From the UHGV virus genome UHGV-1440165: a stretch of 64,000 nucleotides of DNA; one strand, written 5' to 3'. The translations under genes were made by a program, and so were the position numbers. The stretch comes from a virus. Below the pieces are notes generated by a model, which ran no database searches, was not told where the DNA came from, and was given only the letters and a program-made list of their open reading frames with translations. Shown here piece by piece: positions 1 through 64,000 of the stretch. Each line of letters opens with the position of its first letter. Within the stretch, counting starts at the first letter, position 1.

Positions 1-1481
1 TCAACGATCTCATCAGCCTGTTTGCGCATGGCGTCCAGTTCAGCATCCAACACAGCAATGTCCGCAACCAGCTTGTCGTCCTGAGCCTTATGGTCATCAA
101 TCAGGGCAGTGACTTCGGCGGTGACTTTATCCAACTGGTTTAACTTCGATTGCAGTTCCTGGATCTGAGGATTGTACTCGCTCTCAATGCGCGCTTTGGT
201 ATCGTCGGACACCAGCTGGGTACACGTCGGGCAAGTCCCCATGTCGTGGAAGCGCTTGATGGCTGACTGATGGCCGTCCATTTCTGTTTGGAAACGGATG
301 CGGAAGTTCTCACCCTGTTGGCGGCGCTGGATAGCAGCGTTCAGGGCGTCCAGGTTTGTGTTGCGCTCGGTGAGCAGAGTGTTTTTGCTTTCGGCTACTG
401 TAAAGGCGCGGTCACGCAGGACCTGAAGATCATGCTCAGCAGCAGAAACCTCGATGCGTTCATAATCGTCGGCCTTTTCCTGGGCGACATCCTTCACCGC
501 CTGGATCTTGGCATCAAAGTCTTTCTTGACAGCCTCGATCTCCACCATGGATTCATCATGCAGGCGGCTTTCTACCGTCTTCATTTCCTGGGTGGCTTCA
601 AACTCAACCGCAGTGAGGCGGGTGCGCTCCTCATTCTGTGCGGCGATGTCAGCGTCCAAGGACTTCAGGGCTTCCTGTTGCTGTAAAAGGATATCAGCCG
701 ACTGCTGCTGGATCAGGGCGTTGGATTGCTCAATCTGCTGCAGCTGCGTTTTCTTGTTCGTGTGGTCAACAACCTTCAGGGCGCACTCATTGGCGATCGT
801 GTCCAGCTTTTCGTTCGCTTTCTTGATGGACGCCTTGACATCTTCATTCATCAGGCTGAAGAAGCCCAAGTCCCAGATAGTCTCCACCATGGCGCGGCGG
901 TCGGCGGTGTACATCTCGGTGAACGGAATGAACTTCTCTTTACCCAGCACCAGAGAGTTCTCAAACATCTTCTGGTCCACTCCGATGAGGTTCACGATGT
1001 ACTTGTTCATGTCGGCTTTGGCTGCTTCGTTATCGATCTGCATCCATTTGCCGTCCACCATCTGATGGACTTCAACAAAGTCAGGCTTGATGCCACGACG
1101 AACCTTCCATTCGCTGCCACGGCAGGCAAACTCCACCTCACCCACACATTCCTTGCGGCTCTGTGAGTTCACCAGGCCTGCCTTCTTCTCCTTCTTGCTG
1201 TACGTGTCGTTGTACAGTACGAAGAACAACAGCCATACCAGCATCGTGGATTTACCCGCGCCGTTATCGTCAGACGTGACGAGGGTGGCCGGGTTGCGCT
1301 GGTAATCGATCTCCATGAACTGATTGCCGATGGAGCGGAAGTTCTTGGCGCGGCCTTTGCGGAAGGTCAGTTTGTGCGTAATGTTGTCACACACTTCAAA
1401 TGGGACTTCGACCTCAACCGGAGTGTCGGCTACCTTCAAAAGATTGCCAAATTTGGCCAGGATATCTGTGCTCTGAGTCAT
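1..1481 (-). CDS. SbcC/Rad50-like recombination ATPase (T4 gp46-like), partial; C-terminus lies beyond the window
   Basis: Minus-strand translation from ATG at 1481 gives MTQSTDILAKFGNLL... with Walker A NGAGKST; the rest encodes a Q/L/E-rich coiled coil. Start sits 1 nt after the SbcD-like stop. Absent from ORF track because truncated at the window edge. Confidence 0.8.
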   Translation of the reverse strand, partial: MTQSTDILAKFGNLLKVADTPVEVEVPFEVCDNITHKLTFRKGRAKNFRSIGNQFMEIDYQRNPATLVTSDDNGAGKSTMLVWLLFFVLYNDTYSKKEKKAGLVNSQSRKECVGEVEFACRGSEWKVRRGIKPDFVEVHQMVDGKWMQIDNEAAKADMNKYIVNLIGVDQKMFENSLVLGKEKFIPFTEMYTADRRAMVETIWDLGFFSLMNEDVKASIKKANEKLDTIANECALKVVDHTNKKTQLQQIEQSNALIQQQSADILLQQQEALKSLDADIAAQNEERTRLTAVEFEATQEMKTVESRLHDESMVEIEAVKKDFDAKIQAVKDVAQEKADDYERIEVSAAEHDLQVLRDRAFTVAESKNTLLTERNTNLDALNAAIQRRQQGENFRIRFQTEMDGHQSAIKRFHDMGTCPTCTQLVSDDTKARIESEYNPQIQELQSKLNQLDKVTAEVTALIDDHKAQDDKLVADIAVLDAELDAMRKQADEIV

Positions 1482-1482
1482 G

Positions 1483-2598
1483 TTATGCGTCCAATTTGTT
1501 CAGGCGTTGTTGGGCAGCATTGTAGAAATGCTCTGCCAGTTTACAGACGTTGTCAGGGCGCTGGATGTTGTTCCCGGCGCGGATATCCTTCTTCAGGACT
1601 TCCACCGCATCGGTCGCCACCATCTCTTCGGTGACCTCAACCTTCTCAGCCGCCACTGTAATCGTCCGGTCTATGAAGTTGTAGTCAATGCACTTGCAGC
1701 GCTTCATTGCATCACAGAACTTTTCATAATGCTTGGCGTTGTCACGGTTCTGTACGATAACCTTAACGATTTGCCCTTCAATACCCAAGCCTGTGTTCAG
1801 CCATTCCGGGTCGATCCAGTTGCCTTCTTCATCGGAGGACAACTTGGTGTAGTCATACTCCACGAACCGGAAGAGCGTCTGGTGCTCGGCGTTCGGGATA
1901 AAGATCTCGCCACCGCGCATGTCGTCTACATAGAAGCCCCGGTTGGTGCCGTCTTTGTAGTCTTCCCAGTTCAGGTGATACGGAGTCCCAATATACTGAA
2001 TGTTACCTTCCATCGAACGGGTATGGAAATGCCCTGTGTCGACCCGGTCAAACTTGGAAAGCAATGCAACGTCGATCTGACCGTGATCACAAGTAGAGGA
2101 CTGGTACATTTTGAACCCTGCCAGCTCCAGATGCGCAAAACAGTACTTGGCGTCTGTATCTTGTATCGCCTTAATAGACGCATCATAGTTCTCCTTGTTG
2201 ATCCACGGTAGGAGCAGGGTCTTAACGCCCTCGATCATTACTTCAGTCGGTTCACTGTAATAGTGATAGACATCTGGGTCGAGTTCGTTCAGGTAGGACG
2301 GCCAGTTGATGCGGTTGGACTCTTCCAGGGTGATGTCATGGTTGCCCACGATGCCATTCCACTTGATACCAGCAGCTTTCAGCGCAGGAGTGAGTTCGTC
2401 CTTCAGCCAGTCTTTGTCGCGCCCGTACATGAATTTGCGGACATCAAAGGTGTCACCAAACTGCCAGATCTCTTTGATGTCAGAGTCAACAAGCTCAGGG
2501 ATGAAGTAATTGATGAGATAGTTCTTTATGAAGTCGCGAACGTAACGGGAACCATTACGGCTCCCGATATGCAGATCGCCGATTTTAGCAATCGCCAT
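1483..2598 (-). CDS. SbcD/Mre11-like metallophosphoesterase nuclease (T4 gp47-like)
   Basis: 371 aa; calcineurin-like phosphoesterase motifs (GDLHIG, GNHD); directly upstream of the SbcC-like gene. Confidence 0.85.
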   Translation of the reverse strand: MAIAKIGDLHIGSRNGSRYVRDFIKNYLINYFIPELVDSDIKEIWQFGDTFDVRKFMYGRDKDWLKDELTPALKAAGIKWNGIVGNHDITLEESNRINWPSYLNELDPDVYHYYSEPTEVMIEGVKTLLLPWINKENYDASIKAIQDTDAKYCFAHLELAGFKMYQSSTCDHGQIDVALLSKFDRVDTGHFHTRSMEGNIQYIGTPYHLNWEDYKDGTNRGFYVDDMRGGEIFIPNAEHQTLFRFVEYDYTKLSSDEEGNWIDPEWLNTGLGIEGQIVKVIVQNRDNAKHYEKFCDAMKRCKCIDYNFIDRTITVAAEKVEVTEEMVATDAVEVLKKDIRAGNNIQRPDNVCKLAEHFYNAAQQRLNKLDA

Positions 2599-3326
2599 TA
2601 TTCTGTTTCTCCTTCGTTTTCGTCCAGATCGAATTGGGTGTTGCCGAAGTCTTGATCTGAATTGTCTTCGGCCTGCGCTGTTACCGTATTCTTACCTTGT
2701 GACATGTATTGAAGTATGCCTTTCGCGATCTTTTTGTTCGATTCGGCGGCTCGGGCGTTCTCTACCTTCTCCCGCTCCTTCTGTCTTTGGGCATCCTTCT
2801 TGTTTTCGAAGTTTCCGATGCGCTCGCGGAAGTCCATGCCAATCCCAGTGGCATCAACAAAGATCTCTTGTTGGAAGTCAGGATCATCGGCCAGGCCTGC
2901 AAATCCACCTGCCTCTTCAAAGGAACGCAGCTTGATGTATGTGTGCTCTTCTTCTATGTTCAGCTTGCGGGCAAATGAGCGGTCAGCGCACATGGTCACC
3001 CAGGAGAAGAAGTTGATCTTGCCTTTGCGCCCGACGTGACCAACATCGAAGGTGTGGAGATAGCGAAGGATGTTGACTACAGCTTCAGACACCATGTCAT
3101 CGCGGTACGGATAATCGCGGTAATTGTAGCGGGTGCTCATCTTGCTGATGATGCGCTGGACCTGGACTGCAACGTAGTTGGGGATCTTGGGGAGCGGTGT
3201 GCCTTCAGTTAATGCCTTCTTGCGAGCGGGGATCCAATCACGAAGGATACTGATGACACGCTCGTTATCTTCGTCCGTAAAATATTTGACGACATTCTCG
3301 CCACGATCAACATAATTCATACCCAT
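2598..3326 (-). CDS. gp55-like late-transcription sigma factor (putative)
   Basis: 242 aa, ATG start; N-terminal half resembles T4 gp55 in pattern and sits next to the gp47/gp46-like genes as in T4; acidic C-terminal tail. Confidence 0.45.
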   Translation of the reverse strand: MGMNYVDRGENVVKYFTDEDNERVISILRDWIPARKKALTEGTPLPKIPNYVAVQVQRIISKMSTRYNYRDYPYRDDMVSEAVVNILRYLHTFDVGHVGRKGKINFFSWVTMCADRSFARKLNIEEEHTYIKLRSFEEAGGFAGLADDPDFQQEIFVDATGIGMDFRERIGNFENKKDAQRQKEREKVENARAAESNKKIAKGILQYMSQGKNTVTAQAEDNSDQDFGNTQFDLDENEGETE

Positions 3327-3337
3327 TGTGGGAACCC

Positions 3338-3865
3338 TCAGATACCGATAAATTCATCAAAAGATCCAACAACCTTCTTCACAGAGATCTTGTCGTTCTC
3401 AATCAGGAAGTTGCTGTCGTTCTTGGCTGCGGTAGCCCATGTGTCCGCGAGTTCATTGCCTTCAACACCCGCATGACCTTTGACCCATTTTAGTTCAACT
3501 TCACAAATTGAACTAACGAGATCATATATTCTGAACAGATCTTTTATGAGTTCAACATTCTTTTCCGGGAACCCCTGATACTCCCACTTGGCTCGCCATT
3601 CGGTGACGCTCTTGATGGTGTATTGACTGTCAGACCAAATTGTTGCCTTTGGTATCCTGCGCTCACCCTTTCCCGAGAATGCCCACAGTAGCTTCAATGC
3701 GTTGGTCACACCCAACAACTCGGCGATGTTGTTGGTGGACGGAGGAGGTAGGTGGCCGAAGAACACCTTCCATTGCATACCCGATATCGGCCTGATGGCA
3801 AAAGCCCACCCTGCAGCCTGATTTGTCCGAGGGTTAGAACCCCCGTCAGAAAAGATTTCAATCAT
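3338..3865 (-). CDS. Ribonuclease H (type 1)
   Basis: RNase H motifs IFSDGGS, TNNIAELLGVTNAL, DSQY, KGHAGVEGNELAD. ORF track extends to 3961 via a non-ATG start; first ATG is at 3865 (MIEIFSDGG...). Confidence 0.8.
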   Translation of the reverse strand: MIEIFSDGGSNPRTNQAAGWAFAIRPISGMQWKVFFGHLPPPSTNNIAELLGVTNALKLLWAFSGKGERRIPKATIWSDSQYTIKSVTEWRAKWEYQGFPEKNVELIKDLFRIYDLVSSICEVELKWVKGHAGVEGNELADTWATAAKNDSNFLIENDKISVKKVVGSFDEFIGI

Positions 3866-3867
3866 GA

Positions 3868-3875
3868 TATAAATA
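3868..3875 (+). promoter_or_regulatory. T4-type late promoter box TATAAATA (plus strand)
   Basis: Exact TATAAATA about 36 nt upstream of the ATG at 3911; RBS AGAGGAA lies between. Confidence 0.5.
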
Positions 3876-3910
3876 TCCCAAACTGGTTTTATAGAAAGAG
3901 GAATGAAACT

Positions 3911-4678
3911 ATGGCACCCCGCGCATATCGTTTCAGTCTCACCGCCCCGCAGATTGAGCAATTGCTCCTTTCTATCAATGATGCTATCAAGTCAGAAGAT
4001 ATCATCTATGATTATGCTACAGGTGGGACTGTTGGGCAAGTCGCAGCAGCGTCTGCCGTCAAGAACATGTGGCTCAAGCTCAATGAGATGGTGACAGGCC
4101 AAGGCCTCAAAGACGCCATCAACAGTGCTGGCGACAGCAACGTGTTCACCGACTATTATAAGTCTCTTCTGGATCGCGAAGGCTGGAAATTTATTGGCTC
4201 CCCAGCAGATATCCTGGCTCGAGACGATATCGACACCACGAACTTCACGGGCGGCGAAGTCATTCTACTTCAGAAGAACGCCTCAGGCAACCCTGAGTTC
4301 CAATACTGGAAGCGAACTCCCGTCGCGGGTGGTGACCCTACCTTCGCCTGGGCTTCGGTCTATGAAGGGAACTCCAACGACTCAACAATCGAAATCCCGG
4401 TGATCGGCACGAGCGTCCTCAAAGACATTCCCAAGGCTCTCTTCCATATGGTGGAGTTCCGAGTTCATGTCTATGACGAAACGCTGGGGCACTGGCAGGA
4501 TACAGACGGCAAGGTCGGTTATCGTGGTGAGGATCTGTTCTACAGCACGTACAATCATGTGCAGACCAAACCGCTCGCCACCATTGACTTCAGCCAAGAC
4601 ACAGACAGCATGAAGATCTCCGTGACTTCCCTGGAGCCGAATGTCAAATGCCATCTGTCGTTTATCGCTGGTTACTAA
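3911..4678 (+). CDS. Hypothetical late protein on plus strand
   Basis: ATG at 3911 with AGAGGAA RBS and upstream TATAAATA; 255 aa with protein-like composition. ORF track (3752..4678) begins at a non-ATG codon. Confidence 0.55.
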   Translation: MAPRAYRFSLTAPQIEQLLLSINDAIKSEDIIYDYATGGTVGQVAAASAVKNMWLKLNEMVTGQGLKDAINSAGDSNVFTDYYKSLLDREGWKFIGSPADILARDDIDTTNFTGGEVILLQKNASGNPEFQYWKRTPVAGGDPTFAWASVYEGNSNDSTIEIPVIGTSVLKDIPKALFHMVEFRVHVYDETLGHWQDTDGKVGYRGEDLFYSTYNHVQTKPLATIDFSQDTDSMKISVTSLEPNVKCHLSFIAGY

Positions 4679-6393
4679 ACCTCAAACACGGCATCGGTAA
4701 ACCAGGCGGGGAAGAACTCTGGGTTGCGCATCATCAATGATTCAAAAGACGAATCAAGGATGTATGTCGCAGCCCAGTCATTCACACCCCTGACCGAACG
4801 CCCGCACATCTGAACGATACGCAGCACCGCCATCCTGAAGTACGCCGAAGGGTCTACACTGTTGACATGAGCTACAAGCGGGTCACCCAGGTAGTCATAA
4901 GGCACTTTGATCAGGATTTGGAAGCGGCTGTAATCGCCTTTGAAGTCATACCCCTCTTCCATAGCCGGACTGGCAATCACACAAGGCTGCTTGGTCCGGA
5001 ACGCATGTTCCATGATATCCATCAGGGCTTTGCGAGTACGAGGCACATGAATGATGTTCCGGTACTTGCTGAACTTCTGTAGAGCCAGGGCACGGTCATA
5101 GCTAACGGTGTGGATGATACCGGACTGGCCGGGATGAAATGCGATGATCTCGTCCACGTACTCAGCCAGCTTCTTCATCTCGTAGTCGCCCATGTTCGCC
5201 GTCATCTTCATGACGGGCATGTAGTTGACCTTGCGATTCTCAATCGGGATAGGGTTGCCGATCTGAATCTTGTGGTACTCGCCATCACGGATGCCCAGTG
5301 ACCGGGCGTACGAGTCGATCCCGCAGATGGTCGCCGACATATGAACATGGTAATCGCCCTTGCGAAACAGGCCGAACTGGGACACATCAGACGCGATGAC
5401 AGGCTTGAACTGAATCATGCCCTTGTCCTTCTCCTGAACGATGAAGGTGCTGGCGTTGGTCTGTCCCATGATGCCGCAGTAGTCGCTGAGGTTGTGAAGG
5501 GTGTCTATGATGTCCGACAGCTTCATCACCTGGGCTTCCGTCAGGCGCTCGTCCTCGACCAGTTCCTCAAGAGTTTCCAGCAGGGCTTCAACCTTATCAT
5601 GCAGGTCGTCAAAGATTGCATGCATCTCACCTGTCAGCGAGTACAGCTTGCCCAACTCATAGTTCTCTGTGCGGATTACGATATCTTTGATGATCTCCAC
5701 GATAGGCACTCCCTCGGGGATCGTAAGCAACCCTTCCACAGCCTTTATGCTGTATTCCATGATCGTGTGCTCTAGGAGCGTAGAGGGCATCTTATGGCAC
5801 TCGTCAAGGATCAACATATCGGCACGGTTTTCTGGCTTCATACAGATCGTCGTACACATCTCCACCATCATGGCGGCGTTGGTGCAGCGCAGGGAGGAGA
5901 CGTCTGTCCACTGACGTCGCGCCTGAACATATGGGCAACGATTCTTGCTGCAGTGGCCATCCCGGCATGCCATACGGCACTGGATGGCGTTGTAGTACAG
6001 GTCAGGGCTGATATGGCAACGATAGTTCTTCTTGCCTTTCAGGATGTCTATCACCACTGCCCTTTCAGCCGCATACTGATCTTGCAGCCCTTTGGTCGGT
6101 GTCGTAATAGACGTGCGGAACTGACCATATGGGTTGCGCTCAAGAACCAGGTGGCGAAGCACATTATGAATAGTAGTACCGATCAGGGATTTACCCACAC
6201 CAGTTGGAGCCTCAATGATCACGTGTTTGACCTTCTTGTTCACGAGGGCATCAACGGCTTCAACGATGCATTCCATCTGGCCGGGGTTGGCGGTGTCGTA
6301 TGGGAAGAACTCAGTAGCAAGAGACTTGATGCGGTCTATGCTGACTGGTCCGACGCCATCGAGCGCCTTGGTGTATTGGTTGAATGCTGTCAC
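4675..6393 (-). CDS. Rad3/XPD/DinG-family DNA helicase with Fe-S cluster motif
   Basis: 572 aa; Walker A APTGVGKS, DECH box (ILDECH), four-cysteine cluster CRMACRDGHCSKNRC; GTG start preceded by AGGAG. Confidence 0.7.
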   Translation of the reverse strand: MTAFNQYTKALDGVGPVSIDRIKSLATEFFPYDTANPGQMECIVEAVDALVNKKVKHVIIEAPTGVGKSLIGTTIHNVLRHLVLERNPYGQFRTSITTPTKGLQDQYAAERAVVIDILKGKKNYRCHISPDLYYNAIQCRMACRDGHCSKNRCPYVQARRQWTDVSSLRCTNAAMMVEMCTTICMKPENRADMLILDECHKMPSTLLEHTIMEYSIKAVEGLLTIPEGVPIVEIIKDIVIRTENYELGKLYSLTGEMHAIFDDLHDKVEALLETLEELVEDERLTEAQVMKLSDIIDTLHNLSDYCGIMGQTNASTFIVQEKDKGMIQFKPVIASDVSQFGLFRKGDYHVHMSATICGIDSYARSLGIRDGEYHKIQIGNPIPIENRKVNYMPVMKMTANMGDYEMKKLAEYVDEIIAFHPGQSGIIHTVSYDRALALQKFSKYRNIIHVPRTRKALMDIMEHAFRTKQPCVIASPAMEEGYDFKGDYSRFQILIKVPYDYLGDPLVAHVNSVDPSAYFRMAVLRIVQMCGRSVRGVNDWAATYILDSSFESLMMRNPEFFPAWFTDAVFEV

Positions 6394-6443
6394 TTGCTTC
6401 CTCCTATGGGATTCGCCTTTAGTTTAACCGATTCCCAAGAACG

Positions 6444-6476
6444 AAAAAGCCGGAGCGTTTGCCCCGGCTTTCTCTT
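6444..6476 (-). terminator. Putative intrinsic terminator downstream of the HU-like gene
   Basis: GC hairpin (AGCCGG...CCGGCT) followed on the minus strand by a T-run. Confidence 0.45.
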
Positions 6477-6521
6477 TTGCCATGCCCTGCGTTGCAGAGC
6501 CAGGCCGCGCGTCAGATAGAA

Positions 6522-6800
6522 TTACTTGCCGTTGGCAGCGTTCTTCAGACCTTCGCCCACTTTGAATTTCACAACGTTTTTCGCCGCGATCTGAATGGTC
6601 TGGCCGTTCAGAGGATTGCGACCTTCACGAGCTTCTTGTGCTTTAACTTCGAACGCGCCGAAGCCGACCAGCTGTACAGACGCGCCTGCAGCAACTGCAG
6701 TTTTAACGCCGTCGATAAAGGATGCCACTACTTTCTCCGCTTCGCCTTTGGTGATGTTCTGGGTCGAAGCAATGTGGGCAACAAATTCAGTACGATTCAT
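6522..6800 (-). CDS. HU/IHF-family histone-like DNA-binding protein
   Basis: Strong HU-like sequence (VQLVGFGAFEV...REGRNPLNGQTIQIAAKNV). ATG at 6800 (MNRTEF...) with GGAGA RBS; track start 6842 is an upstream extension. Confidence 0.85.
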   Translation of the reverse strand: MNRTEFVAHIASTQNITKGEAEKVVASFIDGVKTAVAAGASVQLVGFGAFEVKAQEAREGRNPLNGQTIQIAAKNVVKFKVGEGLKNAANGK

Positions 6801-6894
6801 CTGGATTTCTCCGTTTGGGTTAATGTTTACTTTCATGTTCACTACAAGAGGACTACAGCTTACCTAACAAAACATATTGAATAAAGCGAAATTA

Positions 6895-7143
6895 TTAGTT
6901 TTCCGCCATGACTTCATTCGTCATCGTTCCCCTGCACCTACAGTGTTCACAGACCACGGCAACGCAAGGCTTAAACTTCTGAACACTGGCGACGGGGACA
7001 TTCACCGCATTTGGAAAAACTGGAATCTCTCTGGCTTCAATCCGTTGCTCAGAGAGACGGTCTTCATCCAAGAAGGTGACTGTCTTGTGCGGACAACGCA
7101 TTGACGCTTCACCTTCCCAGGTGATTACTGTGTTTGAGGTCAT
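6895..7143 (-). CDS. Small Cys-rich protein (possible zinc ribbon)
   Basis: 82 aa, ATG start; CPH...C...CEHCRC cysteine pattern. Confidence 0.4.
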   Translation of the reverse strand: MTSNTVITWEGEASMRCPHKTVTFLDEDRLSEQRIEAREIPVFPNAVNVPVASVQKFKPCVAVVCEHCRCRGTMTNEVMAEN

Positions 7144-7427
7144 GATTCTACCTCCGATTTGGAGATGAATGATTCCATGTCTGACCGGGAAATAATCGTT
7201 TCTACACGATCTTCATCGATCAACATTTCGTTCAGAAGGTCATAGCCCAGCACTTGCACACCACGAACACCCCAAGACCTTTTCTTCAGCTCTGCCTCAA
7301 TACTCAGAACTCTCTGAACCGTTAGACCGCCGGAAGAGAATGGAACCGGATAGAAGGTGGAGCACATTTGCGCGCTGCCATTTAATCTATAGCGAACCAG
7401 CAGAACATCACACCATACACCAGCCAT
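7140..7427 (-). CDS. Hypothetical protein
   Basis: 95 aa ORF, ATG start; overlaps neighbours by 4 nt in operon style. Confidence 0.4.
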   Translation of the reverse strand: MAGVWCDVLLVRYRLNGSAQMCSTFYPVPFSSGGLTVQRVLSIEAELKKRSWGVRGVQVLGYDLLNEMLIDEDRVETIISRSDMESFISKSEVES

Positions 7428-7428
7428 G

Positions 7429-8091
7429 TTACACCTCCACCGCGTGGGACTTCAGGAGTTCGTCAATCGCTTTCTGTCCCATGTAGGAGAACGGGGTGCG
7501 CTGGTAGAACGCCCACAGTACCAGCTGAACAACGGCACGGGAACGGGTTTCAGCCGTCATCACCAGGTCACTGAAATGAGGAGACTCGGCTGTCCATTGG
7601 ATCACTTCGCCGAAGTCCTGATTGCAAGTCACAGAGATGCGGAACTTGTTGCACAGATCGTCGACTTCTTTGTAGGCATCGGTGGACACTCGGAGTTGTT
7701 CCGCATGCATCCAAGGGGTTGTGACGATCCTTTCACCCAATGTCTTGTCCGAAATGAACCATTCGACCGTTTTGTCAGATTTGGAGAATCCGTTGATGCG
7801 GTAGATACCGCCTTGTGACTCCATACTGCGCATGGCGTGATAGCGAGCATCGATTTCGTTGTTATGCATGGCATTGAAGTCAATGAACACGCGCCGCGCC
7901 AACACATCGTCCTCCGGCTGAAGAGCCAGGAAATCGTTCAGGCGGCTATAATGGAGGACATTGGAACCGTCGTGGCCATGTGTGCAATATGCGTAATAGC
8001 TGCCGATACGGGCGTGGGCAACATAAGACAACGGGGCGAAGAATAATCCGTCAGGATCAGGTCCGACGATGATAGAATAAAGTTTTTCCAT
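7429..8091 (-). CDS. Hypothetical protein
   Basis: First ATG at 8091 (MEKLYSII...); track start 8106 is a TTG codon. Upstream GC hairpin plus TTTCATTTGAGAGACTATATC leader. Confidence 0.5.
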   Translation of the reverse strand: MEKLYSIIVGPDPDGLFFAPLSYVAHARIGSYYAYCTHGHDGSNVLHYSRLNDFLALQPEDDVLARRVFIDFNAMHNNEIDARYHAMRSMESQGGIYRINGFSKSDKTVEWFISDKTLGERIVTTPWMHAEQLRVSTDAYKEVDDLCNKFRISVTCNQDFGEVIQWTAESPHFSDLVMTAETRSRAVVQLVLWAFYQRTPFSYMGQKAIDELLKSHAVEV

Positions 8092-8146
8092 GATATAGTC
8101 TCTCAAATGAAAGGCGGCCTTATGATAAGCCGCCCGAGATTATTGA

Positions 8147-9061
8147 TTATTGGAAATCGCCAACATACATGTTCAGCTTGTCATCCCACTCCACGACGAC
8201 GCGGATCGTTCCGGAATCTTCAGGGAAGGTCAGCTTAGAGCACATGGCGCGGTTGACATAAGTCCCGCTCTGGTTGACGTTGTAGTCCTTCCCAGCACAG
8301 ACACCGAAACGTTTGAAGTCACGGGTCACCATCATGTTCAGAGTTGTCCAAGGGAGTGCATCGCGCAGGGCTTTACACAGGATGATCTTTCCATCCGGTC
8401 TGAAGGAGACAAACATCTCATTGGCAACCCGGCGGCGAGCAGGCGGTTCAAGTTCGCGCAGGGAGATGAATTCAGAGGGATCATCCAAGGCACCCAAGGC
8501 ACCCAGGGCGACCATGTCTTCGCGAACTTTACTGACAACTTCAGTTACTGCGGACACGACTTCAACAGCCGGATTCGCCTTAAATGGTTCAACAGTCTTG
8601 GACATCTTGGATACAGACATCCCATCACCCTTGCGCTTCTCCGCATATTGCTCGACGGACTTGTCGCTCACCGGAGGCAGTTTGGTGGCAGGGGTTATAA
8701 CCGGGCTTGCATCTGGTTTCGACTTCGGGGTGCTACGAGCCAGGCGAAGATTTTCTTGGGCTTGCAGAATACGCTCTTGTCGTGTCTGTGGAGCCTTTGG
8801 TGAGATCTTCGTACTGAAGTCAGAAACACCGACCCAGTCACCCTGGTCATTGCGCTTGGCAACCAATGTCAGTTTGTGGATGATGCCCTGCAGCTTGCTT
8901 TCACGCAAATTGTCGGCATACCAGAACCTGGCGCCCATCTCGAACTTCTCGGCGAAGATGACACGAGCGTCTTCATGTACGAGCATCACTCGAGCCGCGT
9001 TGGGAGCGAACGTTTTGTTCTTTTCAATGATCGCCGCAGCGATAGTTTTCGTCAGGAGCAT
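8147..9061 (-). CDS. Hypothetical protein with low-complexity linker
   Basis: About 304 aa; ATG at 9061; central P/S/K-rich linker between two domains. Confidence 0.5.
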   Translation of the reverse strand: MLLTKTIAAAIIEKNKTFAPNAARVMLVHEDARVIFAEKFEMGARFWYADNLRESKLQGIIHKLTLVAKRNDQGDWVGVSDFSTKISPKAPQTRQERILQAQENLRLARSTPKSKPDASPVITPATKLPPVSDKSVEQYAEKRKGDGMSVSKMSKTVEPFKANPAVEVVSAVTEVVSKVREDMVALGALGALDDPSEFISLRELEPPARRRVANEMFVSFRPDGKIILCKALRDALPWTTLNMMVTRDFKRFGVCAGKDYNVNQSGTYVNRAMCSKLTFPEDSGTIRVVVEWDDKLNMYVGDFQ

Positions 9062-9111
9062 CACGATGTATTCCTATCGGTTCAATTGGAGGTTAAATTT
9101 TACCCTGAAAT

Positions 9112-9444
9112 CTATTTTGAAACGCCGACAAAGTCCTGGGCAATTCCCCGACAATACATCAGGTCGGTCTTCGTTTGTGGGCTGTTTTCTGCCGCCGACA
9201 TCATCATTGGCAGGTCCAGCGCATTCTCTATCTGGTCAACGCTGAACAGGTCAAGGCGCTTCAGCTCTCCCTCGAAGTCGGACAGGAGAATAGACGTGTC
9301 TTTGTCGTCCGGATGGAATTGCTGATACGTCTCCATCCAGGCAGCGCATGTATTCAGTTTGGACGGCGGGGCGGCATGTACCCCGCCGATATAGGCAACC
9401 ACGACAGCCAGGATTAACAAGAGGATGATTTTACGAGTCATCAT
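9112..9444 (-). CDS. Small secreted or membrane-anchored protein
   Basis: 110 aa; N-terminal MMTRKIILLLILAVVVAYIGGVHA reads as a signal peptide or signal anchor. Confidence 0.5.
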   Translation of the reverse strand: MMTRKIILLLILAVVVAYIGGVHAAPPSKLNTCAAWMETYQQFHPDDKDTSILLSDFEGELKRLDLFSVDQIENALDLPMMMSAAENSPQTKTDLMYCRGIAQDFVGVSK

Positions 9445-10127
9445 TCGTTCTCCTTCATCATGTTATCACAGTCGACACGAGTCTGTTGCAGCTCACGCGA
9501 CATACGAGGATCGTCGAGGTTCACACTCAGATTCGTGGCCAGATCTTTCAGGCCGTTCTGAACACGATCCTCATAATAGTGGTCGTTCTCAACCAGCCAG
9601 GCTCTGAGGCCAAGAGCGCGGGTACGCCATTGTTTCTTCAGAACACGGTCGGTTGTTTGTTCGGCACTGTACTCAAAGACCTTGATGCACTGGTTGCCAT
9701 CGTCGATAAGGTTCAGGTGACGGCGGCCAATCTGCACACCCTTCTGTAATGCCGGAGAAGGGAGCGAACGGCACTGTCTGACGGTCATGCGTCCTTGGGT
9801 GCCCATACGCCCAGTCATGATCAGATCGCTGGCCTCCATGCCTCCACGGTTAAATTCGTCGTCATTGAGGTAGCCCTTGAGGTTATAGGCTCCCTGTTTG
9901 TATCGGTTGAACTCAATCCCGGCATTGACAACAGCGGTGGAGACGTTGCCTGTGTTCCAGAGTTCAGCAAAGTTCTCTATGGATCCAGACTTATCGATTG
10001 CGACTGCCTGGGAGAACCCAGCGCAGTAGGAAAGATCAGACCACAGTTTGTCACCTGTGGTGTTCAGCTTGGCAGCGGCAGGGAGTGCCAGACCTGCAAG
10101 CACAACCCCAAGGATTAAACGTTTCAT
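9441..10127 (-). CDS. Secreted protein (signal peptide)
   Basis: ATG at 10127 preceded by AAGGAG; MKRLILGVVLAGLALPAAA is a signal peptide; mature part contains Cys residues. Track start 10193 is an upstream extension. Confidence 0.55.
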   Translation of the reverse strand: MKRLILGVVLAGLALPAAAKLNTTGDKLWSDLSYCAGFSQAVAIDKSGSIENFAELWNTGNVSTAVVNAGIEFNRYKQGAYNLKGYLNDDEFNRGGMEASDLIMTGRMGTQGRMTVRQCRSLPSPALQKGVQIGRRHLNLIDDGNQCIKVFEYSAEQTTDRVLKKQWRTRALGLRAWLVENDHYYEDRVQNGLKDLATNLSVNLDDPRMSRELQQTRVDCDNMMKENE

Positions 10128-10211
10128 GGTGATTCTCCTTATTTCATTGGATGAAATGATAGGCGGCTCACCATGCTGAGTAAAGGGTTTCAATAAACTA
10201 TCGTATTCAGA

Positions 10212-10661
10212 TTAGTACCGACTATCACTGACCGTCCGGTACTTCACACCCTTGAACTGCTTGGCAACCTTGACGAACTCCATCGCAGGCATGTCCACTT
10301 TGTAGACCTTGATGCGCTGACGGTCATCCATGTTCAGAGCAGCCACATAGCGGTGGGAGCCGTCGACCACATAGTTATCAGAAGACACCCAAACCCGACC
10401 CATGGGCTTCTTGTTTCTGATGTTCTTCATGATCTTCCAGACCTTCATCTTGTTGATTTCGTTCTGGGTGAGACGGAGCGATTTGATAGGAACCTGGCCA
10501 GCATCGATAGTGATGCCGAGTTCCTCCAGGTAGTCATGGAAGGCATCCTGTTTGTCATCGTCGATTTGTGGCATAGAAGAACGCGAAAGCCCGAGGTTTC
10601 CAACAGGAATCCTCAGGCCGTTGATAATGTTCAACCAGTCTATGAAGGAAGACATGAACAT
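10212..10661 (-). CDS. ParB-like nuclease domain protein (putative)
   Basis: Contains VVDGSHRYVAAL, resembling the ParB/sulfiredoxin-fold DGxHR motif; ATG at 10661 with GAGGTGA RBS (track start is GTG at 10670). Confidence 0.4.
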   Translation of the reverse strand: MFMSSFIDWLNIINGLRIPVGNLGLSRSSMPQIDDDKQDAFHDYLEELGITIDAGQVPIKSLRLTQNEINKMKVWKIMKNIRNKKPMGRVWVSSDNYVVDGSHRYVAALNMDDRQRIKVYKVDMPAMEFVKVAKQFKGVKYRTVSDSRY

Positions 10662-10804
10662 GAGATTCACCTCGGGATATGAATTATCCCTTAGTTAGTC
10701 GTGAAATGTCTTGGCGAGAAACCTCCCGACATATTCACAAAAGGCAATGATCACTAAACCCAATCCGCAACCAATAAGCCAACCCCAAAATTCAATGTCC
10801 ACCA

Positions 10805-11092
10805 TCACACCTCGTCTTCTTCAGGTCCACCGTCAATCAGGATACGAGCGGTGTCGAAAGTTTCCCCGCCCGTGTTCAGCAGCTTGGTCAGATCGTCAAG
10901 ATATCGGACCGTGCCAAGATCAGATGACCGCGTTATAAATTCCAGCATACCATACAGGGCTGATTTGAATCGGCTGTTGTCGATATCGTTCTTGATTTCC
11001 ATCAGGCGCAAGATGTTCTCTGACTGAGTATGGCCAACACACGCCTTGTCTCTGATCATCTCCTTGATAGAACTTCTCTCTGTTGGTGTCAT
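10805..11092 (-). CDS. Hypothetical protein
   Basis: 95 aa ORF, ATG start. Confidence 0.4.
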   Translation of the reverse strand: MTPTERSSIKEMIRDKACVGHTQSENILRLMEIKNDIDNSRFKSALYGMLEFITRSSDLGTVRYLDDLTKLLNTGGETFDTARILIDGGPEEDEV

Positions 11093-11466
11093 AACGAACC
11101 ACCCCCGACAGAGATCAAGAACTCTTCTTCAATGGTCGTGACCGGGCGGCGGTTGCGGGTTTCGATCATGAAGCCCCAGCCGCCGTCGGCGACGTTGCCA
11201 AAGGTCTTGACGCCAAAGGTCTTCTTCCCGTTGGAGCAGGCATAGAAGTCCAGGATGAACGGGCTACCCTGATTGTCGATCCCACGGTTTACGCCGTCCG
11301 CTACACAGCGCTCAATCATCTTCCCGTTCTTATACAGAACGAGGTCTTGGCCATACGCCTTGAAAGCATAAACGCCGTTGGTAGACACTCCGGTGATGAC
11401 AGGAGGAGCGGAAACAGCAGAGAAGGAAGCGCCCAGCAGGGCAACGGCGAGGATTAACTTTTTCAT
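11089..11466 (-). CDS. Secreted protein (signal peptide)
   Basis: ATG at 11466; MKKLILAVALLGASFSAVSA signal peptide; two Cys in mature part. Confidence 0.55.
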   Translation of the reverse strand: MKKLILAVALLGASFSAVSAPPVITGVSTNGVYAFKAYGQDLVLYKNGKMIERCVADGVNRGIDNQGSPFILDFYACSNGKKTFGVKTFGNVADGGWGFMIETRNRRPVTTIEEEFLISVGGGSL

Positions 11467-11490
11467 GATATAGTCTCTTGGTTTCAAATG

Positions 11491-11512
11491 GGCGGGGTAT
11501 GATTACCCCGCC
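11491..11512 (-). other. GC-rich hairpin (GGCGGGGTA-loop-TACCCCGCC) of a recurring intergenic element
   Basis: Perfect 9-bp stem; followed on the minus strand by CATTTGAAACC and the RBS/start of the 11466 gene. Confidence 0.5.
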
Positions 11513-11518
11513 GTGGGT

Positions 11519-12025
11519 TTATAGGGTAACAAGTGATACGGTAAAAACCATCGTCCCGTCAGTTGCCATTTTTCTTGAAACTGGTATGACGCGAGGCTGG
11601 CAGAATATCCATTCTTTCTCCATGGACGCCAAGTCCAGCATATCCATTTCTGATTCATCGCCTTTGTTCACAAATTTTTCTAGAGAACCATAGACATTAA
11701 GCCCCTCCGGGAGTCCGTTTCGATGTTTGTAACATATGCGGGCGACAGCTCTGGTTCCATACGATTTAGAAAATTGTTTGGCCACATGCTTCAGTTCACT
11801 GAAGCTAAGACAAGAATCCCATGTCTGAAACATGTCTCCTCGTTCAAACATCATCTCCAAACGCGCAACGTCCTCTTTAGGCAACCCGCGATAAAGTGTG
11901 GTCATCTGCGGTTCGCGTAATTCTCGCACCAGACCACGGATGGCAGGGGAAACAGTGCCAGGGCGCATGATGTGGGACTTATCATGGACGAGGTAAAATA
12001 AATCTTGAATTTGTTGATCGGTCAT
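11519..12025 (-). CDS. Hypothetical protein; possible ADP-ribosyltransferase-like
   Basis: 168 aa; ATG with GAAGGA RBS; candidate R / S-x-S / E-x-E triad (LYRG, DSCLSFS, EKE) is suggestive only. Confidence 0.35.
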   Translation of the reverse strand: MTDQQIQDLFYLVHDKSHIMRPGTVSPAIRGLVRELREPQMTTLYRGLPKEDVARLEMMFERGDMFQTWDSCLSFSELKHVAKQFSKSYGTRAVARICYKHRNGLPEGLNVYGSLEKFVNKGDESEMDMLDLASMEKEWIFCQPRVIPVSRKMATDGTMVFTVSLVTL

Positions 12026-12084
12026 GATGTATTTCCTTCATTTCAAATAGGCGGGGTAATCATACCCCACCCTAAGTTATAGAA

Positions 12085-12324
12085 TTAACTGATGTGCTTC
12101 AGAAGAGCGAAGAGGATCGCGGCCTTGGCTTTCACCTTTCCGACGACGCCTGTTTCGACATCGACTTCTTCGGCAACCCAATCTTTTCCCTTCTTGCTGA
12201 TGATAACATCGCGGCGCTGGGCATATACTTCTTTGGTCGCATACACACGGCGGAACCCTTTAGCGCGGAGCAAGCCCCAATTGCGATCAATCTCTACTGA
12301 AGTTTCGACCATTTTGTTCTTCAT
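12085..12324 (-). CDS. Hypothetical small basic protein
   Basis: 79 aa, ATG start, downstream of an early-type promoter. Confidence 0.4.
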   Translation of the reverse strand: MKNKMVETSVEIDRNWGLLRAKGFRRVYATKEVYAQRRDVIISKKGKDWVAEEVDVETGVVGKVKAKAAILFALLKHIS

Positions 12325-12375
12325 GATATAATCTTACCTTTCAACCTGGTGAACCCATCGTTCGCCAGTTATTGA

Positions 12376-12405
12376 ATAATAGGACATTCTTTAGAGGAAG
12401 TAAAC
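12376..12405 (-). promoter_or_regulatory. Sigma70-type early promoter (-35 GTTTAC, 18-nt spacer, -10 TATTAT)
   Basis: Minus-strand GTTTAC-N18-TATTAT immediately after a terminator hairpin; resembles the T4 early-promoter -35 consensus. Confidence 0.5.
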
Positions 12406-12415
12406 CCCTAAAAGT

Positions 12416-12440
12416 AAAAATCCCCAACAAACGTTGGGGA
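12416..12440 (-). terminator. Intrinsic terminator (TCCCCAAC-loop-GTTGGGGA + T-run)
   Basis: 8-bp GC stem followed on the minus strand by TTTTTA; lies downstream of the 12458..12682 gene. Confidence 0.6.
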
Positions 12441-12457
12441 TTTAATAAAAGTTATGC

Positions 12458-12682
12458 CTATTTAATTTCTCGGCTTGAATTTTCCAGTTCTAATTTTCTT
12501 ATAGCGGAAATTCTACCTTCATCAGTTGCGGGAAACTCCCAAACAGCACGACGTCCGTTGTGAGTATCACAACTTGCCAGCCAGAAGAAATTAGAGGGAT
12601 CTTTAAACAAGACCAATTTAGGGTTAGCAATATTGTTCAGGCAAAATGGGGCGAGGTCAACAACGCGTGATACAGCAGACAT
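12458..12682 (-). CDS. Hypothetical small protein
   Basis: 74 aa ORF, ATG start. Confidence 0.4.
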   Translation of the reverse strand: MSAVSRVVDLAPFCLNNIANPKLVLFKDPSNFFWLASCDTHNGRRAVWEFPATDEGRISAIRKLELENSSREIK

Positions 12683-12731
12683 AATATATACCTTCTTTCA
12701 ACGGACGGGAACGCCCCGCCCTATGAATTCA

Positions 12732-12761
12732 ATAATACGTATTTGCCTTATAGAAGTAAAC
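12732..12761 (-). promoter_or_regulatory. Sigma70-type early promoter (second copy of the GTTTAC-N18-TATTAT cassette)
   Basis: Near-identical copy of the 12376..12405 promoter. Confidence 0.5.
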
Positions 12762-12771
12762 CCCTAAAAGT

Positions 12772-12796
12772 AAAAATCCCCAACGTTTGTTGGGGA
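12772..12796 (-). terminator. Intrinsic terminator (second copy, loop inverted)
   Basis: Same TCCCCAAC/GTTGGGGA stem as at 12416..12440 with the loop sequence reverse-complemented; T-run on the minus strand; downstream of the ACP-like gene. Confidence 0.6.
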
Positions 12797-12802
12797 CTTC
12801 TG

Positions 12803-13126
12803 TTATTTGCGCAGGGCAACCACGAATTCAGCGAGTTCACCCATGGTCGGGTCATCGCCTTTACTGCCCAGCCAGCCGTCGTCTATTTCGACCTGAAACT
12901 CTTCTTCTAGTTCCATTACGATTTCGATAGCATCCAGTTCATCGCCGCCGAGGTCTTTCTTGGTGCGGAGGCCAGCCAGTTTGTCCAGGGCGTCTTCGTT
13001 TTGAGATGCCACGTCGTCCAGCAGTTTGCGCTTGTCATCGTCGCGCCACAGATCCATATTCAGATTCTCTGTAGCGTACTGAGCCAGGTGTCGCATCACC
13101 TCAACATATGTCGGTTTACTGCTCAT
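12803..13126 (-). CDS. Acyl carrier protein-like protein lacking the phosphopantetheine-attachment serine
   Basis: 107 aa; DLGGDELDAIEIVMELEEEFQVEIDD closely matches the ACP helix-II region [20 protein letters not shown], but the DSL serine codon is GAA (Glu); ATG with GGAGA RBS. Confidence 0.6.
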   Translation of the reverse strand: MSSKPTYVEVMRHLAQYATENLNMDLWRDDDKRKLLDDVASQNEDALDKLAGLRTKKDLGGDELDAIEIVMELEEEFQVEIDDGWLGSKGDDPTMGELAEFVVALRK

Positions 13127-13144
13127 GTCACTTCTCCCAAAGAA

Positions 13145-13162
13145 GGGCGGGTTGCCCCGCCC
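13145..13162 (-). other. GC-rich hairpin (GGGCGGG-loop-CCCGCCC) between vWA and ACP-like genes
   Basis: 7-bp perfect stem immediately after the vWA stop; terminator-like but weak T-run. Confidence 0.4.
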
Positions 13163-13168
13163 GTTGGA

Positions 13169-15370
13169 TTAGATTTTGATCTCTTTCTCTGCCAGTTCGG
13201 CAGTGACCTTGTACTTCACGCCATCCACTTCAACTTCCATGGTTGACTCTTCCAGGTCGAGGTCGGTGAACCAGCCATGGCCAGCAACGATACCATACAC
13301 CACTTTAGACAGCGTCTTGTTCAGGGCGCGGACTTCAGTGATGGCCGCCTTGGCAGCAGCGTCGATCCAGTTTTCGATCAGCTGTTTCTGTACGGCTTCA
13401 GGCACAGCAGTAATAGCCGGGGACTTCACGAATGCGTCGTATTCTTTCAGTGCATTGGCGATGAACATATCACCCGCATTGAGAGCCTTTTTATCAGCAA
13501 TCTTCTTCTGTACCGCAGCGATGGACGGCAGAGAAGACGCCCCGGCGATCTTAACGTTCAGCTCACGGCTCATGTAGACGTCCGTGGAGTCCTTCAGCTC
13601 GGTCTTCGGTGAGAAGCCATAATCGCGGATACCAACACTAGACAGGTATTCTGCGGCCGCAGCGCCGTACTGAATAGCCAGACCTTTGGCATTACCCTTA
13701 CCAACCAGGGCGTCGCGATAGAACTTCAGTACCTTCTGCTTGCCTTTCAGGGCTTCCAGGCGAACGTTGTCGGCAAAGAACTGTGCAGCACTGATGTTCT
13801 TGACCATCGCACGGTTGACCAGCGGTACGCTTTCCAGGTTCAGAATGAACACTTCCGGACCAACGAACACGTGGACGCCCATTTCGATCAACTTCTGCAC
13901 AACTTCGATATCAGCCTTGAACGGCAGGGTCTTCACATTGATGATGCCGTCTTTGACGATGGTGTAGTTGCGCCACTGGAATGTGTCCAATTCTTCGGGT
14001 AGACCGAACTTCTTCTGAGCGAATTCGGGCACCGCCACAGTTCCATGCTGGATTGTACGCACACTGATGTTCGGGCGCTCAGAGTTATAGACCAGGTCGC
14101 TGATTGAGATCACGCCCAGATCGTTAGCAGGTTCAAACGACGGTGTCCACTCTTCGTGCTCAGCCAGCTTGAGAGCGAGGGCTTTACGCTCTTCTTTGGA
14201 CTTGGCGTTCGCGATTTCTTCCGCCAGCTTGTCTTCGGTATCATCGGCTTTCTGCACAGTACCGCGACCAATGCTCTTGTAGGAGAACATCGGGTGCTTG
14301 GTGGCAACAGACACGCCAGCTTCGGCCAGGTACGTCAGCACATCAACGACAGTGGTCGCATCTTCAGCCGGAACCATATTGTAGTCGATACCGTCCACGC
14401 CGCGCAGCTGATCATCAACGATGGCCTGGGTCAGATCAACTTTGATGTTGGAGTAGTCCTGCTTGGTGAAGCAGTTGCTGTACTGTTTGATGAAGCGGAC
14501 GTCGCCCGTTTTCTTCAGCGCAGCCCACACCAGGTCGGCGTCCATGATGTGTACGCCGTAGAACGCCAGCACGTATGCTGCCTGGATGTCCGTCAGCGCA
14601 TCAAGCTGGTCGATCATGTTAGGGTTGACGACCCACAGCTTCGTGACGCTCTCAGGGATGCTCACGTGGCCGATAGGATGGTCTTCATCCGGCTGTACCG
14701 CCAGCACGGTTGCTACGCCGTTTTCAACGTAGATGGCGTGAGTGTACACCACAGGAACGTCAACACGAACCTTCGGCACCGAGGACTTCAACACGTTTTC
14801 CAGCTCAGTCTGATATTCAGTCTGTCCTTCGGCGAACACGTGAGTCGCGCCGGAACGCTCGGACATCTGGGCCAGGAGTTCGCGGTTACAGTACCAGCCG
14901 TATTCGATAAAGGTGATGTTATCGAAAACAAATGGCAAGGTTTCGGCGACGGCCAGGATTTCATTGGAGCGCCAGCAGTTGTCATAACCATCGGTCATGA
15001 ACGCCAGGTTGTTGACGTAGCCGGGTTTCTTCAGGCTACGCGCAGTATCTACCGCGAGACCCAGGGGTTCGACGAAGCCAGTGCAACCGGATGGTTGCAG
15101 GAAGCGGTCGATCAGTTTGTTCAGCTCGCTCAGGTCAGACGCAGCACTGACCTGGCGGCCAGCGAACACAGTACCAAAGTCGCCACGGGATGAGAAGTAC
15201 AGGAGGCTCACTGTGTCTTCCGGTTTCACCAGGGAAGGCAGGTTCTCCTTCAGGTGCTTACGGACTTCAGGGAGCGCCCGGTACATGGAACCGGAAATGT
15301 CCACAACGATTACATGGTTGGACGGGGCAGCAGTCGCAACCGCATTCTTAAACTCCAGGGATTCAATCAT
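13169..15370 (-). CDS. von Willebrand factor A (vWA) domain protein
   Basis: MIDAS-type motif VVDISGSM near the N-terminus and later TDGYDN; about 733 aa from ATG at 15370 (MIESLEF...). Track start 15433 overlaps a small upstream ORF. Confidence 0.65.
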   Translation of the reverse strand: MIESLEFKNAVATAAPSNHVIVVDISGSMYRALPEVRKHLKENLPSLVKPEDTVSLLYFSSRGDFGTVFAGRQVSAASDLSELNKLIDRFLQPSGCTGFVEPLGLAVDTARSLKKPGYVNNLAFMTDGYDNCWRSNEILAVAETLPFVFDNITFIEYGWYCNRELLAQMSERSGATHVFAEGQTEYQTELENVLKSSVPKVRVDVPVVYTHAIYVENGVATVLAVQPDEDHPIGHVSIPESVTKLWVVNPNMIDQLDALTDIQAAYVLAFYGVHIMDADLVWAALKKTGDVRFIKQYSNCFTKQDYSNIKVDLTQAIVDDQLRGVDGIDYNMVPAEDATTVVDVLTYLAEAGVSVATKHPMFSYKSIGRGTVQKADDTEDKLAEEIANAKSKEERKALALKLAEHEEWTPSFEPANDLGVISISDLVYNSERPNISVRTIQHGTVAVPEFAQKKFGLPEELDTFQWRNYTIVKDGIINVKTLPFKADIEVVQKLIEMGVHVFVGPEVFILNLESVPLVNRAMVKNISAAQFFADNVRLEALKGKQKVLKFYRDALVGKGNAKGLAIQYGAAAAEYLSSVGIRDYGFSPKTELKDSTDVYMSRELNVKIAGASSLPSIAAVQKKIADKKALNAGDMFIANALKEYDAFVKSPAITAVPEAVQKQLIENWIDAAAKAAITEVRALNKTLSKVVYGIVAGHGWFTDLDLEESTMEVEVDGVKYKVTAELAEKEIKI

Positions 15371-15533
15371 CGTTATTGCCTTCTTCAGGGTTGTCATCGG
15401 CCTCACCTTCCGGATTGACCAGCATGTGTTCAACGAATTCGCGATTCAGCTCAATCTGGCTCATCAGCGCATCCGTCGGAGTAAAGCGGCGGTCGAGGTT
15501 ATCGACACCCGCACGTTTAAATGGTTTGGACAT
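15363..15533 (-). CDS. Small hypothetical ORF (56 aa) between NAMPT-like and vWA genes
   Basis: ATG at 15533 with GAGG RBS; its TGA stop overlaps the vWA start (ATGATTGA); acidic C-terminus. Not in ORF track (under 60 aa). Confidence 0.4.
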   Translation of the reverse strand: MSKPFKRAGVDNLDRRFTPTDALMSQIELNREFVEHMLVNPEGEADDNPEEGNNDD

Positions 15534-15543
15534 TCCTCGACCT

Positions 15544-15567
15544 CAAAACAGGGGAGTTTCCTCCCCT
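15544..15567 (-). terminator. Putative intrinsic terminator after the NAMPT-like gene
   Basis: AGGGGAG-TTTC-CTCCCCT hairpin followed on the minus strand by GTTTTG. Confidence 0.5.
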
Positions 15568-15574
15568 TCAGTTA

Positions 15575-17239
15575 TTAGATTTGTGAGGCCAGTTCTGCCA
15601 CCAGAGGAGCAGCACGAACACGCGCATCTTCCAGAGTCTGAGTGTTGAAGAACTTGCCATCACGGTACACCAGTTGGTGTTGGTTGTCGGCGTCTTGCAC
15701 CTGATCAAAGGTGATGCCGTCAACCAACACTAGTTTACCCTGAGAGTCTTTAATGACTTTAAGGAAACCACGCGCAGACTTTTTAGTCCCGCCTTTGTCG
15801 GTCTTCGGCTCTTTGAAGATCTCGCGGAATTCACCGTTCACCTTACCAGCCGTCGCTTTCACTGCCGTTCCAGTACTGTCACGGGTGTTCATCTGGTAGG
15901 TGTAGGAACCAATACCGAAGACCACGTTAATGGAAGCGAAGTTCCGGCCAGCCAGACGACCAAAGATCTGGTCTTCACGTGCCAATGTGATAGAGTCACC
16001 GTAGATCAGACCGATGTGATCGTCCAACAGGAAGTGGCCAGTCTCAGTTTGAGTACCGCCAAAGATCTCCCACAGGCGCTGAATAGAGCCGACTGCTTCA
16101 GAACGGCTGATGATATTACTGTCGTCTGCCATCAGAGAGTTGATCGTACCTTCGCCTGTGATCAGGTGATAGGTGTTCGTCTCTTCGATGTGGATGACTT
16201 CGGTGCTGCTGGACACGCCGCTGATGTTCAGCATAGCGCGGTCTTTGAACCCCTCGATGCGGTAGCCGCCGACGATGTGAACTGGGTCGCCAGAGTCAGG
16301 GCGGATCACGACTTTGCCGTTGCGTGCCATGATAATGTCTTTCAGGCGAGGGAGATAGTCGTCGATGACCTGCCAATAGTCCCACGCATCCGACACAATG
16401 CTGACGATGCCATCAGGATACACGTCCTGCACCAGGCGACGGAAGGTTTCGAATTCTCCATTCTTCGTACCCATGCACATCACGGCGTGTTCGGTGGCTG
16501 CAACGGAGCCAGCAACGACATAGTCTTCATCGATATCCGCGCCGTAATACTCTTCAACGAAGTCCAGGGCAGGGTTGGTGTCAGTGCCTTTGAAGAACAC
16601 CAGATGGCCAGAACCGGAAGACGCCGCGTCATGCCATCCGCTCATACCACGGAAGGAGAAGTCGTGGCCTTGGTAATCGATGAACCAATGGTCCGGTGAC
16701 ACGCCTGTGGCGATAGCGGCTTTCACCATCAGTGCCTTGTAATGCAGGGCGATGGTGGCGTTCGTCATGGGCTTCCAGATCTCAGAGCTGAACACAGTCT
16801 CCAGATAGTTGGTCAGCCAGTAGAACTCCGGCAAGGTGTTGAACATCACATACACCGGAACGCCATACGGGCACATGGTGCCTTCGGGTAGAGCACGGAC
16901 TTCGATAGGCAGATAACCGAGGTCATGCAGGGCTTCGATATGCTCTGTGCCAACACGACCTGGACCCAGTACTTTGTTCATGCGACGGGCATACTTCTTC
17001 AACACCTTGGCCTTCGGGCGCTGGAAGAACGCTTCGTCAAACAGTTCGTGGAACCAGGTCATGAAACCCTGGATGCCCCAGACCACCACGCCGTTCTTCG
17101 GCAGGTGAGAGTTGAATAATTTGTTGGAACGCGGAGTCCCGTTGGAGAACACCAGCTCACTACCTTCAGGGAACTGATAGATGTGCCCTGATTTGTAGAA
17201 GTCGATTGCATGAATTGGGTCTAAGTGGCGCATGCTCAT
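15575..17239 (-). CDS. nadV: Nicotinamide phosphoribosyltransferase-family protein (NadV/NAMPT-like)
   Basis: 554 aa; NAMPT-type N-terminus with the DFYKSGH motif; ATG start overlaps the stop of the upstream Prs-like gene by 4 nt. Confidence 0.8.
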   Translation of the reverse strand: MSMRHLDPIHAIDFYKSGHIYQFPEGSELVFSNGTPRSNKLFNSHLPKNGVVVWGIQGFMTWFHELFDEAFFQRPKAKVLKKYARRMNKVLGPGRVGTEHIEALHDLGYLPIEVRALPEGTMCPYGVPVYVMFNTLPEFYWLTNYLETVFSSEIWKPMTNATIALHYKALMVKAAIATGVSPDHWFIDYQGHDFSFRGMSGWHDAASSGSGHLVFFKGTDTNPALDFVEEYYGADIDEDYVVAGSVAATEHAVMCMGTKNGEFETFRRLVQDVYPDGIVSIVSDAWDYWQVIDDYLPRLKDIIMARNGKVVIRPDSGDPVHIVGGYRIEGFKDRAMLNISGVSSSTEVIHIEETNTYHLITGEGTINSLMADDSNIISRSEAVGSIQRLWEIFGGTQTETGHFLLDDHIGLIYGDSITLAREDQIFGRLAGRNFASINVVFGIGSYTYQMNTRDSTGTAVKATAGKVNGEFREIFKEPKTDKGGTKKSARGFLKVIKDSQGKLVLVDGITFDQVQDADNQHQLVYRDGKFFNTQTLEDARVRAAPLVAELASQI

Positions 17240-18090
17240 TTTACACGTCCTGTATTTTCAGTTTTGAAAGGAAGACCGTCGGCGGTGATGTTCTCCCACC
17301 AGACAGTGTCGGCATACACAGCATCGTAGATCCCGTCGAAAACAGAGAGACCTTTGCTGAAGATGCCATGGGTAACGAAGAGCGTCATGTGCTTAGGCTT
17401 GTGCTTCTGAAGCTCTTTACCCAGCTCAACAAACGTGCGCCCACCGTCGCAGATATCATCAACCACAACCAGATAGCGGTCTTTGATCAGTTCAGGGTTT
17501 GTAATACTCACCCCAATGATTTCACCAGTCTTGGTGTCACGGTTCTTGTGTCCGTAGACAACAGGAACGCCATCCAATGACAGGCTGAGGGTTTCGGTCT
17601 TCTTCGCCGCGCCGCCGTCAGGGGCTACCAGCACAGCATTGTTCCCACGGATGAACCAGCCCAGATACTGGCGCACGATGTGATCTTGTGGGACCACATG
17701 GACGTTGTTGATCAGGGAAGACACAACATGGCTGTGAGGGTCTTTGATCGCCACGCGGTCAAAGTTCATGTTGTTGATGAACTCAGCCGCCCACTTCACG
17801 GACAGAGGCTCGCCGAAGTCGCAATGGCGGTCCTGGCGAGCATACGGGAAGTAAGGGATATACGCATGGAAGGTAGTCAGACGGTCCACGTTACCCAGGC
17901 CGCGCACGGCGTTTACCAGAAGCGCCAGCTCAATGAAGTCGGCTGATGATTTGATGTGAGCATCAATCACCACGTTCTGGACGTGACCGACAGGGATGCC
18001 AGCCTTTTGGATCTTGATATGTTCCTCACCACCTGGGAAGGTGAAGTGCTTGTAGAACACATCTTGGTCGTTCAATTTCAAACGAAACAT
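17236..18090 (-). CDS. Ribose-phosphate pyrophosphokinase-family protein (Prs-like)
   Basis: 284 aa; type I phosphoribosyltransferase/PRPP-binding motif VVVDDICDGGRT; ATG start with GAGG RBS. Confidence 0.75.
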   Translation of the reverse strand: MFRLKLNDQDVFYKHFTFPGGEEHIKIQKAGIPVGHVQNVVIDAHIKSSADFIELALLVNAVRGLGNVDRLTTFHAYIPYFPYARQDRHCDFGEPLSVKWAAEFINNMNFDRVAIKDPHSHVVSSLINNVHVVPQDHIVRQYLGWFIRGNNAVLVAPDGGAAKKTETLSLSLDGVPVVYGHKNRDTKTGEIIGVSITNPELIKDRYLVVVDDICDGGRTFVELGKELQKHKPKHMTLFVTHGIFSKGLSVFDGIYDAVYADTVWWENITADGLPFKTENTGRVK

Positions 18091-18200
18091 AATGTAGCCT
18101 CATGGTGTATTGTACAGCCGTATTATACTGTGATGCACAAATTGAAACGCCCAGCAAATATACCGGGCGTTATTGTTATTGAAGGAGTTTGCTGATTCAG

Positions 18201-18995
18201 TTATTTGTAGGAATCGACGATGGCCTTGAACAGCGCGTCCTTCTGATCAGTTGGGATATAATTCGCCGGAGCCAGCAAGAGTCGCCTTATGTGTTCACAG
18301 CAGTCTTTCTGTTCTTCAGCGCTCATCTTATCCCAGGTGACAGCATTGAAGTAGATCCCGCCCTTGTAAGCCGCCATGCACGTCTTGGCCAGGCGAACAA
18401 CGAGTTCGGAATACAGCTCATCGGGATGCATGTATGAACGCAAATATGCTTCCACTCCAGCTTGGGCTGTGCTGTTGTGTAGATCGTTGTATCGTTCATT
18501 GTCGGTGCGAACCAAGCCAGCAACGAACCCTCGACTCGGATCTCGTGGATGTCGGAACACGAAAGACTGGCCGTGGCCTTGTAGGAATTCCGCCCCAGCC
18601 ATCTGATTTATCGTCCCTCTTTCGGAGACATACTGGAAGATGTCTATCTTCGCATCGGCGGTAGCCACCTCCAGCATCTGCTTCTCTACGACGGCGCGGT
18701 AGGCTTCCAGTTCCCACAGCTGGGAAAAGGTCTTGTCATAGGCCAGCTTCTTACCCAACTCTTCATCAAAGTTGGCGGGGTCGATAGAGGTGGAGCTATT
18801 CTTACCCCAAACGACAAAGCCGTTGTCCATCTTGAAGTGGCAGGTTATAACGCGATGGCCGCCGACTTCACGGTCTTCATAGATGACTTCGGCAATGTGG
18901 GACTTCAGAAGATCTGGGGACAGCCTCAGACCTTCTCGAACAGATTTACCCTTCAGTTCCACACCTTTGGGTTCATTACGATTGATGGTTGCCAT
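18201..18995 (-). CDS. Hypothetical protein
   Basis: 264 aa ORF, ATG start; no recognisable motif. Confidence 0.5.
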   Translation of the reverse strand: MATINRNEPKGVELKGKSVREGLRLSPDLLKSHIAEVIYEDREVGGHRVITCHFKMDNGFVVWGKNSSTSIDPANFDEELGKKLAYDKTFSQLWELEAYRAVVEKQMLEVATADAKIDIFQYVSERGTINQMAGAEFLQGHGQSFVFRHPRDPSRGFVAGLVRTDNERYNDLHNSTAQAGVEAYLRSYMHPDELYSELVVRLAKTCMAAYKGGIYFNAVTWDKMSAEEQKDCCEHIRRLLLAPANYIPTDQKDALFKAIVDSYK

Positions 18996-19001
18996 AATAG
19001 T

Positions 19002-19026
19002 TTCCTCAGATAAAAGAAACCCCGCA
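19002..19026 (-). terminator. Intrinsic terminator
   Basis: CCCCGC-ACAAG-GCGGGG hairpin followed on the minus strand by TTTCTTTTA; downstream of the 19060..19431 gene. Confidence 0.6.
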
Positions 19027-19059
19027 CAAGGCGGGGTTACTCAGGCCGGAGCCGACAGA

Positions 19060-19431
19060 TTATTTCAGCAGCGCTTCCAGTTCTTCAACAGATTTGCCTT
19101 CCAACTCCTGCTGTTTCTTACGCTGGATCAGCTCCAGGATAACCTGGTTGTTCGCCTTACGCTCTGCCGCGTCTTTGCTGTCATCACGCTCTTTCAGCTT
19201 GACGCCGATGATGTGCTTGACAACGTCGAAGCGCAGCTGCAGTTCGGAGTCAACGTTGCTTTTGGTGCCGATGAAATCTTCTTCATCGGTTTCCGCTGCC
19301 TTCACCTGACGGCTCAGGCTTTTCGCCATTTCGTTCAGGGCAGTCAGGCTCAGGTCCCAAACCTGCTCAACAGACAGCAGACCTTTGTTAGACTCGAAGC
19401 GCAGTTTCAGACGGGTTACTTTATCAAACAT
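19060..19431 (-). CDS. Hypothetical charged/coiled-coil protein
   Basis: 123 aa, ATG start, E/K-rich C-terminal half. Confidence 0.45.
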   Translation of the reverse strand: MFDKVTRLKLRFESNKGLLSVEQVWDLSLTALNEMAKSLSRQVKAAETDEEDFIGTKSNVDSELQLRFDVVKHIIGVKLKERDDSKDAAERKANNQVILELIQRKKQQELEGKSVEELEALLK

Positions 19432-19477
19432 TTTACTATCCTCAATGATGAATGGGTTACAGTTTCAAATCAGGGTT

Positions 19478-21496
19478 TTAGAACACAACTTTCACAGTAC
19501 GGTTGAACGAGCCGCTCACCTTCACGAACACGTGGTTGCGTTGGGTGGTAGAGAAGCCCAGTCCGGACAGCTGCTCAGTGCTTGGCTGTACCTTAATCTT
19601 ACTACCTAACATTTCAAAAACCTTACGGTGTTTATCCAGTTCCGGCTTCAGATATTCGTTGTAGAAGCCACGGGTGCCGACCGGGTTGGCACAACCTTCC
19701 AGGATGAAGAACACGTGCTTGTTGCCCGTCTGCTCGCCGTCCCAATGGTTTGGTGAGTTCAGAACCAGTTGCACCTTCTGGAAGACTGAGGTCTTGATAC
19801 CCCAGATTTCCTGGGAGCGAGCGTCGTCTTTCAGGGTCGAACTGATGCCTGTCAATTGTCCAGCGCGGACGTGGAGCACAACAGCCAGGGTGCGGTCTTT
19901 ATGCTTCAGACCGGGATGTGAGAAGCGCTTGGTCTGCCCTTTGTATTCGACTTCAATTTCAAAGCCCATATCGCAGGTTTCACGCTGGCTGAAGTTGGTG
20001 ACATAGAACTCATAGTCGCCATCGCGCAGCTTGCGCTCATCGCTGAAGAAGATGTTCTCGACCGGGCGACGATTTGGATCAATACCGTCCATGCCGTTCA
20101 TGTCGATGTCCAGGGTTGCGCCAGTTGCTGAACGACGGTTGTGGTAATACACATGGTTGTGCAGCGGATCGTTCATGCTCAGGTCCAGGTCATCGTTGTT
20201 GTGCCAAGCCAGGGACACCCGGAGGAAGCTGTCAACGTTGCCACCAGCGGTCTTCACGCGCTCTTTGATGGAGTCAGCCACTTCACCGTTGTATGACCAG
20301 CTGAAGCCGTTGTTCCACTTGAACAGGTTAGGAGCGCCAGCGGTAGCCGGAGCAATCAGAGACATCAGGTTGCCAGTGTGGGAGTTCTCAACCAGCACTT
20401 CCAGGGAATGCGCCTTTGGCAGCACGTTCGTCAGGAAGTCATCGATAGTGATCTCTTCAACCTTATCCAGGGACTTGGTTGGAGTCTTCACTTCAGACGC
20501 CAGCTGAGCAAACGGGTCCATCTTCTTCTGAGCCGCCAGGTCGGCGAACAGAACGTTGTTGATGGTCAGATCGTCATACACGGCATAACGGCGACCCAGT
20601 GAATCGGTCAGACCCAGCGCTTCAACTTCTTTCTGCGCGTTTTCGATCATCGACTTGGTCACCAGCGCAGTTGGGCGCTTGTAGTTCGTCGGAGCTACTT
20701 TGGCTTCGAAAGACTTGACGGCGGTTTCCAGGTCGCGGCCTTCGTTGAGGTCTACCAACAGAGAGCCAATCACGGTATTACGAATGCCGTGAGGGGTATG
20801 ACCGTTCGCACGATAGCCAGTGCGCCAAGCCCACAGAGCGCGTTTCTCTTCTGCAGTCTGTTCGTACAGGGTCTTGTTCACCACGAACGCCTGCACTGCC
20901 GCCTTGTGCTCTTCACCGCGATACAGAGAATTCTGATCAATCAGTTCCAGGACGATTTCGGCCGATTCCAGAGACAGCTCACGCAGACCGCGCTCAAACA
21001 CTTCGATCGCCTGGCGGATTTCACCCTTCTTAGAAGCGATGCCATCAGCGCGCAGAACATAGCTGCCCAGCAGATCGGCATGGAAGTGGTTATAAGTGCG
21101 CACGTTGCCGTCTTTCATTTCGTGATTCGACTCAACGCCGACTTTCTTGGTGTCGTTGAAGTATACGTCGACGATTGCGTGCTGTTTAACATACGCCGAC
21201 AGCGCCGCCGCAACAACATCGTATTCGTTACCCAGCTGAATGCCGTCCCAGATAGTAATCATTTCGTAATCAGGGGTGATGGTGACCACGCCGCCGATGT
21301 TACGGATGAATTGTTTGCAGCAGGTGCAGTCGTGCTCGGTGCGCTCACGGTAAAGCGGGTTAGTGCCCGCAGGGAAAGAAGACAGATACAGATCCCACAG
21401 AGCATCTTTATCGGTGTTGGTCATGAACAGACCAGTTGCTGACATGGCCAGCACGTTGTTGTTTACGGCTACTGCGAAGGGCTTGAATTGTGACAT
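19478..21496 (-). CDS. Large hypothetical protein (672 aa)
   Basis: ATG start; long ORF with protein-like composition; contains HDCTCC and MKDGNVR segments but no confidently recognisable domain. Confidence 0.55.
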   Translation of the reverse strand: MSQFKPFAVAVNNNVLAMSATGLFMTNTDKDALWDLYLSSFPAGTNPLYRERTEHDCTCCKQFIRNIGGVVTITPDYEMITIWDGIQLGNEYDVVAAALSAYVKQHAIVDVYFNDTKKVGVESNHEMKDGNVRTYNHFHADLLGSYVLRADGIASKKGEIRQAIEVFERGLRELSLESAEIVLELIDQNSLYRGEEHKAAVQAFVVNKTLYEQTAEEKRALWAWRTGYRANGHTPHGIRNTVIGSLLVDLNEGRDLETAVKSFEAKVAPTNYKRPTALVTKSMIENAQKEVEALGLTDSLGRRYAVYDDLTINNVLFADLAAQKKMDPFAQLASEVKTPTKSLDKVEEITIDDFLTNVLPKAHSLEVLVENSHTGNLMSLIAPATAGAPNLFKWNNGFSWSYNGEVADSIKERVKTAGGNVDSFLRVSLAWHNNDDLDLSMNDPLHNHVYYHNRRSATGATLDIDMNGMDGIDPNRRPVENIFFSDERKLRDGDYEFYVTNFSQRETCDMGFEIEVEYKGQTKRFSHPGLKHKDRTLAVVLHVRAGQLTGISSTLKDDARSQEIWGIKTSVFQKVQLVLNSPNHWDGEQTGNKHVFFILEGCANPVGTRGFYNEYLKPELDKHRKVFEMLGSKIKVQPSTEQLSGLGFSTTQRNHVFVKVSGSFNRTVKVVF

Positions 21497-21611
21497 GATG
21501 TAGTCTTCCTGTTTCAGTTCAAATGTGCGCCCCGTTTGCCAGGGCGCTTCGTTTAAGTGAGGTCAATAATACGTTGAAAAGAGTTATTGAAGAATGAAGT
21601 AAAGGGAATCT

Positions 21612-22865
21612 TTATTCAGGTTTCTTCAAACGATCAAGGAGATTGACAGAGCTGCGACCGAGCACAACTTCATCACAGCGCTTCTTGTAAGCACCACTTC
21701 CGTCATAACCGACCTTACCCCGAGGCTTATCTCCCCGTTGAACGGCTTCTACGCAGCGGGTGTACTTGCTCAGTTCACAGAACATGTTCTCCAGCTGCAT
21801 GACGTTCATACACTGATCTTCCGGGGCTTCAGCCGACCAGAACTGCTCCCGGACATAACCATAGTCCCCGTAAATCGAATCCTGGTGGTCACGCAGCCAG
21901 AAGATACATTCTTCATGCGTCATGCCGTCCTTGTTCAGGAACAACAGGTCGATCCCAGCGCGGCAACCCGGTCCAGCGATAGTGAAATGGTTCTCACTGA
22001 ACGGATACTCAGGAATGTACGTGAAGTCCACCCAGATCTGATAGGCCAGGAATGGACCCAAGCCTTCGATTTCGTCGTACATGGCCTGGTAGACTTCATC
22101 CGGAGATTCGCATTCCAGCAGCCGCTCGAAGTAATCAGGGTGCTTGTTGACGAATGCCCTCAGAGAACGGATGACGCGCATCGGCATGTACGGTTCCCAA
22201 CCCTCAATGGTGTAGAAGTCCGGCTCTGCTTCAGCAATTGCCTTCGCTTCTTTATAATCCATATTCTGGGTTGAACCGTCTTTGCAGATCAGATTCACCA
22301 TCATCCCACCGAAGCGCTGCTCCTTGTGGTTGACAACCAGCTCAGGGAAAGCCAGGCATTGCTTCAGGCCGCCCGTGTTGAAAGCATTGGTGAAGACTTT
22401 GCCGCCGTTGGCCTCGAACTTCTGTAAACGTTCGCGGGTCGCGTCAAGGTTGATCTTGGCGAAGTCGGAGATCGTCATCGCGCCGCCGATAGCCTGGATC
22501 GGATCCCAGAGGTTAAACATGCGGAACAACACGCAGTTGAACATCTTATCCGGCATAGACAGCGCATCGTTGTTAACGATGTTGTTGATTAGGTTGAGAG
22601 ACTGCCTGTCGTGCTCTCTCCGGACGTTGCAGAACTTGACCTGCCGTAGTATGGCATTATCCGTCCAAGGAGCAGGAAGACGCTGGACGTCCTTCTTAAC
22701 GTGGATCTTGTATCGCTCGCTCATCCATTCGTAAGAAAGACGACGATGAAACGGACTGAGCACGGGCTTGGCGGACTTGATTTTATCTTCGCGGACACCA
22801 CAATAAGGGATGTCACGGGCTTTATCTTTCATGGTATCCTCACAGAATACGAAAACAGAGGCCAT
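21612..22865 (-). CDS. Hypothetical protein (417 aa)
   Basis: ATG at 22865 (alternative ATG at 22832 with GAGGA RBS); no recognisable motif. Confidence 0.5.
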   Translation of the reverse strand: MASVFVFCEDTMKDKARDIPYCGVREDKIKSAKPVLSPFHRRLSYEWMSERYKIHVKKDVQRLPAPWTDNAILRQVKFCNVRREHDRQSLNLINNIVNNDALSMPDKMFNCVLFRMFNLWDPIQAIGGAMTISDFAKINLDATRERLQKFEANGGKVFTNAFNTGGLKQCLAFPELVVNHKEQRFGGMMVNLICKDGSTQNMDYKEAKAIAEAEPDFYTIEGWEPYMPMRVIRSLRAFVNKHPDYFERLLECESPDEVYQAMYDEIEGLGPFLAYQIWVDFTYIPEYPFSENHFTIAGPGCRAGIDLLFLNKDGMTHEECIFWLRDHQDSIYGDYGYVREQFWSAEAPEDQCMNVMQLENMFCELSKYTRCVEAVQRGDKPRGKVGYDGSGAYKKRCDEVVLGRSSVNLLDRLKKPE

Positions 22866-22901
22866 TATAAGCCTCTGCTGTTTAGTGAATAACTGGTTGT
22901 C

Positions 22902-23774
22902 TTAATCGATACGGGTCAGCTGGGTGATCGATGGAGTGATCGGAGTAGCGACGAACACGCGGACGTTAGCTTTCCATTTACCCCAGATCAGTGGCACGTC
23001 TGGCATGTTCTCTTTGTCAAACACAAACACCGGAACATAGCTTTCCATCGCTGTATCAGCATGCGCCTGGAAGCCAGGTTCCATGTACTGCATGATAGAA
23101 CGGACGAAGTCGAATGGGGCGAACCCGACACCAGCTTGTTCGTTGAAGCCGATCTGACCAGAATCGGCAGTGGCGGTCAGGATGATCTCAGTGATCTGAT
23201 GCTTAGGGGTAGCCGTCAGCATATCGGAGAAGTCAGGCTCTTTGAAGGTGGCCATGTTCTTCAGGAACTTCCCAGCCGGGTACTCTTTACCGTCGACGGT
23301 GATGGTGTCAACCACCTTGATGCAAGCCTGAGGGAATTCGCCTTCGATGCGCAGACTTTCACGTGGGAAGCCTTTATCGTAATAGTAGTCCAGCGCTGGC
23401 ACAACTTCATCCATGCTGCGGACGAACTTGCTCATGTTAGAGGCATACACGCGCTGTAAGCATTCATCGCCGTCGAAACCAGCAATGTGCGCCACGCCGT
23501 CGTTGACAGTTGTGATGTCGCCCTGGGCATCCATGATCTGGCGCATGATGTCTTTGGTGTCTACGATGGCAGGGGCGTCGCTCGGCTTAGGATTGACCGT
23601 CAGAGTCAAAGTCACATCGTGGTCAAAGAACGCCGCTTCCAGCAGTTCACGAGTTTCTTCCAGCACCAGTTTGGCCTGGTTGCGGATCTTTGCGAAGTTG
23701 GGCGACGTCACATCGCCCTTTGCATTACCGAAAGCCAGATTCAGTTTCACGTTCTTGTCAAATGTAGTTGTCAT
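22902..23774 (-). CDS. Hypothetical protein
   Basis: ATG at 23774 (MTTTFDKNV...) with GGAG RBS; track start 23861 is an upstream extension. Confidence 0.5.
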   Translation of the reverse strand: MTTTFDKNVKLNLAFGNAKGDVTSPNFAKIRNQAKLVLEETRELLEAAFFDHDVTLTLTVNPKPSDAPAIVDTKDIMRQIMDAQGDITTVNDGVAHIAGFDGDECLQRVYASNMSKFVRSMDEVVPALDYYYDKGFPRESLRIEGEFPQACIKVVDTITVDGKEYPAGKFLKNMATFKEPDFSDMLTATPKHQITEIILTATADSGQIGFNEQAGVGFAPFDFVRSIMQYMEPGFQAHADTAMESYVPVFVFDKENMPDVPLIWGKWKANVRVFVATPITPSITQLTRID

Positions 23775-23790
23775 AATATAGCGACTCCAG

Positions 23791-24255
23791 TTATTCGCTT
23801 TTGGCCTTCGTAGGCCGGATGATGTATTTTGGAACCAGCTTCCATTCAGGAACCTGATCATGTTTGACCACTTTGATGCGAGACATATCGGCGGCCTCAG
23901 TGATCTGCTCAGGGTTCAGAACCTTCAACATGTTCCACTGCTCCAGCAGCTTGATGATGCGGTTCATTCGCAGGATGTCCTCACGGTTGAAGCCGTTGTA
24001 GTGGCCATCCAGCATGAACAGATGCTTGAAGTGAACGATATAATACTTGCCATACTTATGAAGAATATGACAAGTCTGGTACAGAGTATTCGGCTCTTGG
24101 CGCGTGTTTACCCCAATTCGGCTCAGTGTTTCCTTGATCCCCAGGAAGATCCCTGGCCGATCTTGGTTCAATTGAACTTCAACCATACAATCAACGATGC
24201 TGGCCTCATCGTTGACGGCTGAAATGTTCAATATGTCTAGCGTATTGCGCGCCAT
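23791..24255 (-). CDS. regA: RegA-like translational repressor
   Basis: 154 aa; KETLSRIGV...LYQTCHILHKYGKYYIVHFK and EWKLVPKY match T4 RegA; sits next to the clamp-loader genes as in T4. Confidence 0.7.
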   Translation of the reverse strand: MARNTLDILNISAVNDEASIVDCMVEVQLNQDRPGIFLGIKETLSRIGVNTRQEPNTLYQTCHILHKYGKYYIVHFKHLFMLDGHYNGFNREDILRMNRIIKLLEQWNMLKVLNPEQITEAADMSRIKVVKHDQVPEWKLVPKYIIRPTKAKSE

Positions 24256-24284
24256 GACTTATTCCCCTTTTACAATAGTTTGAA

Positions 24285-24707
24285 CTACTTAGCCTTGCGC
24301 GGTTTCGCTTTGGCGTTCAACTCAGTACGTCCCATCTTCTCGCGTATCTCGGCCAGGACTTCCTGCGGCAAGAAACGGACGTACTCGGATGCCTTCTCCA
24401 TACTGATGTAGAAGTATTCGGACAGCATCTTCACATCAGGGTCTACAGCGCCCTTCTTAGACCATTTGTCATAACGTTTACGCGCCGGAATGGAATGAAA
24501 GGCGTATGACCATTGCATCCATGGAGTGATAGCATGCAGCTTATTCATCTGCTGTGCAAACACCAGAGTATCTTTGCTCTGGGCGAGACCACGCCGCGTC
24601 ATGAACGGGTCGAACCCCTTCTGCACTTCCGGATCATCGGTTTGCAGAAGGTTCTCTTTGCTGCTGTTCAGGGCAGACAGATAATCGAACAATCCAGGTG
24701 CGGCCAT
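24285..24707 (-). CDS. Clamp loader small subunit (gp62-like)
   Basis: 140 aa immediately downstream of the gp44-like gene; IPARKRYDKWSKK resembles T4 gp62 VPRGKRYGKWAKL. Confidence 0.55.
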   Translation of the reverse strand: MAAPGLFDYLSALNSSKENLLQTDDPEVQKGFDPFMTRRGLAQSKDTLVFAQQMNKLHAITPWMQWSYAFHSIPARKRYDKWSKKGAVDPDVKMLSEYFYISMEKASEYVRFLPQEVLAEIREKMGRTELNAKAKPRKAK

Positions 24708-24711
24708 AGTA

Positions 24712-25701
24712 TCACTTCCACTTGATGTTGAGCATGATGTTGGTCAGGAAGTACACGGCATGCAGCCATACGTCCCCAACCTGACGGTGCTCAATTTGAG
24801 ACTGACCGCAGACACAGACAAGGTCAGGGATAGACTCAGTCTGTACAGACATCGGCTTCTCTTTGTCCTGTGGTACACAGAACTGGAAGAAGCGGGAATA
24901 GAAGTCTTCGGTGATGTAGTTCTGATTGTCAGTCACCCACTGCTTCATGCCAGCCCAGTCATTGGCTTTCAGCATGCCGACCAGAGTGCCGAGGTCAGCC
25001 GCTTTCAACACAGCCAGGGCGCGTTCGTCAATCTTACCGAACGTGGTGACGTTGTCCTGCAGCGTACCCATGATGCGGCGGTTGTCGGGGAAATGGCGCT
25101 TAACGATAGCAGCCAGAACCTGTGGAACGAATTCAACGTTTTCGGCTCTGAGGATTTCAACGCAGCGCAGACAGAATTTACCCTGAACTTCCAGCGCTTC
25201 CTGCTCGTTCCAGATGAAGTCGATCTCACGGCAACGCGAGCGCAGAGGTTCGTTGACACGCTGCTTGGCGTTCGTGGTCAGGATAAAGGAGCAGTTCTTT
25301 GAGACCTTCTCTACGATACCCTTCAGGGATTCCTGCGCCGACATAGACAGGCGCTCAACTTCGTCGAGGATAACGACTTTGCGGCCGCCGAAGACGCTCA
25401 CGCCCGTAGAATACTGAATGACGCGATCACGGATAACATCGATGCTGTTGTCCAGGGATGCGTTGATAAACAGAGGTTGCTTACAACCGATCTCATTACA
25501 CACGGCCAGAGCAGTAGTGGTCTTGCCCGTACCCGGCTGAGGGGAGTAGAACAGCATGGACGGGATGTTGCCGCTGCCGCTGGTAATGTACCCATGGATT
25601 TTAGCGCGGACGTCCTGAGGGATGATGATCTCATCGAGGTTGTCAGGTCTGTACTTGTTCTCCCACGCATATTGGTCGGACACGATAGTGATATTGGACA
25701 T
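24712..25701 (-). CDS. Clamp loader large subunit (gp44-like, RFC-type AAA+ ATPase)
   Basis: Walker A PQPGTGKTT, Walker B VVILDEVE, SRC motif (RSRC); ATG overlaps the upstream stop (TAATG). Confidence 0.85.
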   Translation of the reverse strand: MSNITIVSDQYAWENKYRPDNLDEIIIPQDVRAKIHGYITSGSGNIPSMLFYSPQPGTGKTTTALAVCNEIGCKQPLFINASLDNSIDVIRDRVIQYSTGVSVFGGRKVVILDEVERLSMSAQESLKGIVEKVSKNCSFILTTNAKQRVNEPLRSRCREIDFIWNEQEALEVQGKFCLRCVEILRAENVEFVPQVLAAIVKRHFPDNRRIMGTLQDNVTTFGKIDERALAVLKAADLGTLVGMLKANDWAGMKQWVTDNQNYITEDFYSRFFQFCVPQDKEKPMSVQTESIPDLVCVCGQSQIEHRQVGDVWLHAVYFLTNIMLNIKWK

Positions 25702-26357
25702 TATGAATTCCCATGATATAGTTTACAGAATAGAACCCAAGCACTGTCATTATATGGGTTCCAACCTTCTTTGAATTTGTTTATCATACTCATTGCAGTG
25801 TTCTCTTTTATTGAGAACAAACGAGCAATTTTACGACAACCATCTCCGGTTTTCAACCAATGTAAGTAAACATCGCCCGATTTCAACCACATTGGTCTAG
25901 TGTTATGCAACAACGCAGCCCCTGTGTCCCAAGGGTTTATACCGAACACCGGATGAGAAGAACCTTTCCTACCGTTCATCGGATGTTCTTTCCCTTTCTT
26001 TCCTTTTAGCCAACCAGGCTTTCCCCTTCTGTGATGGTTTGGTCCTGCTGCTCTTCCGTTAGCCACAGAACACCCTTCCGGTTGAAACATCAAGTTTAAA
26101 CAGAGAGGATTTTGTGAATGTTCTGAAATGAGTTTCTGTTCTTTCCAATATGCATCTTCTGGAGAGTCGAACAATTCTACAAATATCACATCAAAGAAAT
26201 CAGAACCTTTCTTAGATATGATTTCCTTGACCGTTTGTGAAGAAGTGAAATACGAAGTGAACAATTGTAAAGGATGCGCACCCAATTTCGTTCTAGAACC
26301 AAAATAGAAAGAACCATCCTTTCCTAACAAATGATATACAAACGGTTGGTTCCTCAT
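25701..26357 (-). CDS. Putative GIY-YIG-type homing endonuclease (freestanding)
   Basis: VYHLLGKDGSFYFGS (GIY...YIG-like), downstream conserved E and N, basic C-terminal region; ATG at 26357 with AGAGG RBS; inserted between gp45 and gp44. Confidence 0.45.
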   Translation of the reverse strand: MRNQPFVYHLLGKDGSFYFGSRTKLGAHPLQLFTSYFTSSQTVKEIISKKGSDFFDVIFVELFDSPEDAYWKEQKLISEHSQNPLCLNLMFQPEGCSVANGRAAGPNHHRRGKPGWLKGKKGKEHPMNGRKGSSHPVFGINPWDTGAALLHNTRPMWLKSGDVYLHWLKTGDGCRKIARLFSIKENTAMSMINKFKEGWNPYNDSAWVLFCKLYHGNS

Positions 26358-26388
26358 TTCAGCCTCTTGTAGAAGAATCATTTCAAAT

Positions 26389-26407
26389 GGGCGGGAAAGC
26401 CCCGCCC
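26389..26407 (-). other. GC-rich hairpin (GGGCGGG-AAAG-CCCGCCC) of the recurring element
   Basis: Perfect 7-bp stem followed on the minus strand by ATTTGAAATG; a TATAAT hexamer lies just upstream. Confidence 0.45.
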
Positions 26408-26436
26408 ACACATTATAGCATCAGGCTGGAGATTGA

Positions 26437-27105
26437 TTACTCAATCTGCGCGCCGACGAAGTAATTGATCGTCGCGTCGGAGGACTGGAAGTTAACCATC
26501 TGCAGTTCAGCACAGGCACGGAGCGTGTAGTTGCCTTCGATCATCTTCAGGTTGGCAACGTCCAGAGGCATAACAAAGTCGCTCATGGCGGTTTCGCCCA
26601 GCTCTACGGTGTAGTTGTTGGAGTTGTCCAGGCCAGTAGTAGTCGCCACCATGCGGGTTTTGCCACCCTGAGCAACCAGGCGAACTGTTTTGTGGCCGAG
26701 GGTAGAACACGCACGAGTCAGTTCTTTCATCTTCTCTGGAGTGATGATCGCTTCAAAGTCGACGGAAGGCAGTTCGATGGTGTCAGCCGGGACCACAGTC
26801 AGTTCTTTGGCGGAACGCCAGAACTGCAGTTGAGAGCTTTCGCCTTTCAGCAGGATGTAGTCCTGATGGAATTCGGCTTTCGCGCCTTTAAAGGAAGGCA
26901 GACGCTGAATGGCCAGCAGCTTGGTCAGGTCCAGAATAGGGAATTCAAACGGGAAGTCTTCTTCGATCTGCGCAACGGCGATCACAGTAGAAGAATCGTT
27001 GATGCTGCGCAGCATTTTACCCGGTGTCAGAACGATAGAAGGGTTGATGGTCTCAAAGTTGGCCAGCAACTGAAGTGTACGTTCGGAGAGAGTGATCTCT
27101 TGCAT
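26437..27105 (-). CDS. Sliding clamp (gp45-like)
   Basis: 222 aa; N-terminus LQLLANFETINPSIVL resembles T4 gp45 ALLKNFATINSGIML; position upstream of clamp loader. Confidence 0.7.
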   Translation of the reverse strand: MQEITLSERTLQLLANFETINPSIVLTPGKMLRSINDSSTVIAVAQIEEDFPFEFPILDLTKLLAIQRLPSFKGAKAEFHQDYILLKGESSQLQFWRSAKELTVVPADTIELPSVDFEAIITPEKMKELTRACSTLGHKTVRLVAQGGKTRMVATTTGLDNSNNYTVELGETAMSDFVMPLDVANLKMIEGNYTLRACAELQMVNFQSSDATINYFVGAQIE

Positions 27106-27447
27106 TTATGTATCCTCAAAATATAGTGGGGGTTCAAGTCATGTTCGACGCAATCTAGTATCGCTGTGTTGTGCTTATAGAACAAGTGGCAAATTGCGCT
27201 ACGCGTTATAATAAATGCCTTCGGCATTTATGGACTTTATTAAAGATAATAACCTTTATTATTCCTATTCGCTTCGCTCATAAAACAAATACTCGTTGCT
27301 CGTTAACACTCACAACTCGTATAATACCACGCCAGATGTTCAACAAGAAAGCAGTTTTTATTCAACAGCAAAATTAATTTAATTTGGTCTAAACATGTAC
27401 GCGAAATAATATGTATGTCAGGTTAACCCAACACACGAGAGTAATAT
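27106..27447. promoter_or_regulatory. AT-rich divergent regulatory region with sigma70-like promoter elements and a stem-loop
   Basis: 342 nt without convincing ORF; plus-strand TTGCTC-N18-TATAAT near 27296..27325; second TATAAT near 27207; AAATGCC-TTC-GGCATTT hairpin near 27213..27229. Confidence 0.45.
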
Positions 27448-27825
27448 ATGAAACAGTTCGTAGGATTGTACGCAGTGGGATGCAGCAAGCCAGATGCTAT
27501 CCTCACCGCAGGGGAATTTGTTACAGGAACACCAGTGTATCTGTCACAGCTGGCGTCTGATAAGAACTTACCATCGGAACCGCGCTTTGTGCCACTTGGC
27601 CTGATGACAGGCATGAAAGTTGGCTTGTACATTGGTGTCGTTACCTTCAACGATGGTATCGAAGCGAAGGTGCTGCCATTCCAACTCAACAGTGAGCAAA
27701 CACTGAAAGAAACGATTGCTGAGCATCTGAATCCTCAGTGCCTGGCTTCCCTCGATAAATTGTTCGGCGCGGCGGGAGATGAAGGCGAGGCCACCCCCGC
27801 CTATGTGAATCAAGATCAATCGTGA
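27448..27825 (+). CDS. Hypothetical protein on plus strand
   Basis: 125 aa, ATG start, protein-like composition; the overlapping minus-strand ORF 27423..27689 looks non-coding. Confidence 0.45.
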   Translation: MKQFVGLYAVGCSKPDAILTAGEFVTGTPVYLSQLASDKNLPSEPRFVPLGLMTGMKVGLYIGVVTFNDGIEAKVLPFQLNSEQTLKETIAEHLNPQCLASLDKLFGAAGDEGEATPAYVNQDQS

Positions 27826-29324
27826 TTCCCGAGCGCCACCTTCATGAATTCCACGGGGTGACGCTCTGTTAGATAGAATTTGTATCGCTCTTGAGAATGC
27901 CTCACAGCGTGGTTCTGGGATCCTTTGTACGATGCATTGTCGACTAAGTCCCAGATCCATGCAACATCCTTAGAGGAGTGCTGGCGCATCAGACGGCCTA
28001 ATGTCTGTATGACACGGATGTATGACTTGCTCGGGTGAGCCAGTACCAGGTGATGTAGCTTTTTGATAGACACGCCCTGCTGCATTGTGCCATACGATGC
28101 CAACAGCGTGATATCCTCGCCATCTTCCATCGCTTTCTGAATACGCCGACGATCCTCGATCTTCACTTCACCGTTGATGACGAACACGTTGGGTTTCACC
28201 GCGCTCAACATCTCGTACACCACCATCATGTGGGCATCAATACGCTCAAACATGACAGCCACGTTCCCATTGAGGTTCAGTGCCATCTTCGCAATCACTT
28301 CGTTTCGTGACTGATGGGTGATGAGGTATTCAATTTCCTTGCTGTATTCCCCGTCCAGTGTCATTGCGTCGGCGATGGTATGCCTCAGCTCAATCATCTT
28401 GACTTTGATGTCAGTGGCGTAGCCCAGATTAATGAGGTCGCGAGCCGTGATGATCTTGTGATAGGTGCCGAAGTGAGCGACAACCTGCAGCCCAGCAACC
28501 TTCGTGTTCGCAAGCGTACCTGTCACGCCCAGACGCTGGTCGGCATAGATGCAGTTGTTGAGGATGTAGGACAGCTTCTCCGACTTGGAGGTGTGAACTT
28601 CGTCCACCACGATATCACCGAACTGATGGAACCATTCCTTCGGCTGATCTTGTATGCCCTGCCAGGTGCTGATTACAATCGGCTTGGTGATGTTTTTAGT
28701 CGCGCCCTCAAAGATCAGCTGAGTGTTGACAACAGGCTTCCAATCAGTCCCGTGGGAGTATTCTTCGAAGTTGTCATACAGCTGCGTAACCAGGTGGATT
28801 GACGGCACCACGATAAGCGTCCTCAGATTGCTTTCCAGAGCTTCTCTGCGTTGCCTGTAGTACCGCGCCATGACATACAGAACAAAGGACTTCCCGGCAC
28901 TCGTAGCCAGCTCACAGACGCATCTGGTCTGACGCATCGCCTTGGCTATCGTGTCAAACTGGTAATCACGGGTGATCGCATCGATGTACTCATGATTCTC
29001 TGTCCGGACTTTGGCATGCAGGCTGTTGATGAATTCGTGTATCTCTTCATCAGGAATGTTCTGAACGTATTTCAGCGCCGGGTCCAGCTCAATAGTGTAG
29101 CCGTTCTGTTTGCAGAACTTGAACACCTCGAACAACAGGCCGATGTCGATAAGGCCGGAAGATTTGGTGAACAGACGGACAATCCCATCCCATTTAGAGA
29201 ACGGGTTCGGAGTGTAGTTTGGGTCTTCGAATTTGAAGTAATCGTTCAGCTCTTCCCTGATAGAAAGATCTGCGATGCATCGCATGCGGACTTCGTTAAC
29301 CTTAACAATCTGAACGTCTGCCAT
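27816..29324 (-). CDS. uvsW: UvsW-like SF2 DNA helicase
   Basis: N-terminus FKFEDPNYTPNPFSKWDGIVRLF resembles T4 UvsW; Walker A TSAGKS, DEVH box. ATG at 29324 (MADVQ...); track start 29417 is an extension. Confidence 0.8.
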   Translation of the reverse strand: MADVQIVKVNEVRMRCIADLSIREELNDYFKFEDPNYTPNPFSKWDGIVRLFTKSSGLIDIGLLFEVFKFCKQNGYTIELDPALKYVQNIPDEEIHEFINSLHAKVRTENHEYIDAITRDYQFDTIAKAMRQTRCVCELATSAGKSFVLYVMARYYRQRREALESNLRTLIVVPSIHLVTQLYDNFEEYSHGTDWKPVVNTQLIFEGATKNITKPIVISTWQGIQDQPKEWFHQFGDIVVDEVHTSKSEKLSYILNNCIYADQRLGVTGTLANTKVAGLQVVAHFGTYHKIITARDLINLGYATDIKVKMIELRHTIADAMTLDGEYSKEIEYLITHQSRNEVIAKMALNLNGNVAVMFERIDAHMMVVYEMLSAVKPNVFVINGEVKIEDRRRIQKAMEDGEDITLLASYGTMQQGVSIKKLHHLVLAHPSKSYIRVIQTLGRLMRQHSSKDVAWIWDLVDNASYKGSQNHAVRHSQERYKFYLTERHPVEFMKVALGNHD

Positions 29325-29349
29325 ACAAAATCTCCCAAGATATATGGGA

Positions 29350-29356
29350 TATTTAG
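29350..29356 (-). promoter_or_regulatory. Late-promoter-like motif (minus strand CTAAATAT)
   Basis: CACTAAATATCCC about 26 nt upstream of the UvsW ATG. Confidence 0.4.
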
Positions 29357-30099
29357 TGGTTCGGCCATACTCCGTTCTGTTCTTTGTCCATACGATGGTA
29401 CAGGCGGACACGCTCAAACATCTTGCTCAGGATGTCATCACGGTGGAACTCGATGATGGTTGGGTTCAAAGAGGATTCGTTGGCGATGACGTTTATCAAC
29501 CGGGTGATCTTTACGCCAAACATCTGCTGGAACATGACCGAGTACAGGCAAAGCTGAATGCTGTAGTCCTCGATCATTCCGCGAGTCTTGATGGTATTGG
29601 AAGTCTTGAAGTCAATGATGGCTGGTTTACCCTCATACACCCCGATGAGGTCTACGCGCCCAGCGAGGCCAAGGACTTCGCTATATAATGGGATCTCCTG
29701 AGCATAGATCTTGCTCATCTTGTTCAGGTAAGGGAAGAGTTGCTTGAACATGAACATGTATTCGCCAGCCGCCTCAAGCACTTCTTTCATCGGGCGATTC
29801 TTCAAATACAGTTCACAGGCGAGGTGCAACTTCTCACCACGGTCGGCACACCGCATGGTCTCTAAATCGGCGGCCTCGTGTCCTAGCTTGTCCCTCCAGG
29901 CTTCTAGCCATTCATGGTCCCCAGTACGCCCAAGCATCGTCGTGACCGAAGTCAGTTTGACGCCAGTTGGTGAGACGTAGTGGCGACCATTCTCCGTCGT
30001 GACACATTCCAGTTCTTTGTATGGGAGTTCATACTGCTGGAATGTGTGGTGACGATTTTCGAAGTCGTTCAGCTTACGAAGAGCCTGGAGGGATGCCAT
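29353..30099 (-). CDS. PD-(D/E)XK family nuclease (RecB/Cas4-like fold)
   Basis: 248 aa; motif RVDLIGVYEGKPAIIDFKTS fits D...(D/E)xK nuclease core. Confidence 0.55.
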   Translation of the reverse strand: MASLQALRKLNDFENRHHTFQQYELPYKELECVTTENGRHYVSPTGVKLTSVTTMLGRTGDHEWLEAWRDKLGHEAADLETMRCADRGEKLHLACELYLKNRPMKEVLEAAGEYMFMFKQLFPYLNKMSKIYAQEIPLYSEVLGLAGRVDLIGVYEGKPAIIDFKTSNTIKTRGMIEDYSIQLCLYSVMFQQMFGVKITRLINVIANESSLNPTIIEFHRDDILSKMFERVRLYHRMDKEQNGVWPNH

Positions 30100-30114
30100 T
30101 ATATATGATCCTTG

Positions 30115-30567
30115 TTATGCACCATCAAGATATTTTCTCCATTCAATAGCGTTCTTCACTTCGTAGCCCAGCTTGTTCAGGCGGTCCAAACAGCTTTCGA
30201 TAAATTTCACTTTGGCTTTCTGTTCCTGAAGCAGGATAGACAGTTCGACGTAATCTTCGTCGGCCTTGATCCACACATCGATCTCTGACTTCAGAGGACG
30301 GACTTTCAATGGACGCTCGGCATAGATGTTGGGTGGTAACTCCCCGGCGTAATAGCGACGCAGGTAAAGATCAATCTGTCGGAAGCGCCCATTGAGGAAT
30401 TCCAGATAGCGCCCTTCACGCAGGTAATGGCGCTGCACGACCATCCATGAGCGCCCGACCTTCAGTGAGATCTGATCGAGGTTCATGTCTTCTGGGTTCA
30501 CCGCAACCAGCGGCTCCAGCTCATCCATGATGTCCTCGGTCTTCATTGTTTGTAGTTGCTCTGTCAT
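30115..30567 (-). CDS. UvsY-like recombination mediator (putative)
   Basis: 150 aa; similar size, YYAG segment (compare UvsY YYSG) and genomic position near UvsW as in T4. Confidence 0.4.
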   Translation of the reverse strand: MTEQLQTMKTEDIMDELEPLVAVNPEDMNLDQISLKVGRSWMVVQRHYLREGRYLEFLNGRFRQIDLYLRRYYAGELPPNIYAERPLKVRPLKSEIDVWIKADEDYVELSILLQEQKAKVKFIESCLDRLNKLGYEVKNAIEWRKYLDGA

Positions 30568-30609
30568 AACATATCCCAGCTTGTCAATGTCATAAAATTA
30601 TACCGCACA

Positions 30610-31110
30610 TCACGGATTAGAATCTATCTCACGGCCCACAATGGTGGGGACCATCTCCTGGAACTTGAACGTCACAGTTGAAACCAGCTGAGGAACAGCA
30701 GCGTCCACGTCGACCAACACGTTGTCAAGAGCCGTCGGGCGGGAGTCTTGTAACACCAGAGTCAGGCCAATCGGGCGGTTCAGGTTGTCCAGCAGGTCAA
30801 TGGTGATATCCTTGCTCACAGGCAGATCCTTCCCGACGTTGGAGCGAATCCAGTTGTGTAACATCAGCCACGTTTTCCAGTCCTCATCGATTACGAAAGT
30901 AAATACGACGGGGTCATATGTGATACGTTCCGACGGGATGGAAACGAGAACGTCACCAGGTGATGGACCGTCGATGCCCTCGGAATACAAGCCTGGAATG
31001 CTGAAGTCATGGATGTTACGGGATACAAGTACAAGGTCTCCGATAGATAAACGCCACTTATCGGACGCCGCAAAATTAGGGTTTTCGTTTTTGAATTGTA
31101 CATCAGACAT
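30610..31110 (-). CDS. Hypothetical protein
   Basis: 166 aa ORF, ATG start. Confidence 0.45.
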   Translation of the reverse strand: MSDVQFKNENPNFAASDKWRLSIGDLVLVSRNIHDFSIPGLYSEGIDGPSPGDVLVSIPSERITYDPVVFTFVIDEDWKTWLMLHNWIRSNVGKDLPVSKDITIDLLDNLNRPIGLTLVLQDSRPTALDNVLVDVDAAVPQLVSTVTFKFQEMVPTIVGREIDSNP

Positions 31111-31139
31111 AATAGCACCTTTTGCTGTGGAGATATTTT

Positions 31140-31790
31140 GTGACCCTGATGCGCGGGATCAGTAGATTGATGTTGGCATGTGCGATGCTCTTACTCACGA
31201 GCTGTCGCATCTTTGTCACGCCGATCATTTCTGTTTCCGAATTGTGGAACCCGGAAGTGCGCACCCTACCAGTCACCATATCGGCTAATGTCCAGACTTG
31301 CAACAAAGGAATCTTGGACGGCATCGTCCAAGAGTTCCAGAACTTCCAGAAGCTCGTGCCCCTGGGTTGCTTCGAGGAGAACACCAACACCCTCAAACCG
31401 TATTGGAAGACAACCATTCCACTTCTGCGCCGGGGCGATGAAGGGAAGATACCTTACCTGTCTGCCAGTATTTATTACTCCCAGAACAACAGCATCATCA
31501 TCACATTCAATCCATCATTCTATAAAAAACTGAAGCAGCACACTGTGGGGCGTGTTGATGTTGGATCAGAAGTGATTGTTACATTCAAGATCGTGAACGA
31601 CACAGGCAAGCCCGTCCGGATCGCAACTCAGGGCGTGTTCGTCAACAATGATGCCGTTGGGAATGAGATGAACATCTTTGAAGTGAAGCCAGAGGGAACG
31701 ATCTGGGTCAGACTGAGCAATGTGGGAGTGAACTCCCTACTGTTGGATGGCATCGAACCAGTGGGAGTTCTTCCGGCGCGGGAGCGCTGA
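31140..31790 (+). CDS. Putative lipoprotein on plus strand
   Basis: GTG at 31140 preceded by GGAGA (ATG at 31149 also in frame); basic n-region, hydrophobic LMLACAMLLL, lipobox LTSC; convergent with 31791..32519. Confidence 0.5.
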   Translation: MTLMRGISRLMLACAMLLLTSCRIFVTPIISVSELWNPEVRTLPVTISANVQTCNKGILDGIVQEFQNFQKLVPLGCFEENTNTLKPYWKTTIPLLRRGDEGKIPYLSASIYYSQNNSIIITFNPSFYKKLKQHTVGRVDVGSEVIVTFKIVNDTGKPVRIATQGVFVNNDAVGNEMNIFEVKPEGTIWVRLSNVGVNSLLLDGIEPVGVLPARER

Positions 31791-32519
31791 TTACTTCAGG
31801 GCGCTCTTCAGATTATCGGAACCGATGTTGTTGATGACGCCTCCGGCACACAGATCTTTAGCCCACTCGGACAGAACATTGGCAAACGAGAAGTTCAGAC
31901 ACTTGCTGACCATGTCTTGGATGTGGGCTAACTCTGCAGCAATACCATTGGCGATGTCTTGACCGATTTGTGCCACCTGAGCAATAGCAGTATTGATGTA
32001 CCCGGTAACTTCGGCGGCCAGTGCCTGGATCTTTGCCAGGCCAGCGCTCACGCCCTGCGCAACTAACTCAGCCAATTCGGCCATCTTGGCAGTAACAGTG
32101 CTGAGAGCGCTCTCCATAGCCCCGATCCACTGGCGGCCAAGAGTCTGTATGACACCGAAGGCATTGTTGATCAGATCACAGTTAGTCGGCTCTCGCTGGA
32201 TCGACTTCAGGCCGGATTTATACGACACGGAAGTCCCGATGCGGGAATAAGCCTCATTGACGGTCTGGTCGCCGTAATTGTTCAGAGTGGTGAGGCTGGT
32301 GTCGGCAGAGGTGAACATCGTGTTTGTTTCGTTGAGTTTGGCCGTGGTTAGCCCACCTGCCGTCAGAGCGCCCTGGATTTGCGTATCGCCAGTGTTAGCC
32401 AATGAGGCTGTAGTCGCCTTGCCACTGGTGATTAAACCATGAGACGTGCTGCTGAGGGACGGGAGAGGATTGTTAAATGCGTTACCCTGCTCAAGGGCGT
32501 CATAGATCTGTGCGTTCAT
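31791..32519 (-). CDS. Hypothetical late protein (Ala/Thr-rich)
   Basis: 242 aa, ATG start; preceded by a late-promoter-like motif. Confidence 0.5.
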   Translation of the reverse strand: MNAQIYDALEQGNAFNNPLPSLSSTSHGLITSGKATTASLANTGDTQIQGALTAGGLTTAKLNETNTMFTSADTSLTTLNNYGDQTVNEAYSRIGTSVSYKSGLKSIQREPTNCDLINNAFGVIQTLGRQWIGAMESALSTVTAKMAELAELVAQGVSAGLAKIQALAAEVTGYINTAIAQVAQIGQDIANGIAAELAHIQDMVSKCLNFSFANVLSEWAKDLCAGGVINNIGSDNLKSALK

Positions 32520-32547
32520 AAGAAAATACCCCCATGGATGATGGGGG

Positions 32548-32554
32548 TATTTAG
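32548..32554 (-). promoter_or_regulatory. Late-promoter-like motif (CCCTAAATACCCCC)
   Basis: About 29 nt upstream of the 32519 start; embedded in a CCCCCA...TGGGGG inverted repeat. Confidence 0.45.
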
Positions 32555-32766
32555 GGATCAGGGTAGTTTGTAAACGAAGTTGGACCAGAACTTCTGAGCG
32601 AACTTCTTGGCATAGACCTTCCGGCTGACGTACTCGCCATCCTTCAGATCGTTGTATGTCTCGTGCGCTACTGCGGCAAGGAAGTACGCCGTGAAGATAT
32701 AGCAGAACAGATTGATGACAAACATGATGTATCTCCGCTGTGTGGACTCAAATTATTTATGACAGG

Positions 32767-33189
32767 TTACAAAAGGCGCTTGGTTTTGGGTTTACCCATT
32801 AGAGTGATATCCACAGGGAGACCTGCCTTCTTCAGCCTGTTTATCATGTCCAGGGTGCCAGTGGACGAACCATCCCACATCGCAATCGGATACACTTCCA
32901 GCTTGGTCTGCCTGGCGAGTTCCAATGCCTTGTCTAACATGTCCTGATTGCGTTTGTTGCCCATCCCTTTGCCATATTTCTCATAATAGCCGTCCGGGAT
33001 TGGCATAGGAGTGACATCAACATAATTGATTTCAGCCCAATCACGACAAATCGTGTCGACGCCCGTGGCTTCGCCCTCGATCAACGTATAGACTTCATGA
33101 GGATCGAGGAGTTCATCCAGCTTGGCGAAGACCTTATCCCGCTCGGTAATTGAGCGGGAACCAGTGATGACAACGATATACTTCTTCAT
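32767..33189 (-). CDS. Rossmann-like SLOG/DUF2493-type protein (putative)
   Basis: KKYIVVITGSRS near the N-terminus resembles the SLOG/DprA-like GSR motif; first ATG at 33189, RBS weak (track start 33234). Confidence 0.35.
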   Translation of the reverse strand: MKKYIVVITGSRSITERDKVFAKLDELLDPHEVYTLIEGEATGVDTICRDWAEINYVDVTPMPIPDGYYEKYGKGMGNKRNQDMLDKALELARQTKLEVYPIAMWDGSSTGTLDMINRLKKAGLPVDITLMGKPKTKRLL

Positions 33190-33194
33190 AGAAC

Positions 33195-33539
33195 TCACAG
33201 CACCCCAAGATTGCCGATGACATACAGGGAGCACAGGGGAGCCCCTGACGAACGGGGTTCGATTGTCATCCCGCTCAGGCGGATCAGTTCCAGCAAGCCG
33301 TCGGTGGTCTGATACCCGCGTGTCGAACCGTTCGGACGGTATAGCTCCAGCTCGGTTCGCCCTTCCTTTAATGCGTTACGGATGCGAGTGAACACACTGT
33401 GGCCGCCGAACTTCTGTTTCAGAAGATCCAGCTTGGTGACCAGGCGGCGCGTTTTGCGTGGCTTACGCTCGCTCGGCTTTTCGAATTTGACGATGTGGGG
33501 GATCTCCACGGATTTGTTCAGTTTGGTGTCTACTGCCAT
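33195..33539 (-). CDS. Hypothetical basic protein
   Basis: 114 aa ORF, ATG start. Confidence 0.4.
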   Translation of the reverse strand: MAVDTKLNKSVEIPHIVKFEKPSERKPRKTRRLVTKLDLLKQKFGGHSVFTRIRNALKEGRTELELYRPNGSTRGYQTTDGLLELIRLSGMTIEPRSSGAPLCSLYVIGNLGVL

Positions 33540-33608
33540 GGTAAAGTCCTCTATTTGTAGGGGATAGGGTATGAGTTTAACATACCCCGTTCAAAGGTTT
33601 AGAACAAA

Positions 33609-33905
33609 TCAAGCACCAAGCAATTGGGTGACATAACCCTTTTCACCACGTTTGTACGGCTTGCCCGCATTGATGCGACCCAGAATGTCAGTCGCGAATT
33701 TGGTAGCATCAGCGATAGCCTGCTTTTTGGTATAGCGCTCGTTCACGCCGTGCTCGTTCTTGGAGCCGTCGATGCCGAGGCAAGAAACATAAGTGTCACC
33801 GACATAAAGGGAATACACATATGAGTTTTGGCTGTTGGCCCATGCTTCAACGATAAAGCGAGAATCGATTACCAGAGCAGTTTTGGTGGTTGGCATATTG
33901 TTCAT
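33609..33905 (-). CDS. Hypothetical protein
   Basis: 98 aa ORF, ATG start; preceded by an early promoter embedded in a hairpin. Confidence 0.45.
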   Translation of the reverse strand: MNNMPTTKTALVIDSRFIVEAWANSQNSYVYSLYVGDTYVSCLGIDGSKNEHGVNERYTKKQAIADATKFATDILGRINAGKPYKRGEKGYVTQLLGA

Positions 33906-33954
33906 GGTGTAGTTCCTTCATTTCAGAGTCAGTGTTGTGCTGCTTATGGAATGA

Positions 33955-33986
33955 AGTATACGGGGTTTATTGAAGAAGTAAACCCC
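33955..33986 (-). promoter_or_regulatory. Early promoter (GTTTAC-N17-TATACT) overlapping a terminator-type hairpin
   Basis: Hairpin GGGGTTTA-loop-TAAACCCC (about 33962..33986); the -35 GTTTAC is part of the stem; -10 TATACT at about 33955..33960 on the minus strand. Confidence 0.5.
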
Positions 33987-34007
33987 GTTTATTGAATTAT
34001 TTTAAGA

Positions 34008-34244
34008 TTATTTGAATCGGTCAGGAAGGGTGTCGTGCAGTTCAGCTGACATGACTAAGAACTTGCCGTCTTTGGTCGGAAAGCAATAGTCTTTCTTCAC
34101 GATCTTCAGGTGCTCTGCGGTGGCCCGAACACACTCATCGGTGATGTCGGTCTTATTACCAACCCACATGGACTTGACCGTGTCTAGAGTGCCCTGGTAA
34201 ATGGTTCCACCCAATGGGCTTGCGCCGATAGTTTTGATTCTCAT
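34008..34244 (-). CDS. Hypothetical protein
   Basis: 78 aa ORF. Confidence 0.4.
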   Translation of the reverse strand: MRIKTIGASPLGGTIYQGTLDTVKSMWVGNKTDITDECVRATAEHLKIVKKDYCFPTKDGKFLVMSAELHDTLPDRFK

Positions 34245-34252
34245 GGTTGACC

Positions 34253-34690
34253 TCAGTTAATACGGAACAAATGTGGATAACCGCCAGGATGACCTTCCCC
34301 GGTGACAAATACTTCGAACTTCGAACCCTTGATTAGGCCAGGCAGATTGCCAGAGTCCAGCAGTTCTCGGATCTGATCCATCGCCAGCATCCAGTTCTTG
34401 GCAGGTTCGGCCTCTGCCTCCCCACGGTTGATTTTGATCACACCCTCTGAATAATACTTCCCGCTGTCTTTCATGTAGTACAGCTTGATGTGGATATACT
34501 GAGGGGAAGGGACCAAGCGCCAGCCTTCATCAATCAGATCCTGACGATCATTGTCCAGCGACTGGTAATCGATATCACCGGATGCCAGGCCGTAGCTGCG
34601 CATGTAGCGGAACTTCTCGACGCGGTCTTTCACATCGGAGATAAAGAACTCCTTCGTGGCCGGACTGATGAAGATGTATTTCTCTGCCAT
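34253..34690 (-). CDS. Hypothetical protein
   Basis: 145 aa ORF. Confidence 0.45.
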   Translation of the reverse strand: MAEKYIFISPATKEFFISDVKDRVEKFRYMRSYGLASGDIDYQSLDNDRQDLIDEGWRLVPSPQYIHIKLYYMKDSGKYYSEGVIKINRGEAEAEPAKNWMLAMDQIRELLDSGNLPGLIKGSKFEVFVTGEGHPGGYPHLFRIN

Positions 34691-34702
34691 AATATAGATC
34701 CT

Positions 34703-34960
34703 TCAGTTCAAAATGGGATGTTCGTCGATGTCGGACTGTGTTGCAATCTCCCAGCGGACGATATTTTCGGGTGTGATGAAATCACGGTTCAGGTGAGAGG
34801 ATGGCACATACACCATTGTGTTGACCATGAAGTAACGCTGCTCGTTGTTCCAGGAGTCAACATAAGCCTCAATAAGGCATACTTCGATCACTTCGCCTTT
34901 CGGCTTCTTCACAATCTTTTTCAGGTACATGACACAGCCCTCGGATAGTAGACGGGGCAA
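34703..34960 (-). CDS. Hypothetical protein
   Basis: 85 aa ORF. Confidence 0.4.
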   Translation of the reverse strand: MPRLLSEGCVMYLKKIVKKPKGEVIEVCLIEAYVDSWNNEQRYFMVNTMVYVPSSHLNRDFITPENIVRWEIATQSDIDEHPILN

Positions 34961-34990
34961 TAATACCTCTCGCCCCGTTATTGAAAACTG

Positions 34991-35302
34991 TTAGTCTTTA
35001 GCAGGATCTTCGCAGTCTGGATGATAGAAGCTACCCAGCTTGCTGTGGATAACGTTCAGATGGTTGGTGATAGCTTCAATGATATCGTCCTGGGAGGACT
35101 GGATATCAATGATGGCACCGATCAGACCCGGCATAGGCTGTTGTGACAATTTGTCTGGATTCGCTGTCGGGAAATCACCGTCCAGTTGAACGCGGATACC
35201 CTTGATGTCGGCGAGGACATCGTACAGCCGCTCTTTCTGGGTACGAGCGTTTTTCAGGATTTGGGATACAGACTGCTCTGTTGATACGAGGTTACTTGAC
35301 AT
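34991..35302 (-). CDS. Hypothetical protein
   Basis: 103 aa; ATG at 35302 with AGGAG RBS that lies inside an 11-bp-stem hairpin. Confidence 0.45.
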   Translation of the reverse strand: MSSNLVSTEQSVSQILKNARTQKERLYDVLADIKGIRVQLDGDFPTANPDKLSQQPMPGLIGAIIDIQSSQDDIIEAITNHLNVIHSKLGSFYHPDCEDPAKD

Positions 35303-35310
35303 GATTTATA

Positions 35311-35348
35311 CTCCTGTTGTATGGTTGACTGTATAAGCATACAACAGG
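35311..35348 (-). other. Strong hairpin (CCTGTTGTATG...CATACAACAGG) that includes the RBS of the downstream gene
   Basis: 11-bp perfect inverted repeat with a 14-nt loop; one arm contains the AGGAG of the 35302 gene. Confidence 0.5.
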
Positions 35349-35402
35349 TGGGTGTATTGAACAACGCGGGTATTAAATCGACACGATAAAGGAATTAACT
35401 CG

Positions 35403-36875
35403 TCAGACCAAGACGTATTTTATCAGGCCACAGTTCCAAATCCTGACCAGACCTGCTTCAGATGCCAGTTGACTCTCCGTTTTACCTTCGACGTCATACC
35501 CCATGCGAGCAAATGAACCTTTTCTGAAACCGAATTTGTGCTCACGCATAAATGTCCCTGGTTTGTGGTATTTGTAGTCTGGCTTCTGCACTTCCTCTTC
35601 TACGAATCCGTGGGATAGGTAAATGTTGGACAATCTGCTTACAACACACCTATCCCCAAAGGAATAGATTGTGGTGTCGATAAATTTTCTTCTGAAGTGT
35701 GAAAGAAGTTTACTGAATGCCCCGTGACAGTCATGGGAAGCAAATCTGACCAATTCCAGGCCATCTTTCCTTTTAGTGAACAGCATCACGGCTTGTATGA
35801 CCCCACTCTTGTCAATTAACGACAAATGGTAGGTGGAAGAAACGGAACCTTGTATGTGGTGTTTGTCTAAAAACTCCCTCAAGCCATTTATATTTCCCCA
35901 AACGACTTTGTGTTGGCGAGCATATGACGCAGGCGTTTTAATGCCAAGTTTAGCTTTCAGAAGAGATTCGACCACTTCCTGTTTCTCAACCCATTCATCT
36001 TCCCAGATGTGGATCAACTGGATACCCTGAGTTTCACATATTTCAGTCTTTTCCAGGTGATAATGTTTCTCTTTAAAAACTTCTGAATGCCAGTACAGGC
36101 CATTAAATTCAATCGCCAATTTATGTTCATGGCAATAGATATCTAGTTGTTTACCGGATAATATGCTGTAATCAGAAACAGTGTTCACAACTCCCATTGA
36201 GGTGAGAAACTCAGATATTTCCTTTTCATAAGAAGATTTCTTGTTCCTGATAGAACCATTGCTGAACAACGCACGTTTTAGTATGGTCGAGTTTTTCATA
36301 GGGTTGTCAACACCGTAACGTTCTTGTAACGTTGCCAACGCCTTCTCCCTCACACCAGGTAATTGTAGTGTGGAGCAGCTTCCGTATTTGGATATATTCG
36401 AAGTCTCTATGGCTTTACGACCAATCCCACCTTTACACATAGAAACCTGATAACATTCTTCAGAACAATATGTTCTGTAATCTTTATCATTGATGTAAAA
36501 GTTGGTTTCCTTGGAACACACCGGGCATATTTTCACGGTCCTATTGTGTAGCCAAGCTGTGACTTTACAAGCCAAATCTTGTAGGGTGTTGTGGGCATTG
36601 GCGAACACTAAAAGGTCTACATTGATGTGCTTCATAAGCAGTTCAGATTTGCATTTTTGGATATCCAATTTGTTGTTCTTGGTAAACATATTTTTATAGA
36701 AAAATTGGCGATATGATTCCTCATCAGACAATGTCTTCACTGCTTCAAGGAAACCTTCCGGGAGGTTCTTTAGGGTGTTCGATGCGAAGGTCTTGCAAGC
36801 ATCTGAACAAAATTTCTTGTCTTTCCTGGCAGATTTAAATTGTTCATGGCAGATACCACAGATTACCTGATACAT
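35403..36875 (-). CDS. Putative freestanding homing endonuclease (zinc-finger + PD-(D/E)XK-like nuclease domain)
   Basis: 490 aa; N-terminal Cys clusters (CGICHEQF...C..C; CPVCSKE); DIYCHEHKLAIEFNGLYWH fits a D...E-x-K nuclease motif; inserted just downstream of the major capsid gene. Confidence 0.4.
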   Translation of the reverse strand: MYQVICGICHEQFKSARKDKKFCSDACKTFASNTLKNLPEGFLEAVKTLSDEESYRQFFYKNMFTKNNKLDIQKCKSELLMKHINVDLLVFANAHNTLQDLACKVTAWLHNRTVKICPVCSKETNFYINDKDYRTYCSEECYQVSMCKGGIGRKAIETSNISKYGSCSTLQLPGVREKALATLQERYGVDNPMKNSTILKRALFSNGSIRNKKSSYEKEISEFLTSMGVVNTVSDYSILSGKQLDIYCHEHKLAIEFNGLYWHSEVFKEKHYHLEKTEICETQGIQLIHIWEDEWVEKQEVVESLLKAKLGIKTPASYARQHKVVWGNINGLREFLDKHHIQGSVSSTYHLSLIDKSGVIQAVMLFTKRKDGLELVRFASHDCHGAFSKLLSHFRRKFIDTTIYSFGDRCVVSRLSNIYLSHGFVEEEVQKPDYKYHKPGTFMREHKFGFRKGSFARMGYDVEGKTESQLASEAGLVRIWNCGLIKYVLV

Positions 36876-36930
36876 AATTATTCTCCTCTATATGGTATCT
36901 AGTATAACCCATTTGATAATATGAACAAAT

Positions 36931-36956
36931 AAAAACCCCGCCGAAGCGGGGTTTTA
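36931..36956. terminator. Strong intrinsic terminator (bidirectional architecture) after the major capsid gene
   Basis: AAAAA-CCCCGC-CGAA-GCGGGG-TTTT. Confidence 0.7.
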
Positions 36957-36980
36957 ATACGTAAGATGTTGTTTTAATTA

Positions 36981-38312
36981 TTAAAACAAACCTTTTATTA
37001 ACCCTTTACGGAAATACACGTTGCTGTCCTGGGCGATACCATCTGCAGTCACATAGACCTGCGGATCCTGGTTCGCTGGGATCTGAACGAATGGGTTAGC
37101 GCACAGGCCGTAGCGGGTCTTGAACGCCATACGTGGGCTGAAGGTGGTTTCACCCTGGGTGCGGTACATTTCCAGCGGCACATACGGCGCGAAGAAGATA
37201 CCAGCATCCAGCGCGGTCGCGCCTTTATATGCCAGGGTGATGTACTCTGCTACTGCATACGGGTCGATGTAAACGCGCATGCCGTTAGACAGAACACCAG
37301 CGAAGGTCTGGCCAGTTGGGTCGATCGCCAGCTTGGTGTTTTCCTGCAGCGCTGGAGCATAATCCAGCATACCGGACATTGCCAGAGCAGATGCTACGTT
37401 CGGAGAACACAGAACACGGTTGCCTTTACCACGACGGGTGTCAACACCGATGCCGTTCGCTTCGACTTCCAGCATGAAGGTCATGTACTTCCATTTTTCC
37501 AGCGCCCAACGACCGGAGATATCGGTAGAGATATCCACGATGCCGTTTGCACCGAATTTTTTGAAGCGTACTGCGCTGAAGTTCATGGTGCGGATAAACT
37601 CACGGTTCATCTCGGCCTGAATCTCAGTGACCATTACGTCAGACAGGATGCTGTCCACGTCTTCGCCGTGAATCGCCATCATGTCCTGACGCAGCTCATG
37701 GCTGTAGTCAGCGTACAGGCCGCGAGACTTCGCAGTCACGGTGGCTTTCTGCACGGTGATACCAACACGCGCCCATGGGTTTGCGGAAGTACCCAGCAGT
37801 TCAGCGTCGGTGCTTGGCATACCTTTACCGATGGTGGTCACGCCAGCGCCGGAACCTTCGATCTCAGCCTGGGTAAAGCCAGATGGGTCACCAGCCTGTA
37901 CAGTACCGTCACCGGAGTAGCCAGAATCAGCTTCCTGCATGAACAGTTCTTTACGAGACTGTGCGGTGTTGGAGCCGTCTGCAACGCCCTGGCGAGCACG
38001 CAGTGCGAAGATCTGACCGTCAGGACCAGACAGCGGCTGAACGCCGAAGAAGTCCATAGCGATGTTGATCGGCGCCAGACGTTTAGCCATGTCGATCAGA
38101 ACTGGCTGCCATTTACCAACAGTGTTGTTCAGAGAGCCAGGGGCTTCGGATTCGCCCAGGTTTTTGGCGTTCCATTCAGCCTGGTTTTGCAGCAGGCGGA
38201 CGGCAACGTTTTCGGCAGACAGCGGCTGAATCTGTTTGGACTCTTCAGAGAGTACTGGCAGCCACTCTTTGCGCATTTCTTCGGTAACAAGTTTCTTAGC
38301 CATGGTGGTCAT
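36981..38312 (-). CDS. Major capsid protein (putative, T4 gp23/gp24-like position)
   Basis: 443 aa; follows prohead protease and scaffold genes in canonical order; followed by a strong terminator. No motif-level confirmation. Confidence 0.65.
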   Translation of the reverse strand: MTTMAKKLVTEEMRKEWLPVLSEESKQIQPLSAENVAVRLLQNQAEWNAKNLGESEAPGSLNNTVGKWQPVLIDMAKRLAPINIAMDFFGVQPLSGPDGQIFALRARQGVADGSNTAQSRKELFMQEADSGYSGDGTVQAGDPSGFTQAEIEGSGAGVTTIGKGMPSTDAELLGTSANPWARVGITVQKATVTAKSRGLYADYSHELRQDMMAIHGEDVDSILSDVMVTEIQAEMNREFIRTMNFSAVRFKKFGANGIVDISTDISGRWALEKWKYMTFMLEVEANGIGVDTRRGKGNRVLCSPNVASALAMSGMLDYAPALQENTKLAIDPTGQTFAGVLSNGMRVYIDPYAVAEYITLAYKGATALDAGIFFAPYVPLEMYRTQGETTFSPRMAFKTRYGLCANPFVQIPANQDPQVYVTADGIAQDSNVYFRKGLIKGLF

Positions 38313-38394
38313 TCCTTACATTGATATTCAGTTAAGTTGAAATTACTTAGTAGTTCAAAATCAAGCCCCCTTTCGAGGGCTGTGGCTGCTAAAA

Positions 38395-39273
38395 TTAGCC
38401 GTTGATGCCGTACTTCGCACGATAAGCTGCAGTCTGACGACGGATCGATTCTTTCAGCTCTTTGTCTGTTTCATCTTCGTCATCGTCGTTATCGTTGTCG
38501 TCATCACCTTCTTTTTTCGGTTTCTTGCCTTCGTCGACTTTGTCTTTGTCGCCTTTGCCTTTACCGTCGTTGTCATCATCGCCGTCTTTACCGCCGACTT
38601 TGTCCTGGAAGTCATCGTCGTCACCTTCTTTCTTGGTGGACTTACCTTCTACCAGGTTACGGAAGGTGTGAACACGAGAAGCGAATTCGCTTTCGGTGGT
38701 GAACTGAACCGCTTCCAGCAGACCAACGACGGTCGCTTTCTTGGTGTCCACCATACCTTCACAGATACGAGCAATGACAGAATCACGCAGAGTTGCATTC
38801 GCAGCTTCTTTGATCTGACGGTTTTCACTTTCAGCCGCAGCAGCGCGTTGTTCTGCTTCAGTCAGGCGAGCAGTCAGCGCAGCGATCTGGCCGTTTTCGT
38901 CGGTAGCAAAGTTGATGCCAGCTTCTTTCAGAACGCCAGTCAGGCCAGTCAGCAGGTTTTCAGCCGCTTCGCGCTTGATCTGAGCATCGATCGCAGGAGC
39001 GTTCTTGTTAGCCCACTCTTCTACAACCGCGTTCAGGAAGCCGTCGACTTTGACAGCCAGCTCTTGCATGTGAGACTCTTTCAGCTGAGCAATTTCAGCC
39101 TGGTGAGACTCAACGAGGCGCAGGCGCTCAACGTTGGCAGCGTTTTCGGTTTCTTGGATAGCAGTCAGGCGAGCGGCTTCTACTTTAGACTCCAGCAGGC
39201 CGGACACTTTATCCAGGAAGTCAGTGTTGAGGCCGTTAACGCCCTCAAACAGTTTTTGCAATTCAGGTTTCAT
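38395..39273 (-). CDS. Prohead scaffold protein (gp22-like)
   Basis: 292 aa, coiled-coil A/E/Q-rich, highly acidic D/E/K-rich C-terminal third; position between protease and capsid genes. Confidence 0.65.
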   Translation of the reverse strand: MKPELQKLFEGVNGLNTDFLDKVSGLLESKVEAARLTAIQETENAANVERLRLVESHQAEIAQLKESHMQELAVKVDGFLNAVVEEWANKNAPAIDAQIKREAAENLLTGLTGVLKEAGINFATDENGQIAALTARLTEAEQRAAAAESENRQIKEAANATLRDSVIARICEGMVDTKKATVVGLLEAVQFTTESEFASRVHTFRNLVEGKSTKKEGDDDDFQDKVGGKDGDDDNDGKGKGDKDKVDEGKKPKKEGDDDNDNDDDEDETDKELKESIRRQTAAYRAKYGING

Positions 39274-39300
39274 GATTATTTCCTTCTGAACGATTTTCAG

Positions 39301-39307
39301 TATTTAG
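39301..39307 (-). promoter_or_regulatory. Late-promoter-like motif (CACTAAATACTG)
   Basis: About 28 nt upstream of the scaffold gene start. Confidence 0.45.
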
Positions 39308-39318
39308 TGAGGCTGAAT

Positions 39319-39987
39319 TCAGCCCAGATGTTTCAATGCGATATCAAGGCGGCGCAGGAAGTCGTCTTCGAATTGAATATTGGTTTTCACCAATGAATCG
39401 ACCACCTGCCCCTTAATGTCTTTAGGAACCCAAATTCCTGAAGATTCATCAAGCTGCCATTCCACAGATTCGCTCACAGCCTTTACATAACAAACTTGTC
39501 CAGAAGGACGGTCGACTGCATCAACAGCAGTGAGCATGAAGCCAGGTTGAACGTCATCATAACCATTCACTGACTTGGTCTCACCAAGGCCACGTGTAGA
39601 CACGGCCAGGTTGAAGTCTGCTTCAGCCAGAGCACGAATGATCTGACCTTTCGGTGTATTTAGGATCCGCGCTCGACCGATAGCGTTGGTGCCTTCCCAG
39701 CGCATGGATTCGGTTTTGAGCGCAGCGTGTTCGATATCGGGGAAAGGATAATCCGGATGCTTGAGTTCACCGATTGCGCGACGATCCTGGATATACTCTT
39801 TGTCGTATGCTTCGACAGCAGGGATACCCACTTTCTGGAGATCGTAGTTGCGGCCATTACGGTTCACCTGGTTACACATCACGAATGGACCTTCGATGTA
39901 CATGGCTTTGCCGCCAGTAGCCGTGGCCGCTTCACCAATCTGAAGGTCTTTCCCTATCGCAGTGATCTCACGCAACAGTTTCATCAT
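39319..39987 (-). CDS. Prohead core protein/protease (gp21-like)
   Basis: 222 aa; position upstream of scaffold and capsid as in T4. Confidence 0.6.
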   Translation of the reverse strand: MMKLLREITAIGKDLQIGEAATATGGKAMYIEGPFVMCNQVNRNGRNYDLQKVGIPAVEAYDKEYIQDRRAIGELKHPDYPFPDIEHAALKTESMRWEGTNAIGRARILNTPKGQIIRALAEADFNLAVSTRGLGETKSVNGYDDVQPGFMLTAVDAVDRPSGQVCYVKAVSESVEWQLDESSGIWVPKDIKGQVVDSLVKTNIQFEDDFLRRLDIALKHLG

Positions 39988-39994
39988 TCGCTCC

Positions 39995-40300
39995 TTAACT
40001 CAGCCCCATCATACGACGGAACTTCATCGCTTTCTTCTTACGACGCTCGATTTTCCGCTGGTAGCCCATGCCCATGCGTTTCTTGGCTCGGATTGCCTTG
40101 CGGTTGCCCAGCTTGCGAGTACGGCGCTCACTGGCGACCATTACCTCACAACGAGAACCATCCGCAGACAGTTTGAAACCAGGAGCACACTGCAGGCGGC
40201 GACGGCGTTTGCCTCTTGCGTTCACCTTGTCAATGACTTTCTGCTCGTCCATGCGGGAAGCCAGGAAATCAGCGAACGTTGCAACTTCTTCGATTTCCAT
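39995..40300 (-). CDS. Basic prohead core/internal protein (putative)
   Basis: 101 aa, extremely R/K-rich C-terminal half; between portal and protease genes. Confidence 0.45.
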   Translation of the reverse strand: MEIEEVATFADFLASRMDEQKVIDKVNARGKRRRRLQCAPGFKLSADGSRCEVMVASERRTRKLGNRKAIRAKKRMGMGYQRKIERRKKKAMKFRRMMGLS

Positions 40301-40312
40301 GATACATTCCTC

Positions 40313-40483
40313 TTACTGGTCGTCGTCAACAGGACCCATGTCTTGGCTCAGGGAGTCCAAGACATATGCAGTACCCTGCTGCACCAGTTCTTGGGCGCGA
40401 GCAGACAGTTCAGTTTCACACTCAGCTACAGCAGCATCGGTGTCACCAGCGATGATTGCCTTTACCAGATCGATTGCGGCCAT
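40313..40483 (-). CDS. Small acidic protein (56 aa), possible prohead core component
   Basis: ATG at 40483 with AGAGGA RBS; MAAIDLVKAIIAGDTDAAV...; not in ORF track (under 60 aa). Confidence 0.35.
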   Translation of the reverse strand: MAAIDLVKAIIAGDTDAAVAECETELSARAQELVQQGTAYVLDSLSQDMGPVDDDQ

Positions 40484-40521
40484 GTTCGTATCCTCTAAAA
40501 TGTTTTCTATACTTAGTTGAA

Positions 40522-42219
40522 TTATTCTTCACCACCAGGCGGGGTAGGCGCTGGGATGACGTTAGGTCTGAATTTCAGTGGGCTGACTTCCCCGCCGCCG
40601 CCGAAGCCGCCGGATTCATCTGCCTGCACTTCAGGATATTTGCCTTCTTTCTTCTCTTTCGCGATCTTCTCTTGCTGATCTTTGATGTCTTCGTCAGACA
40701 TGCGCAGCAGATTGCGTTGAGCATAATCGATAGAGAAGAGAGTGCCGATGTACGGTTCAATCTGACCAAGAGCCGCCATACGCTGTGACAAGATTTCATT
40801 CTCTTGTTGTTCACGGATGAAGCTGTCTGAAGTGAATTCGAACTTGACAAACGGCTTGATCTTTTCGTTCCAGTCGGCCTGATCTGTAATGCCTTTCAGT
40901 ATCAGCTGGCGACGCAGAAGTTCCAGGAAGATACCAGAAGAATAACGGCGGCGCAGGCTGGCGCAGAACTTGTTGAAGCGCAGTTCTTCCTGAGTAATCT
41001 CAGCCAGATTGGAGCCACCAATGTTGATGGAACCTTCCTCTTGTAGACGCCCTTTCGGGATCATCAGGGACTCGTACAGCTTCTCACGGAAGTAGTTCAC
41101 GTGATCCATCTGGCCAAGCTGATCACCGCCGCCGACGTTGGAGATCTCGGTTGCGTTCTGCCCTTCACGACGCGGCAGCCAGTAGTCTTCAGCGATACCC
41201 ATGAGATGGGTGTTGCCAGCAACCTTACCTGTTGTGCGGTCATATGCCAGACGGTTTTTGAATTTACCCATCATGGCTTGCATGTATTCTTCTGCCGACT
41301 TCTTACCCAGCGTACCCACGTCGAGGTAGAACGCTCGCTTCTCAGGAGCACGCGTGATCGCATAGATGACCGTTGCATCCTCGGTTGTAACAAGGTTGTT
41401 CAGGGGACGGATAGCCGGGTTCAGCAGGCCTGGTACAACCCCATTTGCCAGAGGCTCTTCGCCGCTGTCCAGGTACACAATACTCTCATCGTCGAACACC
41501 AGTTCTTGTTGTGACGGCTGGAAGTTCTGAGACGTACCGGACTGACCAGTGAACTGGTTGCGGTTGTAGTTCGGGTTGTAATAGTATTGGAGTTTGACTT
41601 CGCTGATGACTTCGATGCCGTCACGCATTTCCTTTTGTACGATGTACACAGGACGGATACAGCGTGAGTCCATCATGATGAGTTTGGCGATACCCGCTTT
41701 CTTGTTCTTCGGGTCCACCACGACGTGATAAGCCTGGCGACCTTCAACATACCATTTGCGGATCTTCTGATACGCAGTGTTGTCGAAGTCAAGGAGATGC
41801 ATGATCTCTTTGAATGCGTCAGTGATCTTCTCTTTGACTTCGTCTGTGACGCCCTCTACCTTCTCCAGGTTGATGGATACAGGAGTCTCGTCCTCTTCAC
41901 AGGTGACGACGTCGTTGACAATGATATCCACAGCCTTACGAATCTCAGGCTGCTGGGCCATGGACTGGTACTCTTCGACCAGCTGTTTGACGTTGAGCAA
42001 CTCACTCTCAACACCAACGAAATTGAATGTGTTCGCGCCGCCCTGGAGGATGATGGAACCATCCTGAGCATCGTCCAGCGCAACAACAGTCGCTTTTGAA
42101 AGCAACTTCTCTTCTTGGTTCGTGACCAACTTGTCGGTATCAATCGGCGCTTCTACTTTGCCGCCGCTACCGAACAGGCCGAAGAACCCGTTTCCGAATG
42201 CACCATTACCGAATGCCAT
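40522..42219 (-). CDS. Portal protein (gp20-like)
   Basis: 565 aa, ATG start, glycine-rich N- and C-termini; lies between tail tube and prohead core genes as in T4. Confidence 0.7.
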   Translation of the reverse strand: MAFGNGAFGNGFFGLFGSGGKVEAPIDTDKLVTNQEEKLLSKATVVALDDAQDGSIILQGGANTFNFVGVESELLNVKQLVEEYQSMAQQPEIRKAVDIIVNDVVTCEEDETPVSINLEKVEGVTDEVKEKITDAFKEIMHLLDFDNTAYQKIRKWYVEGRQAYHVVVDPKNKKAGIAKLIMMDSRCIRPVYIVQKEMRDGIEVISEVKLQYYYNPNYNRNQFTGQSGTSQNFQPSQQELVFDDESIVYLDSGEEPLANGVVPGLLNPAIRPLNNLVTTEDATVIYAITRAPEKRAFYLDVGTLGKKSAEEYMQAMMGKFKNRLAYDRTTGKVAGNTHLMGIAEDYWLPRREGQNATEISNVGGGDQLGQMDHVNYFREKLYESLMIPKGRLQEEGSINIGGSNLAEITQEELRFNKFCASLRRRYSSGIFLELLRRQLILKGITDQADWNEKIKPFVKFEFTSDSFIREQQENEILSQRMAALGQIEPYIGTLFSIDYAQRNLLRMSDEDIKDQQEKIAKEKKEGKYPEVQADESGGFGGGGEVSPLKFRPNVIPAPTPPGGEE

Positions 42220-42286
42220 GATTAAGTCCTCAACATTTTCTTGTAATTAGTGAGGGGGAATAAAGATTCCCCCAGCACCGAGGACA

Positions 42287-42820
42287 TTAGAGAGACTTGT
42301 CGGAGATGGCCTGGAAGTAACGCAGGTCAACAGTGAACTGAGTATAAGAGTCCATTGCAGACATGTCCAGTTCCAGCTGGCCGAGGTTCTGTGGCCAGGT
42401 GCCCTGAAGGGTCCAGGTCTTGGTGACGTTATCGTTCGCATCCAGAAGTTCCATGATCACGTCACGGAAGTAATCGTCCGGATTTGCAGACGCACGGTTG
42501 TTGTTGCTACCGTTAATGTACTGCTGCCAGACTTCGAATGCGTTGTAAGGGGCGTTGTCCACGACGTTGATGAACGTCACAGGCAGAGCCTCAAAACGAC
42601 GGTCACCAGGGAATGGAAGTTCACGTCCACCCCATGGGACAAGGATCTCACCCAGCTGGCCAGTCGGGGTGTTGGTTGTTACAGCCAACAGAGACACATC
42701 ACGAATGGTGTCTGAACCCGCCACGAAAGCTGGGAATGGAATGGTTACACGCCAGCGGTGTTGACGTTGTACGCCACCACCACGGGACATGGCACCACGG
42801 AATTCGTTTACTGTAGCCAT
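42287..42820 (-). CDS. Tail tube protein (gp19-like)
   Basis: 177 aa; follows the sheath gene. Confidence 0.65.
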   Translation of the reverse strand: MATVNEFRGAMSRGGGVQRQHRWRVTIPFPAFVAGSDTIRDVSLLAVTTNTPTGQLGEILVPWGGRELPFPGDRRFEALPVTFINVVDNAPYNAFEVWQQYINGSNNNRASANPDDYFRDVIMELLDANDNVTKTWTLQGTWPQNLGQLELDMSAMDSYTQFTVDLRYFQAISDKSL

Positions 42821-42840
42821 TATAGATTCTCCAGAAAGAG

Positions 42841-43554
42841 TTACACAATTCTATTTAGCTGCCAACCAGTCGTATTCAAACGTTCAATGGTCGCAGTTTT
42901 CCTATGATACACAGACGGCGGTGGAACTGGAATACCCTTGTCGATATAGTCATACAATGCTGAATATTTAAGCCCGAGTGTTTCTACATACTCGCGGCAA
43001 TTGCCATGGATGAAGTATTCTTCACCTGATGGAGAAATCAACTTGAACTTCTTGGCGTGTCCGTTGTTTTTGCCCTTCCGAATGCCAGTCTCCACACAAG
43101 TTTTACTGAATAAAGATTTGTCTTCATCTGACCATACTATGCCTGTACGGCAACTAACAATCTCGCCAGTCTTCCAACGCGGGTCATCACAACTGACAAG
43201 ACCCAAACTTTTCCCGGTGATGGGGTCTTTAGCTCCATGTTTCCCTATGAAAGCGGCTCCGTCTCCGCCTGTGGTCTTGTTGTACCCTTTCTGTAGTGAC
43301 ATATGGGTGCCATGTTGCTCGATTAGGATGATTTCTAAATCTTTGAGGTCTTCGGGGGTTTTGGTCTGGGCTATGACCTGGAATGAGAAAGACTCTTCAC
43401 CATATTTGCGTATAGCCTGATGAATGAAGAAATCAGAACCATTCTTGGCACTGTTACAGTGCTCCCACCAGCGATGGTTTGGGTCTCTGGCTGTTATCCC
43501 GATGTACGCTTTCTGATTTACGAGATTCGTGATTTTGTATACGCTTCCGATCAT
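42841..43554 (-). CDS. GIY-YIG homing endonuclease (freestanding)
   Basis: N-terminus VYKITNLVNQKAYIGIT...R...WEH with downstream conserved E/N is a classic GIY-YIG signature; inserted between sheath and tube genes. Confidence 0.7.
   Translation of the reverse strand: MIGSVYKITNLVNQKAYIGITARDPNHRWWEHCNSAKNGSDFFIHQAIRKYGEESFSFQVIAQTKTPEDLKDLEIILIEQHGTHMSLQKGYNKTTGGDGAAFIGKHGAKDPITGKSLGLVSCDDPRWKTGEIVSCRTGIVWSDEDKSLFSKTCVETGIRKGKNNGHAKKFKLISPSGEEYFIHGNCREYVETLGLKYSALYDYIDKGIPVPPPSVYHRKTATIERLNTTGWQLNRIV
42852..42858 (-). promoter_or_regulatory. Late-promoter-like motif (GCTAAATAGAA)
   Basis: About 32 nt upstream of the tail tube ATG, inside the 3-prime end of the GIY-YIG gene. Confidence 0.4.
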
Positions 43555-43634
43555 TTCGATGCTCTCTTAGTGAAATCGATCTATTGTAACTCGCAAGAGA
43601 TCATTGAAATGCCCTCCGGAGAGGGCATGTGTAT

Positions 43635-45530
43635 TTAAGATGCTGCGACGATACCGCCGCCAGTTTCGATCTCGGAGAACTCCATGTCCGGTCGAACGGA
43701 AGCAAAGTCAAGATACACCCAATTTATGCTGTACTCTGGCTTCAACCAGATACCCGCAACCATCTGGTTGGCAGCGATGACGTCGGCGGTGTTGTTGTCA
43801 GCATCACACTTGACTTTACCGTCATAGATCGCACCCATGTTCGCCAGCTGGCGGATGTATGGGCGTACAGCGTTGCTGAACAGGCTGCGAGTGAACTCAT
43901 CGTTGTTCTCACCAAGGTAGTATTTGGCGATGGCAGCGATGTTCTGCTCGGCCATGATGAACAGGCCACGAACGTTGATGCGGTCAAACGCAGATGGACG
44001 AGTCAGGCCAGTCTTGTCGCCGTACAGCACGATGCCTTCGTTGGAGAAGGTAACGATGCTGTTGACCTGATTGCGATAGAGTACAGCACGCTCATCAGAA
44101 GACGCAGACCAGGCCATGCGATTGTAGTTGTTGTATTTGCCACGGTTGTGGAACGCTGGAGACTTGTAGATACCAGCCAGCTCAATGCTGCGTGCCCAAA
44201 CACCTGCCGTACCACCACACGCCGGGATCCAGCGCATCTTGTCGTTGTACTTGTCGTACACATACGCCCAGTTGTCGTCCATGAAGAAGTAGGAGGAGTC
44301 GCGCACCAGGCTTTCGCGCCAGGCAACAACATCATCCATCTCACGCCCACGGTTGCCAACGACATTGTCACGCAGTGGAGATACGAAAGACACGGTGTCT
44401 TTACGCTCGGTAGACAGATCAATCAGCGCCTGTTGCTCGATGAGTTCTTCACAGAAACCGAACACTGGCTTGGCGTCATACGCTTCAGCGTTGTTCAGCG
44501 CCTGGATAGCCGCCACGCGGTTCCCAGTGTAATCGTCCACACCACCTTCGAGTTCAGTAACACCAGCGGCCAGGGTGGTGGCGAAGGTGTACACCCAATT
44601 GGAGGTGTCGTTGATCACATCTTTGAAGTACGCGTTGGAGCCATCGGATTTCTTAGAACCCTGAGTGGTCTGCATCAGTTCATACTTCTCGATGATCGTA
44701 CCGGAAGCGCCGACAGTGGTGATGACAGCGGTAGCAGTCAGACCATTGGCGTCTGGAACAATCGCAGTCACAGCCTGAGGACCGATGGCTTTATGGGTAA
44801 CGATGACGGTGTTGGACTTCACAACAACAGAAGAATACACGTCAGTCAGAGCCGTCAGCGCAGTGCCGATCTTGGTCGCCAGAGTCGCCGGAGTATCAGT
44901 GTCGGTGTACGCCACGTCTTCACCAGCAACAGAGATGGAGCCAGCAGCTGTTGCAGTACCGGAAACAGAGATACGGTCAACCTGACCAACAGCACCAGAA
45001 GAGTCGGTGATGCGACCCACTTTGTCAACGATGACGATGTGGTATTCACCCGGCTGTGGAGCATATGCGAAGTTGTTGCGGAATTCCCAAGTCGGGAACA
45101 GCGCAGCATCACAGATGTTCACAGCGATATCGTTACCCAGGGTGCCAGCATAGCGGCCAGTCCAGGTAATAGACGCAGACGGGGTTGCCGCTTCGAAGTC
45201 CAGCTTGTTGCGGATCAGGATGGCGGTCTGGCCTTTGGTGACGGAGTTACGCGCCGCCGGACCAACCACACGAGTTACCCAAGCCACAGAGCTGTAGGAC
45301 AGGAAGTCAGCAACAACCAGAAAGTCGGTTGCAGTTGCGTCGTTCGGTTTGAAGAATTTCTTCACAAGGCCAGTTTCACCACCAGTAACAAGCACTGGGA
45401 GTTCAGCTTCACCCCATTGGAATTTACCAACGGCTGCACCCTGTACAACAACGGATGGAGACGTCTGAAGCGTGGCATCACGCTCCGTCCACTGTACGGA
45501 CGGCGCGACGCTGAAGCTTTGAGTTGCCAT
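43635..45530 (-). CDS. Tail sheath protein (gp18-like)
   Basis: About 631 aa from ATG at 45530 (MATQSF...) with GAAGGA RBS; immediately downstream of the large terminase gene as in T4. Confidence 0.7.
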   Translation of the reverse strand: MATQSFSVAPSVQWTERDATLQTSPSVVVQGAAVGKFQWGEAELPVLVTGGETGLVKKFFKPNDATATDFLVVADFLSYSSVAWVTRVVGPAARNSVTKGQTAILIRNKLDFEAATPSASITWTGRYAGTLGNDIAVNICDAALFPTWEFRNNFAYAPQPGEYHIVIVDKVGRITDSSGAVGQVDRISVSGTATAAGSISVAGEDVAYTDTDTPATLATKIGTALTALTDVYSSVVVKSNTVIVTHKAIGPQAVTAIVPDANGLTATAVITTVGASGTIIEKYELMQTTQGSKKSDGSNAYFKDVINDTSNWVYTFATTLAAGVTELEGGVDDYTGNRVAAIQALNNAEAYDAKPVFGFCEELIEQQALIDLSTERKDTVSFVSPLRDNVVGNRGREMDDVVAWRESLVRDSSYFFMDDNWAYVYDKYNDKMRWIPACGGTAGVWARSIELAGIYKSPAFHNRGKYNNYNRMAWSASSDERAVLYRNQVNSIVTFSNEGIVLYGDKTGLTRPSAFDRINVRGLFIMAEQNIAAIAKYYLGENNDEFTRSLFSNAVRPYIRQLANMGAIYDGKVKCDADNNTADVIAANQMVAGIWLKPEYSINWVYLDFASVRPDMEFSEIETGGGIVAAS

Positions 45531-45572
45531 AATATTATTCCTTCTCGGTAGAGTTTCGCTCAATTTGAAAGA

Positions 45573-45579
45573 TATTTAG
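45573..45579 (-). promoter_or_regulatory. Late-promoter-like motif (CACTAAATATCTT)
   Basis: Between the terminase stop and the sheath gene, about 43 nt upstream of the sheath ATG. Confidence 0.45.
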
Positions 45580-45582
45580 TGA

Positions 45583-47793
45583 TCACCGTCTCAACCATTC
45601 TTCCATAGACATGCCGGAACGTTCGTCATAAACCTGGATTCCACCAAAGCCTGGCACGTTCTCTATGGAGTGTGGATCAGGGGCAGACAGCACTCCCCCG
45701 AATGGCATCATCTGTGATTCTTCCATCGCAGACAAACGTCCCCTCATGTCCACTGAGATGCTTGAGTTGGTGAGATCACTAAACCATTCTTGTTTCACCG
45801 CCCATGCATAGAGCACGAGAGGCATTACACAGTCATCATGACAACCATCGTCGGCTTCATACCTTGTCCCAGTCCATACGAATGTACTGAGTTCATCGAT
45901 TGTGTCCTGATCGTCGATAACCAACATCTCACGTTCGATGAGAGCCTTGAGGTTGGCACAACCATTCGAACGCACTTTCTTGTTGGTGTTGATACCAGGT
46001 TCAGGGCGGCGGCCACCAATTCGTTTACCAGTGCCCTTCGCATCTGTCGTGGTGAAGATGATCTCTGGATATTCAATTTCCTGATATAGAATTGTGATTA
46101 CCTGGCCACCCACGTCGTTGTTGGTTTCAACCAGCATCGGGCACGTGCCATACTTCTCGCCCATATCGGCGATAGTGTATGCATACATCATTGGAGGTAT
46201 CGTGTTGTTTCGATACTTGGCCGCAATCTTGTGAGGATAATCTGTGATGTCCAAGATGGTCAGAACAGAGTAATCCCCCTCCACTCCCTTGCCTGTATCG
46301 GCGATACCCATGTAGATGCGCTTCGGATCGTAATCGTGATAGATCTTGGTGAACTCGTTTGGCTCCTGATAGAGCTTCGAGGTCATCTTGTCTAAACACT
46401 TCGCCGGGATCAATGAGCCGACAGAACCACGGAACTTGATACCGAATTCCTGATCGAAACGTGCATCGCCCAGCTTCGCCCTCTGTTTGGATTCCCAGTT
46501 TGGATCTTTGGTGTACGTTGGAACGCGATACCATGGGACCTCTGTGAGTTTGAAGTCGTTGTACTGAGGATGCTCTGGGTTCGCCTTGGTGACGATGTCG
46601 TAGAACAACCCGCGCTGGCCTTTCGGTGTACTGGTCAGGATACAACGTGAAGTCTCTGCAGATGCAATCGCGGGGAATGTAGACTCCCAGAATTCAAAGT
46701 CGTTTTCAATGAACGCCACTTCGTCCACATATAGGAGCGATACAGATCGACCACGGATGGAGTCGGATGATGTCGCATAGGCGTAGATCTTCGAACCGTT
46801 TTCGAACTCGATAAGCGTGGAGCCGAACTTCTCACAACCCTGTTGGAGGAAGAATGGCAGATCCTGATACGCCTTGCGGATACGGTCCAGGATTTCAATC
46901 GCCTGCTTCTCTTTGTTCGCCAGTACCGCGATCTCTTTGTCGGAGTGGAACATCGCATACCAGAGGAGGAACGCTGCCACGACTGTCGTGTTATGGCTGA
47001 GGAACCCACCTGTGTAATAACGCTGATCACTCGACTTGACTTGCAGGTCGAACATGTGATGCATTTCACCAGTCTGCCAGACCTCGGCCACTTCTTCTAA
47101 ACCATCTTCGGTCTGAAGGTAAGACCCGGCCTCCAGGTCTTTGGCGAACACTTCCTTCATGTTGCTATTGAAGAACATGTGATCGTCGGCAACGTGAATG
47201 CGTCGACCTGTGGTGGTGACAACCACATACTCCTGATACTGCTTCGTCTTGTGCGCTGCAATAACCGGAACCCAGCCTTTGTCGCAACGAACAAAATAAC
47301 GCTTGCCGAAGCGGCTGTCTACGAACTTATCGTGCTTGCCAAAGGCATTCAGTGGCTCAGCGTGATTCGGTCCCTCGAAGCGGCTGTGAAGCTCCTCGAT
47401 GGTGATGCTGAACTCTTCCTGGCTGACAGTGTCATACACAGTGATGTAAGTGTCGCCCTTCACACACTTACCAGACTGACGCGCCTGCACGACTGCATTG
47501 AAGCGGTGATCCTGAAAGTCGTGGAACAATTGCTTCTGATAATCGTGCATATCGAAGAGGATGAAGCCCTTATCGATTGTCGTGATCTTGTAGTAGTTGG
47601 CAGCGAAGTAATGGGCGTCCATCGCACACTCGACGAACTCAGATTCCTGTTCATCAGTCAGCATCAACTCTACACGAGGAGCACGCACAGACGGCTTGCG
47701 CATGAACGTCTGGTCCATACGCAATCTGACGTCTTCGATTTTGAACCCCGTCTTTATCGGGGCGTATTCGATATCACGCTTCTGATACGCCAT
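45583..47793 (-). CDS. Terminase large subunit (gp17-like) interrupted by a mini-intein
   Basis: ATG at 47793 with GAAGGTGA RBS (track start 47802 is GTG). Removing the insert restores the Walker A motif ARQSGK-TT. Confidence 0.8.
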   Translation of the reverse strand: MAYQKRDIEYAPIKTGFKIEDVRLRMDQTFMRKPSVRAPRVELMLTDEQESEFVECAMDAHYFAANYYKITTIDKGFILFDMHDYQKQLFHDFQDHRFNAVVQARQSGKCVKGDTYITVYDTVSQEEFSITIEELHSRFEGPNHAEPLNAFGKHDKFVDSRFGKRYFVRCDKGWVPVIAAHKTKQYQEYVVVTTTGRRIHVADDHMFFNSNMKEVFAKDLEAGSYLQTEDGLEEVAEVWQTGEMHHMFDLQVKSSDQRYYTGGFLSHNTTVVAAFLLWYAMFHSDKEIAVLANKEKQAIEILDRIRKAYQDLPFFLQQGCEKFGSTLIEFENGSKIYAYATSSDSIRGRSVSLLYVDEVAFIENDFEFWESTFPAIASAETSRCILTSTPKGQRGLFYDIVTKANPEHPQYNDFKLTEVPWYRVPTYTKDPNWESKQRAKLGDARFDQEFGIKFRGSVGSLIPAKCLDKMTSKLYQEPNEFTKIYHDYDPKRIYMGIADTGKGVEGDYSVLTILDITDYPHKIAAKYRNNTIPPMMYAYTIADMGEKYGTCPMLVETNNDVGGQVITILYQEIEYPEIIFTTTDAKGTGKRIGGRRPEPGINTNKKVRSNGCANLKALIEREMLVIDDQDTIDELSTFVWTGTRYEADDGCHDDCVMPLVLYAWAVKQEWFSDLTNSSISVDMRGRLSAMEESQMMPFGGVLSAPDPHSIENVPGFGGIQVYDERSGMSMEEWLRR
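46990..47466 (-). mobile_element. Mini-intein inserted in the terminase P-loop
   Basis: 159 aa insert beginning with Cys (GK|CVKGDTYI...) and ending ...GGFLSHN|T (His-Asn then Thr). Confidence 0.65.
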
Positions 47794-48481
47794 TGTCTTC
47801 ACCTTCTTCCTTCGGCTGCGGCTCCGCCTGAACGTCGATTACATCTTCTTCAGGAGCAGGTTCTTTGGCCGCAGATTTCGCAGCAGCACGCTCGTCAGCC
47901 CGTCTTTTAGCATCTTCAATAGTCTTCAGCAGATCACGCGAAGACCTGGCCTGTTTGCCGACGTTGACTGTTGTTGTGCCATCAGGAGATGTCGTGACTT
48001 CAACAGTCGTTTCATCACCAGGAGGCGGCTCTCTGTCCCCTGTGACAGCCTTGATGGTTTTTTGGTTCTCCATCAGGTCTTTGTTCAGGCCGCGCATGAG
48101 TTCACCCAGCTCTTTGAAGACTGTGAACGCGCGGGGCGCTTCTGTCGTCGTCGCGAGTTTGGCCGCCTGTCCCATCATGAACATGGTGGCCTCTTGCATC
48201 GCATAGGTCGTGTCACGGATGCGTTTGTAGTCGGTGGTGGCATCAGTGTCTTCGAAGTCTGGAACTTTAGACTCCTTGGACTTCAACTCTTCCGGGTCCA
48301 GGGATGGCGGGAACACCACAGGCTCGTACCCTGCAGGCTTTTCACCCAGCCACTCACCTGTATCTGGATCGTAATCCACACCAGCCTTTGGAGTTGTTTT
48401 CTCCATGACCTCTTGAGCGACTTCATCCCTTGCATGGATAGCATCAAGAGTGCTCAGCAAACGTTCCGACATGTTACTCAT
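47774..48481 (-). CDS. Putative terminase small subunit (by position)
   Basis: ATG at 48481 with GGAGA RBS; 3-prime end overlaps the terminase large subunit start; charged, low-complexity C-terminus. Confidence 0.4.
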   Translation of the reverse strand: MSNMSERLLSTLDAIHARDEVAQEVMEKTTPKAGVDYDPDTGEWLGEKPAGYEPVVFPPSLDPEELKSKESKVPDFEDTDATTDYKRIRDTTYAMQEATMFMMGQAAKLATTTEAPRAFTVFKELGELMRGLNKDLMENQKTIKAVTGDREPPPGDETTVEVTTSPDGTTTVNVGKQARSSRDLLKTIEDAKRRADERAAAKSAAKEPAPEEDVIDVQAEPQPKEEGEDNGVSEA

Positions 48482-48483
48482 AA

Positions 48484-49179
48484 TCAATCTCCAGGATGAT
48501 GTACACCGTCTTTGTCAACACGGAACCACTCAGGCAGTTCCGACCACGGCGTTTTCAAATCATTAGACATTTCAATAATTATCTCTTTGATTCCGTTCGG
48601 ATCTCCGCCGCCACCCTGGTCCACCCAATAATCGTAGCCATAGATGAACCCACTGAGCACGAAGGTGAACGTGCAGTCGACGTGTGGAGATTCGCTGGCA
48701 TCCCCTTCCCAGTTGTCGGACATCTGGTGCCCGGTCAGCTGGATCTTGATCTTCTGATCTTGCTGAAGAGTGTCGTTGTCCTTGATGGCACAATCCAGAG
48801 AAGGAGTGTACACAGAATAAATCTGCTCCAGCACCTGCAACATCTCCACCAGTTTCTTGGTCCGGATATTGTACTCGAAATCGATGTTGACTGGGATTCG
48901 CTGTTTTGCCCCCGCCGTCTGTGTTGTTTGACGGTTGTGGAAGGACTTGGTCACGCTCTTATTCGGTTCGAATTGCCCAAAGCTGAAGGTTGCGAACGGC
49001 AGCATATTGGACGGCACGTTCCTGTTGAGGTCATTGCGCCGCCCGATTGCCATATGCAGGGGGACTTCCATCAGGCCACGTTCTGTGTTCACCTTCAGGT
49101 CCGACATGATGGTGGCAAACAGATTGATGTACTTCAGGAACGACTCGTGATAGAAGTATTTTTCAAATGGTCTGGCCAT
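48484..49179 (-). CDS. Putative tail completion/sheath stabiliser protein (gp15-like by position)
   Basis: 231 aa ORF, ATG start, in the slot that T4 gp15 occupies. Confidence 0.35.
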   Translation of the reverse strand: MARPFEKYFYHESFLKYINLFATIMSDLKVNTERGLMEVPLHMAIGRRNDLNRNVPSNMLPFATFSFGQFEPNKSVTKSFHNRQTTQTAGAKQRIPVNIDFEYNIRTKKLVEMLQVLEQIYSVYTPSLDCAIKDNDTLQQDQKIKIQLTGHQMSDNWEGDASESPHVDCTFTFVLSGFIYGYDYWVDQGGGGDPNGIKEIIIEMSNDLKTPWSELPEWFRVDKDGVHHPGD

Positions 49180-49181
49180 GG

Positions 49182-49832
49182 TTAGTCTCCGAAGTCAATC
49201 TTCAGTTTGTCTAGCGCGAGGTCTTGTTCTAACACATCGGCCTGCGCATTATCAGTCTGAAGAGACGAATCTTTGTACACACCCGGATCCCCTTCTTCGT
49301 CCAGGATAGACAGACGCTTATCAATGTCGTCGATCTCTGGTACGCCAGTGTCGAAGTTCTCGTTGCCGTACTGGAACAACGTGCATGGCAGGGAATAGGT
49401 GTGCCACTTGCCGAACTGCATGAAGTCTTCGTCATTGTTCGGGTTGTTCACTTTGAAGATCTTGTTCGCCAGCGGCAGGTAAATCAAATCACCTTCCTGT
49501 GGCTGTTGTTCGAGGCCGACACCGTTGCCAATGACCTCTGCGAATCGACGACGAGAAATAGAGAACGTGACCTCGTCCTGCAGCTGGATACCCCCGAACT
49601 TCTCCCACATCTGGGTGTTGAAGCCCTGGTAGTCCTGCATGTACGCTTCGATGTCGAACGCCTGGTCGAATCTGTGGTTGGCATCGTTGGTGATAGGAAA
49701 TTTTTCAACGATGGAACGTGGTATATACTTGATGTCTATCCCACGCAACTCAATCATTTCCTGTACCAGGTCATCAATCAGCTTTTGGGTGCCGTTGTGT
49801 CCGGTGTAGTTGAAATATTTTGAAGTGGCCAT
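49182..49832 (-). CDS. Putative neck protein (gp14-like by position)
   Basis: 216 aa, ATG start; preceded by a late-promoter-like motif. Confidence 0.35.
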   Translation of the reverse strand: MATSKYFNYTGHNGTQKLIDDLVQEMIELRGIDIKYIPRSIVEKFPITNDANHRFDQAFDIEAYMQDYQGFNTQMWEKFGGIQLQDEVTFSISRRRFAEVIGNGVGLEQQPQEGDLIYLPLANKIFKVNNPNNDEDFMQFGKWHTYSLPCTLFQYGNENFDTGVPEIDDIDKRLSILDEEGDPGVYKDSSLQTDNAQADVLEQDLALDKLKIDFGD

Positions 49833-49856
49833 ATCAATACCCTCAATTTTGAAGGT

Positions 49857-49863
49857 ATTTAGT
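49857..49863 (-). promoter_or_regulatory. Late-promoter-like motif (GACTAAATACCTT)
   Basis: About 25 nt upstream of the 49832 start. Confidence 0.45.
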
Positions 49864-49891
49864 CGAAGTTTATTCTTTTGAGGAATAGCTC

Positions 49892-50104
49892 ATGCAAGTG
49901 GAAGACATCAAAGAAACGCGCGATGGTCGCCGGGTTCGTATTATCTGTATTGATGCGAAGATTGGCGGTGGGGTTTACAATACTGTTGGGCTGGTGAAAG
50001 AACCTGATGGCACCGACTTCATTGAGTGGTGGAACATCACTGAAATGACAGAAGACGGTCTTGTGCGAGGCAGTGGGGACGGCAGTTTAGATCTCAAGCT
50101 GTAA
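49892..50104 (+). CDS. Small hypothetical protein on plus strand
   Basis: 70 aa, ATG with GAGGAA RBS; followed directly by a canonical intrinsic terminator. Confidence 0.45.
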   Translation: MQVEDIKETRDGRRVRIICIDAKIGGGVYNTVGLVKEPDGTDFIEWWNITEMTEDGLVRGSGDGSLDLKL

Positions 50105-50131
50105 AAGAAAGCCGGGGAAACCCGGCTTTTT
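50105..50131. terminator. Intrinsic terminator, bidirectional architecture
   Basis: AGCCGGG-GAAA-CCCGGCT followed by TTTTT on the plus strand and by a T-rich run on the minus strand. Confidence 0.65.
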
Positions 50132-50132
50132 G

Positions 50133-50885
50133 TTATCCCATGTAGAAGTCGATAGGGTACTGCTGACCAGTACGCAGTTCTTCCTCCAACCGCTCGATCT
50201 CCGCTTCGGCCTCGCTGAACATAGTATCACCATCCAGCTCGATACCGCCAGGGAGACGGATGCCTCTTGCCTTCTTCAGCACCTCTGCCCAACGGCGTTT
50301 GACCAACGCTGTCGCATATGCCTTCAGCCACATGTCATTCCATGCTTCTTCATTGCCCTCTACCTCTGGGTCAATGTTCTGGAAACATTTGAACGCCAGA
50401 GCCTCGTCCTTCGTCAGGGCGAATTGAGGGTAGAGCCTGCGTTGGAATTTCTTGTACACGAAGGTGCGCTTCACATTCAGCACACTGGTGATGTCAGACA
50501 GGCGCTGCTGCATGGACACGTAGTCAATCAGGCGGATGGAGACCAGAGCCGACTTCGGCACCAACATGGCCTGCGCCATCTGCCACTGAGGGGTTGCCCA
50601 GTTGCCGATAGATTCGATCGGCGGACCAGGAATTACTTCGGTCACGTCATCGATGTCTTTGGGGAATTCGATGTAGCCGTTGGTGATGGTTTCTTCAGTC
50701 ACAACATGGACGAAGAAAGCGTCTTGGCTGCCATCGCGGTGATACTCCCAGAATTTCTGTAGAGCATCATCGACAGCGTCTGACACCTGTGATGGGTCGA
50801 GGTTGATCTGAATTACAGGTGCCCCCAATTTTTTGAGGATGTAATTCATAAACCCCTTGCGGTCTCTGATGGAATTAACGGACAT
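50133..50885 (-). CDS. Putative neck protein (gp13-like by position)
   Basis: ATG at 50885 with AAGGGGA RBS (track start 50903 is GTG). Confidence 0.35.
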   Translation of the reverse strand: MSVNSIRDRKGFMNYILKKLGAPVIQINLDPSQVSDAVDDALQKFWEYHRDGSQDAFFVHVVTEETITNGYIEFPKDIDDVTEVIPGPPIESIGNWATPQWQMAQAMLVPKSALVSIRLIDYVSMQQRLSDITSVLNVKRTFVYKKFQRRLYPQFALTKDEALAFKCFQNIDPEVEGNEEAWNDMWLKAYATALVKRRWAEVLKKARGIRLPGGIELDGDTMFSEAEAEIERLEEELRTGQQYPIDFYMG

Positions 50886-51213
50886 TGGTGTTCCCCTTAC
50901 CACTCTGGAGATCAGATACTGTAATCCGCAGAGTTCGCACGTCGTCGGACAGACTGCTGCTATTGAGTTTTAATTCAGCAACATTCTGCTTGACGTAGTT
51001 GACGTCTGTGTTCAACACAGCGATCTTCTCACTCATATCGTTGACTTTCACAAGGATCTGGTCAACCTTGTTAGAATCTCGCTCAACCACGTCAAGTCGA
51101 TTCTCGAACTTGCCCATCATCCAAACAACAGAGCCGACGGAGACTATCGCCGCCGTCAGCACCCCGGTGAGGATCGCTTTCACATCGATCACGCTGTTAG
51201 TTTGAGTTGTCAT
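50875..51213 (-). CDS. Membrane-anchored coiled-coil protein
   Basis: ATG at 51213 with AGGAGG RBS; N-terminal hydrophobic helix AILTGVLTAAIVSVGSVVWMMG followed by coiled-coil-like sequence. Confidence 0.5.
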   Translation of the reverse strand: MTTQTNSVIDVKAILTGVLTAAIVSVGSVVWMMGKFENRLDVVERDSNKVDQILVKVNDMSEKIAVLNTDVNYVKQNVAELKLNSSSLSDDVRTLRITVSDLQSGKGNTNVR

Positions 51214-51445
51214 CTTGACCTCCTGACGGGAGTTCGATCCCGAGGTGTTCTGCCAACATCTGGACAGTACTGTTAAGACGCTCAATCTGGGCAGCCTGGT
51301 CAACGATGACTTGTTCTCTGGTCTCTTGTTGCTGGCGTGCACGTAAGGCCGCCAACCCCGCCGCATAGTCTGTATTGACGATTGCGCCAGGGCAAGAGTT
51401 GCTTCTCATCATTGATGCGTGCCCCTGAACTTTTACTCCACGCAT
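51197..51445 (-). CDS. Hypothetical protein
   Basis: 82 aa, ATG start; overlaps the downstream gene start by about 17 nt. Confidence 0.4.
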   Translation of the reverse strand: MRGVKVQGHASMMRSNSCPGAIVNTDYAAGLAALRARQQQETREQVIVDQAAQIERLNSTVQMLAEHLGIELPSGGQDDNSN

Positions 51446-51496
51446 AATCTTATCCTCTAGGTTGTGGCGGGGTTGCCCCCGCCTTTACATTTCTAT

Positions 51497-54400
51497 TTAC
51501 GCCAGAGCAATCAGGCGGAAATCCTTGAACGATGGAGGAGCCACACGGTTGCCACGAACCAGCGCTCTCACCTTCACGGCAACGAACGGATTCGTCGCGC
51601 TCACAGTCTTGTCGTACTCGTACTCGAAGAATGTGGATCCATCGTTCACCAGAGGCGACAGAGGTGTCACGGTTTCCCATGCCACGCTATCCATATCTTG
51701 ACCTGCACGGAGCAGTTTGACCTGCACGGCCATGGTTGACTGCGACGGCAGCATTGCACCAAAGTATAGCTTAATGGTCGAACATGGGTTATCAAATCCG
51801 ACGTCTTTGGTGATGTAGCGGAACACGTCTTCAAATGGATCAACCCCGAAGGTGTTGAAGACCACTGTGAAGTCGTCTCCGTCAACCATTGGCGCAACGA
51901 AGTTGTTGGACTCACTGCGCGTCATGGTAGCCCGAACCTGGAAGTCGCCCACCTGACGATAGATGCCCTCTGTTGGGAGGTACACGTTCGTCTCGGATTC
52001 GAACTCAATCCAATCGGACATTGAATTGGAGGTCGCATCACGGTAGCGGTATTCCAGTTTTAGAATTGAACCTTCCAGAGCCGAGTTCGTGGCGCTGCCA
52101 TAGAACATATCGACCAGATAGTTCCCCAGGTACGAAGCGTCATCACCACCAATTTGTCCGCTGGAGGTAGCCGCCGCGCCCACATCGATGGTGAAGTTGC
52201 TGAACGCAGCATCAGTCACGACATGTGTTTTGTTCAGTTGCTCTGGAGTAAACCCACAGCCGCCTGTCAGGCCGGACAGGGTCACACTGTTGCCCGCAAC
52301 CAGACCGTGGCCAATCGCATCGATCACGATTGTTGAAGCGCCCGAGGTGCAGTTCAACTCATTCAGACCCAGAGGGCGAGGCTTCGGACCAGCTTTCACA
52401 TCGAAGGTGACGATGTTTGCACCAGCATTGAAGTTCGCGCGATACACACGGAATTTCAGGTCTGCCATCTGGTTTGGAGACCAGGTGCTTCCGTTTGAAG
52501 ACGTGAAGAACACGCCAGTGTACGGCTGCTTGGCGATATACTCGTTGGACAGAAGGTTCTTCTTGCCCATCTCTGCGATATATGCGTTGTAGTCCTGAGT
52601 GTTCGCCAGCAGAACGATAGCGAATTCAGTACCAGCCTGCAGATACACAGGGTAATCGAACGTGAACTTCGTAGCCGTCTCAGAGTTGTTGGAGACATTC
52701 ACCTGGTCCGGAGTCAGCGTCTTACGAGTGATCACGCTGTTAGACGGCAGACCGTTGGACATCTCGCGGATCTCCAGTGTGATCGGCACATCACGCGATT
52801 TCGTGGACAGGAAGACTTCCACACCTTCGATGTACTCACCACCGACACTGCTCTGCACCATGAAGGACTGAGCAATCGGGTCTTTCCACTTCTTGATCAG
52901 TTCAGTGTTAGAAGTGGTTTCAGTACTGGAAGACGCGGTGTAACCCAGAACACGGGTGTTCAGATAAGTCTTCTGGATACCCTGTTTCTTGCCGAAAGAT
53001 TTGTGAACAATTTCGGCATTGGTCAGAGTGTCATCGGCAGACTTGCTGTCAACCGGGCTATCCGTCAAACGGAACACGTTATCGCCAGTGTTGAAGCGGT
53101 CTGTTTCTGTCACAGGCACACGGAACACACCTTTGACAGTACCGCTGGCATCTGTCATCAGGGGATCGCCGAAGTTACCAGACTCAGGCTTACAGAACGC
53201 ACTGACAGCACGATTTGAGAAGAACGCATACATCTGGGTGAACGGACGCAGGCCGCTGCCTTCAAACGCGATGTCAGACTGACGCATATACGGGATGACC
53301 TGAGTCTCCACAATCTGCTCGCCAGTCATGGTCGTGGTTGTTGTATCAGTGTACGTGTAAGTGATCACATCACGGGTAGACACTGTGGTGCGGTAGCGGT
53401 AGCCCCACTTGCCGACCTGGGTCTGGTATTCGGTTGTAGAAGAAGTCTTCCACGTACCGTAAACGGAACCCGGCTGGATAGCCCCACGAGTGTTGATCGT
53501 TTCGTTGATCACACGCGGTGCGACATAATAGTTCTCAAACCAGTAGTCGGTGGTCGGGTTCAGTTTGATGTAGCCTTCCCAGTTGAACACGGCGTATGGG
53601 TTCACGTTGATGGTGGTAGTCGCATATTCCTGATTCACAGAGATTTCAGGAGTGTAACGACACACAACCATTCCATCCATAACCTTATCCCAGTTCACTG
53701 GAGTCAGGTCAACGGCATTCTGCTGAGTGAACGGGCGTAGACGACCATTGTCGGTATCAACAGAGCCCATCCAGTCGGAAGACAGATCGTCAATCAGACG
53801 GAAGTCTTTGAACGGGTCGGCGGCGATACCATTTTTGAATCGTGGGTTGCCAGTGATAGGGTCGAACACCTGCTGGGTCATGGCTGATGATTCCAGCTGA
53901 GACAGGGAGGTGTAATATTCGACGTTAGAAATACGCGTCTCCAGCTTCCCGATATCACGCATCGTGTAGCGGCGGTTGTCGACAGTGCGAATCTGGATAT
54001 CGTCGATGTCAGCCGTATACGGCGGGATCAGCATCTCATACAAGCGCATGGCGTTGTCTGGGATAGCCGGGGCTGCCAGGTTGTTGGAGCTGATACCACG
54101 AGCGATGTTGAACACGCCGTTTTCTGCCAGGTACACAGCATCAATTCGAGGCAGATAATACTCTGTGTCCAGGATTACAGCCGTGTTCGGGCGCACCATA
54201 TCGGTATCTGAAGTCCCGTTGGCAATCTTCGGACGGAAATCCAAAGAATCTGCCAGGCTGTACACGGTCCCAGAAGTGCGGGATGTGTAGGTCGGGATAT
54301 CCTGGTAGTCGATAGAGGAGTACGAGTCCGCGGAGAAGAAGTCCCCGGCGCTGTGAGCGAAGTATGAGTACACCACTGTGAAAGTGCCTGAGATTGCCCC

Positions 54401-56320
54401 TGCAGCGGAATTCAACGTGGATGGATAGTAACCCGCATCGCGCTGCCCGCCGTCCAGGGTAAATCTGTTGGTCACATCGGCGCCAGTAGAGTCTTTCACA
54501 CTGATAAGTTTGTACCCGTCCAGGTTAGTCAGAGCCACAGACGTGGAAGAAGTGAAGGTCACTGTTTGAGTCACTTCAGTCACTGTCTTGGTTTTGATGT
54601 TTGCCGTCGTGCGCACCATCATCGCCAGAAGGCTGATCGTCTGGTTGGCATAACTCGCACCCAAGGAAATCTGCAGAGCAGAACCCACCGGAGTACCAGT
54701 CAGTGCCAGGCCAGAGGAAATGTCGAACTGAGCTGTCGTGCCGTCTGCTTTTGCTGCAGAGTACAGAGAAAATTCAGGACTGAAGCTGTATCCCAGAGGA
54801 GCAGAAATCGAACCGGAGCCAGTTGCGCCCAGAGTAACCTTGTAGGTGCGCAGAACCGAATAGTTGATGTCGATCACACCGCTCGGAGCAAGGGTCTTAA
54901 CACCGCTCACAGGCAGAGGGAACACCAGATCGATTGAAGAACTCTGAGAGAACTGGTTCGACTCCAGGTCTGCAGAGAACATGGTTGTGCCACTTTCTTC
55001 ATAAGCGATCTTGGTCACAGTGGACATGTCACCAGTCACCGTCAGGTCACGCAGGTAAAGTTTGAATTCTGTACCAGTACGTTCGGCCGAGATACACAGA
55101 GCAGTTGCCTGAAGGACGCTGGAGGCGTTCAGGAGCTTGTAACGGATAGTGCGTGAGATAACCGGGACGCCCTTGGAGTTCTTGGACACCAGATAGTTCC
55201 CGGTTGCCACAGCCACAGGCGTGTTGTTCAGTACTTCAGTGTCACGGGCTTTGTCGACGTTCACCAGGACTTCACCCAGGTTTTCGATACGACGACCACG
55301 AACATAGGAGACCCCCGGCTTCATAACAGCCACGAACTTGCTTGAATCACCACCTTCGGCTGGGGTATACACGCCGCCGTTGTTGTTCTGTTTCAGGTGT
55401 TCGCGCAGGTCGATCTGGTGCGGAGAAACGTTGTAGTCACCTGATTCTTCATAGGTGCGCTGCGCCATCGTGTCTTCGAGGATATTGTAGGTGGACTGTG
55501 TCACCATGGACTGAATACGCCCATCTTTGACCTTAGCCAGTTCCACAAAGTCCGGCACTTGTTCATCGTAGCCGAAAGCCTGGAGAACCATATCGATACG
55601 GAGACGATGCGCGCCCGGCGCTTTGGAGTTCGGAGTACCCTGAGCATTGGAGTACAAACTCTCATCTTCTGCTTCGGTGACGATGGTCTCGGTTACTTTG
55701 AACCCAACTCGATGTGAAGACGTGTTGGATGTCTTGTCCACGATTAGAGTTGCTGGCTCAACGTCCAGGAACATACCACGAACAAAGTACACGCCACGAG
55801 TCATGCGCGCAACAATAGAACCGCCGACAGTGGCAGCAACACCATAACCGATGCGAATAAAGTTATTGTTGACGTCATAGGTGTTGAAGTACAGGTTGTC
55901 ACCAGCTTCGAAGCCGTCAGAGTTCCCGCTTTCGGTCATCTCCAGAATGGCGTACATCGTGTCTGGTTCAGTAACATAGCGCTCCAGGGACAAGACGCGA
56001 GCCTTCGCATTGTTGTCCTTACCCAGGACATACAACTCCGGGATGTTTTCCAGATCAGTGAATTCAGTACCGCCTGCCAGAGTGAACTTCATGGATACCG
56101 CAGAGTTCGTGATCGTCAGGCCGCCGGGGATAACCATTGATCCGTCTTTGAACAGATGATTCCCAAGTTTCTCCAACTGGTCTTGGAAGATGGTCTGCAT
56201 CTGGTTCAGTTCGCGAGTCTGGATTTTGACCGGAGCTGGACGGAATAAGATGCGTGAAAAACGCTTCTCAGGGTTCCAGTCATCCCAGTATGGGCGACGG
56301 TTTAGATTCATTTCTTGCAT
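51497..56320 (-). CDS. Giant virion structural protein (1607 aa), putative tail/baseplate or adhesin component
   Basis: Single uninterrupted ORF with ATG start and upstream late-promoter-like motif; T/S/G/N-rich composition typical of fibre or baseplate proteins; no specific motif recognised. Confidence 0.55.
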   Translation of the reverse strand: MQEMNLNRRPYWDDWNPEKRFSRILFRPAPVKIQTRELNQMQTIFQDQLEKLGNHLFKDGSMVIPGGLTITNSAVSMKFTLAGGTEFTDLENIPELYVLGKDNNAKARVLSLERYVTEPDTMYAILEMTESGNSDGFEAGDNLYFNTYDVNNNFIRIGYGVAATVGGSIVARMTRGVYFVRGMFLDVEPATLIVDKTSNTSSHRVGFKVTETIVTEAEDESLYSNAQGTPNSKAPGAHRLRIDMVLQAFGYDEQVPDFVELAKVKDGRIQSMVTQSTYNILEDTMAQRTYEESGDYNVSPHQIDLREHLKQNNNGGVYTPAEGGDSSKFVAVMKPGVSYVRGRRIENLGEVLVNVDKARDTEVLNNTPVAVATGNYLVSKNSKGVPVISRTIRYKLLNASSVLQATALCISAERTGTEFKLYLRDLTVTGDMSTVTKIAYEESGTTMFSADLESNQFSQSSSIDLVFPLPVSGVKTLAPSGVIDINYSVLRTYKVTLGATGSGSISAPLGYSFSPEFSLYSAAKADGTTAQFDISSGLALTGTPVGSALQISLGASYANQTISLLAMMVRTTANIKTKTVTEVTQTVTFTSSTSVALTNLDGYKLISVKDSTGADVTNRFTLDGGQRDAGYYPSTLNSAAGAISGTFTVVYSYFAHSAGDFFSADSYSSIDYQDIPTYTSRTSGTVYSLADSLDFRPKIANGTSDTDMVRPNTAVILDTEYYLPRIDAVYLAENGVFNIARGISSNNLAAPAIPDNAMRLYEMLIPPYTADIDDIQIRTVDNRRYTMRDIGKLETRISNVEYYTSLSQLESSAMTQQVFDPITGNPRFKNGIAADPFKDFRLIDDLSSDWMGSVDTDNGRLRPFTQQNAVDLTPVNWDKVMDGMVVCRYTPEISVNQEYATTTINVNPYAVFNWEGYIKLNPTTDYWFENYYVAPRVINETINTRGAIQPGSVYGTWKTSSTTEYQTQVGKWGYRYRTTVSTRDVITYTYTDTTTTTMTGEQIVETQVIPYMRQSDIAFEGSGLRPFTQMYAFFSNRAVSAFCKPESGNFGDPLMTDASGTVKGVFRVPVTETDRFNTGDNVFRLTDSPVDSKSADDTLTNAEIVHKSFGKKQGIQKTYLNTRVLGYTASSSTETTSNTELIKKWKDPIAQSFMVQSSVGGEYIEGVEVFLSTKSRDVPITLEIREMSNGLPSNSVITRKTLTPDQVNVSNNSETATKFTFDYPVYLQAGTEFAIVLLANTQDYNAYIAEMGKKNLLSNEYIAKQPYTGVFFTSSNGSTWSPNQMADLKFRVYRANFNAGANIVTFDVKAGPKPRPLGLNELNCTSGASTIVIDAIGHGLVAGNSVTLSGLTGGCGFTPEQLNKTHVVTDAAFSNFTIDVGAAATSSGQIGGDDASYLGNYLVDMFYGSATNSALEGSILKLEYRYRDATSNSMSDWIEFESETNVYLPTEGIYRQVGDFQVRATMTRSESNNFVAPMVDGDDFTVVFNTFGVDPFEDVFRYITKDVGFDNPCSTIKLYFGAMLPSQSTMAVQVKLLRAGQDMDSVAWETVTPLSPLVNDGSTFFEYEYDKTVSATNPFVAVKVRALVRGNRVAPPSFKDFRLIALA

Positions 56321-56353
56321 TTTGATGCTCCATCGATAGGTGCCATTATAGAG

Positions 56354-56360
56354 ATATTTA
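56354..56360 (-). promoter_or_regulatory. Late-promoter-like motif (TACTAAATATCTC)
   Basis: About 34 nt upstream of the giant ORF start. Confidence 0.45.
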
Positions 56361-56416
56361 GTATACAGCCAACCGAGGAATAGAAAGAAATAAGCCCTCC
56401 GAAGAGGGCTTAGTTT

Positions 56417-56896
56417 TCATGTCGTACTCCATTGAGACACCCTGATAAGCCATGCAGACACACCCAAACCTCCGGTGGTGGTGGGCGTTTGTCCTGGGTC
56501 GACTGTCTTTGGAAGTGAGCCGCCCCAACGATATAAAGAAGTTCCGTCGCTGACGACTTCGTTTTTCACGCGAATGGTGAATCCAGAAGTGAAATCTTCA
56601 GTCAGAACCACGAACTCTTCCCGAAGCACGGCGAGTGCTCCGAGATCTATAGTTCCTGCAGAGTGCACAAGAACTCCATCTATCAGGCTGGTGATGGTAG
56701 CGCCAGCGGGCAGGTTAGAAGGCAATGCATAGGAGCGCTGAGACACCTTATCGTAGATCACCTTGTAACCAGTCAGGGTGGATCCTGGTTTAGCATACAG
56801 AACCTCGGACTTCTTGCACCCGAACTTGCGTGCAATAGAGTCCTTGTTGGTCTCTTTCGAGACCGCACCTTTCGGCTGTGAAAATTGCGGATTCAT
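56417..56896 (-). CDS. Hypothetical structural protein
   Basis: 159 aa, ATG start; between tailspike genes and the giant ORF. Confidence 0.4.
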   Translation of the reverse strand: MNPQFSQPKGAVSKETNKDSIARKFGCKKSEVLYAKPGSTLTGYKVIYDKVSQRSYALPSNLPAGATITSLIDGVLVHSAGTIDLGALAVLREEFVVLTEDFTSGFTIRVKNEVVSDGTSLYRWGGSLPKTVDPGQTPTTTGGLGVSAWLIRVSQWSTT

Positions 56897-57058
56897 AACG
56901 AATCTCCTGTTGTTCTCAATATCGTGAATGATAACTCATTAATGTGTAAAACTCAAATGCGAAACGCCGGACTACGGCAGCAACGTGACGCGGCGAATGC
57001 ACAACTGGATTTTATTCTAAGTAAAAGTACAGAGCCGTAGCCCCGTACTTTGAATTGT

Positions 57059-59497
57059 TTACCAAGACCAAAGATTACCATTGGTATCACAGTTTCCAGT
57101 AGCAACAACCTTAGTCAGACCAGAACCACCCCTAGTCTGGAAGATGTTACCAGTAAGGTTAACAAGTGAGGTGTTTCCATAAGATATATTAATATCTTCA
57201 GAATACCCATAAACTATATTAGCTGACACAGTTGCAATTGCACGGCTATCCGAGTTTGTATTATCCAACCTGATACCATACTGACCAGGTGATACTGATG
57301 CATGTACAATCTGGTTGTTACTGATATTAACGTTACCAACGCTGCGAATATTACCAACAGTAAGAGCGGTATATGCCCCAGGAGTTGGTGCAGTAAACAG
57401 CATTTGATTGCCATTAAAGGAAAACCACCGCAAGCCTTGGGTTGTTGTGGTATTGGTAGTTGTTGTAACTTGGATGTTTTCAAACTGGTTATTATCAATC
57501 TTAACAGTTGCACAGGATTTAATGTGCAGAATTGCCTGCTTATTAAATGAAGTAAACTTGTTATTGACAAAGCTAACTGAAGTTAGTACATCTTGGTCTT
57601 GTTCATAATAAATACCACCAATTGATGTATACTCTGATGGGTTATTAAGAACAGCCGTGTTACCATCAAAGATAACACCCTTGCAAAGACCAATAGCAAC
57701 TAAGCAACCATTTAGTGCATCCTTGGTGTTATTACCTACAGCTACAGAATCAGTACAACTCTCAAAGTCAATGCACACATCTTTGCAGCCATCAACAGCG
57801 TTGCCAGTGATAGTAACCCTATCACCCATAGCACCCCAAATGCCACCTACGGCATTACGTACAGTGTTACCAGAGATTGTTACGTCATTACACTTACGAG
57901 GCTTAGTCATGTCATAGCCCTCATCTGCTTTAAGTGCATCTCCACCAACGAACTGGATACCTTCCTTGTGACCATCAATGTAATTACCGCTAATACGCGC
58001 CATCTTTGCATATGCAGTATAGATTGCAGCTGGTCTGAATGGCGCCCCAAGCACACCATCACCACTACCATAAGACTGACAGTTTACAACTTCAATGTTA
58101 GTACAGTAATCTGCATCCGTTGTAATAAGTGGATATGCACTACCAGCACCAAATCCAATATCATGTGCAATCATGGGGTTTGGACACTTACGAGACTTAG
58201 TAGAGAATAGCGCCATTATCACAGAGACACAGTTACGCATTGAAACATTGTTACAGGAGACTAAGTTAACAGCTGGTGCAAGTGATACACTAGATGCGGC
58301 ATCAAACCTAAGACCTTTAAAAACTATGTTAGATTTCTCAATACCTGTAAATACAGCTTGCCCCTCTTTATCAAGCGTCACCTTGATAATGGCATTATTA
58401 CCACTATGTATCTGGTTAGATTCGAGCATAAGTACACCAGAGTCAACAAGATAAGTACCAGCTGGGTAATCTATCTTGCGTGCACCAGATAATATTGCAG
58501 ATTGAAGGGCTGCGGTATCATTTGTAACACCATCACCGATAGCCCCAAAGTCACGAATGCTGATCGTCTCCAGTAGTTTGTCATGAACTGTACGTGAGAC
58601 GGCACTTGCTAACGGCTGTTTCATCCCTATCAGGGCATCACCTAATACAACGTTAGTAGTGTCCACAAGGTCGTCGCGTAGGTTAGGGTCAGTTTGCGGA
58701 ATCCAATCCGCAGTACCGACCGGGTTAGCCCCTGCGGCTATGACGTGCGGCAACGTCCCGGCCCATGAGTACCACGTCTTACTCACAGGGTCATACACTA
58801 CCTTATTACGGTCGTTAACACCGAGTGTACCTCCAGTATAGAATGTAAACCCAGCGTCAGTGTAGCCATTTTCAATCGCCCAATTAAGTTTTAATTTAAC
58901 CAAGTCAGTATCAATATCATTAAGTTCTTCCTGTACAGTTTGACCGGAAGACGTACCAATCAGACTTGCGCCTCCATCGGAAGAGAGCGCCAGGTAATTC
59001 TGCTTAATGGACATTTCTGCCACGACCCAAACTCCAGCCGCAGGCGAACCTGTGAGGAAACTCACAACTCCTGTTGTGCTGTTGTAGCTGTAGTTGACGC
59101 CAGGAACCTGGAACCGCCCATCGACGTACAGGGACTGCACCCCATAAGATGTGAAGTCTGGGGTGAATGAGGTCTCGTTGCCAACGGCCTGGAATTTGTA
59201 GATGCGGATCCCGTTTTCATAATCTTCTGGGGACAGGATCTTGTCAAACAGACAGTACACTACATCATCAGCCTCCAGCGCTCGACCGAGGTTGACTGTG
59301 TTGCCATCGATTTCGTAATTGTCTACGGGAACCTGAACTCCACCATTGATGGTGATGAAGCCTGTAACGGGATAGAACGGGAGGGAGATAAACGTCTCTC
59401 CACCCGTTGCTGTGTAAGTGTATGGAATCTGGTGCGGGGCTGTTACAACCGCTCCAAAGATGCTCTCGACGTTTCTGGTCATTTGAAGATACCCCAT
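57059..59497 (-). CDS. Tailspike protein with pectate-lyase-type right-handed beta-helix (putative depolymerase)
   Basis: 812 aa; IRDFGAIGDGVTNDTAALQSAI (about 58493..58558) is the hallmark N-terminal motif of pectate-lyase-superfamily beta-helices; N/T/G-rich repeats downstream. Confidence 0.7.
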   Translation of the reverse strand: MGYLQMTRNVESIFGAVVTAPHQIPYTYTATGGETFISLPFYPVTGFITINGGVQVPVDNYEIDGNTVNLGRALEADDVVYCLFDKILSPEDYENGIRIYKFQAVGNETSFTPDFTSYGVQSLYVDGRFQVPGVNYSYNSTTGVVSFLTGSPAAGVWVVAEMSIKQNYLALSSDGGASLIGTSSGQTVQEELNDIDTDLVKLKLNWAIENGYTDAGFTFYTGGTLGVNDRNKVVYDPVSKTWYSWAGTLPHVIAAGANPVGTADWIPQTDPNLRDDLVDTTNVVLGDALIGMKQPLASAVSRTVHDKLLETISIRDFGAIGDGVTNDTAALQSAILSGARKIDYPAGTYLVDSGVLMLESNQIHSGNNAIIKVTLDKEGQAVFTGIEKSNIVFKGLRFDAASSVSLAPAVNLVSCNNVSMRNCVSVIMALFSTKSRKCPNPMIAHDIGFGAGSAYPLITTDADYCTNIEVVNCQSYGSGDGVLGAPFRPAAIYTAYAKMARISGNYIDGHKEGIQFVGGDALKADEGYDMTKPRKCNDVTISGNTVRNAVGGIWGAMGDRVTITGNAVDGCKDVCIDFESCTDSVAVGNNTKDALNGCLVAIGLCKGVIFDGNTAVLNNPSEYTSIGGIYYEQDQDVLTSVSFVNNKFTSFNKQAILHIKSCATVKIDNNQFENIQVTTTTNTTTTQGLRWFSFNGNQMLFTAPTPGAYTALTVGNIRSVGNVNISNNQIVHASVSPGQYGIRLDNTNSDSRAIATVSANIVYGYSEDINISYGNTSLVNLTGNIFQTRGGSGLTKVVATGNCDTNGNLWSW

Positions 59498-59518
59498 AGA
59501 GGATTTGCCAATATGGGG

Positions 59519-59525
59519 TATTTAG
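59519..59525 (-). promoter_or_regulatory. Late-promoter-like motif (GACTAAATACCCC)
   Basis: About 22 nt upstream of the 59497 start. Confidence 0.45.
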
Positions 59526-59549
59526 TCTAAAGAACGATTTGTAGATTTA

Positions 59550-62504
59550 TCAAATTATGCAATAACTAATAACCCCAATTGCTGTAGATGCGGCATCATT
59601 TGCATTCATTGCAATCATCACATTAAGTCCAGAACCTACGTTCTCTCGGCTCAGTATTACTTCACCTTCTCGCCCAAAATCGCTTTTTATAACAACAGGC
59701 GAGGATGGGTTATTTACATTGTTGATGGTTATTGAAGCGCTTACTTGTGTGTTTCCTGATGCAGCATTTGTCGGTACGGACACAATGTTATATTTAATGT
59801 AACATTGATGTCCATATGGAACGTTGAAAAAACCAACGTTCTTAGAGACATCACCAGTAACAGCTGTGTTTAATGTAACCTTCCCATCTTCTTTGAAGCC
59901 ATTGTAACCTTTCCAATCTGATTCAATCATACTGAAAGGAACTGGTCCGAGTTTTCCATCAGTACCAGAGTAACAGTTACTGCTAGAGAAGATGAACTGG
60001 CGTGAGTCAAATTCAGCAGGTCCAGTAGGTGCCTGGATATATAGAACCTTATTTTTAGTTTGAGCGAATCCATTACCAGTAATTAACAGTGGGAATGGGA
60101 AACCTCCACTTAGTGCTGTTGTTGATTTCTGCACCCAGATATCATATCCATTGAACAGGAAGCAGTTACCAATAATGGTCTTAGAGCCTTCTGAGGCCGG
60201 ATTGCCCACAGATGCCGGGATAGTGAAGTTAACCCCAATAGGGTTATTTTCAATCTGTGAACCACTCATATAGAAACTGGTATTCCACCCCGCAACAATA
60301 CCCACTGTTGTGTTTTCTGAAATGGTGCAGCCAATAATCGACTGAGAGCCAGCAAAGGAAAACTCGCTGAGTGATAAGCCACGACCGTTAAGAACGAACT
60401 CACACCCAAAGAAACGGTTTTGGTCAGAACCACCTTCGGCAGAGCCATCTACCTTATCGATGTTACAGCCCGTGGAGCACCACAGGGCGTGCACGTTATA
60501 GAAGTTGTTGAGGTAAACAACACCCGCTAACTTAATACCAAAATCAAAATAACGGATATGAAGACCACTGAAGTTGTTCTCACGAACATGGAAAACTCCG
60601 GCATTCACCGTTTCGTCAACAGATACCCCACAGTACCCATTAACGTTAAGATCTGGCCCCTCTAACATCAAATCCTGTATTTTTACACCAGTTATCCCAT
60701 AATCGAATCGATATCCATCTAGCACAGGCACCAGTTTAAAAATGTCATTATGACCCACTGCCTTAAAGCATGGCATCTGTTTACGAGCTACGGTGGATCC
60801 GCCGTCACCAACAATTTTGATTGGCTTGTTGATGGTGATCGCAGATGAAATCTTATACATAGACTTTGGTGTAGGCACGATGAGCGTACCACCCCACGGG
60901 GTAGCATCAACAGCAGCCTGGGTTGCTGCCGTATCATCAGTACTACCATCACCAGTGGCAAACCAACCAAGGTTAACAGCACCAACTGTTTGGCGTTTCC
61001 AACGTAAACCTGTAGTGTCTACTAAGATGGTCCCCCCATTATCAGCAGAAGTCGCATCAGTGGGGTCGGATTCAAAGATACCAAATCCGCCATCGTATTT
61101 ATTAACCTTTCCTAGACTGTAAACTCGACCATTAACTGGATTTGTATTGGCACGAACATCTGCATAATTGGCAGCACCAATCAAACCAAACCCCAATTTT
61201 CCTGCCAGATTTTTTCTCAACTCGGTTGCCGAGTCGGCAACATCCAAAAGAGTGACTGTCGTGTTCGTACTGCCAACGACATATGTCAGCTGATTACCAG
61301 AGACACTCACAATAGATGCCGTGGTTGGGATGCCCGCTGGGAGTCCCCAAGATTTCTGCGCGACCACGTCATAGATGACGGTCTTACCATTCAGCTTGGT
61401 GATCGTATCAGAACTGAGGATCACCTGAGAGACAGGCACGTTAGCTGCCCGAGCAACTTCATTTGGGGTACGGTCAATCTGGTTGTACAGGGTCGGATCA
61501 CCGTTGATGACAACAACCACTTCATCACCCGCATCCAGCTCATCCGCAAGTGTGATCAGCTTCGTCGTGGAATTATACTGGAACCCAAGATTCTTTTGCT
61601 GGCGTGTGCCGTTGATAAAGATCTCAGACACTTCTTCTGCGTCGACGTCCAGTGTAATTGTTGTCTCGCCGCCTACCGCCGAGCCAGAGTTGTACACCCA
61701 AGTGATGACAGTACCGCCGCCGGAACCACTACCGCCTGCTCCGAGTTGGATAGGGACATACTGGATGATCTGCAATTCTGAACCAGAGGTCAGAGCTGGG
61801 CTGAAATTAACATTGTAGCCATCCAGGGAATACTTGGAATCCAGCAGGCGCTTGCCATCGACGTAGACATCAACGATAGATGGCTGGGTCGCCAGCGTCA
61901 CCTGAGTCGTGTCGGTGGCCAGGGTTGTGGTGAAGATTGTACGGCTGTACACGCGCCCTTGCCCCAGACCAACTCCAGCAGTGACGATCCAACCACGAGC
62001 ATCACCAGACCAGGTGAAAGTGGCAGACACGCTATCCGTGGATAATGTCATCGGTTCAGTAGAACCATAGATGGCATAACCGTTCGGATCGATGGTGAGA
62101 GGATAGACGGAGAATTTACCGTACAGGTCGCATACAGTAACAGAGTCGCCAACGCGCGTAGGATCCGGAAACACCACCGTAGAGACGCCGGAAGAGTTAT
62201 CCACCAGATAGCCCCGCCCTTCAGCCAAAGTTGCCGTAGAGGCATGAGGAAGCACTTCCCAGCGGATACCTCCACCACCCAGAGGTAGCCAACCCCCGTT
62301 CTCGTAATAACCTTCGAATTCGTCGGACGCAGAATTGTATCGAACAGCGGAAGGAAGACCATCCACAGCATCACCTTCAGGGACGGTCATCACCGCATCC
62401 GGTCCATGTTCGATGATACCAGTGTTGAGGACACCAGCCAGTTTAGATTGCTCAGCAGTTTCAAGCCCGAGAGGGAAAATCGGCTGTGTTGGTTTGTTAG
62501 CCAT
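59550..62504 (-). CDS. Tailspike protein with pectate-lyase-type beta-helix (second, distinct)
   Basis: 984 aa; VNLGWFATGDGSTDDTAATQAAVDA motif mid-protein; long N-terminal region preceding the beta-helix. Confidence 0.7.
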   Translation of the reverse strand: MANKPTQPIFPLGLETAEQSKLAGVLNTGIIEHGPDAVMTVPEGDAVDGLPSAVRYNSASDEFEGYYENGGWLPLGGGGIRWEVLPHASTATLAEGRGYLVDNSSGVSTVVFPDPTRVGDSVTVCDLYGKFSVYPLTIDPNGYAIYGSTEPMTLSTDSVSATFTWSGDARGWIVTAGVGLGQGRVYSRTIFTTTLATDTTQVTLATQPSIVDVYVDGKRLLDSKYSLDGYNVNFSPALTSGSELQIIQYVPIQLGAGGSGSGGGTVITWVYNSGSAVGGETTITLDVDAEEVSEIFINGTRQQKNLGFQYNSTTKLITLADELDAGDEVVVVINGDPTLYNQIDRTPNEVARAANVPVSQVILSSDTITKLNGKTVIYDVVAQKSWGLPAGIPTTASIVSVSGNQLTYVVGSTNTTVTLLDVADSATELRKNLAGKLGFGLIGAANYADVRANTNPVNGRVYSLGKVNKYDGGFGIFESDPTDATSADNGGTILVDTTGLRWKRQTVGAVNLGWFATGDGSTDDTAATQAAVDATPWGGTLIVPTPKSMYKISSAITINKPIKIVGDGGSTVARKQMPCFKAVGHNDIFKLVPVLDGYRFDYGITGVKIQDLMLEGPDLNVNGYCGVSVDETVNAGVFHVRENNFSGLHIRYFDFGIKLAGVVYLNNFYNVHALWCSTGCNIDKVDGSAEGGSDQNRFFGCEFVLNGRGLSLSEFSFAGSQSIIGCTISENTTVGIVAGWNTSFYMSGSQIENNPIGVNFTIPASVGNPASEGSKTIIGNCFLFNGYDIWVQKSTTALSGGFPFPLLITGNGFAQTKNKVLYIQAPTGPAEFDSRQFIFSSSNCYSGTDGKLGPVPFSMIESDWKGYNGFKEDGKVTLNTAVTGDVSKNVGFFNVPYGHQCYIKYNIVSVPTNAASGNTQVSASITINNVNNPSSPVVIKSDFGREGEVILSRENVGSGLNVMIAMNANDAASTAIGVISYCII

Positions 62505-62541
62505 TTCAAATACCCCTAAATGTGTTCATGTCATCTAGGGG

Positions 62542-62548
62542 TATTTAG
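62542..62548 (-). promoter_or_regulatory. Late-promoter-like motif (AACTAAATACCCC)
   Basis: About 38 nt upstream of the 62504 start; overlaps an ACCCCTA...TAGGGGT inverted repeat. Confidence 0.45.
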
Positions 62549-62556
62549 TTTTCATT

Positions 62557-63726
62557 TTAGAAAGAAGCGACCAGATTGTAGTCTACTGTGCACGCTGTTG
62601 ATGTGTTCGCATTCGTTATTATCAGACGAAGTTTTGAAGCTACAACCGAACCCGCAAATGTGATTGTTCCAGAAGTTGATTTCTGAATCAGTAACTCAGT
62701 CTTAATAGTTCCGTCTCGAGTGATCGTGACACGATACGTATCGACAACGTTACCAGTGCCCCATTGGGCTGCAACCAATACCTGGCAAAGGTTCACCAGG
62801 TTGAAATCAGGCAATGCCGTGTTACCTGAAGCAGCGATGGTGATACCGCTCGGGTTCGTCTTACCAATCGTCACACGGGCAGCATCAGCCGCATCCAGCG
62901 CCGCCATCTTGGTGTTGTAGGTTGAGGTGTCCACCTTAGCAGCGATGCTGGCATCCAAAGACGTCATCTTCGTATTGTACGTGCTGACATCCACTTTACC
63001 GGAAGTCAGGCTAGCAATACTCGCGTCCAGTGAAGTCATCTTGGTGTTGTAGGTCGATGTGTTGACCTTGGCAGCCAGAGTTGTGTTCACAGTGTTGAAC
63101 TGAGACTGAATATCCAACATATCCGCGTCATAGTCAACAACTTTCACGTAATCATTGAATCTGTTGTCTGCAAACACGGCGTTGAAAAATGCTGTGGTAT
63201 CATACTTGACCGTGTCAACACCACTGGTCATCAACATCTGCGCTGGGGCACCAGAACCGGAATATGATGGCAAGTTGGTCCCATCGATTAAGAGTTTGTT
63301 GTACCCTCCAGGGAGCAATTCGATCCGCAGGCCGGAATTAGATCCAGCAGTGTCTTCGCTAACACCGTGTTTGCGCAGCATTGAAAGGTTGACACCATCG
63401 GTGGAATCAATCGGTTCATCCGTGATGGTCAGTTTCTTCCCCGTGGGGACACTGACACCTCCGAAAGCCCTGATCTCAGCCGCAAAGGTTTTACGACCAT
63501 TGATCGTTTGCTCGCCGCCATCAGTTCTGATAACCTTGGTGCTCAGGGTATCATTGATGGTGTCCACCGCAACCTTGAGCTGATATGTCAGATGCGAAGA
63601 TGCGGGGAATAGAGCATCATCCACCGCGAAATCGTTGGTTATATCGTTCTTGCTCACCTTCTCGTCAACAGACCCAAGAATCTGATCAATCTGCTGACCT
63701 GTGTAACGACTCAGGAAATCGGCCAT
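62557..63726 (-). CDS. Tail fibre-like protein with internal tandem repeats
   Basis: 389 aa; three tandem 21-aa repeats (STYNTKMTSLDASIA...) in the middle; T/S/N-rich. Confidence 0.5.
   Translation of the reverse strand: MADFLSRYTGQQIDQILGSVDEKVSKNDITNDFAVDDALFPASSHLTYQLKVAVDTINDTLSTKVIRTDGGEQTINGRKTFAAEIRAFGGVSVPTGKKLTITDEPIDSTDGVNLSMLRKHGVSEDTAGSNSGLRIELLPGGYNKLLIDGTNLPSYSGSGAPAQMLMTSGVDTVKYDTTAFFNAVFADNRFNDYVKVVDYDADMLDIQSQFNTVNTTLAAKVNTSTYNTKMTSLDASIASLTSGKVDVSTYNTKMTSLDASIAAKVDTSTYNTKMAALDAADAARVTIGKTNPSGITIAASGNTALPDFNLVNLCQVLVAAQWGTGNVVDTYRVTITRDGTIKTELLIQKSTSGTITFAGSVVASKLRLIITNANTSTACTVDYNLVASF
62878..63072 (-). repeat. Three tandem 63-bp in-frame repeats inside the fibre gene
   Basis: Near-identical nucleotide repeats encoding V(N/D)TSTYNTKM(T/A)(S/A)LDA... 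Confidence 0.7.
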
Positions 63727-63728
63727 TT

Positions 63729-63980
63729 TTAGCTCCTCGAACTTTCCAGGAATACAGTAAACCCAGCAGGATGGAAATGCTGACGGAAGACACGCTCAAA
63801 CACGCCTTCAAAATCAGATACTTCGCCAGGAACTCTTATCACGTATGTGAATTCATCATAGTAATAGTCATCGCGCATACCAGTTGCGCCATCACATTCA
63901 AAGTTGTCATCAAGTCCACCGATAACTTCCTTCGGGTAATACACGTTCACTGGGCAACCAAAGTAAATCCAGAAGAACAA
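63729..63980 (-). CDS. Hypothetical protein, possibly N-terminally incomplete at window edge
   Basis: 83 aa ORF ending 2 nt before the fibre gene start; true start may lie beyond 64000. Confidence 0.3.
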   Translation of the reverse strand: MFFWIYFGCPVNVYYPKEVIGGLDDNFECDGATGMRDDYYYDEFTYVIRVPGEVSDFEGVFERVFRQHFHPAGFTVFLESSRS

Positions 63981-64000
63981 CTCTATCGCTTTCTTTGTCC

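What the first reader, a model, noticed from the sequence alone, without database searches (positions are those of the whole stretch)
12803..13126. Acyl carrier protein look-alike with the phosphopantetheine serine replaced by glutamate
The 107-aa product matches the ACP helix-II recognition region almost residue for residue (DLGGDELDAIEIVMELEEEFQVEIDD versus bacterial [24 protein letters not shown]). The modified serine of the DSL motif is encoded as GAA (Glu), seen directly in the codons GAT GAA CTG GAT. Such a protein cannot carry an acyl chain but keeps the acidic face ACP uses to dock partners. That suggests an ACP mimic or decoy that could bind host ACP partners. It sits right after the vWA gene.
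Basis: partly seen in the sequence, partly recalled or inferred. Interest (0 to 1): 0.7.

Follow-up and report, generated by a model that had tools for sequence, protein, structure and literature searches.

The report
Serine-less acyl carrier protein look-alike in phage
A phage of the Ackermannviridae family carries a conserved copy of the bacterial acyl carrier protein in which the one serine needed to carry fatty acids is always glutamate or aspartate, so it cannot be a carrier and most likely acts by binding proteins that normally dock the host's carrier protein.

Summary
Window 12803..13126 (minus strand) encodes a 107-aa protein with an ACP fold and a near-canonical recognition helix II. 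The phosphopantetheine serine is Glu63 (GAA).

This is a family trait under purifying selection, not a lesion. All Ackermannviridae homologues examined, down to 31% identity, have Glu or Asp at this position and never Ser. dN/dS is 0.04-0.22. No AcpS-type transferase was found in these phages.

The same Ser-to-Glu/Asp change recurs in about 33 unrelated viral contigs, in Pseudomonas jumbo phage Lu11, and in bacterial proteins. These include STAND NTPase-peptidase-TPR fusions and a 91%-identical copy of E. coli AcpP carrying S36E. In a site-blind sample of viral ACPs the position was Ser (52) or Glu (4) and nothing else. Glu and Asp need two nucleotide changes from any Ser codon.

The best reading is a non-acylatable ACP mimic whose carboxylate imitates the phosphodiester of holo-ACP, acting through protein-protein binding on ACP partners. 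The target is unknown and nothing was tested biochemically.

The adjacent vWA gene is not an obligate partner: it occurs without an adjacent ACP-like gene in the two T4-like phage loci examined.

The gene family is already annotated "acyl carrier protein". I found no report of the serine-less state.

The parts
12803..13126 (-). CDS of the 107-aa serine-less ACP-like protein (PHROG 4154). It is acidic (pI 4.27), with 27 Asp+Glu against 13 Lys+Arg.
12938..12940 (-). Codon GAA for Glu63, at the position of the phosphopantetheine serine of the DSL motif, which is the N-terminus of helix II.
   Evidence: Sequence read. The alignment to B. subtilis ACP places D-S-L opposite D-E-L. This position is Glu or Asp in every homologue.
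12896..12952 (-). Residues 59-77, LGGDELDAIEIVMELEEEF. This is the recognition helix II and the most conserved block of the family.
   Evidence: (helix 63-77)
12845..12874 (-). Family-specific motif W85-x-G87-x3-D91-D92-P93-T94, which replaces the helix III loop. All of these residues are invariant. T94 corresponds to the canonical N-cap Thr of helix IV.
13131..13138 (-). Shine-Dalgarno-like GGGAGAAG sequence upstream of the ATG.
   Evidence: sequence
13145..13162 (-). G+C-rich hairpin (GGGCGGGGCAACCCGCCC) in the 42-nt spacer between the vWA gene and the ACP-like gene. It has a weak T-tail and may act as a partial terminator or an RNA stabiliser.
12777..12796 (-). Intrinsic terminator hairpin directly after the stop codon, so the ACP-like gene ends a transcription unit. 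The same terminator-plus-promoter cassette is repeated at 12418..12443.
13169..15370 (-). Upstream neighbour, a 733-aa vWA-domain protein (PHROG 2426). Its MIDAS motif D-x-S-x-S...T...D is intact and its C-terminal roughly 540 aa are of unknown function. It is listed as context, not as a proven partner.

Best explanation
The protein is an ACP-fold protein that has permanently lost carrier function and works by protein-protein binding.

It keeps the acidic helix II surface that ACP-dependent enzymes and regulators recognise. It carries a carboxylate (Glu63, or Asp in Kuttervirus relatives) where holo-ACP carries the phosphodiester of 4'-phosphopantetheine. It therefore presents a holo-like docking face with no arm and no thiol.

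It would be made during infection from the transcription unit that also holds the NAD-salvage-like genes and the vWA gene. I infer that it competes with host apo-, holo- or acyl-AcpP for one or more ACP-binding host proteins and so inhibits or redirects an ACP-dependent process. Candidates in enterobacteria are:
- PlsB and the FAS II and lipid A acyltransferases
- AcpS and AcpH
- MukB
- IscS

Shown: the fold, the conserved docking helix, the obligatory acidic replacement, purifying selection, recurrence of the same replacement in other phages, and absence of an AcpS-type transferase.

Inferred: the phosphate mimicry, competition with host ACP, and the identity of the target.
For: - **Fold and homology.** Pfam PP-binding scores above the gathering cut-off. 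All PDB sequence and fold hits are ACPs. In BFVD the ViI 'ACP' matches with TM 0.86.
- **Docking helix.** D62, L64, D65, E68 and E74 are invariant. E63, M71 and E75 are nearly invariant across 31 sequences of 55-95% identity.
- **Acidic residue.** It is never Ser. It is Glu in the Agtrevirus/Limestonevirus/Taipeivirus types, Asp in the Kuttervirus type, and Glu or Asp in divergent relatives of 31-49% identity. It is Glu in the short Miltonvirus version.
- **Selection.** dN/dS is 0.04-0.22.
- **Recurrence.** IMG/VR holds 45 confirmed D[ED]LD ACP-likes, 33 of them outside Ackermannviridae, on contigs of 17-363 kb. Their nearest relatives are mostly Ser-type ACPs, which suggests repeated origin. 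Pseudomonas phage Lu11 has Asp.
- **Specificity of the replacement.** A site-blind scan gave 52 Ser, 4 Glu and 0 other. Among profile hits the non-Ser states were E 17 and D 13, against T 3, G 2, A 1 and N 1. By the genetic code, Glu and Asp each need two nucleotide changes from any Ser codon.
- **No carrier machinery.** No FAS, PKS or PPTase gene is shared among the neighbours of the phage copies. No AcpS-like gene was found in any Ackermannviridae record.
- **Precedents.** Apo-ACP inhibits glycerol-3-phosphate acyltransferase and growth (PMC3896788). MukB is stimulated equally by apo- and holo-AcpP (PMC8602292). Plasmodium mACP lacks the Ser and works by binding Isd11, and in canonical complexes an Arg of Isd11 contacts the Ppant phosphate (PMC8547962).
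- **Use as a binding module.** Glu-type ACP domains are fused to STAND NTPase-peptidase-TPR proteins, to Sel1 repeats and to other non-biosynthetic proteins.
- **Direct copy of host ACP.** A 78-aa protein 91% identical to E. coli AcpP carries S36E.
Against: - No binding partner was identified, and the structure tool returns no coordinates, so no complex could be modelled.
- The phage protein matches host AcpP only over helix II (63% of 27 residues). It has a 27-residue insertion and its own invariant W/DDPT surface, which could instead serve a phage-encoded or family-specific partner.
- ACP is one of the most abundant E. coli proteins (PMC3896788), so a simple competitor would need high expression or much higher affinity.
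- SpoT does not bind apo-ACP, so not every ACP partner is a plausible target.
- The benefit to the phage of blocking an ACP-dependent process is not established.
- Expression evidence is thin: one peptide in a Sajous1 proteome.
Confidence: 0.45

Rival explanations
1. The protein is a ligand or adaptor for a phage-encoded partner, most obviously the adjacent vWA protein. The conserved carboxylate at the tip of helix II would complete the metal coordination of the vWA MIDAS site, as acidic ligand residues do for integrin I-domains. The ACP-like protein would then regulate or be carried by the vWA protein.
For: - The vWA gene and the ACP-like gene are on the same strand, separated by 37-44 nt, in every Aglimvirinae, Cvivirinae and Taipeivirus genome examined.
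- The pairing persists where the ACP-like protein has diverged to 31-44% identity.
- The MIDAS motif D-x-S-x-S...T...D is intact and conserved.
- A terminator follows the ACP-like gene but only a weak hairpin precedes it.
- Both proteins were detected, one peptide each, in the same proteome.
- The family-specific invariant W85/DDPT surface could be a partner site.
Against: - The vWA family is in 501 phage records, the ACP-like in 271.
- In the two Straboviridae loci examined, RB43 and Vibrio phage vB_VmeM-32, no ACP-like gene lies next to the vWA homologue.
- In Miltonvirus phiMAM1 three genes separate the two.
- The nine other viral loci whose flanks were searched with the vWA protein have no vWA neighbour.
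- Gene order in this genome region is conserved across the family as a whole, so adjacency alone is weak evidence.
- The vWA protein evolves much more slowly (73-78% identity) than the ACP-like protein (36-44%) in the same pairs.
Confidence: 0.2
2. The ACP resemblance is only ancestral. The protein would now be a generic small acidic protein, for example a DNA or polyanion mimic, or a chaperone for basic phage proteins, with no use for ACP partner surfaces. The acidic residue would simply add charge.
For: - pI is 4.27 with a net charge near -14.
- Small acidic phage proteins that mimic DNA are well known (Ocr, Arn; general knowledge).
- The protein evolves fast outside helix II.
Against: - The most conserved block is exactly the ACP recognition helix, with the partner-contact residues preserved one for one.
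- The same single-site change recurs in otherwise canonical 76-85-aa phage ACPs that need no extra charge.
- Only the Ser site is specifically switched to an acidic residue.
Confidence: 0.12
3. It is still a carrier but with different chemistry. The Glu/Asp carboxylate would be the attachment point for a cargo or modification, such as an amide-linked amine as on the C-terminal Glu of the amino-group carrier protein LysW, or ADP-ribosylation of an acidic residue. Alternatively another residue would be phosphopantetheinylated.
For: - The requirement for a carboxylate is strict, rather than tolerance of any residue.
- LysW sets a precedent for Glu-linked carrier chemistry (general knowledge).
- An Alt-like ADP-ribosyltransferase fragment and NAD-salvage-like genes lie within 5 kb on the same strand.
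Against: - No ATP-grasp ligase or other loading enzyme is shared among the neighbours of the phage copies.
- T4-type Alt/Mod enzymes are Arg-specific (general knowledge).
- The only other invariant hydroxyl residue, T94, corresponds to the normal N-cap Thr of helix IV in Ser-type ACPs.
- No AcpS-type PPTase was found in these phages.
Confidence: 0.06

Closest known systems
Bacterial type II acyl carrier protein AcpP (Pfam PF00550 PP-binding)
   Same: It has the four-helix ACP fold. Helix II is acidic, with D35, L37, D38, E41, M44, E47, E48, E49 and F50 all matched. The N-cap Thr of helix IV is present. It scores above the Pfam gathering cut-off.
   Different: Ser36 is replaced by Glu (Asp in relatives). 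About 27 residues (two short helices) are inserted between helix I and helix II. The helix III region is replaced by an invariant W-x-G-x3-DDPT motif. There are no FAS genes and no AcpS-type PPTase in these phages.
Ser-type phage ACPs, annotated 'acyl carrier protein' in GAP32, phiRSL1, P-HM1, fHe-Yen9-04 and BCSR5 (cf. PHROG 5934, second-best PHROG hit; not itself examined)
   Same: They are small, orphan ACP homologues in large lytic phages, often among early or nucleotide-metabolism genes.
   Different: They keep the DSL serine and could be loaded by host AcpS. The window's family and about 10% or less of pattern-matched viral ACP homologues cannot be.
Plasmodium falciparum mitochondrial ACP (mACP), the characterised Ppant-independent ACP
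   Same: It is an ACP homologue that lost the conserved Ser yet is functional, acting purely by protein binding (the Isd11-Nfs1 complex). The residue replacing Ser contributes to the interface (PMC8547962).
   Different: The replacement there is hydrophobic (Phe; Cys or Gly in Toxoplasma), and the partner co-evolved by losing the phosphate-binding Arg. Here the replacement is always acidic. That predicts partners which still have the phosphate-binding basic residue, meaning unmodified host ACP clients. That is a eukaryotic organelle, not a virus.
Apo-ACP as an inhibitor in E. coli (PlsB inhibition, growth arrest) and Ppant-independent ACP roles (MukB activation)
   Same: These show that an ACP without its prosthetic group can bind and inhibit or activate host proteins (PMC3896788; PMC8602292).
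   Different: Those are properties of the host's own AcpP when unmodified. No natural, genetically fixed 'always-apo' ACP encoded by a phage turned up in the literature searched.

Membership tests
Acyl carrier protein / PP-binding carrier proteins (PF00550) | Sequence match to the family profile above the curated threshold | tested here: met
   26.5 bits against a gathering cut-off of 20.8, E 7.9e-6. PDB phmmer hits are all ACPs.
Acyl carrier protein / PP-binding carrier proteins (PF00550) | Four-helix ACP fold, with the modified residue at the N-terminus of helix II | tested here: met
   The AF2 model has pLDDT 74.9 and helix II spans residues 63-77. Foldseek PDB hits are all carrier proteins, with probability up to 0.98 and TM up to 0.73 on the target, although E-values are only about 0.1.
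Acyl carrier protein / PP-binding carrier proteins (PF00550) | Conserved Ser of the D-S-L motif that receives 4'-phosphopantetheine | tested here: not met
   It is Glu63 (GAA) here. It is Glu or Asp in all 31 close and 9 distant homologues aligned, and in all 19 paired loci.
Acyl carrier protein / PP-binding carrier proteins (PF00550) | Acidic recognition helix II used to dock partner enzymes | tested here: met
   17 of 27 residues are identical to E. coli AcpP across helix II. D62, L64, D65, E68 and E74 are invariant.
Acyl carrier protein / PP-binding carrier proteins (PF00550) | Works with a phosphopantetheinyl transferase and acyl-processing enzymes (genomic association) | tested here: not met
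   No such genes are annotated in the syntenic 49 kb of phage MK-13. Sfp-type PPTases were not searched. Host enzymes exist but have no Ser to act on.
Acyl carrier protein / PP-binding carrier proteins (PF00550) | Actually carries Ppant or an acyl group | not testable with these tools
   Needs mass spectrometry of the protein.
PHROG 4154 (Ackermannviridae 'acyl carrier protein') | Full-length profile match | tested here: met
   E 3.9e-57 over residues 1-107 of a 108-position profile. 271 phage records hold a homologue.
Ppant-independent ACP of the Plasmodium mACP type | ACP homologue lacking the conserved Ser but under selection | tested here: met
Ppant-independent ACP of the Plasmodium mACP type | Hydrophobic replacement residue that packs against an LYR-motif partner (Isd11) | tested here: not met
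   The replacement is acidic and no LYR-protein context is present. This is functional analogy only, not membership.
vWA/MIDAS ligand pair | Acidic ligand residue coordinating the MIDAS metal of the neighbouring vWA protein | not testable with these tools
   The MIDAS motif is present, but no complex model or coordinates are obtainable. Co-occurrence is not obligate.

The most novel reading that the evidence does not exclude
Ser-to-Glu/Asp ACP look-alikes may be an unrecognised functional class: genetically fixed 'holo-mimic' ACP decoys used on both sides of phage-host conflict.

Phages would deploy them to jam or hijack a host ACP-dependent process or an ACP-sensing regulator. These phages include all Ackermannviridae examined, Lu11 and dozens of uncultured large phages.

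Bacteria would use the same domain as an integrated bait or sensor module on STAND NTPase-peptidase-TPR proteins. The carboxylate would imitate the Ppant phosphodiester.
Probability: 0.3. Interest if true: 0.8.

Novelty: new variant of a known kind. Interest (0 to 1): 0.6.

Why it matters
Hundreds of phage genomes annotate this gene as 'acyl carrier protein' and file it as an auxiliary metabolic gene. The sequence shows it cannot be a carrier, so that functional label is wrong for a whole phage family.

If the decoy reading holds, it would be the first natural viral inhibitor built from ACP itself. It would point to an ACP-dependent host process that phages need to control, such as lipid or lipid A synthesis, MukBEF, Fe-S assembly or stringent signalling. 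It would also explain why the same two-nucleotide Ser-to-acidic switch was selected repeatedly in unrelated phages and in bacterial STAND proteins.

It also offers a simple reagent: a stable, non-modifiable ACP mimic for trapping ACP clients.

Tried and rejected
- **vWA-ACP complex model.** I prepared 19 paired vWA+ACP fusion sequences and then dropped the idea.
- **Other residues at the Ser site.** A 6-variant alignment made the tool choose a pattern that excludes the site. That turned out useful as a site-blind sample.
- **Genome scan.** It was redone with a narrower alignment.
- **Shared neighbours.** An all-against-all BLAST of ORFs in nine other viral loci found nothing consistent. Two loci have a dUTPase-domain protein upstream and one has a tandem Ser-type ACP. 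This rejects a dedicated phage-encoded enzyme partner as a general explanation.
- **PADLOC.** There were no hits for the ACP-like protein, the vWA protein or the bacterial fusion proteins.
- **Lookups and homology.** P0126 (Streptomyces) was not on record. PDB sequence search with the vWA protein found no informative homologue.
- **Literature.** Searches for a serine-less or decoy phage ACP found nothing.
- **T94 as an alternative attachment site.** Considered and rejected. It aligns with the ordinary helix IV N-cap Thr of Ser-type ACPs.

Full report
**What is there**

The window is part of an Ackermannviridae phage genome. Nucleotide identity is about 90% to the Agtrevirus phages MK-13, ChubbyThor and SKML-39.

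On the minus strand, 12803..13126 is a 107-aa ORF with an ATG start and a GGGAGAAG ribosome-binding site. It lies 42 nt after a 733-aa vWA-domain gene. A clean intrinsic terminator follows it directly at 12777..12796.

Residues 58-83 read DLGGDELDAIEIVMELEEEFQVEIDD, and Glu63 is GAA at 12938..12940.

**Is it an ACP homologue?**

Yes.
- Pfam PP-binding matches above its gathering score: 26.5 against 20.8 bits, E 7.9e-6.
- phmmer against all PDB chains returns only acyl carrier proteins. The best is B. subtilis ACP at E 4.6e-6, and the D-S-L serine aligns to Glu63.
- BLASTP against E. coli AcpP gives 17 of 27 identities over helix II.
- An AlphaFold model built from 31 homologues has pLDDT 74.9. 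It shows helix I, two extra short helices, helix II at 63-77 and helix IV at 95-105.
- Foldseek finds only carrier proteins in the PDB. Probability reaches 0.98, but E-values are only about 0.1, as expected for an 80-residue fold.
- In BFVD, Foldseek finds the ViI 'ACP' with TM 0.86.
- The protein belongs to PHROG 4154, 'acyl carrier protein' (E 4e-57).
- It is annotated that way, or as hypothetical, in 271 phage records. Nearly all are from enterobacterial hosts and they have one copy each.

**The missing serine is a fixed, selected trait**

- In 31 homologues of 55-95% identity, G60, G61, D62, L64 and D65 are invariant. Position 63 is Glu, with Asp in a few.
- Kuttervirus (ViI, CBA120 and Det7 relatives) copies read GGDDLD. 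Agtrevirus, Limestonevirus and the Klebsiella Taipeivirus copies read GGDELD.
- A profile search of 1.8 billion representatives found more divergent full-length members of 31-49% identity. All have D-E-L or D-D-L.
- Three of these members were traced to contigs and sit in the same place after the vWA gene. The vWA protein there is still 72-78% identical while the ACP-like protein has fallen to 31-44%.
- Miltonvirus phiMAM1 has a shorter, 90-aa D-E-L version three genes downstream of the vWA gene.
- dN/dS against five homologues is 0.04-0.22.
- The conserved blocks are helix II and a family-specific W85-x-G-x3-DDPT motif.
- T94 of that motif aligns with the usual helix IV N-cap Thr of ordinary ACPs, so it is not a substitute attachment site.
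Sfp-type transferases were not searched.
- No FAS or PKS gene is annotated in the syntenic 49 kb of phage MK-13.

**The same change recurs elsewhere**

Viral contigs:
- In IMG/VR, the pattern D[ED]LDx[IV]ExxM gave 45 confirmed ACP relatives. Of these, 33 are outside Ackermannviridae, on contigs of 17-363 kb.
The acidic type is therefore about 10% or less of viral ACP homologues of this pattern.
- Most of these are otherwise canonical 76-95-aa ACPs.
- With the site masked, the nearest relatives below 70% identity of the non-Ackermannviridae acidic types are mostly Ser-type ACPs. This argues for repeated origin, though the phylogenetic signal in about 80 residues is weak.
- A scan whose pattern happened not to include the site gave 52 Ser, 4 Glu and no other residue among 56 distinct sequences. 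The four Glu sequences were members of the query alignment, so the fraction is not unbiased, but the absence of any third state stands.
- Among the top 148 profile hits, the non-Ser states were E 17 and D 13, against T 3, G 2, F 2, A 1 and N 1 (the profile favours E).
- By the genetic code, Glu and Asp each need two nucleotide changes from any Ser codon. The single-step intermediates (Ala, Gly, Asn, Thr) are essentially absent. That points to selection for a carboxylate rather than decay.

Cultured phages sampled:
- GAP32, phiRSL1, P-HM1, fHe-Yen9-04, P018-4 and BCSR5 have Ser.
- The Pseudomonas jumbo phage Lu11 has Asp.

Bacterial genomes:
- There are 67 confirmed acidic-type loci.
- Five actinomycete proteins of about 1190 aa have the architecture trypsin-like peptidase, nSTAND NTPase, TPR repeats and a C-terminal ACP(Glu) domain.
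- The domain is also fused to Sel1 repeats, to a zinc ribbon plus an EF-Tu domain 2-like region, and to a GlcNAc 2-epimerase-like domain.
- One 78-aa protein is 91% identical to E. coli AcpP but carries S36E. It lies next to a split transposase on a contig binned as Nostoc.
- None of these proteins matches PADLOC.

**Neighbours and the vWA question**

The phage copies outside Ackermannviridae share no neighbour family. None of the nine loci whose flanks were searched has a vWA gene.

The vWA family (PHROG 2426, MIDAS motif intact) is in 501 phage records, including T4-like Straboviridae, Rhizobium phages and Bacillus phage AR9. In the two Straboviridae loci I opened, RB43 and Vibrio phage vB_VmeM-32, no ACP-like gene is adjacent.

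The tight vWA-ACP pairing is therefore a feature of one phage lineage with generally conserved gene order. It is not an obligate two-gene module. A MIDAS-carboxylate interaction remains an attractive idea but it is untested.

**Most likely mechanism**

The combination points to a protein that acts by binding:
- an intact recognition helix
- an obligatory carboxylate at the prosthetic-group position
- no loading machinery
- recurrent independent origin in viruses
- use as a module on non-biosynthetic proteins

The carboxylate plausibly imitates the phosphodiester of holo-ACP, which client proteins contact with basic residues. One example is Arg6 of Isd11 (PMC8547962).

Precedents show that ACP without its arm can bind and affect host proteins:
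- Apo-ACP inhibits glycerol-3-phosphate acyltransferase and growth (PMC3896788).
- Apo- and holo-AcpP stimulate MukB equally (PMC8602292).
- Plasmodium mACP (Ser to Phe) functions by binding Isd11-Nfs1.

I therefore favour a host-directed holo-ACP mimic (confidence 0.45) over the alternatives:
- a phage-partner adaptor such as a vWA ligand (0.2)
- a generic acidic protein (0.12)
- a carrier with different chemistry (0.06)

The target, the benefit to the phage and the phosphate mimicry are all inferences.

**Known or new?**

The gene family is known and named. I found nothing in the searchable literature on the serine-less state or on a decoy role. The Plasmodium study reported finding Ser-less ACPs only in apicomplexans and a chromerid.

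I rate it a new variant of a known kind. The 'acyl carrier protein / auxiliary metabolic gene' annotation is misleading for this family.

**Limits**

- There is no biochemical evidence.
- Expression evidence is one peptide.
- Counts from pattern scans depend on the pattern.
- The claim of independent origins rests on nearest-neighbour similarity, not a supported tree.
- The AcpS query came from memory.

Noticed in passing
L260:2623-6222, L247:2668-6219, also L261, L269, L298 (Streptomyces/Kitasatospora genomes): These are proteins of about 1190 aa with the architecture trypsin-like peptidase, nSTAND NTPase 5, TPR repeats and a C-terminal ACP domain. That ACP domain has Glu in place of the Ppant serine. 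It looks like a conflict-system NTPase with an integrated ACP-like bait or sensor domain. There is no PADLOC match.
   Followed up: partly
L245:6001-6237 (contig NZ_JBALDL010000044.1, binned as Nostoc sp. P2037): A 78-aa protein is 91% identical to E. coli AcpP but carries S36E. It is encoded with AT-rich codons, with only 74% nucleotide identity to E. coli acpP. It lies beside a split DDE transposase in a region of low coding density.
   Followed up: partly
window 15575..18090 (-): The overlapping NAMPT-like (554 aa) and PRPP-synthetase-like (284 aa) genes look like a phage NAD+ reconstitution pair (NARP1-type Adps/Namat). That assignment is from memory and was not tested. They lie upstream, on the same strand as the vWA and ACP-like genes. 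No terminator-like site on that strand was found between them and the hairpin at 13145..13162.
   Followed up: no
window 12732..12796 and 12376..12443 (-): A cassette is repeated here. It consists of a terminator hairpin (AAATCCCCAACGTTTGTTGGGGATTT) followed by a sigma-70-like promoter (TTTACT, 17 nt, TATTAT). It flanks the small genes downstream of the ACP-like gene. Relatives annotate a repeat_region at this place.
   Followed up: partly
window 13169..15370 (-) and 15363..15533 (-): The vWA protein family (PHROG 2426) has an intact MIDAS motif and a C-terminal part of about 540 aa with no recognisable domain. It is found in 501 phage records across Ackermannviridae, T4-like Straboviridae, Rhizobium phages and Bacillus phage AR9, and its function is unknown. 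In the Ackermannviridae-type loci examined a 56-68-aa ORF overlaps or abuts its start.
   Followed up: partly
L026:5896-6153 and L026:6161-6469 (IMG/VR contig 3300021426_000130): An uncultured 44.6-kb phage contig carries two ACP homologues in tandem. The first is the Glu type (ADELD) and the second the Ser type (LDSLD).
   Followed up: no
L314 (Pseudomonas phage Lu11, gene Lu11_0346): Among the seven other cultured phages whose ACP site could be read, the jumbo phage Lu11 was the only one with an acidic-type (Asp, VDDLD) ACP look-alike. It could serve as a second experimental system.
   Followed up: partly
window 11519..12025 (-): A 168-aa protein matches only the C-terminal end of the Alt-like 'RNA polymerase ADP-ribosylase' PHROG 832 (profile positions 1270-1425 of 1480). 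It lies three genes downstream of the ACP-like gene.
   Followed up: no

Follow-up and report, generated by a model that had tools for sequence, protein, structure and literature searches.

The closest described systems for the gene pair analysed here are the NAD+ reconstitution pathways of phages. NARP1 consists of Adps, an ADP-ribose pyrophosphate synthetase of the Prs family, and Namat, a nicotinamide ADP-ribose transferase of the Nampt family. Its chemistry and phenotype have been demonstrated only for homologues of the present pair, from Bas63, SPbetaL1, FADO, DyoEdafos, Vibrio phage Gary and Paenibacillus. In Bas63 (JohannRWettstein, genes 79-80; Osterman et al. 2024) the Prs-like gene is followed by the Nampt-like gene, the same order as in the locus described below. 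The NARP1 of SPbetaL1 (genes 190-191) is biochemically characterised, and the Namat structures 9w5w and 9w5x belong to it. NARP2 of Vibrio phage KVP40, composed of Nampt (NadV) and Nmnat (NatV), shares with our locus the fold of the Nampt superfamily, the catalytic core and the purpose of restoring NAD+. Osterman et al. did not find NARP1 and NARP2 together in any phage. Similar to our locus, an accessory gene for handling ADP-ribose or nucleotide signals is placed beside adps and namat in NARP1-AP of Vibrio phage Gary, with the Macro-domain phosphatase Adpp, and in the DyoEdafos locus, with a RyDEP glycosidase.

NARP1 is already known for the Ackermannviridae, and orthologues are catalogued in the discovery paper. 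Its Adps table gives 'Namat within 10 genes: Yes' for those of EspM4VN, Klebsiella phage 0507-KN2-1 and Shigella phage Ag3, and the EspM4VN Namat is labelled 'Adps-associated'; the identity of the listed orthologues to the window proteins is 92-99%. A review of the family has also linked these genes to NAD+ reconstitution.

The window, by which we mean the whole stretch of 64,000 nucleotides that was analysed (71 open reading frames, from a genome of about 158 kb), stems from an Agtrevirus-like Ackermannviridae phage. It contains a gene pair (Table 1) that, judged from its sequence, is very probably an intact NARP1 operon. The first-pass annotation had described a Prs-family and a NAMPT-family gene overlapping by 4 nt, and this description holds exactly; both ORFs are on the (-) strand and the junction reads ATGA. 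The two motifs it quoted are present as well, the PRPP-binding motif LVVVDDICDGGRT in the 284-aa protein and DFYKSGH at residues 13-19 of the 554-aa protein. Pfam and PHROGs agree with the family calls. The shorter ORF contains Pribosyltran and Pribosyltran_N and belongs to phrog_619 ('ribose-phosphate pyrophosphokinase', 5e-91), the longer one contains NAPRTase (3e-31) and belongs to phrog_448 ('nicotinamide phosphoribosyl transferase', 1e-192); both assignments are far above chance. We consider both genes intact because their lengths of 855 and 1665 nt equal those of the orthologues in phages Gloob and maane.

For adjacency, the discovery paper asks for adps and namat within 10 genes; in the window they overlap on one strand. 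This overlap is consistent with translational coupling, and AGGA can be read 8 nt upstream of the namat ATG. Mycobacteriophage BigCheese has an identical 4-nt overlap, while the SPbetaL1 genes overlap by 1 nt. Coupling is not universal, since Bas63, FADO and ECGD1 have gaps of 37-75 nt between the genes (45 nt in Bas63).

Table 1. Position of the adps/namat pair and its flanking elements in the window
Feature	Position	Strand	Size	Evidence and remarks
56-aa backbone ORF	15363..15533	(-)	56 aa	Directly downstream of the cassette; right flank of the NARP1 indel
GC-rich hairpin (AGGGGAG-GAAA-CUCCCCU) and GUUUUG, terminator-like	15544..15567	(-)	7 bp	7 nt past the namat stop codon
namat, nicotinamide ADP-ribose transferase homologue, Nampt family	15575..17239	(-)	554 aa	ORF list
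ATGA stop/start overlap of adps and namat	17236..17239	(-)	4 nt	Junction gta aaA TGA gc
adps, ADP-ribose pyrophosphate synthetase homologue, Prs family	17236..18090	(-)	284 aa	ORF list, Pfam, PHROGs
TATAAT, -10-like hexamer	18122..18127	(-)		31 nt before the adps start codon; left boundary of the NARP1 unit
Hairpin followed by UUUCAAUUU, terminator-like	18146..18171	(-)	11 bp	Between upstream gene and adps; centroid fold, z -2.5
Putative Acb4-family protein	18201..18995	(-)	264 aa	Adjoins adps upstream; PF13876 at aa ~27-112

Family placement of the Prs-like protein

A neighbour-joining tree was built from 21 Prs-like proteins associated with a Namat and from 6 cellular Prs. The window Adps is found among the Namat-associated proteins, and these are split from the cellular ones in 100/100 bootstraps. 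Within this group, it falls with the Adps of Gram-negative phages, in a subclade that holds the in vivo-validated Bas63 Adps; the identity to the latter is only 33-36%. With the NCBIfam model TIGR01251 (cut-off 113 bits), the window Adps scores 106.5 bits and the validated SPbetaL1 Adps 106.0 bits, compared with 422.7 bits for E. coli Prs. It reaches at most 95 bits on every PRK model (cut-offs 296-536 bits), compared with 532.6 bits for E. coli Prs. Canonical Prs membership is not indicated, with scores under every curated NCBIfam Prs cut-off. Residue K182 (GHKNRD) aligns with the catalytic K162 (GHKQRN) of SPbetaL1 Adps, whose K162A mutant is inactive. The phosphate-binding loop differs between the two proteins, with DDLSSFGGT in SPbetaL1 and DDICDGGRT in the window. 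The PDB contains no Adps structure, as its best matches are ordinary Prs with values of 1e-17 or poorer, and we found no published structural determinant or pocket rule for ADP-ribose versus ribose-5-phosphate in Adps. For this reason, the assignment as Adps rests on phylogeny and curated cut-offs, and the preference for ADP-ribose over ribose-5-phosphate is predicted from phylogeny.

This placement also bears on the possibility of a classical salvage boost, in which a true PRPP synthetase and a true Nampt/NadV would form NMN and host NadR or PncC/NadD would complete NAD+. We regard it as improbable. Both proteins are indeed members of the Prs and Nampt superfamilies, and nearly all public Ackermannviridae records name them 'ribose-phosphate pyrophosphokinase' and 'nicotinamide phosphoribosyltransferase', but the Prs-like protein lies in the Adps clade and below all Prs cut-offs, and its SPbetaL1 homologue makes no PRPP. 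NMN-using enzymes are encoded by the host, as established for the E. coli pathway; rescue by Bas63, however, is independent of pncC or nadR. Of phages with a KVP40-type Nampt, 94% carry their own Nmnat. The KVP40-type NARP2 requires this enzyme and has no adjacent Prs-like gene, in contrast to the window, where the Prs-like gene is present and no phage Nmnat of the NatV, NadM or NadR type was found among the 71 ORFs (64 kb of the ~158-kb genome). The first-pass annotation had likewise noticed no NMN adenylyltransferase nearby. At E<=1e-3, Pfam gave 0 matches to CTP_transf_like/NMNAT, Nudix, Macro, PnuC and RyR in these ORFs. The genes flanking the pair yielded PF13876, VWA and one small ORF with no Pfam match. 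A reading as NARP1-AP, for which a Macro-domain Adpp is expected within two genes of adps and namat, was rejected as Pfam detects no such gene there.

Binding site and clamp of the Nampt-like protein

The closest solved relative of the window Namat is 9w5x/9w5w (E 1e-134), the sequence of which matches SPbetaL1 gp191 (Namat), while human NAMPT is matched at merely 1e-49. The alignment proposed in the first-pass annotation, against Prs/NadV on the one hand and Adps/Namat on the other, largely separates the two. The window protein is about 45-49% identical to the five Adps-adjacent Namats of Bas63 (44-46%), SPbetaL1 (47%), FADO, ICP1 and BigCheese, versus 27-30% to three NARP2 Nampts from the KVP40 species, Aeh1 and Slopekvirus. 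Here, the KVP40-type Nampt is represented by Vibrio phage V09 of the same species (Schizotequatrovirus KVP40). Over 2,047 phage records, tblastn identities to the window Namat are bimodal. Residues of the NAM/NMN site, with roles taken from the literature, are identical in the window Namat at D13, Y15, F189, S190, R192, D215, A242, R306, D308, G360, D361, G390, S391, R399 and D400. All NAD+-contacting core residues of SPbetaL1 Namat are conserved, and the catalytic residues are identical to those of Bas63.

The clamp is of the Namat type. The published motif of the clamp helix is GSX-phi1-X-phi2-X-phi3-TRD, with X positions 'most often' aromatic. The window Namat carries the 11-residue helix GSYTYQMNTRD, which fits this signature at 10/11 positions, with Tyr at position 3 (equivalent to F392), T, Q and N at the phi positions and the TRD end. 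NARP2 Nampts have GGGLLQxx[DT]RD at this site; the KVP40 type reads GGGLLQQLDRD, with no aromatic residues and a short clamp loop, in contrast to the aromatic-bearing helix and long loop of the window. The absence of the Nampt-type GGGLLQ and the low identity to the experimentally verified KVP40-type Nampt are further arguments against a salvage boost. [quoted passage not shown]

The clamp loop of the window Namat reads TPRSNKLFNSHLPKNG. It is 4 residues longer than in SPbetaL1, where Arg40 stacks directly, and ~9 residues longer than in the KVP40-type Nampt. According to the published rule, the loop is longer than in Nampt and stacks through an Arg, Lys or Tyr; the window has K40 at the position of R40, as does Bas63. 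The residue following this Lys is Leu in the window and Trp in Bas63. At position 7 of the clamp helix, where SPbetaL1 contacts adenine through Y396 and Bas63 (GSYTYQYMTRD) also has Tyr, the window Namat has Met. The same Met is present in 8/8 Ackermannviridae orthologues checked (Agtrevirus, Kuttervirus, Taipeivirus). It is a departure from the consensus that breaks no rule.

An insertion of ~58 residues (aa ~326-383) accounts for a further difference to SPbetaL1 Namat, which has 491 residues and no insertion. It separates the ribose-binding DSGDP motif from the GD(S/A) contact to the AMP phosphate. As a novelty it was rejected, being common to ECGD1 and the validated Bas63 Namat, where it is ~40 residues longer.

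Taken as causes, the Tyr-to-Met exchange, the Leu that follows the clamp-loop Lys and the insertion could describe an altered or weakened Namat with shifted donor preference, perhaps dual for PRPP and ADPR-PP or directed to another ADP-ribose derivative, so that the pair would be NARP1-like and not equivalent to NARP1. We consider this very unlikely. The Met in place of the adenine-stacking Tyr396 is invariant in three genera, and clamp residues are described to set ADPR-PP selectivity while PRPP chemistry is unaffected, but the remaining helix positions match and aromatic residues at X are a preference of the motif only. Single clamp mutations have small effects, with ~1.3-1.7-fold loss of activity for Y396K in SPbetaL1 Namat; double clamp mutants lose up to 16-fold. 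The location of the insertion between the DSGDP motif and the phosphate contact would favour an altered enzyme, but Bas63 Namat works in vivo with a longer one. A Met side chain can also pack against an adenine ring.

Cassette boundaries, adjoining gene and distribution

adps and namat form a clean, self-contained presence/absence unit of ~2.6 kb between two hairpins. The hairpin upstream of adps is kept in CBA120, a phage that lacks NARP1. CBA120 has the TATAAT element at the aligned position, but there it precedes the 56-aa gene. It is conserved and may act as a promoter; a canonical -35 is absent, and the sigma-70 promoter scan called neither flank. The hairpin behind namat folds at -15.4 kcal/mol with a z of only -1.5, which is statistically not unusual, and it lies at the right edge of the cassette. 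The consensus scan for intrinsic terminators called neither hairpin. In CBA120, the orthologue of the 56-aa ORF follows directly after the Acb4-like gene.

The protein encoded next to adps combines an Acb4-family (anti-CBASS sponge) domain with a beta/alpha domain in the middle and, at its C-terminus, what remains of a RyDEP-type RyR/R12 domain. Its PF13876 match exceeds the gathering score, and the fold is Acb4/dsRBD-like. A sequence profile gave no alignment to 9e4w on which cyclic-dinucleotide-binding residues could be mapped. The protein is a sequence homologue of the RyDEP-family protein H6. Its RyR remnant is devoid of the 38-aa ligand-binding core that holds the equivalents of H75, W78 and H100, although the KD (D117) position is kept, and PF02026 gives no match even at E<=10. 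Because this segment is missing, neither RyDEP-type catalysis nor binding of cADPR can be assumed. A three-gene route from cADPR via ADP-ribose to NAD+ was thus rejected for the window. The RyDEP-type RyR reading does hold for the Kuttervirus relative maane, whose orthologue matches PF02026 at 5.4e-10. In the lineage of the window, the ligand core of RyR is lost, and a conserved, well-folded module of middle and C-terminal parts is kept.

The Acb4-like gene lies upstream of NARP1 in Agtrevirus and Kuttervirus but downstream of it in Taipeivirus. That the linkage persists in two gene orders hints at something beyond chance co-location. Against a functional link counts that CBA120 keeps the Acb4-like gene without NARP1. 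One could imagine a modular island directed against both nucleotide signalling and NAD+ depletion, in which the core-deleted Acb4 protein has acquired a new ligand or partner and cooperates with Adps and Namat, and the donor specificity of Namat is tuned by the lineage-invariant Met in its clamp, but we rate this as unlikely.

Orthologous Ackermannviridae pairs already tabulated as NARP1 are those of EspM4VN (LC373201_00156/157), 0507-KN2-1, Ag3, Menlow, maane and Gloob, at 91-99% amino acid identity to the window; EspM4VN is 92% identical on the nucleotide level. They agree with the window in gene length, in the ATGA overlap, in the clamp motifs and in the backbone genes on either side. The adjoining slot varies between phages and contains the 264-aa protein with core-deleted RyR domain in the window, a full Acb4-RyR protein in maane and an 80-aa zinc-finger protein in Gloob. 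In Menlow, a short form of the Acb4-like gene is located downstream of namat, and in Ag3, adps and namat are fused through an in-frame deletion. A scan of IMG/VR for further relatives returned only 6 loci, all from already-known isolate genomes. The cassette is present in 8/14 Agtrevirus genomes, and Kamild, RPN242 and CBA120 show remnants or absence of NARP1. Such a dispensable and patchy distribution is typical of accessory counter-defence genes and not of core metabolism.

The genomic setting could suggest general nucleotide-metabolism genes that raise PRPP for the demand of hypermodified hmdU DNA, with no role in counter-defence. The cassette is indeed set among replication and nucleotide-modification genes, such as the 5-hmdU DNA kinase gene at 21612..22865, and it was assigned to 'nucleotide metabolism' in earlier work on Agtrevirus. 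All points against a salvage boost apply here as well, and together with the dispensability of the cassette and its position next to a gene with an anti-CBASS domain of the Acb4 family they make this explanation extremely improbable.

Proposed pathway and significance for Ackermannviridae

For the NARP1 operon, we propose the following pathway. A defence of the SIR2, TIR or SEFIR type, for example Thoeris I, DSR1/2 or SIR2-HerA, would cleave NAD+ to ADP-ribose and nicotinamide. Adps and Namat would be co-translated via the ATGA overlap from a cassette behind the conserved TATAAT. Adps would transfer pyrophosphate from ATP to the terminal ribose of ADP-ribose, yielding ADPR-PP, and Namat would let nicotinamide displace the pyrophosphate to give NAD+, with neither an NMN intermediate nor an NMN adenylyltransferase involved. 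This is the candidate route put forward in the first-pass annotation, and it is supported by the Adps clade, the sub-cut-off Prs score, the Namat clamp, the identities and the prior listing of orthologues. The same annotation held that sequence could not decide between this route and PRPP supply to a NadV. With the literature of 2024-2026 and comparative data, the two are now largely separable; we infer the ADPR-PP/NAD+ chemistry and the anti-defence phenotype of the window pair by homology.

The analysis gives two Ackermannviridae genes a confident functional label and adds no new principle. New are the clean ~2.6-kb presence/absence cassette and the adjoining Acb4-family domain fused to a core-deleted RyDEP-type RyR domain. 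Phages of the genera Kuttervirus, Agtrevirus and Taipeivirus have been widely put forward as biocontrol and therapeutic agents for Salmonella, E. coli O157, Shigella and Klebsiella. Carriage of NARP1 should predict the infectivity of an isolate on strains with Thoeris, DSR, SIR2-HerA or similar NAD+-depleting defences. As a presence/absence unit with an adjoining Acb4-family gene, the locus is a counter-defence hotspot to be checked in phage choice and engineering.

A Prs-like and NAMPT-like gene pair

The first-pass annotation proposed that a Prs-like gene (adps) and a NAMPT-like gene (namat) form a candidate NAD+-reconstitution module, with Prs plus NadV as the alternative. Both ORFs, with the motifs VVVDDICDGGRT and DFYKSGH, are present where it placed them (see table), and ATGA read at the junction gtaaaATGAgc bears out the claimed stop/start overlap of 4 nt. 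AGGA lies 8 nt upstream of the namat start. The family assignment also holds: Pfam reports Pribosyltran and Pribosyltran_N for Adps and NAPRTase (3e-31) for Namat, and the best PHROGs labels are 'ribose-phosphate pyrophosphokinase' (5e-91) and 'nicotinamide phosphoribosyl transferase' (1e-192). By megablast, the 2.8-kb region matches 89 phage records at 91-95% identity, all of them Ackermannviridae-type (phages of Salmonella, Klebsiella, Shigella, Dickeya and Enterobacter). Over 12 kb around the pair, identity to Agtrevirus genomes, e.g. ChubbyThor, SKML-39 and MK-13, does not exceed ~90%. From these identities, the window belongs to an Agtrevirus-like phage that is identical to no deposited genome.

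Features of the NARP1 locus and its surroundings
Feature	Position	Strand	Length	Remarks
adps	17236..18090	-	284 aa	ORF list
namat	15575..17239	-	554 aa	ORF list
neighbour gene	18201..18995	-	264 aa	immediately upstream of adps; PF13876 at aa 27-101 (Pfam)
hairpin	18146-18171		11 bp	upstream of adps; fold
TATAAT	18122-18127			after hairpin, before GAGG ribosome-binding site and adps
GC-rich hairpin + GUUUUG	15544-15567			7 nt past namat stop codon
backbone gene	15363..15533	-	56 aa	downstream of namat
vWA-domain gene	13169..15433	-	754 aa	von Willebrand A domain at N-terminus; phrog_2426
acyl-carrier-protein homologue	12803..13126	-		PP-binding; phrog_4154
5-hmdU DNA kinase	21612..22865	-		PF18723, 1e-82

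[quoted passage not shown] The same study places the Adps clade apart from cellular Prs, with Namat adjoining 97% of members, and finds NARP1 in 859 phages (4.3%). NARP2 is the KVP40-type combination of Nampt and Nmnat, and no phage with both systems was found (Osterman et al.).

The window Adps is 36%, 33% and 27% identical to the Adps of Bas63, SPbetaL1 and FADO, and 24% identical to E. coli Prs. With the Prs model TIGR01251 (NCBIfam, cut-off 113 bits) it scores 106.5 bits, next to 106.0 for SPbetaL1 Adps and 422.7 for E. coli Prs. It stays at or below ~95 bits with every other curated Prs model, under their cut-offs of 296-536 bits. A neighbour-joining tree of 21 Namat-associated proteins and 6 cellular Prs separates the two sets in 100 of 100 bootstraps and places the window protein with PVPSE1 and phiR1-37, within a Gram-negative phage subclade that includes Bas63. 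K182 corresponds to the catalytic lysine K162 of SPbetaL1 and is conserved. No Adps structure was found in the PDB, where the best matches, at 1e-17 or weaker, are Prs proteins.

For Namat, the closest solved structures are 9w5x and 9w5w (1e-134), whose printed sequence matches the Namat of SPbetaL1 (gp191); NAMPT of human and rodents follows at ~1e-49. A tblastn search of 50,697 phage records gave bimodal identities. The large group at 36-47% comprises Felixounavirus, Staphylococcus K-like phages, ICP1, Pakpunavirus, Bacillus phages and mycobacteriophages, and a separate group at 24-28% contains T4-like 'nadV' genes. We inspected seven loci from these groups (ECGD1, BigCheese, ICP1, AP1, V09, Aeh1 and KLB1). 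ECGD1 and BigCheese, from the higher group, carry an annotated Prs-like gene immediately upstream, and unannotated ICP1 has a 304-aa ORF directly upstream that the tree places in the Adps clade. In V09 (KVP40 species), Aeh1 and KLB1, from the lower group, no Prs-like gene lies near the nadV-type gene. In Klebsiella phage KLB1, a protein whose annotation includes an MCP/YpsA-like domain (positions 541-1122 of the locus) is encoded ~1.3 kb upstream of nadV.

Aeromonas phage AP1 (MT713136, 2492-4018) encodes a Namat-like protein that shares 37-40% identity with Namats. Its clamp helix is atypical, GSWGFLKNASRD, and one residue longer, and there is no Prs-like gene within 2.5 kb. The protein may represent an intermediate, or a member of the family with a different partner.

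In an alignment of 11 sequences, the window Namat is 45-49% identical to the Bas63, SPbetaL1, FADO, ICP1 and BigCheese Namats and 27-30% identical to three NARP2 Nampts. The core residues D13, Y15, F189, R192, D215, R306, D308, G360, D361, G390, S391, R399 and D400 are identical. Structural work describes Namat as a Nampt catalytic core with an adenine 'selectivity clamp', a variable loop (SCL) and a helix (SCH, signature GSX-phi-X-phi-X-phi-TRD) that are absent from Nampt (2026 structural paper, PMC12774641). The window helix reads GSYTYQMNTRD, compared with GSFTYQYNTRD in SPbetaL1 and FADO, GSYTYQYMTRD in Bas63 and GGGLLQxx[DT]RD in the NARP2 Nampts. The clamp loop, TPRSNKLFNSHLPKNG, is similar to that of Bas63, TPRSDKWFNSPLAIDG; in both, Lys occupies the stacking position. 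Only SCH position 7, Y396 in SPbetaL1, deviates: it is Met here and in every Agtrevirus, Kuttervirus and Taipeivirus orthologue compared. We regard this as a caveat and not as a failure, because the loss of activity in single clamp mutants is only 1.3-1.7-fold (PMC12774641). An insertion of ~58 aa (aa ~326-383), just after the ribose-binding DSGDP motif and presumably near the active-site entrance, is absent from the crystallised SPbetaL1 enzyme. It is no novelty, as ECGD1 shares it and Bas63 has a longer version.

NARP2 would need an Nmnat. The first-pass annotation saw no NMN adenylyltransferase nearby, and our Pfam scan of all 71 ORFs called over the 64-kb window likewise found no NMNAT/CTP_transf_like, Nudix, Macro, PnuC or RyR family. 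Therefore, neither NARP2 nor NARP1-AP (NARP1 with a Macro-domain phosphatase) is supported. One ORF between 21612 and 38312 has a YAcAr/YpsA-related SLOG-domain match (PF10686, 1.2e-11).

The tree and alignments give an Adps-clade protein and a Namat-type clamp helix and loop. We conclude that the Adps/Namat reading of the first-pass annotation is correct and supportable from sequence, and that the system is NARP1. The pair very probably has NARP1 function, as judged from these sequence comparisons. What doubt is left comes mainly from the Tyr-to-Met change in the clamp and from Adps substrate choice, for which no direct determinant is available.

NARP1 is already published and its Ackermannviridae orthologues are already tabulated: for Enterobacter phage EspM4VN, LC373201_00156 is listed as 'Namat within 10 genes: Yes' and LC373201_00157 is labelled 'Adps-associated', and orthologues of Klebsiella phage 0507-KN2-1 and Shigella phage Ag3 are also listed (Osterman et al. 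supplementary tables). The gene pair occurs in 8 of 14 Agtrevirus genomes (Agtrevirus comparative paper), and a review of the Ackermannviridae, citing Osterman, ties it to evasion of NAD+ depletion.

Boundaries and decay of the cassette

Alignment of the window with CBA120, a Kuttervirus without NARP1, shows the same hairpin and TATAAT. In CBA120, the 56-aa gene with its ribosome-binding site starts directly after TATAAT; in the window, this gene lies beyond namat. NARP1 is therefore a clean presence/absence unit of ~2.6 kb (about 15541-18121), with a conserved promoter-like element on one side and the next gene of the backbone on the other. Consensus scans gave no promoter or terminator call at the cassette, so these functions are putative. 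Farther downstream, the acyl-carrier-protein homologue and the vWA-domain gene are conserved Ackermannviridae backbone. The 5-hmdU DNA kinase is a typical enzyme of the hypermodified-thymidine pathway in these phages, and the structural-gene block (ORFs between 38395 and 63726) contains a GIY-YIG homing-endonuclease match and a weak Intein_splicing match (4e-4).

Only the last 110 codons of namat are left in Dickeya phage Kamild, and a ~40-codon trace in Escherichia phage RPN242. Shigella phage Ag3 carries a fusion ORF, Adps(1-222)::Namat(226-554) (FJ373894_00125, Osterman et al. Table S1). An in-frame deletion of 872 nt, from one FVE-coding site to another (Phe-Val-Glu; window equivalents Adps aa 219-221 and Namat aa 226-228), accounts for it. 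All three are decay products. The fusion is probably inactive, since the Adps C-terminus and the N-terminal half of Namat are missing. It is also the seed of a misleading PHROG family, phrog_12872.

An Acb4-type gene beside NARP1

The slot upstream of the cassette varies among phages. In the window it holds a gene with PF13876, the Acb4 family of anti-CBASS cyclic-dinucleotide sponges, of which 8 of 8 homologues tested bound 3'3'-cGAMP (Chang et al., bioRxiv 10.1101/2024.12.30.630793). The AlphaFold2 model of its product, built with 33 homologues, has a pLDDT of 86. The protein is 39% identical (1e-61) to 'H6', a Salmonella-phage homologue from the study of RyDEP, the RyR/R12-domain protein of the DyoEdafos NARP1 locus. 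Such proteins hydrolyse or sequester 2'/3'cADPR, and in DyoEdafos this activity supplies NARP1 (bioRxiv 10.64898/2026.05.28.727677). The neighbour protein lacks a 38-aa segment (…SHESW…GWVYG…K(T/E)HP…) bearing the equivalents of H75, W78 and H100, and because of this loss it has no match to PF02026, which the maane orthologue matches at 5.4e-10. The RyR partner domain has probably lost its function or been repurposed.

The 44 homologue clusters include short, core-deleted proteins of 241-270 aa as well as complete Acb4-RyR proteins of 283-296 aa. The gene order is Acb4-RyR, adps, namat in maane and adps, namat, short form in Menlow; CBA120 has the short form and no NARP1, and in Gloob an 80-aa zinc-finger gene fills the slot. 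Acb4-Tad2 and Acb4-Sequestin are known sponge-sponge fusions. The function of the neighbour is read from family membership only, as a putative Acb4-type module. Two modest additions come from this analysis: the limits of the cassette, and its linkage to a gene in which an Acb4 domain is joined to a degraded RyR domain. In our reading, the locus is a counter-defence hotspot, in which an Acb4-type module stands beside NARP1.

Follow-up and report, generated by a model that had tools for sequence, protein, structure and literature searches.

Five genes downstream of regA in an Ackermannviridae phage: a probable mosaic of candidate thymidine-hypermodification genes, a widespread TerD-like cassette and an RyR-less phage protein

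We analysed a window of 64,000 nucleotides from an Ackermannviridae (Agtrevirus-like) phage that is 94% identical to Salmonella phage pSal-SNUABM-02. The window contains a genuine T4-like run of genes, 45-44-62-regA, which ends at regA. It is followed by a block known from ViI-like phages, five co-directional ORFs on the minus strand at positions 18201-23774 (Table 1). No polymerase domain was found in the five proteins by Pfam searches, and a tblastn search of the whole window with the ViI DNA polymerase yielded nothing at 1e-3. The original prediction, that five minus-strand genes with no polymerase among them follow regA, is thus borne out by the ORFs and by both searches. The polymerase of ViI lies about 55 kb away, adjoining other hypermodification genes, and in every relative examined the polymerase is encoded elsewhere; this is the norm of the family and not a displacement peculiar to the present phage.

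The same prediction had called the block uncharacterised, which holds only in part. All five are bona fide genes and match PHROG families (1e-47 to 0), the DNA of the block is 80-94% identical in more than 100 phage records, and most of the block is already annotated in relatives; two of the five genes can be recognised and already bear names in related records. HMM searches identified PF18723 in the 417-aa ORF and PF13876 in the 264-aa protein, the 290-aa protein having no direct Pfam family.

Table 1. Genes and candidate terminators of the block and its upstream neighbours (window coordinates).
Feature	Coordinates	Strand	Evidence or context
gp44-like clamp-loader gene	24712-25701	-	upstream of block
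gp62-like clamp-loader gene	24285-24707	-	upstream of block
regA translational repressor	23791-24255	-	PF01818 3e-33, phrog_242 1e-52
Putative MazG-like all-alpha NTP pyrophosphohydrolase, 290 aa, ortholog of ViI orf00161	22902-23774	-	phrog_2144, phrog_671
Terminator-like hairpin with T-run, gap between MazG-like and aGPT-Pplase1 genes	22854-22879	-	consensus scan, sequence
aGPT-Pplase clade 1 / HMUDK_hel, 406 aa from M12	21612-22832	-	PF18723, gp160 orthology
672-aa protein	19478-21496	-	phrog_1735; precomputed Pfam PF26675
123-aa partner of the 672-aa protein	19060-19431	-	phrog_2018
Terminator-like GC-rich hairpin with T-run, gap between cassette and 264-aa gene	19018-19038	-	8-bp stem, 6 GC pairs
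264-aa protein, N-terminal N4 gp49/Sf6 gp66 domain (18693-18917)	18201-18995	-	PF13876, phrog_4435

In phage ViI (Vi01; Kuttervirus) the genes after regA have the same order, orf00161-orf00160-orf00158-orf00155-...-orf00152, and the polymerase is likewise away from this block. Identities with the window are 82% for gp160 (417-aa ORF, over 407 aa), 61% for the MazG-like protein, about 80% for the 672-aa protein and 66% for the 264-aa protein. The gp numbers were linked to the orf numbers via the accessions of gp226, gp243 and gp247. Unlike the window, ViI has extra small genes (dnaJ-like, orf00153) between the homologs of the 123-aa and 264-aa genes. It has no NARP1 module, and its record divides the 672-aa gene into two CDS.

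The second gene of the block matches PF18723 with 278 bits where the cut-off is 25 (E 1e-82), the alignment covering positions 6-280 of the 281 in the profile. It occupies the position of its ortholog in ViI, regA / MazG-like / gp160 / 672-aa. The maximal ORF (21612-22865) encodes 417 aa. The true start is M12, as indicated by the orthologs, a GAGGA ribosome-binding site and the upstream hairpin, which overlaps the first 11 codons of the maximal ORF; residues 1-11 have pLDDT below 50. The protein has a helix-hairpin-helix (HhH) DNA-glycosylase-like fold, with an HhH-like motif GLGPFLAYQIWVD at 22026-22064. An invariant E359-N-x-F-C363-E364 (21774-21791; numbering of the 417-aa ORF) follows, and the pattern E-x3-C-E-x2-K is invariant throughout the family, the distant PaMx11 gp50 included. 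The connection of clade-1 aGPT-Pplases with thymidine hypermodification dates from 2013-2018, and the invariant Glu/Cys motif looks catalytic. No activity on 5-hmdU or 5-PmdU DNA has been assigned to clade 1 in the hypermodification papers covered. The name gp160 follows the study in which the hypermodified base of ViI is rebuilt by mixing lysates of five proteins, gp160 among them (PMC5889632).

The ORF of the first gene of the block extends to 23861, but its orthologs all begin at MTTTF. Its 290-aa product matches nothing in Pfam at E<=10, and neither the sequence nor the ortholog profile matches PDB. It does match phrog_2144 'MazG-like pyrophosphatase' (2e-125) and phrog_671 'nucleotide pyrophosphohydrolase' (5e-21). 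The catalytic domain is formed by the N-terminal 190 or so residues (23205-23774) with the motifs LVLEETRELLEA and MDAQGDITTVNDGVAH, whereas the C-terminal region of about 100 aa is full-length in just three sub-50% cluster representatives. A profile search of 1.84e9 proteins retrieved 301 relatives over residues 1-190; among 40 of these, Pfam assigns 15 to PRA-PH, 7 to MazG and 5 to MazG-like. The profile of the relatives in turn matches the structure of DR2231, a MazG-like NTP-PPase of Deinococcus radiodurans, at 5e-7 across the EExxE...D..D motif helices. E39, E40, E43, E46, D82 and D86 are invariant among the orthologs, and the matching E, E, D, D columns (EExxE ... D/ExxD) are invariant in 40 distant relatives. 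By this transitive profile link the protein is classified as a MazG/HisE-type all-alpha NTP pyrophosphohydrolase. It differs from DR2231 in its extra C-terminal region, and the link is transitive only, the window protein itself being below detection.

In the hypermodification pathway, dTTP is cleared from the pool, 5-hmdUTP is made and replication incorporates 5-hmdU; the base is afterwards phosphorylated by 5-hmdU DNA kinases, the clade-2 transferase (ADDT) attaches serine, a PLP enzyme decarboxylates the product to 5-NeOmdU, and leftover 5-hmdU becomes thymine (Lee 2018, 2021). Phages with 5-hmdU require a dTTPase (PMC8989533), and dTTPase/dUTPase is also employed in the pathway of PMC13458397. 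We propose that the MazG-like and clade-1 genes belong to the thymidine-hypermodification system of the family. In the pre-replicative step the 290-aa enzyme would hydrolyse dTTP and/or dUTP. Such a clearing role is probable from the family assignment, but, as the protein matches neither Pfam nor PDB directly, the substrate is a guess.

Gene order and co-occurrence in other phages support this assignment of the clade-1 gene. Aeromonas phage phiA8-29 has a DNA polymerase gene, then two small genes, followed in turn by HMUD2 kinase, ADDT and HMUDK_hel, and in PaMx11 the order is kinase gp49, HMUDK_hel gp50 and a thymidylate-synthase homolog. Genus by genus, the numbers of records with clade-1 and clade-2 homologs in the phage collection are nearly equal (Salmonella 164/164, Vibrio 62/62, Klebsiella 45/45, Shigella 6/6). 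Kinases, ADDT, the PLP enzyme and dUMP hydroxymethylase were not found within the 64-kb window. Homologs of gp247 are present in the close relatives CAU_YEP3, SKML-39 and P46FS4, and a further close relative, SW16-7, is annotated with a 5-hmdU DNA kinase, a clade-2 transferase and a dUMP hydroxymethylase. We infer from these relatives that the present phage has the remaining pathway genes, and predict ViI-type hypermodified thymidine in its DNA. Such a base would bear on restriction mapping and sequencing, and on how the phage resists host defences that rely on nucleases.

Clade 1 and clade 2 have no detectable sequence homology. Clade 2 (ViI gp247, M6 gp51 and PaMx11 gp46, that is PUGT, PDB 8z2m) is described by PF18724, clade 1 by PF18723; the clade-1 protein of the window has no PF18724 match, its BLASTP E-value with ViI gp247 is 1.5, and the hhalign probability between the clades is 0.3%. 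The PUGT active site consists of Glu243, Thr244 and Cys247 plus Trp146 and Lys150 (PMC11472151), all invariant in our clade-2 alignment. The spacing E359-x3-C363 of clade 1 equals E243-x3-C247 of PUGT, and the glycine-binding Trp146/Lys150 correspond by position to the invariant Phe272/Gln276 of clade 1. The 406-aa protein may be a DNA enzyme of the HhH fold that flips out and acts on 5-(phospho)hydroxymethyl-dU; its Glu359-x3-Cys363-Glu364 would then act like the Glu-Thr-x2-Cys of clade 2. It would either help the kinase or catalyse a second fate of 5-PmdU.

One possibility is that clade 1 is not an enzyme but a DNA-binding, base-flipping helper domain that serves the 5-hmdU DNA kinase, a role implied by the Pfam name HMUDK_hel; it would offer 5-hmdU to the kinase or determine which sequence contexts are phosphorylated. 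We consider this a real possibility, if on balance a doubtful one. In SP10 gp186 clade 1 and the kinase form a single fusion protein (Table 3 of PMC5889632), the clade-1 gene directly follows that of the kinase in PaMx11, and in phiA8-29 it is two genes past the HMUD2 kinase with ADDT between them. In vitro, the phosphorylated share of 5-hmdU reaches only about 23% with kinases alone. Moreover, no clade-1 protein is required for the clade-2 transfer, or for the hypermodified base, which forms with just the purified clade-2 enzyme, kinase and PLP enzyme; gp160 may therefore be dispensable, or else regulatory. However, the SP10 kinase domain is active by itself, and the invariance of E-x3-C-E-x2-K is the pattern of a catalytic site, mirroring the essential Glu and Cys of clade 2.

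A second alternative takes up the fate of the base that is not hypermodified. Virion DNA of ViI, M6, PhiW-14 and SP10 contains no 5-hmdU, which becomes either the hypermodified base or thymine; no enzyme is named for the conversion to thymine in the part of the literature covered, and all four phages have a clade-1 gene. Clade 1 could be this missing enzyme, turning non-hypermodified 5-PmdU of replicated DNA into thymine via the Cys-C6 adduct and exocyclic-methylene intermediate of clade 2, resolved by a hydride donor in place of an amino acid; the invariant Glu-x3-Cys-Glu site on the base-flipping HhH fold would serve for this. The chemistry is feasible on the clade-2 fold, because M6 gp51 with borohydride yields thymidine from 5-PmdU, and the Glu/Cys motif is conserved in clade 1. 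On the other hand, the argument is purely inferential, no cofactor-binding motif was found in the clade-1 protein, and the homology of its Glu/Cys motif with the clade-2 active site is unproven; we regard this role as unlikely. The function of clade 1 is one of two problems singled out by the analysis, the other being the widespread cassette of the 672-aa and 123-aa genes.

The 672-aa protein contains a TerD-like beta-sandwich at residues 420-560 or so (19817-20239) with an invariant DDLDL...LDxDMN...EN, which probably binds Ca2+. Its N-terminal part has an invariant R-E-x-D-C-x-x-C and an HFH patch. The fold is that of the tellurite-resistance/stress protein TerD (PDB 2kxt, 2qz7), but Pfam TerD is not matched at E<=10, the domain is one of several in a phage protein whose other domains have no solved relatives, and the gene is not in a Ter operon context. 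The 672-aa gene is kept together with its 123-aa partner in 78 of the 80 diverse IMG/VR viral loci, with a median gap of 29 bp; the two misses are truncated loci. In Zuri, RSL1 and JBP901 the gene immediately downstream of that for the 672-aa homolog encodes a homolog of the 123-aa protein (35-40% identity, E 1e-17 to 1e-23). N4-like (Schitoviridae), phiCbK-like, Bastille-like (Herelleviridae) and jumbo phages are among those with the pair, and neither an aGPT-Pplase1 nor a MazG-like gene was found within about 6 kb in any of the 63 non-Ackermannviridae loci sampled. These genes may constitute an undescribed, horizontally mobile cassette built around the TerD-like domain. Our best guess is that this self-contained cassette, spread horizontally among phages, would act in host takeover or counter-defence rather than in DNA modification.

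That the pair is instead a replication or virion accessory seems rather unlikely. Its location among replication genes in the window would agree with such a role, and so would the identity of about 45-50% between unrelated phage families, which is more like core machinery than like fast-evolving anti-defence genes. However, most phages have no such cassette, its distribution across families is patchy with varying contexts, and the TerD-like domain is its sole recognisable one, no nucleic-acid enzyme fold having been detected.

The 264-aa protein matches PF13876 over residues 27-101 (46.4 bits where 27 is the cut-off, E 5.6e-12) and phrog_4435 (1e-114). Its positional orthologs of 290 aa contain the RyR domain PF02026 (2e-10, 41 bits against a cut-off of 27.4), whereas the window protein has no PF02026 match at E<=1, and neither does ViI orf00152. 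In the alignment a 41-aa RyR core is deleted from the C-terminal helical region of the window copy, which would make it an RyR-less variant of a gp49/66+RyR family of phage proteins. The RyDEP/PF02026 proteins of NARP1 operons share the RyR domain with the 290-aa orthologs. In phage DyoEdafos RyDEP adjoins NARP1, and in the window the 264-aa gene is directly upstream of the NARP1 module (Adps and Namat). By contrast, in the sampled phages with RyR-bearing orthologs a vWA gene is directly next, with no NARP1 between. If the 264-aa gene belongs anywhere, it is with the adjoining NAD+/Thoeris-related region.

We therefore consider it likely that three functionally separate units make up the block, as a mosaic within the replication-gene region (the MazG-like and clade-1 genes, the 672-aa and 123-aa cassette, and the 264-aa gene), with roles as proposed above and the polymerase elsewhere. 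The suggestion that the block serves DNA modification or anti-defence is supported for the gp160 ortholog and the MazG-type gene, the other three genes being separate from them. It is very improbable that a single DNA-modification or anti-restriction operon made up of all five has replaced the polymerase gene, even though the genes are co-directional, close together and jointly conserved across the Ackermannviridae, and two of them are tied to modification. The 672-aa and 123-aa pair occurs without the other three genes in the 63 non-Ackermannviridae loci, with no conserved neighbour in common; being independent in many phage families, it gives no support to the earlier treatment of the five genes as a single unit. 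The clade-1 gene of phiA8-29 is grouped instead with the kinase, transferase and polymerase. In relatives the units are set apart by inserted homing endonucleases and small genes. Finally, terminator-like hairpins are present between units; the consensus scan found 12 hairpins against 5.7 +/- 2.3 expected.

The five genes that follow regA, all of which the original prediction called uncharacterised, were found at 18201-23774 as five minus-strand open reading frames in one direction of transcription. Since the block follows regA, gp62-like and gp44-like genes, the T4 gene order 45-44-62-regA is kept and ends at regA. In T4 the gene next after regA is gene 43, encoding the DNA polymerase. No polymerase was observed by Pfam domain and similarity searches in the block, as predicted, or in the whole window. 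The polymerase of phage ViI (orf00236) is approximately 55 kb distant, next to the genes for kinase gp243 and transferase gp247, and the polymerase of Aeromonas phage phiA8-29 is also grouped with kinase and transferase genes. Thus the missing polymerase is a family trait.

Coordinates of the block genes and nearby features in the window
Feature	Coordinates	Strand	Product
vWA-domain gene	13169-15433	minus	754 aa
NAD module	15575-18090	minus	554-aa Namat-like and 284-aa PRPS-like proteins
264-aa gene	18201-18995	minus	264 aa
123-aa gene	19060-19431	minus	123 aa
672-aa gene	19478-21496	minus	672 aa
417-aa maximal ORF	21612-22865	minus	417 aa
290-aa gene	22902-23774	minus	290 aa
ORF between gp44-like and gp45-like clamp genes	25701-26411	minus	

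At the nucleotide level, 283 phage records match the 5.7-kb interval. The named relatives are Salmonella phage pSal-SNUABM-02 (93.8% identity) and Yersinia phage CAU_YEP3, SKML-39, P46FS4, Ag3 and MK-13 (approximately 88-90%). All of them belong to Ackermannviridae, most to Agtrevirus, and related phage records already carry annotations for most of the block. No matches to any of the five proteins were found in NCBIfam and PADLOC, nor were any found in PDB sequence searches with the 672-, 417- and 290-aa proteins and their ortholog profiles. The prediction that the block encodes DNA-modification or anti-defence functions holds in part: of the five genes, two have a link to DNA modification and a third may have one to anti-defence, but the idea of a single functional block is not supported.

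The 417-aa product matches Pfam family PF18723 (1e-82), named HMUDK_hel and earlier aGPT-Pplase clade 1, hereafter clade 1. It is 82% identical to orf00160 of ViI, with identical synteny, and a 100%-identical copy is present on an 85-kb ENA contig. The real start is most likely M12 (22832), because the orthologs have 396-414 aa (mostly 398-407), a GAGGA ribosome-binding site is located upstream of M12, and the first 11 codons overlap a terminator-like hairpin and have pLDDT below 50 in the predicted structure.

Three lines of evidence tie clade 1 to the thymidine-hypermodification pathway, which in ViI converts 5-hmdU in DNA into the hypermodified base 5-NeOmdU. Firstly, the gene order in phiA8-29 is polymerase, two small genes, HMUD2 kinase, ADDT (the clade-2 transferase), HMUDK_hel. 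Secondly, HMUDK_hel gp50 of PaMx11 follows kinase gp49 and precedes a thymidylate-synthase homolog. Finally, the per-genus record counts of clade-1 and clade-2 homologs in the phage collection are nearly equal. In phiA8-29, a distant member of Ackermannviridae, the polymerase and, four genes downstream of it, the clade-1 gene share one contiguous run (2410-9349 of comparison locus L009); the arrangement in the window is the opposite.

The ViI protein gp160, given as aG/PT-PPlase1, is one of five proteins whose mixed lysates turn 5-hmdU DNA into 5-NeOmdU (Lee et al. 2018, PMC5889632). The available text of Lee et al. 2021 accounts for the pathway by the kinase, the clade-2 transferase gp247 and the PLP enzyme gp226, and assigns no role to gp160 and M6 gp55. 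Literature searches for the clade-1 function yielded nothing relevant and no assignment after that paper. Residues E359, C363, E364 and K367 are invariant family-wide, including the distant PaMx11 gp50 (25% identity). In PUGT, the clade-2 transferase of PaMx11, Glu243, Thr244 and Cys247 serve metal binding and catalysis, and Trp146 and Lys150 bind glycine (PMC11472151). The clade-1 motifs GPFLAYQIWVD and E-N-x-F-C-E resemble the PUGT active-site motifs in form and spacing. As comparison of the two clades by BLASTP and hhalign produced no homology signal, we infer rather than observe that these motifs correspond to the PUGT active-site residues. In these phages 5-hmdU is absent from virion DNA and ends as the hypermodified base or thymine (PMC8989533). 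Since the pathway literature searched names no enzyme for the thymine-forming step, a Cys-dependent clade-1 enzyme is a tentative candidate for it.

The 290-aa protein starts with MTTTF (23774), as do all its orthologs. In PHROGs it has a 'MazG-like' match (2e-125) and a match to phrog_671 (5e-21); direct searches of Pfam, NCBIfam and PDB gave none. When 1.84 billion representative proteins were searched with a profile, 301 relatives sharing residues 1-190 were identified. Among 40 of these, Pfam assigns PRA-PH to 15, MazG to seven and MazG-like to five. The profile of the relatives matches the MazG-like NTP pyrophosphohydrolase DR2231 (5e-7) over the acidic-motif helices, and the EExxE and DxxxD residues are invariant in the family. 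As 5-hmdU phages need a dTTPase/dUTPase (PMC8989533, PMC13458397), the 290-aa protein would most likely clear dTTP/dUTP.

More than 5300 homologs of the 672-aa protein were identified. Identity is approximately 45-52% between Ackermannviridae, Mydo/PBES02-type, phiCbK-like, phiRSL1, Bastille-like Bacillus and N4-like phages and a cyanophage, which is unusually high for phage families otherwise sharing little. In Zuri, RSL1 and JBP901 an unannotated homolog of the 123-aa protein is encoded directly downstream (in JBP901, at 7093-7449 of locus L007). In IMG/VR the partner is on the same strand in 78 of 80 loci, and the median distance between the genes is 29 bp; both exceptional loci end just past the large gene. 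In three loci the small gene is upstream rather than downstream. No other conserved neighbours were observed in the 80 loci outside the 17 from Ackermannviridae. As the partner is constant and other neighbours are not conserved outside this family, the two genes form a cassette that does not depend on thymidine hypermodification. AAA genes flank the cassette in Zuri and JBP901; an AAA+ ATPase or vWA/DUF2201 protein was rejected as a third partner, such a neighbour being present in only one or two of the 80 loci. A Foldseek search of PDB with the 672-aa model produced only noise (nothing at E<=1e-3), and literature searches for phage TerD-like proteins yielded nothing relevant. In the ViI record NC_015296 the 672-aa gene is split into two CDS of 183 and 491 aa (Vi01_128c/129c, 13301-15320 of locus L004), both noted orf00158, reflecting either an isolate frameshift or a sequencing error.

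The 264-aa protein contains the N4 gp49/Sf6 gp66 domain. Its 290-aa positional orthologs in other Ackermannviridae also contain the RyR domain (PF02026, 2e-10), whose 41-aa core is missing from the window copy, by a clean deletion, and from ViI orf00152. Comparison of the window copy with IMG/VR loci L012-L015, L022 and L025 distinguishes at least three C-terminal variants (241-251, 264-275 and 290 aa), with the Pfam RyR domain only in the last. Phage RyR-domain proteins have recently been reported to cleave or sequester the cADPR signals of Thoeris and to neighbour the NAD-rebuilding module NARP1 (Adps and Namat). With the RyR core deleted, the 264-aa protein was rejected as a RyDEP, and its possible relation to anti-defence is a lead only.

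The 264-aa gene is directly upstream of the PRPS-like and Namat-like genes, and this originally predicted NAD module appears to be NARP1. Matches of the 554-aa protein reach 1e-134 for the phage Namat structures 9W5X/9W5W, compared to approximately 1e-49 for eukaryotic NAMPT, and the 284-aa protein is a candidate Adps. Unlike the window, ViI has no counterpart of this module. NARP1 would have no space in 13 further loci from Ackermannviridae, where a vWA gene is found within approximately 2.5 kb downstream of the 672-aa gene. The vWA-domain protein of the window (PF00092, 3e-5) is encoded three genes past the block; in most Ackermannviridae the vWA gene directly follows the 264-aa homolog, and in relatives an acyl-carrier-protein gene is annotated just past it.

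The gp44/gp45, 417/672 and 123/264 junctions are insertion hot spots. In relatives, the 417-aa and 672-aa genes are separated by homing endonucleases, and the 123-aa and 264-aa genes by small additional genes. At the position of the ORF between the gp44-like and gp45-like clamp genes, CAU_YEP3 has an annotated homing endonuclease.
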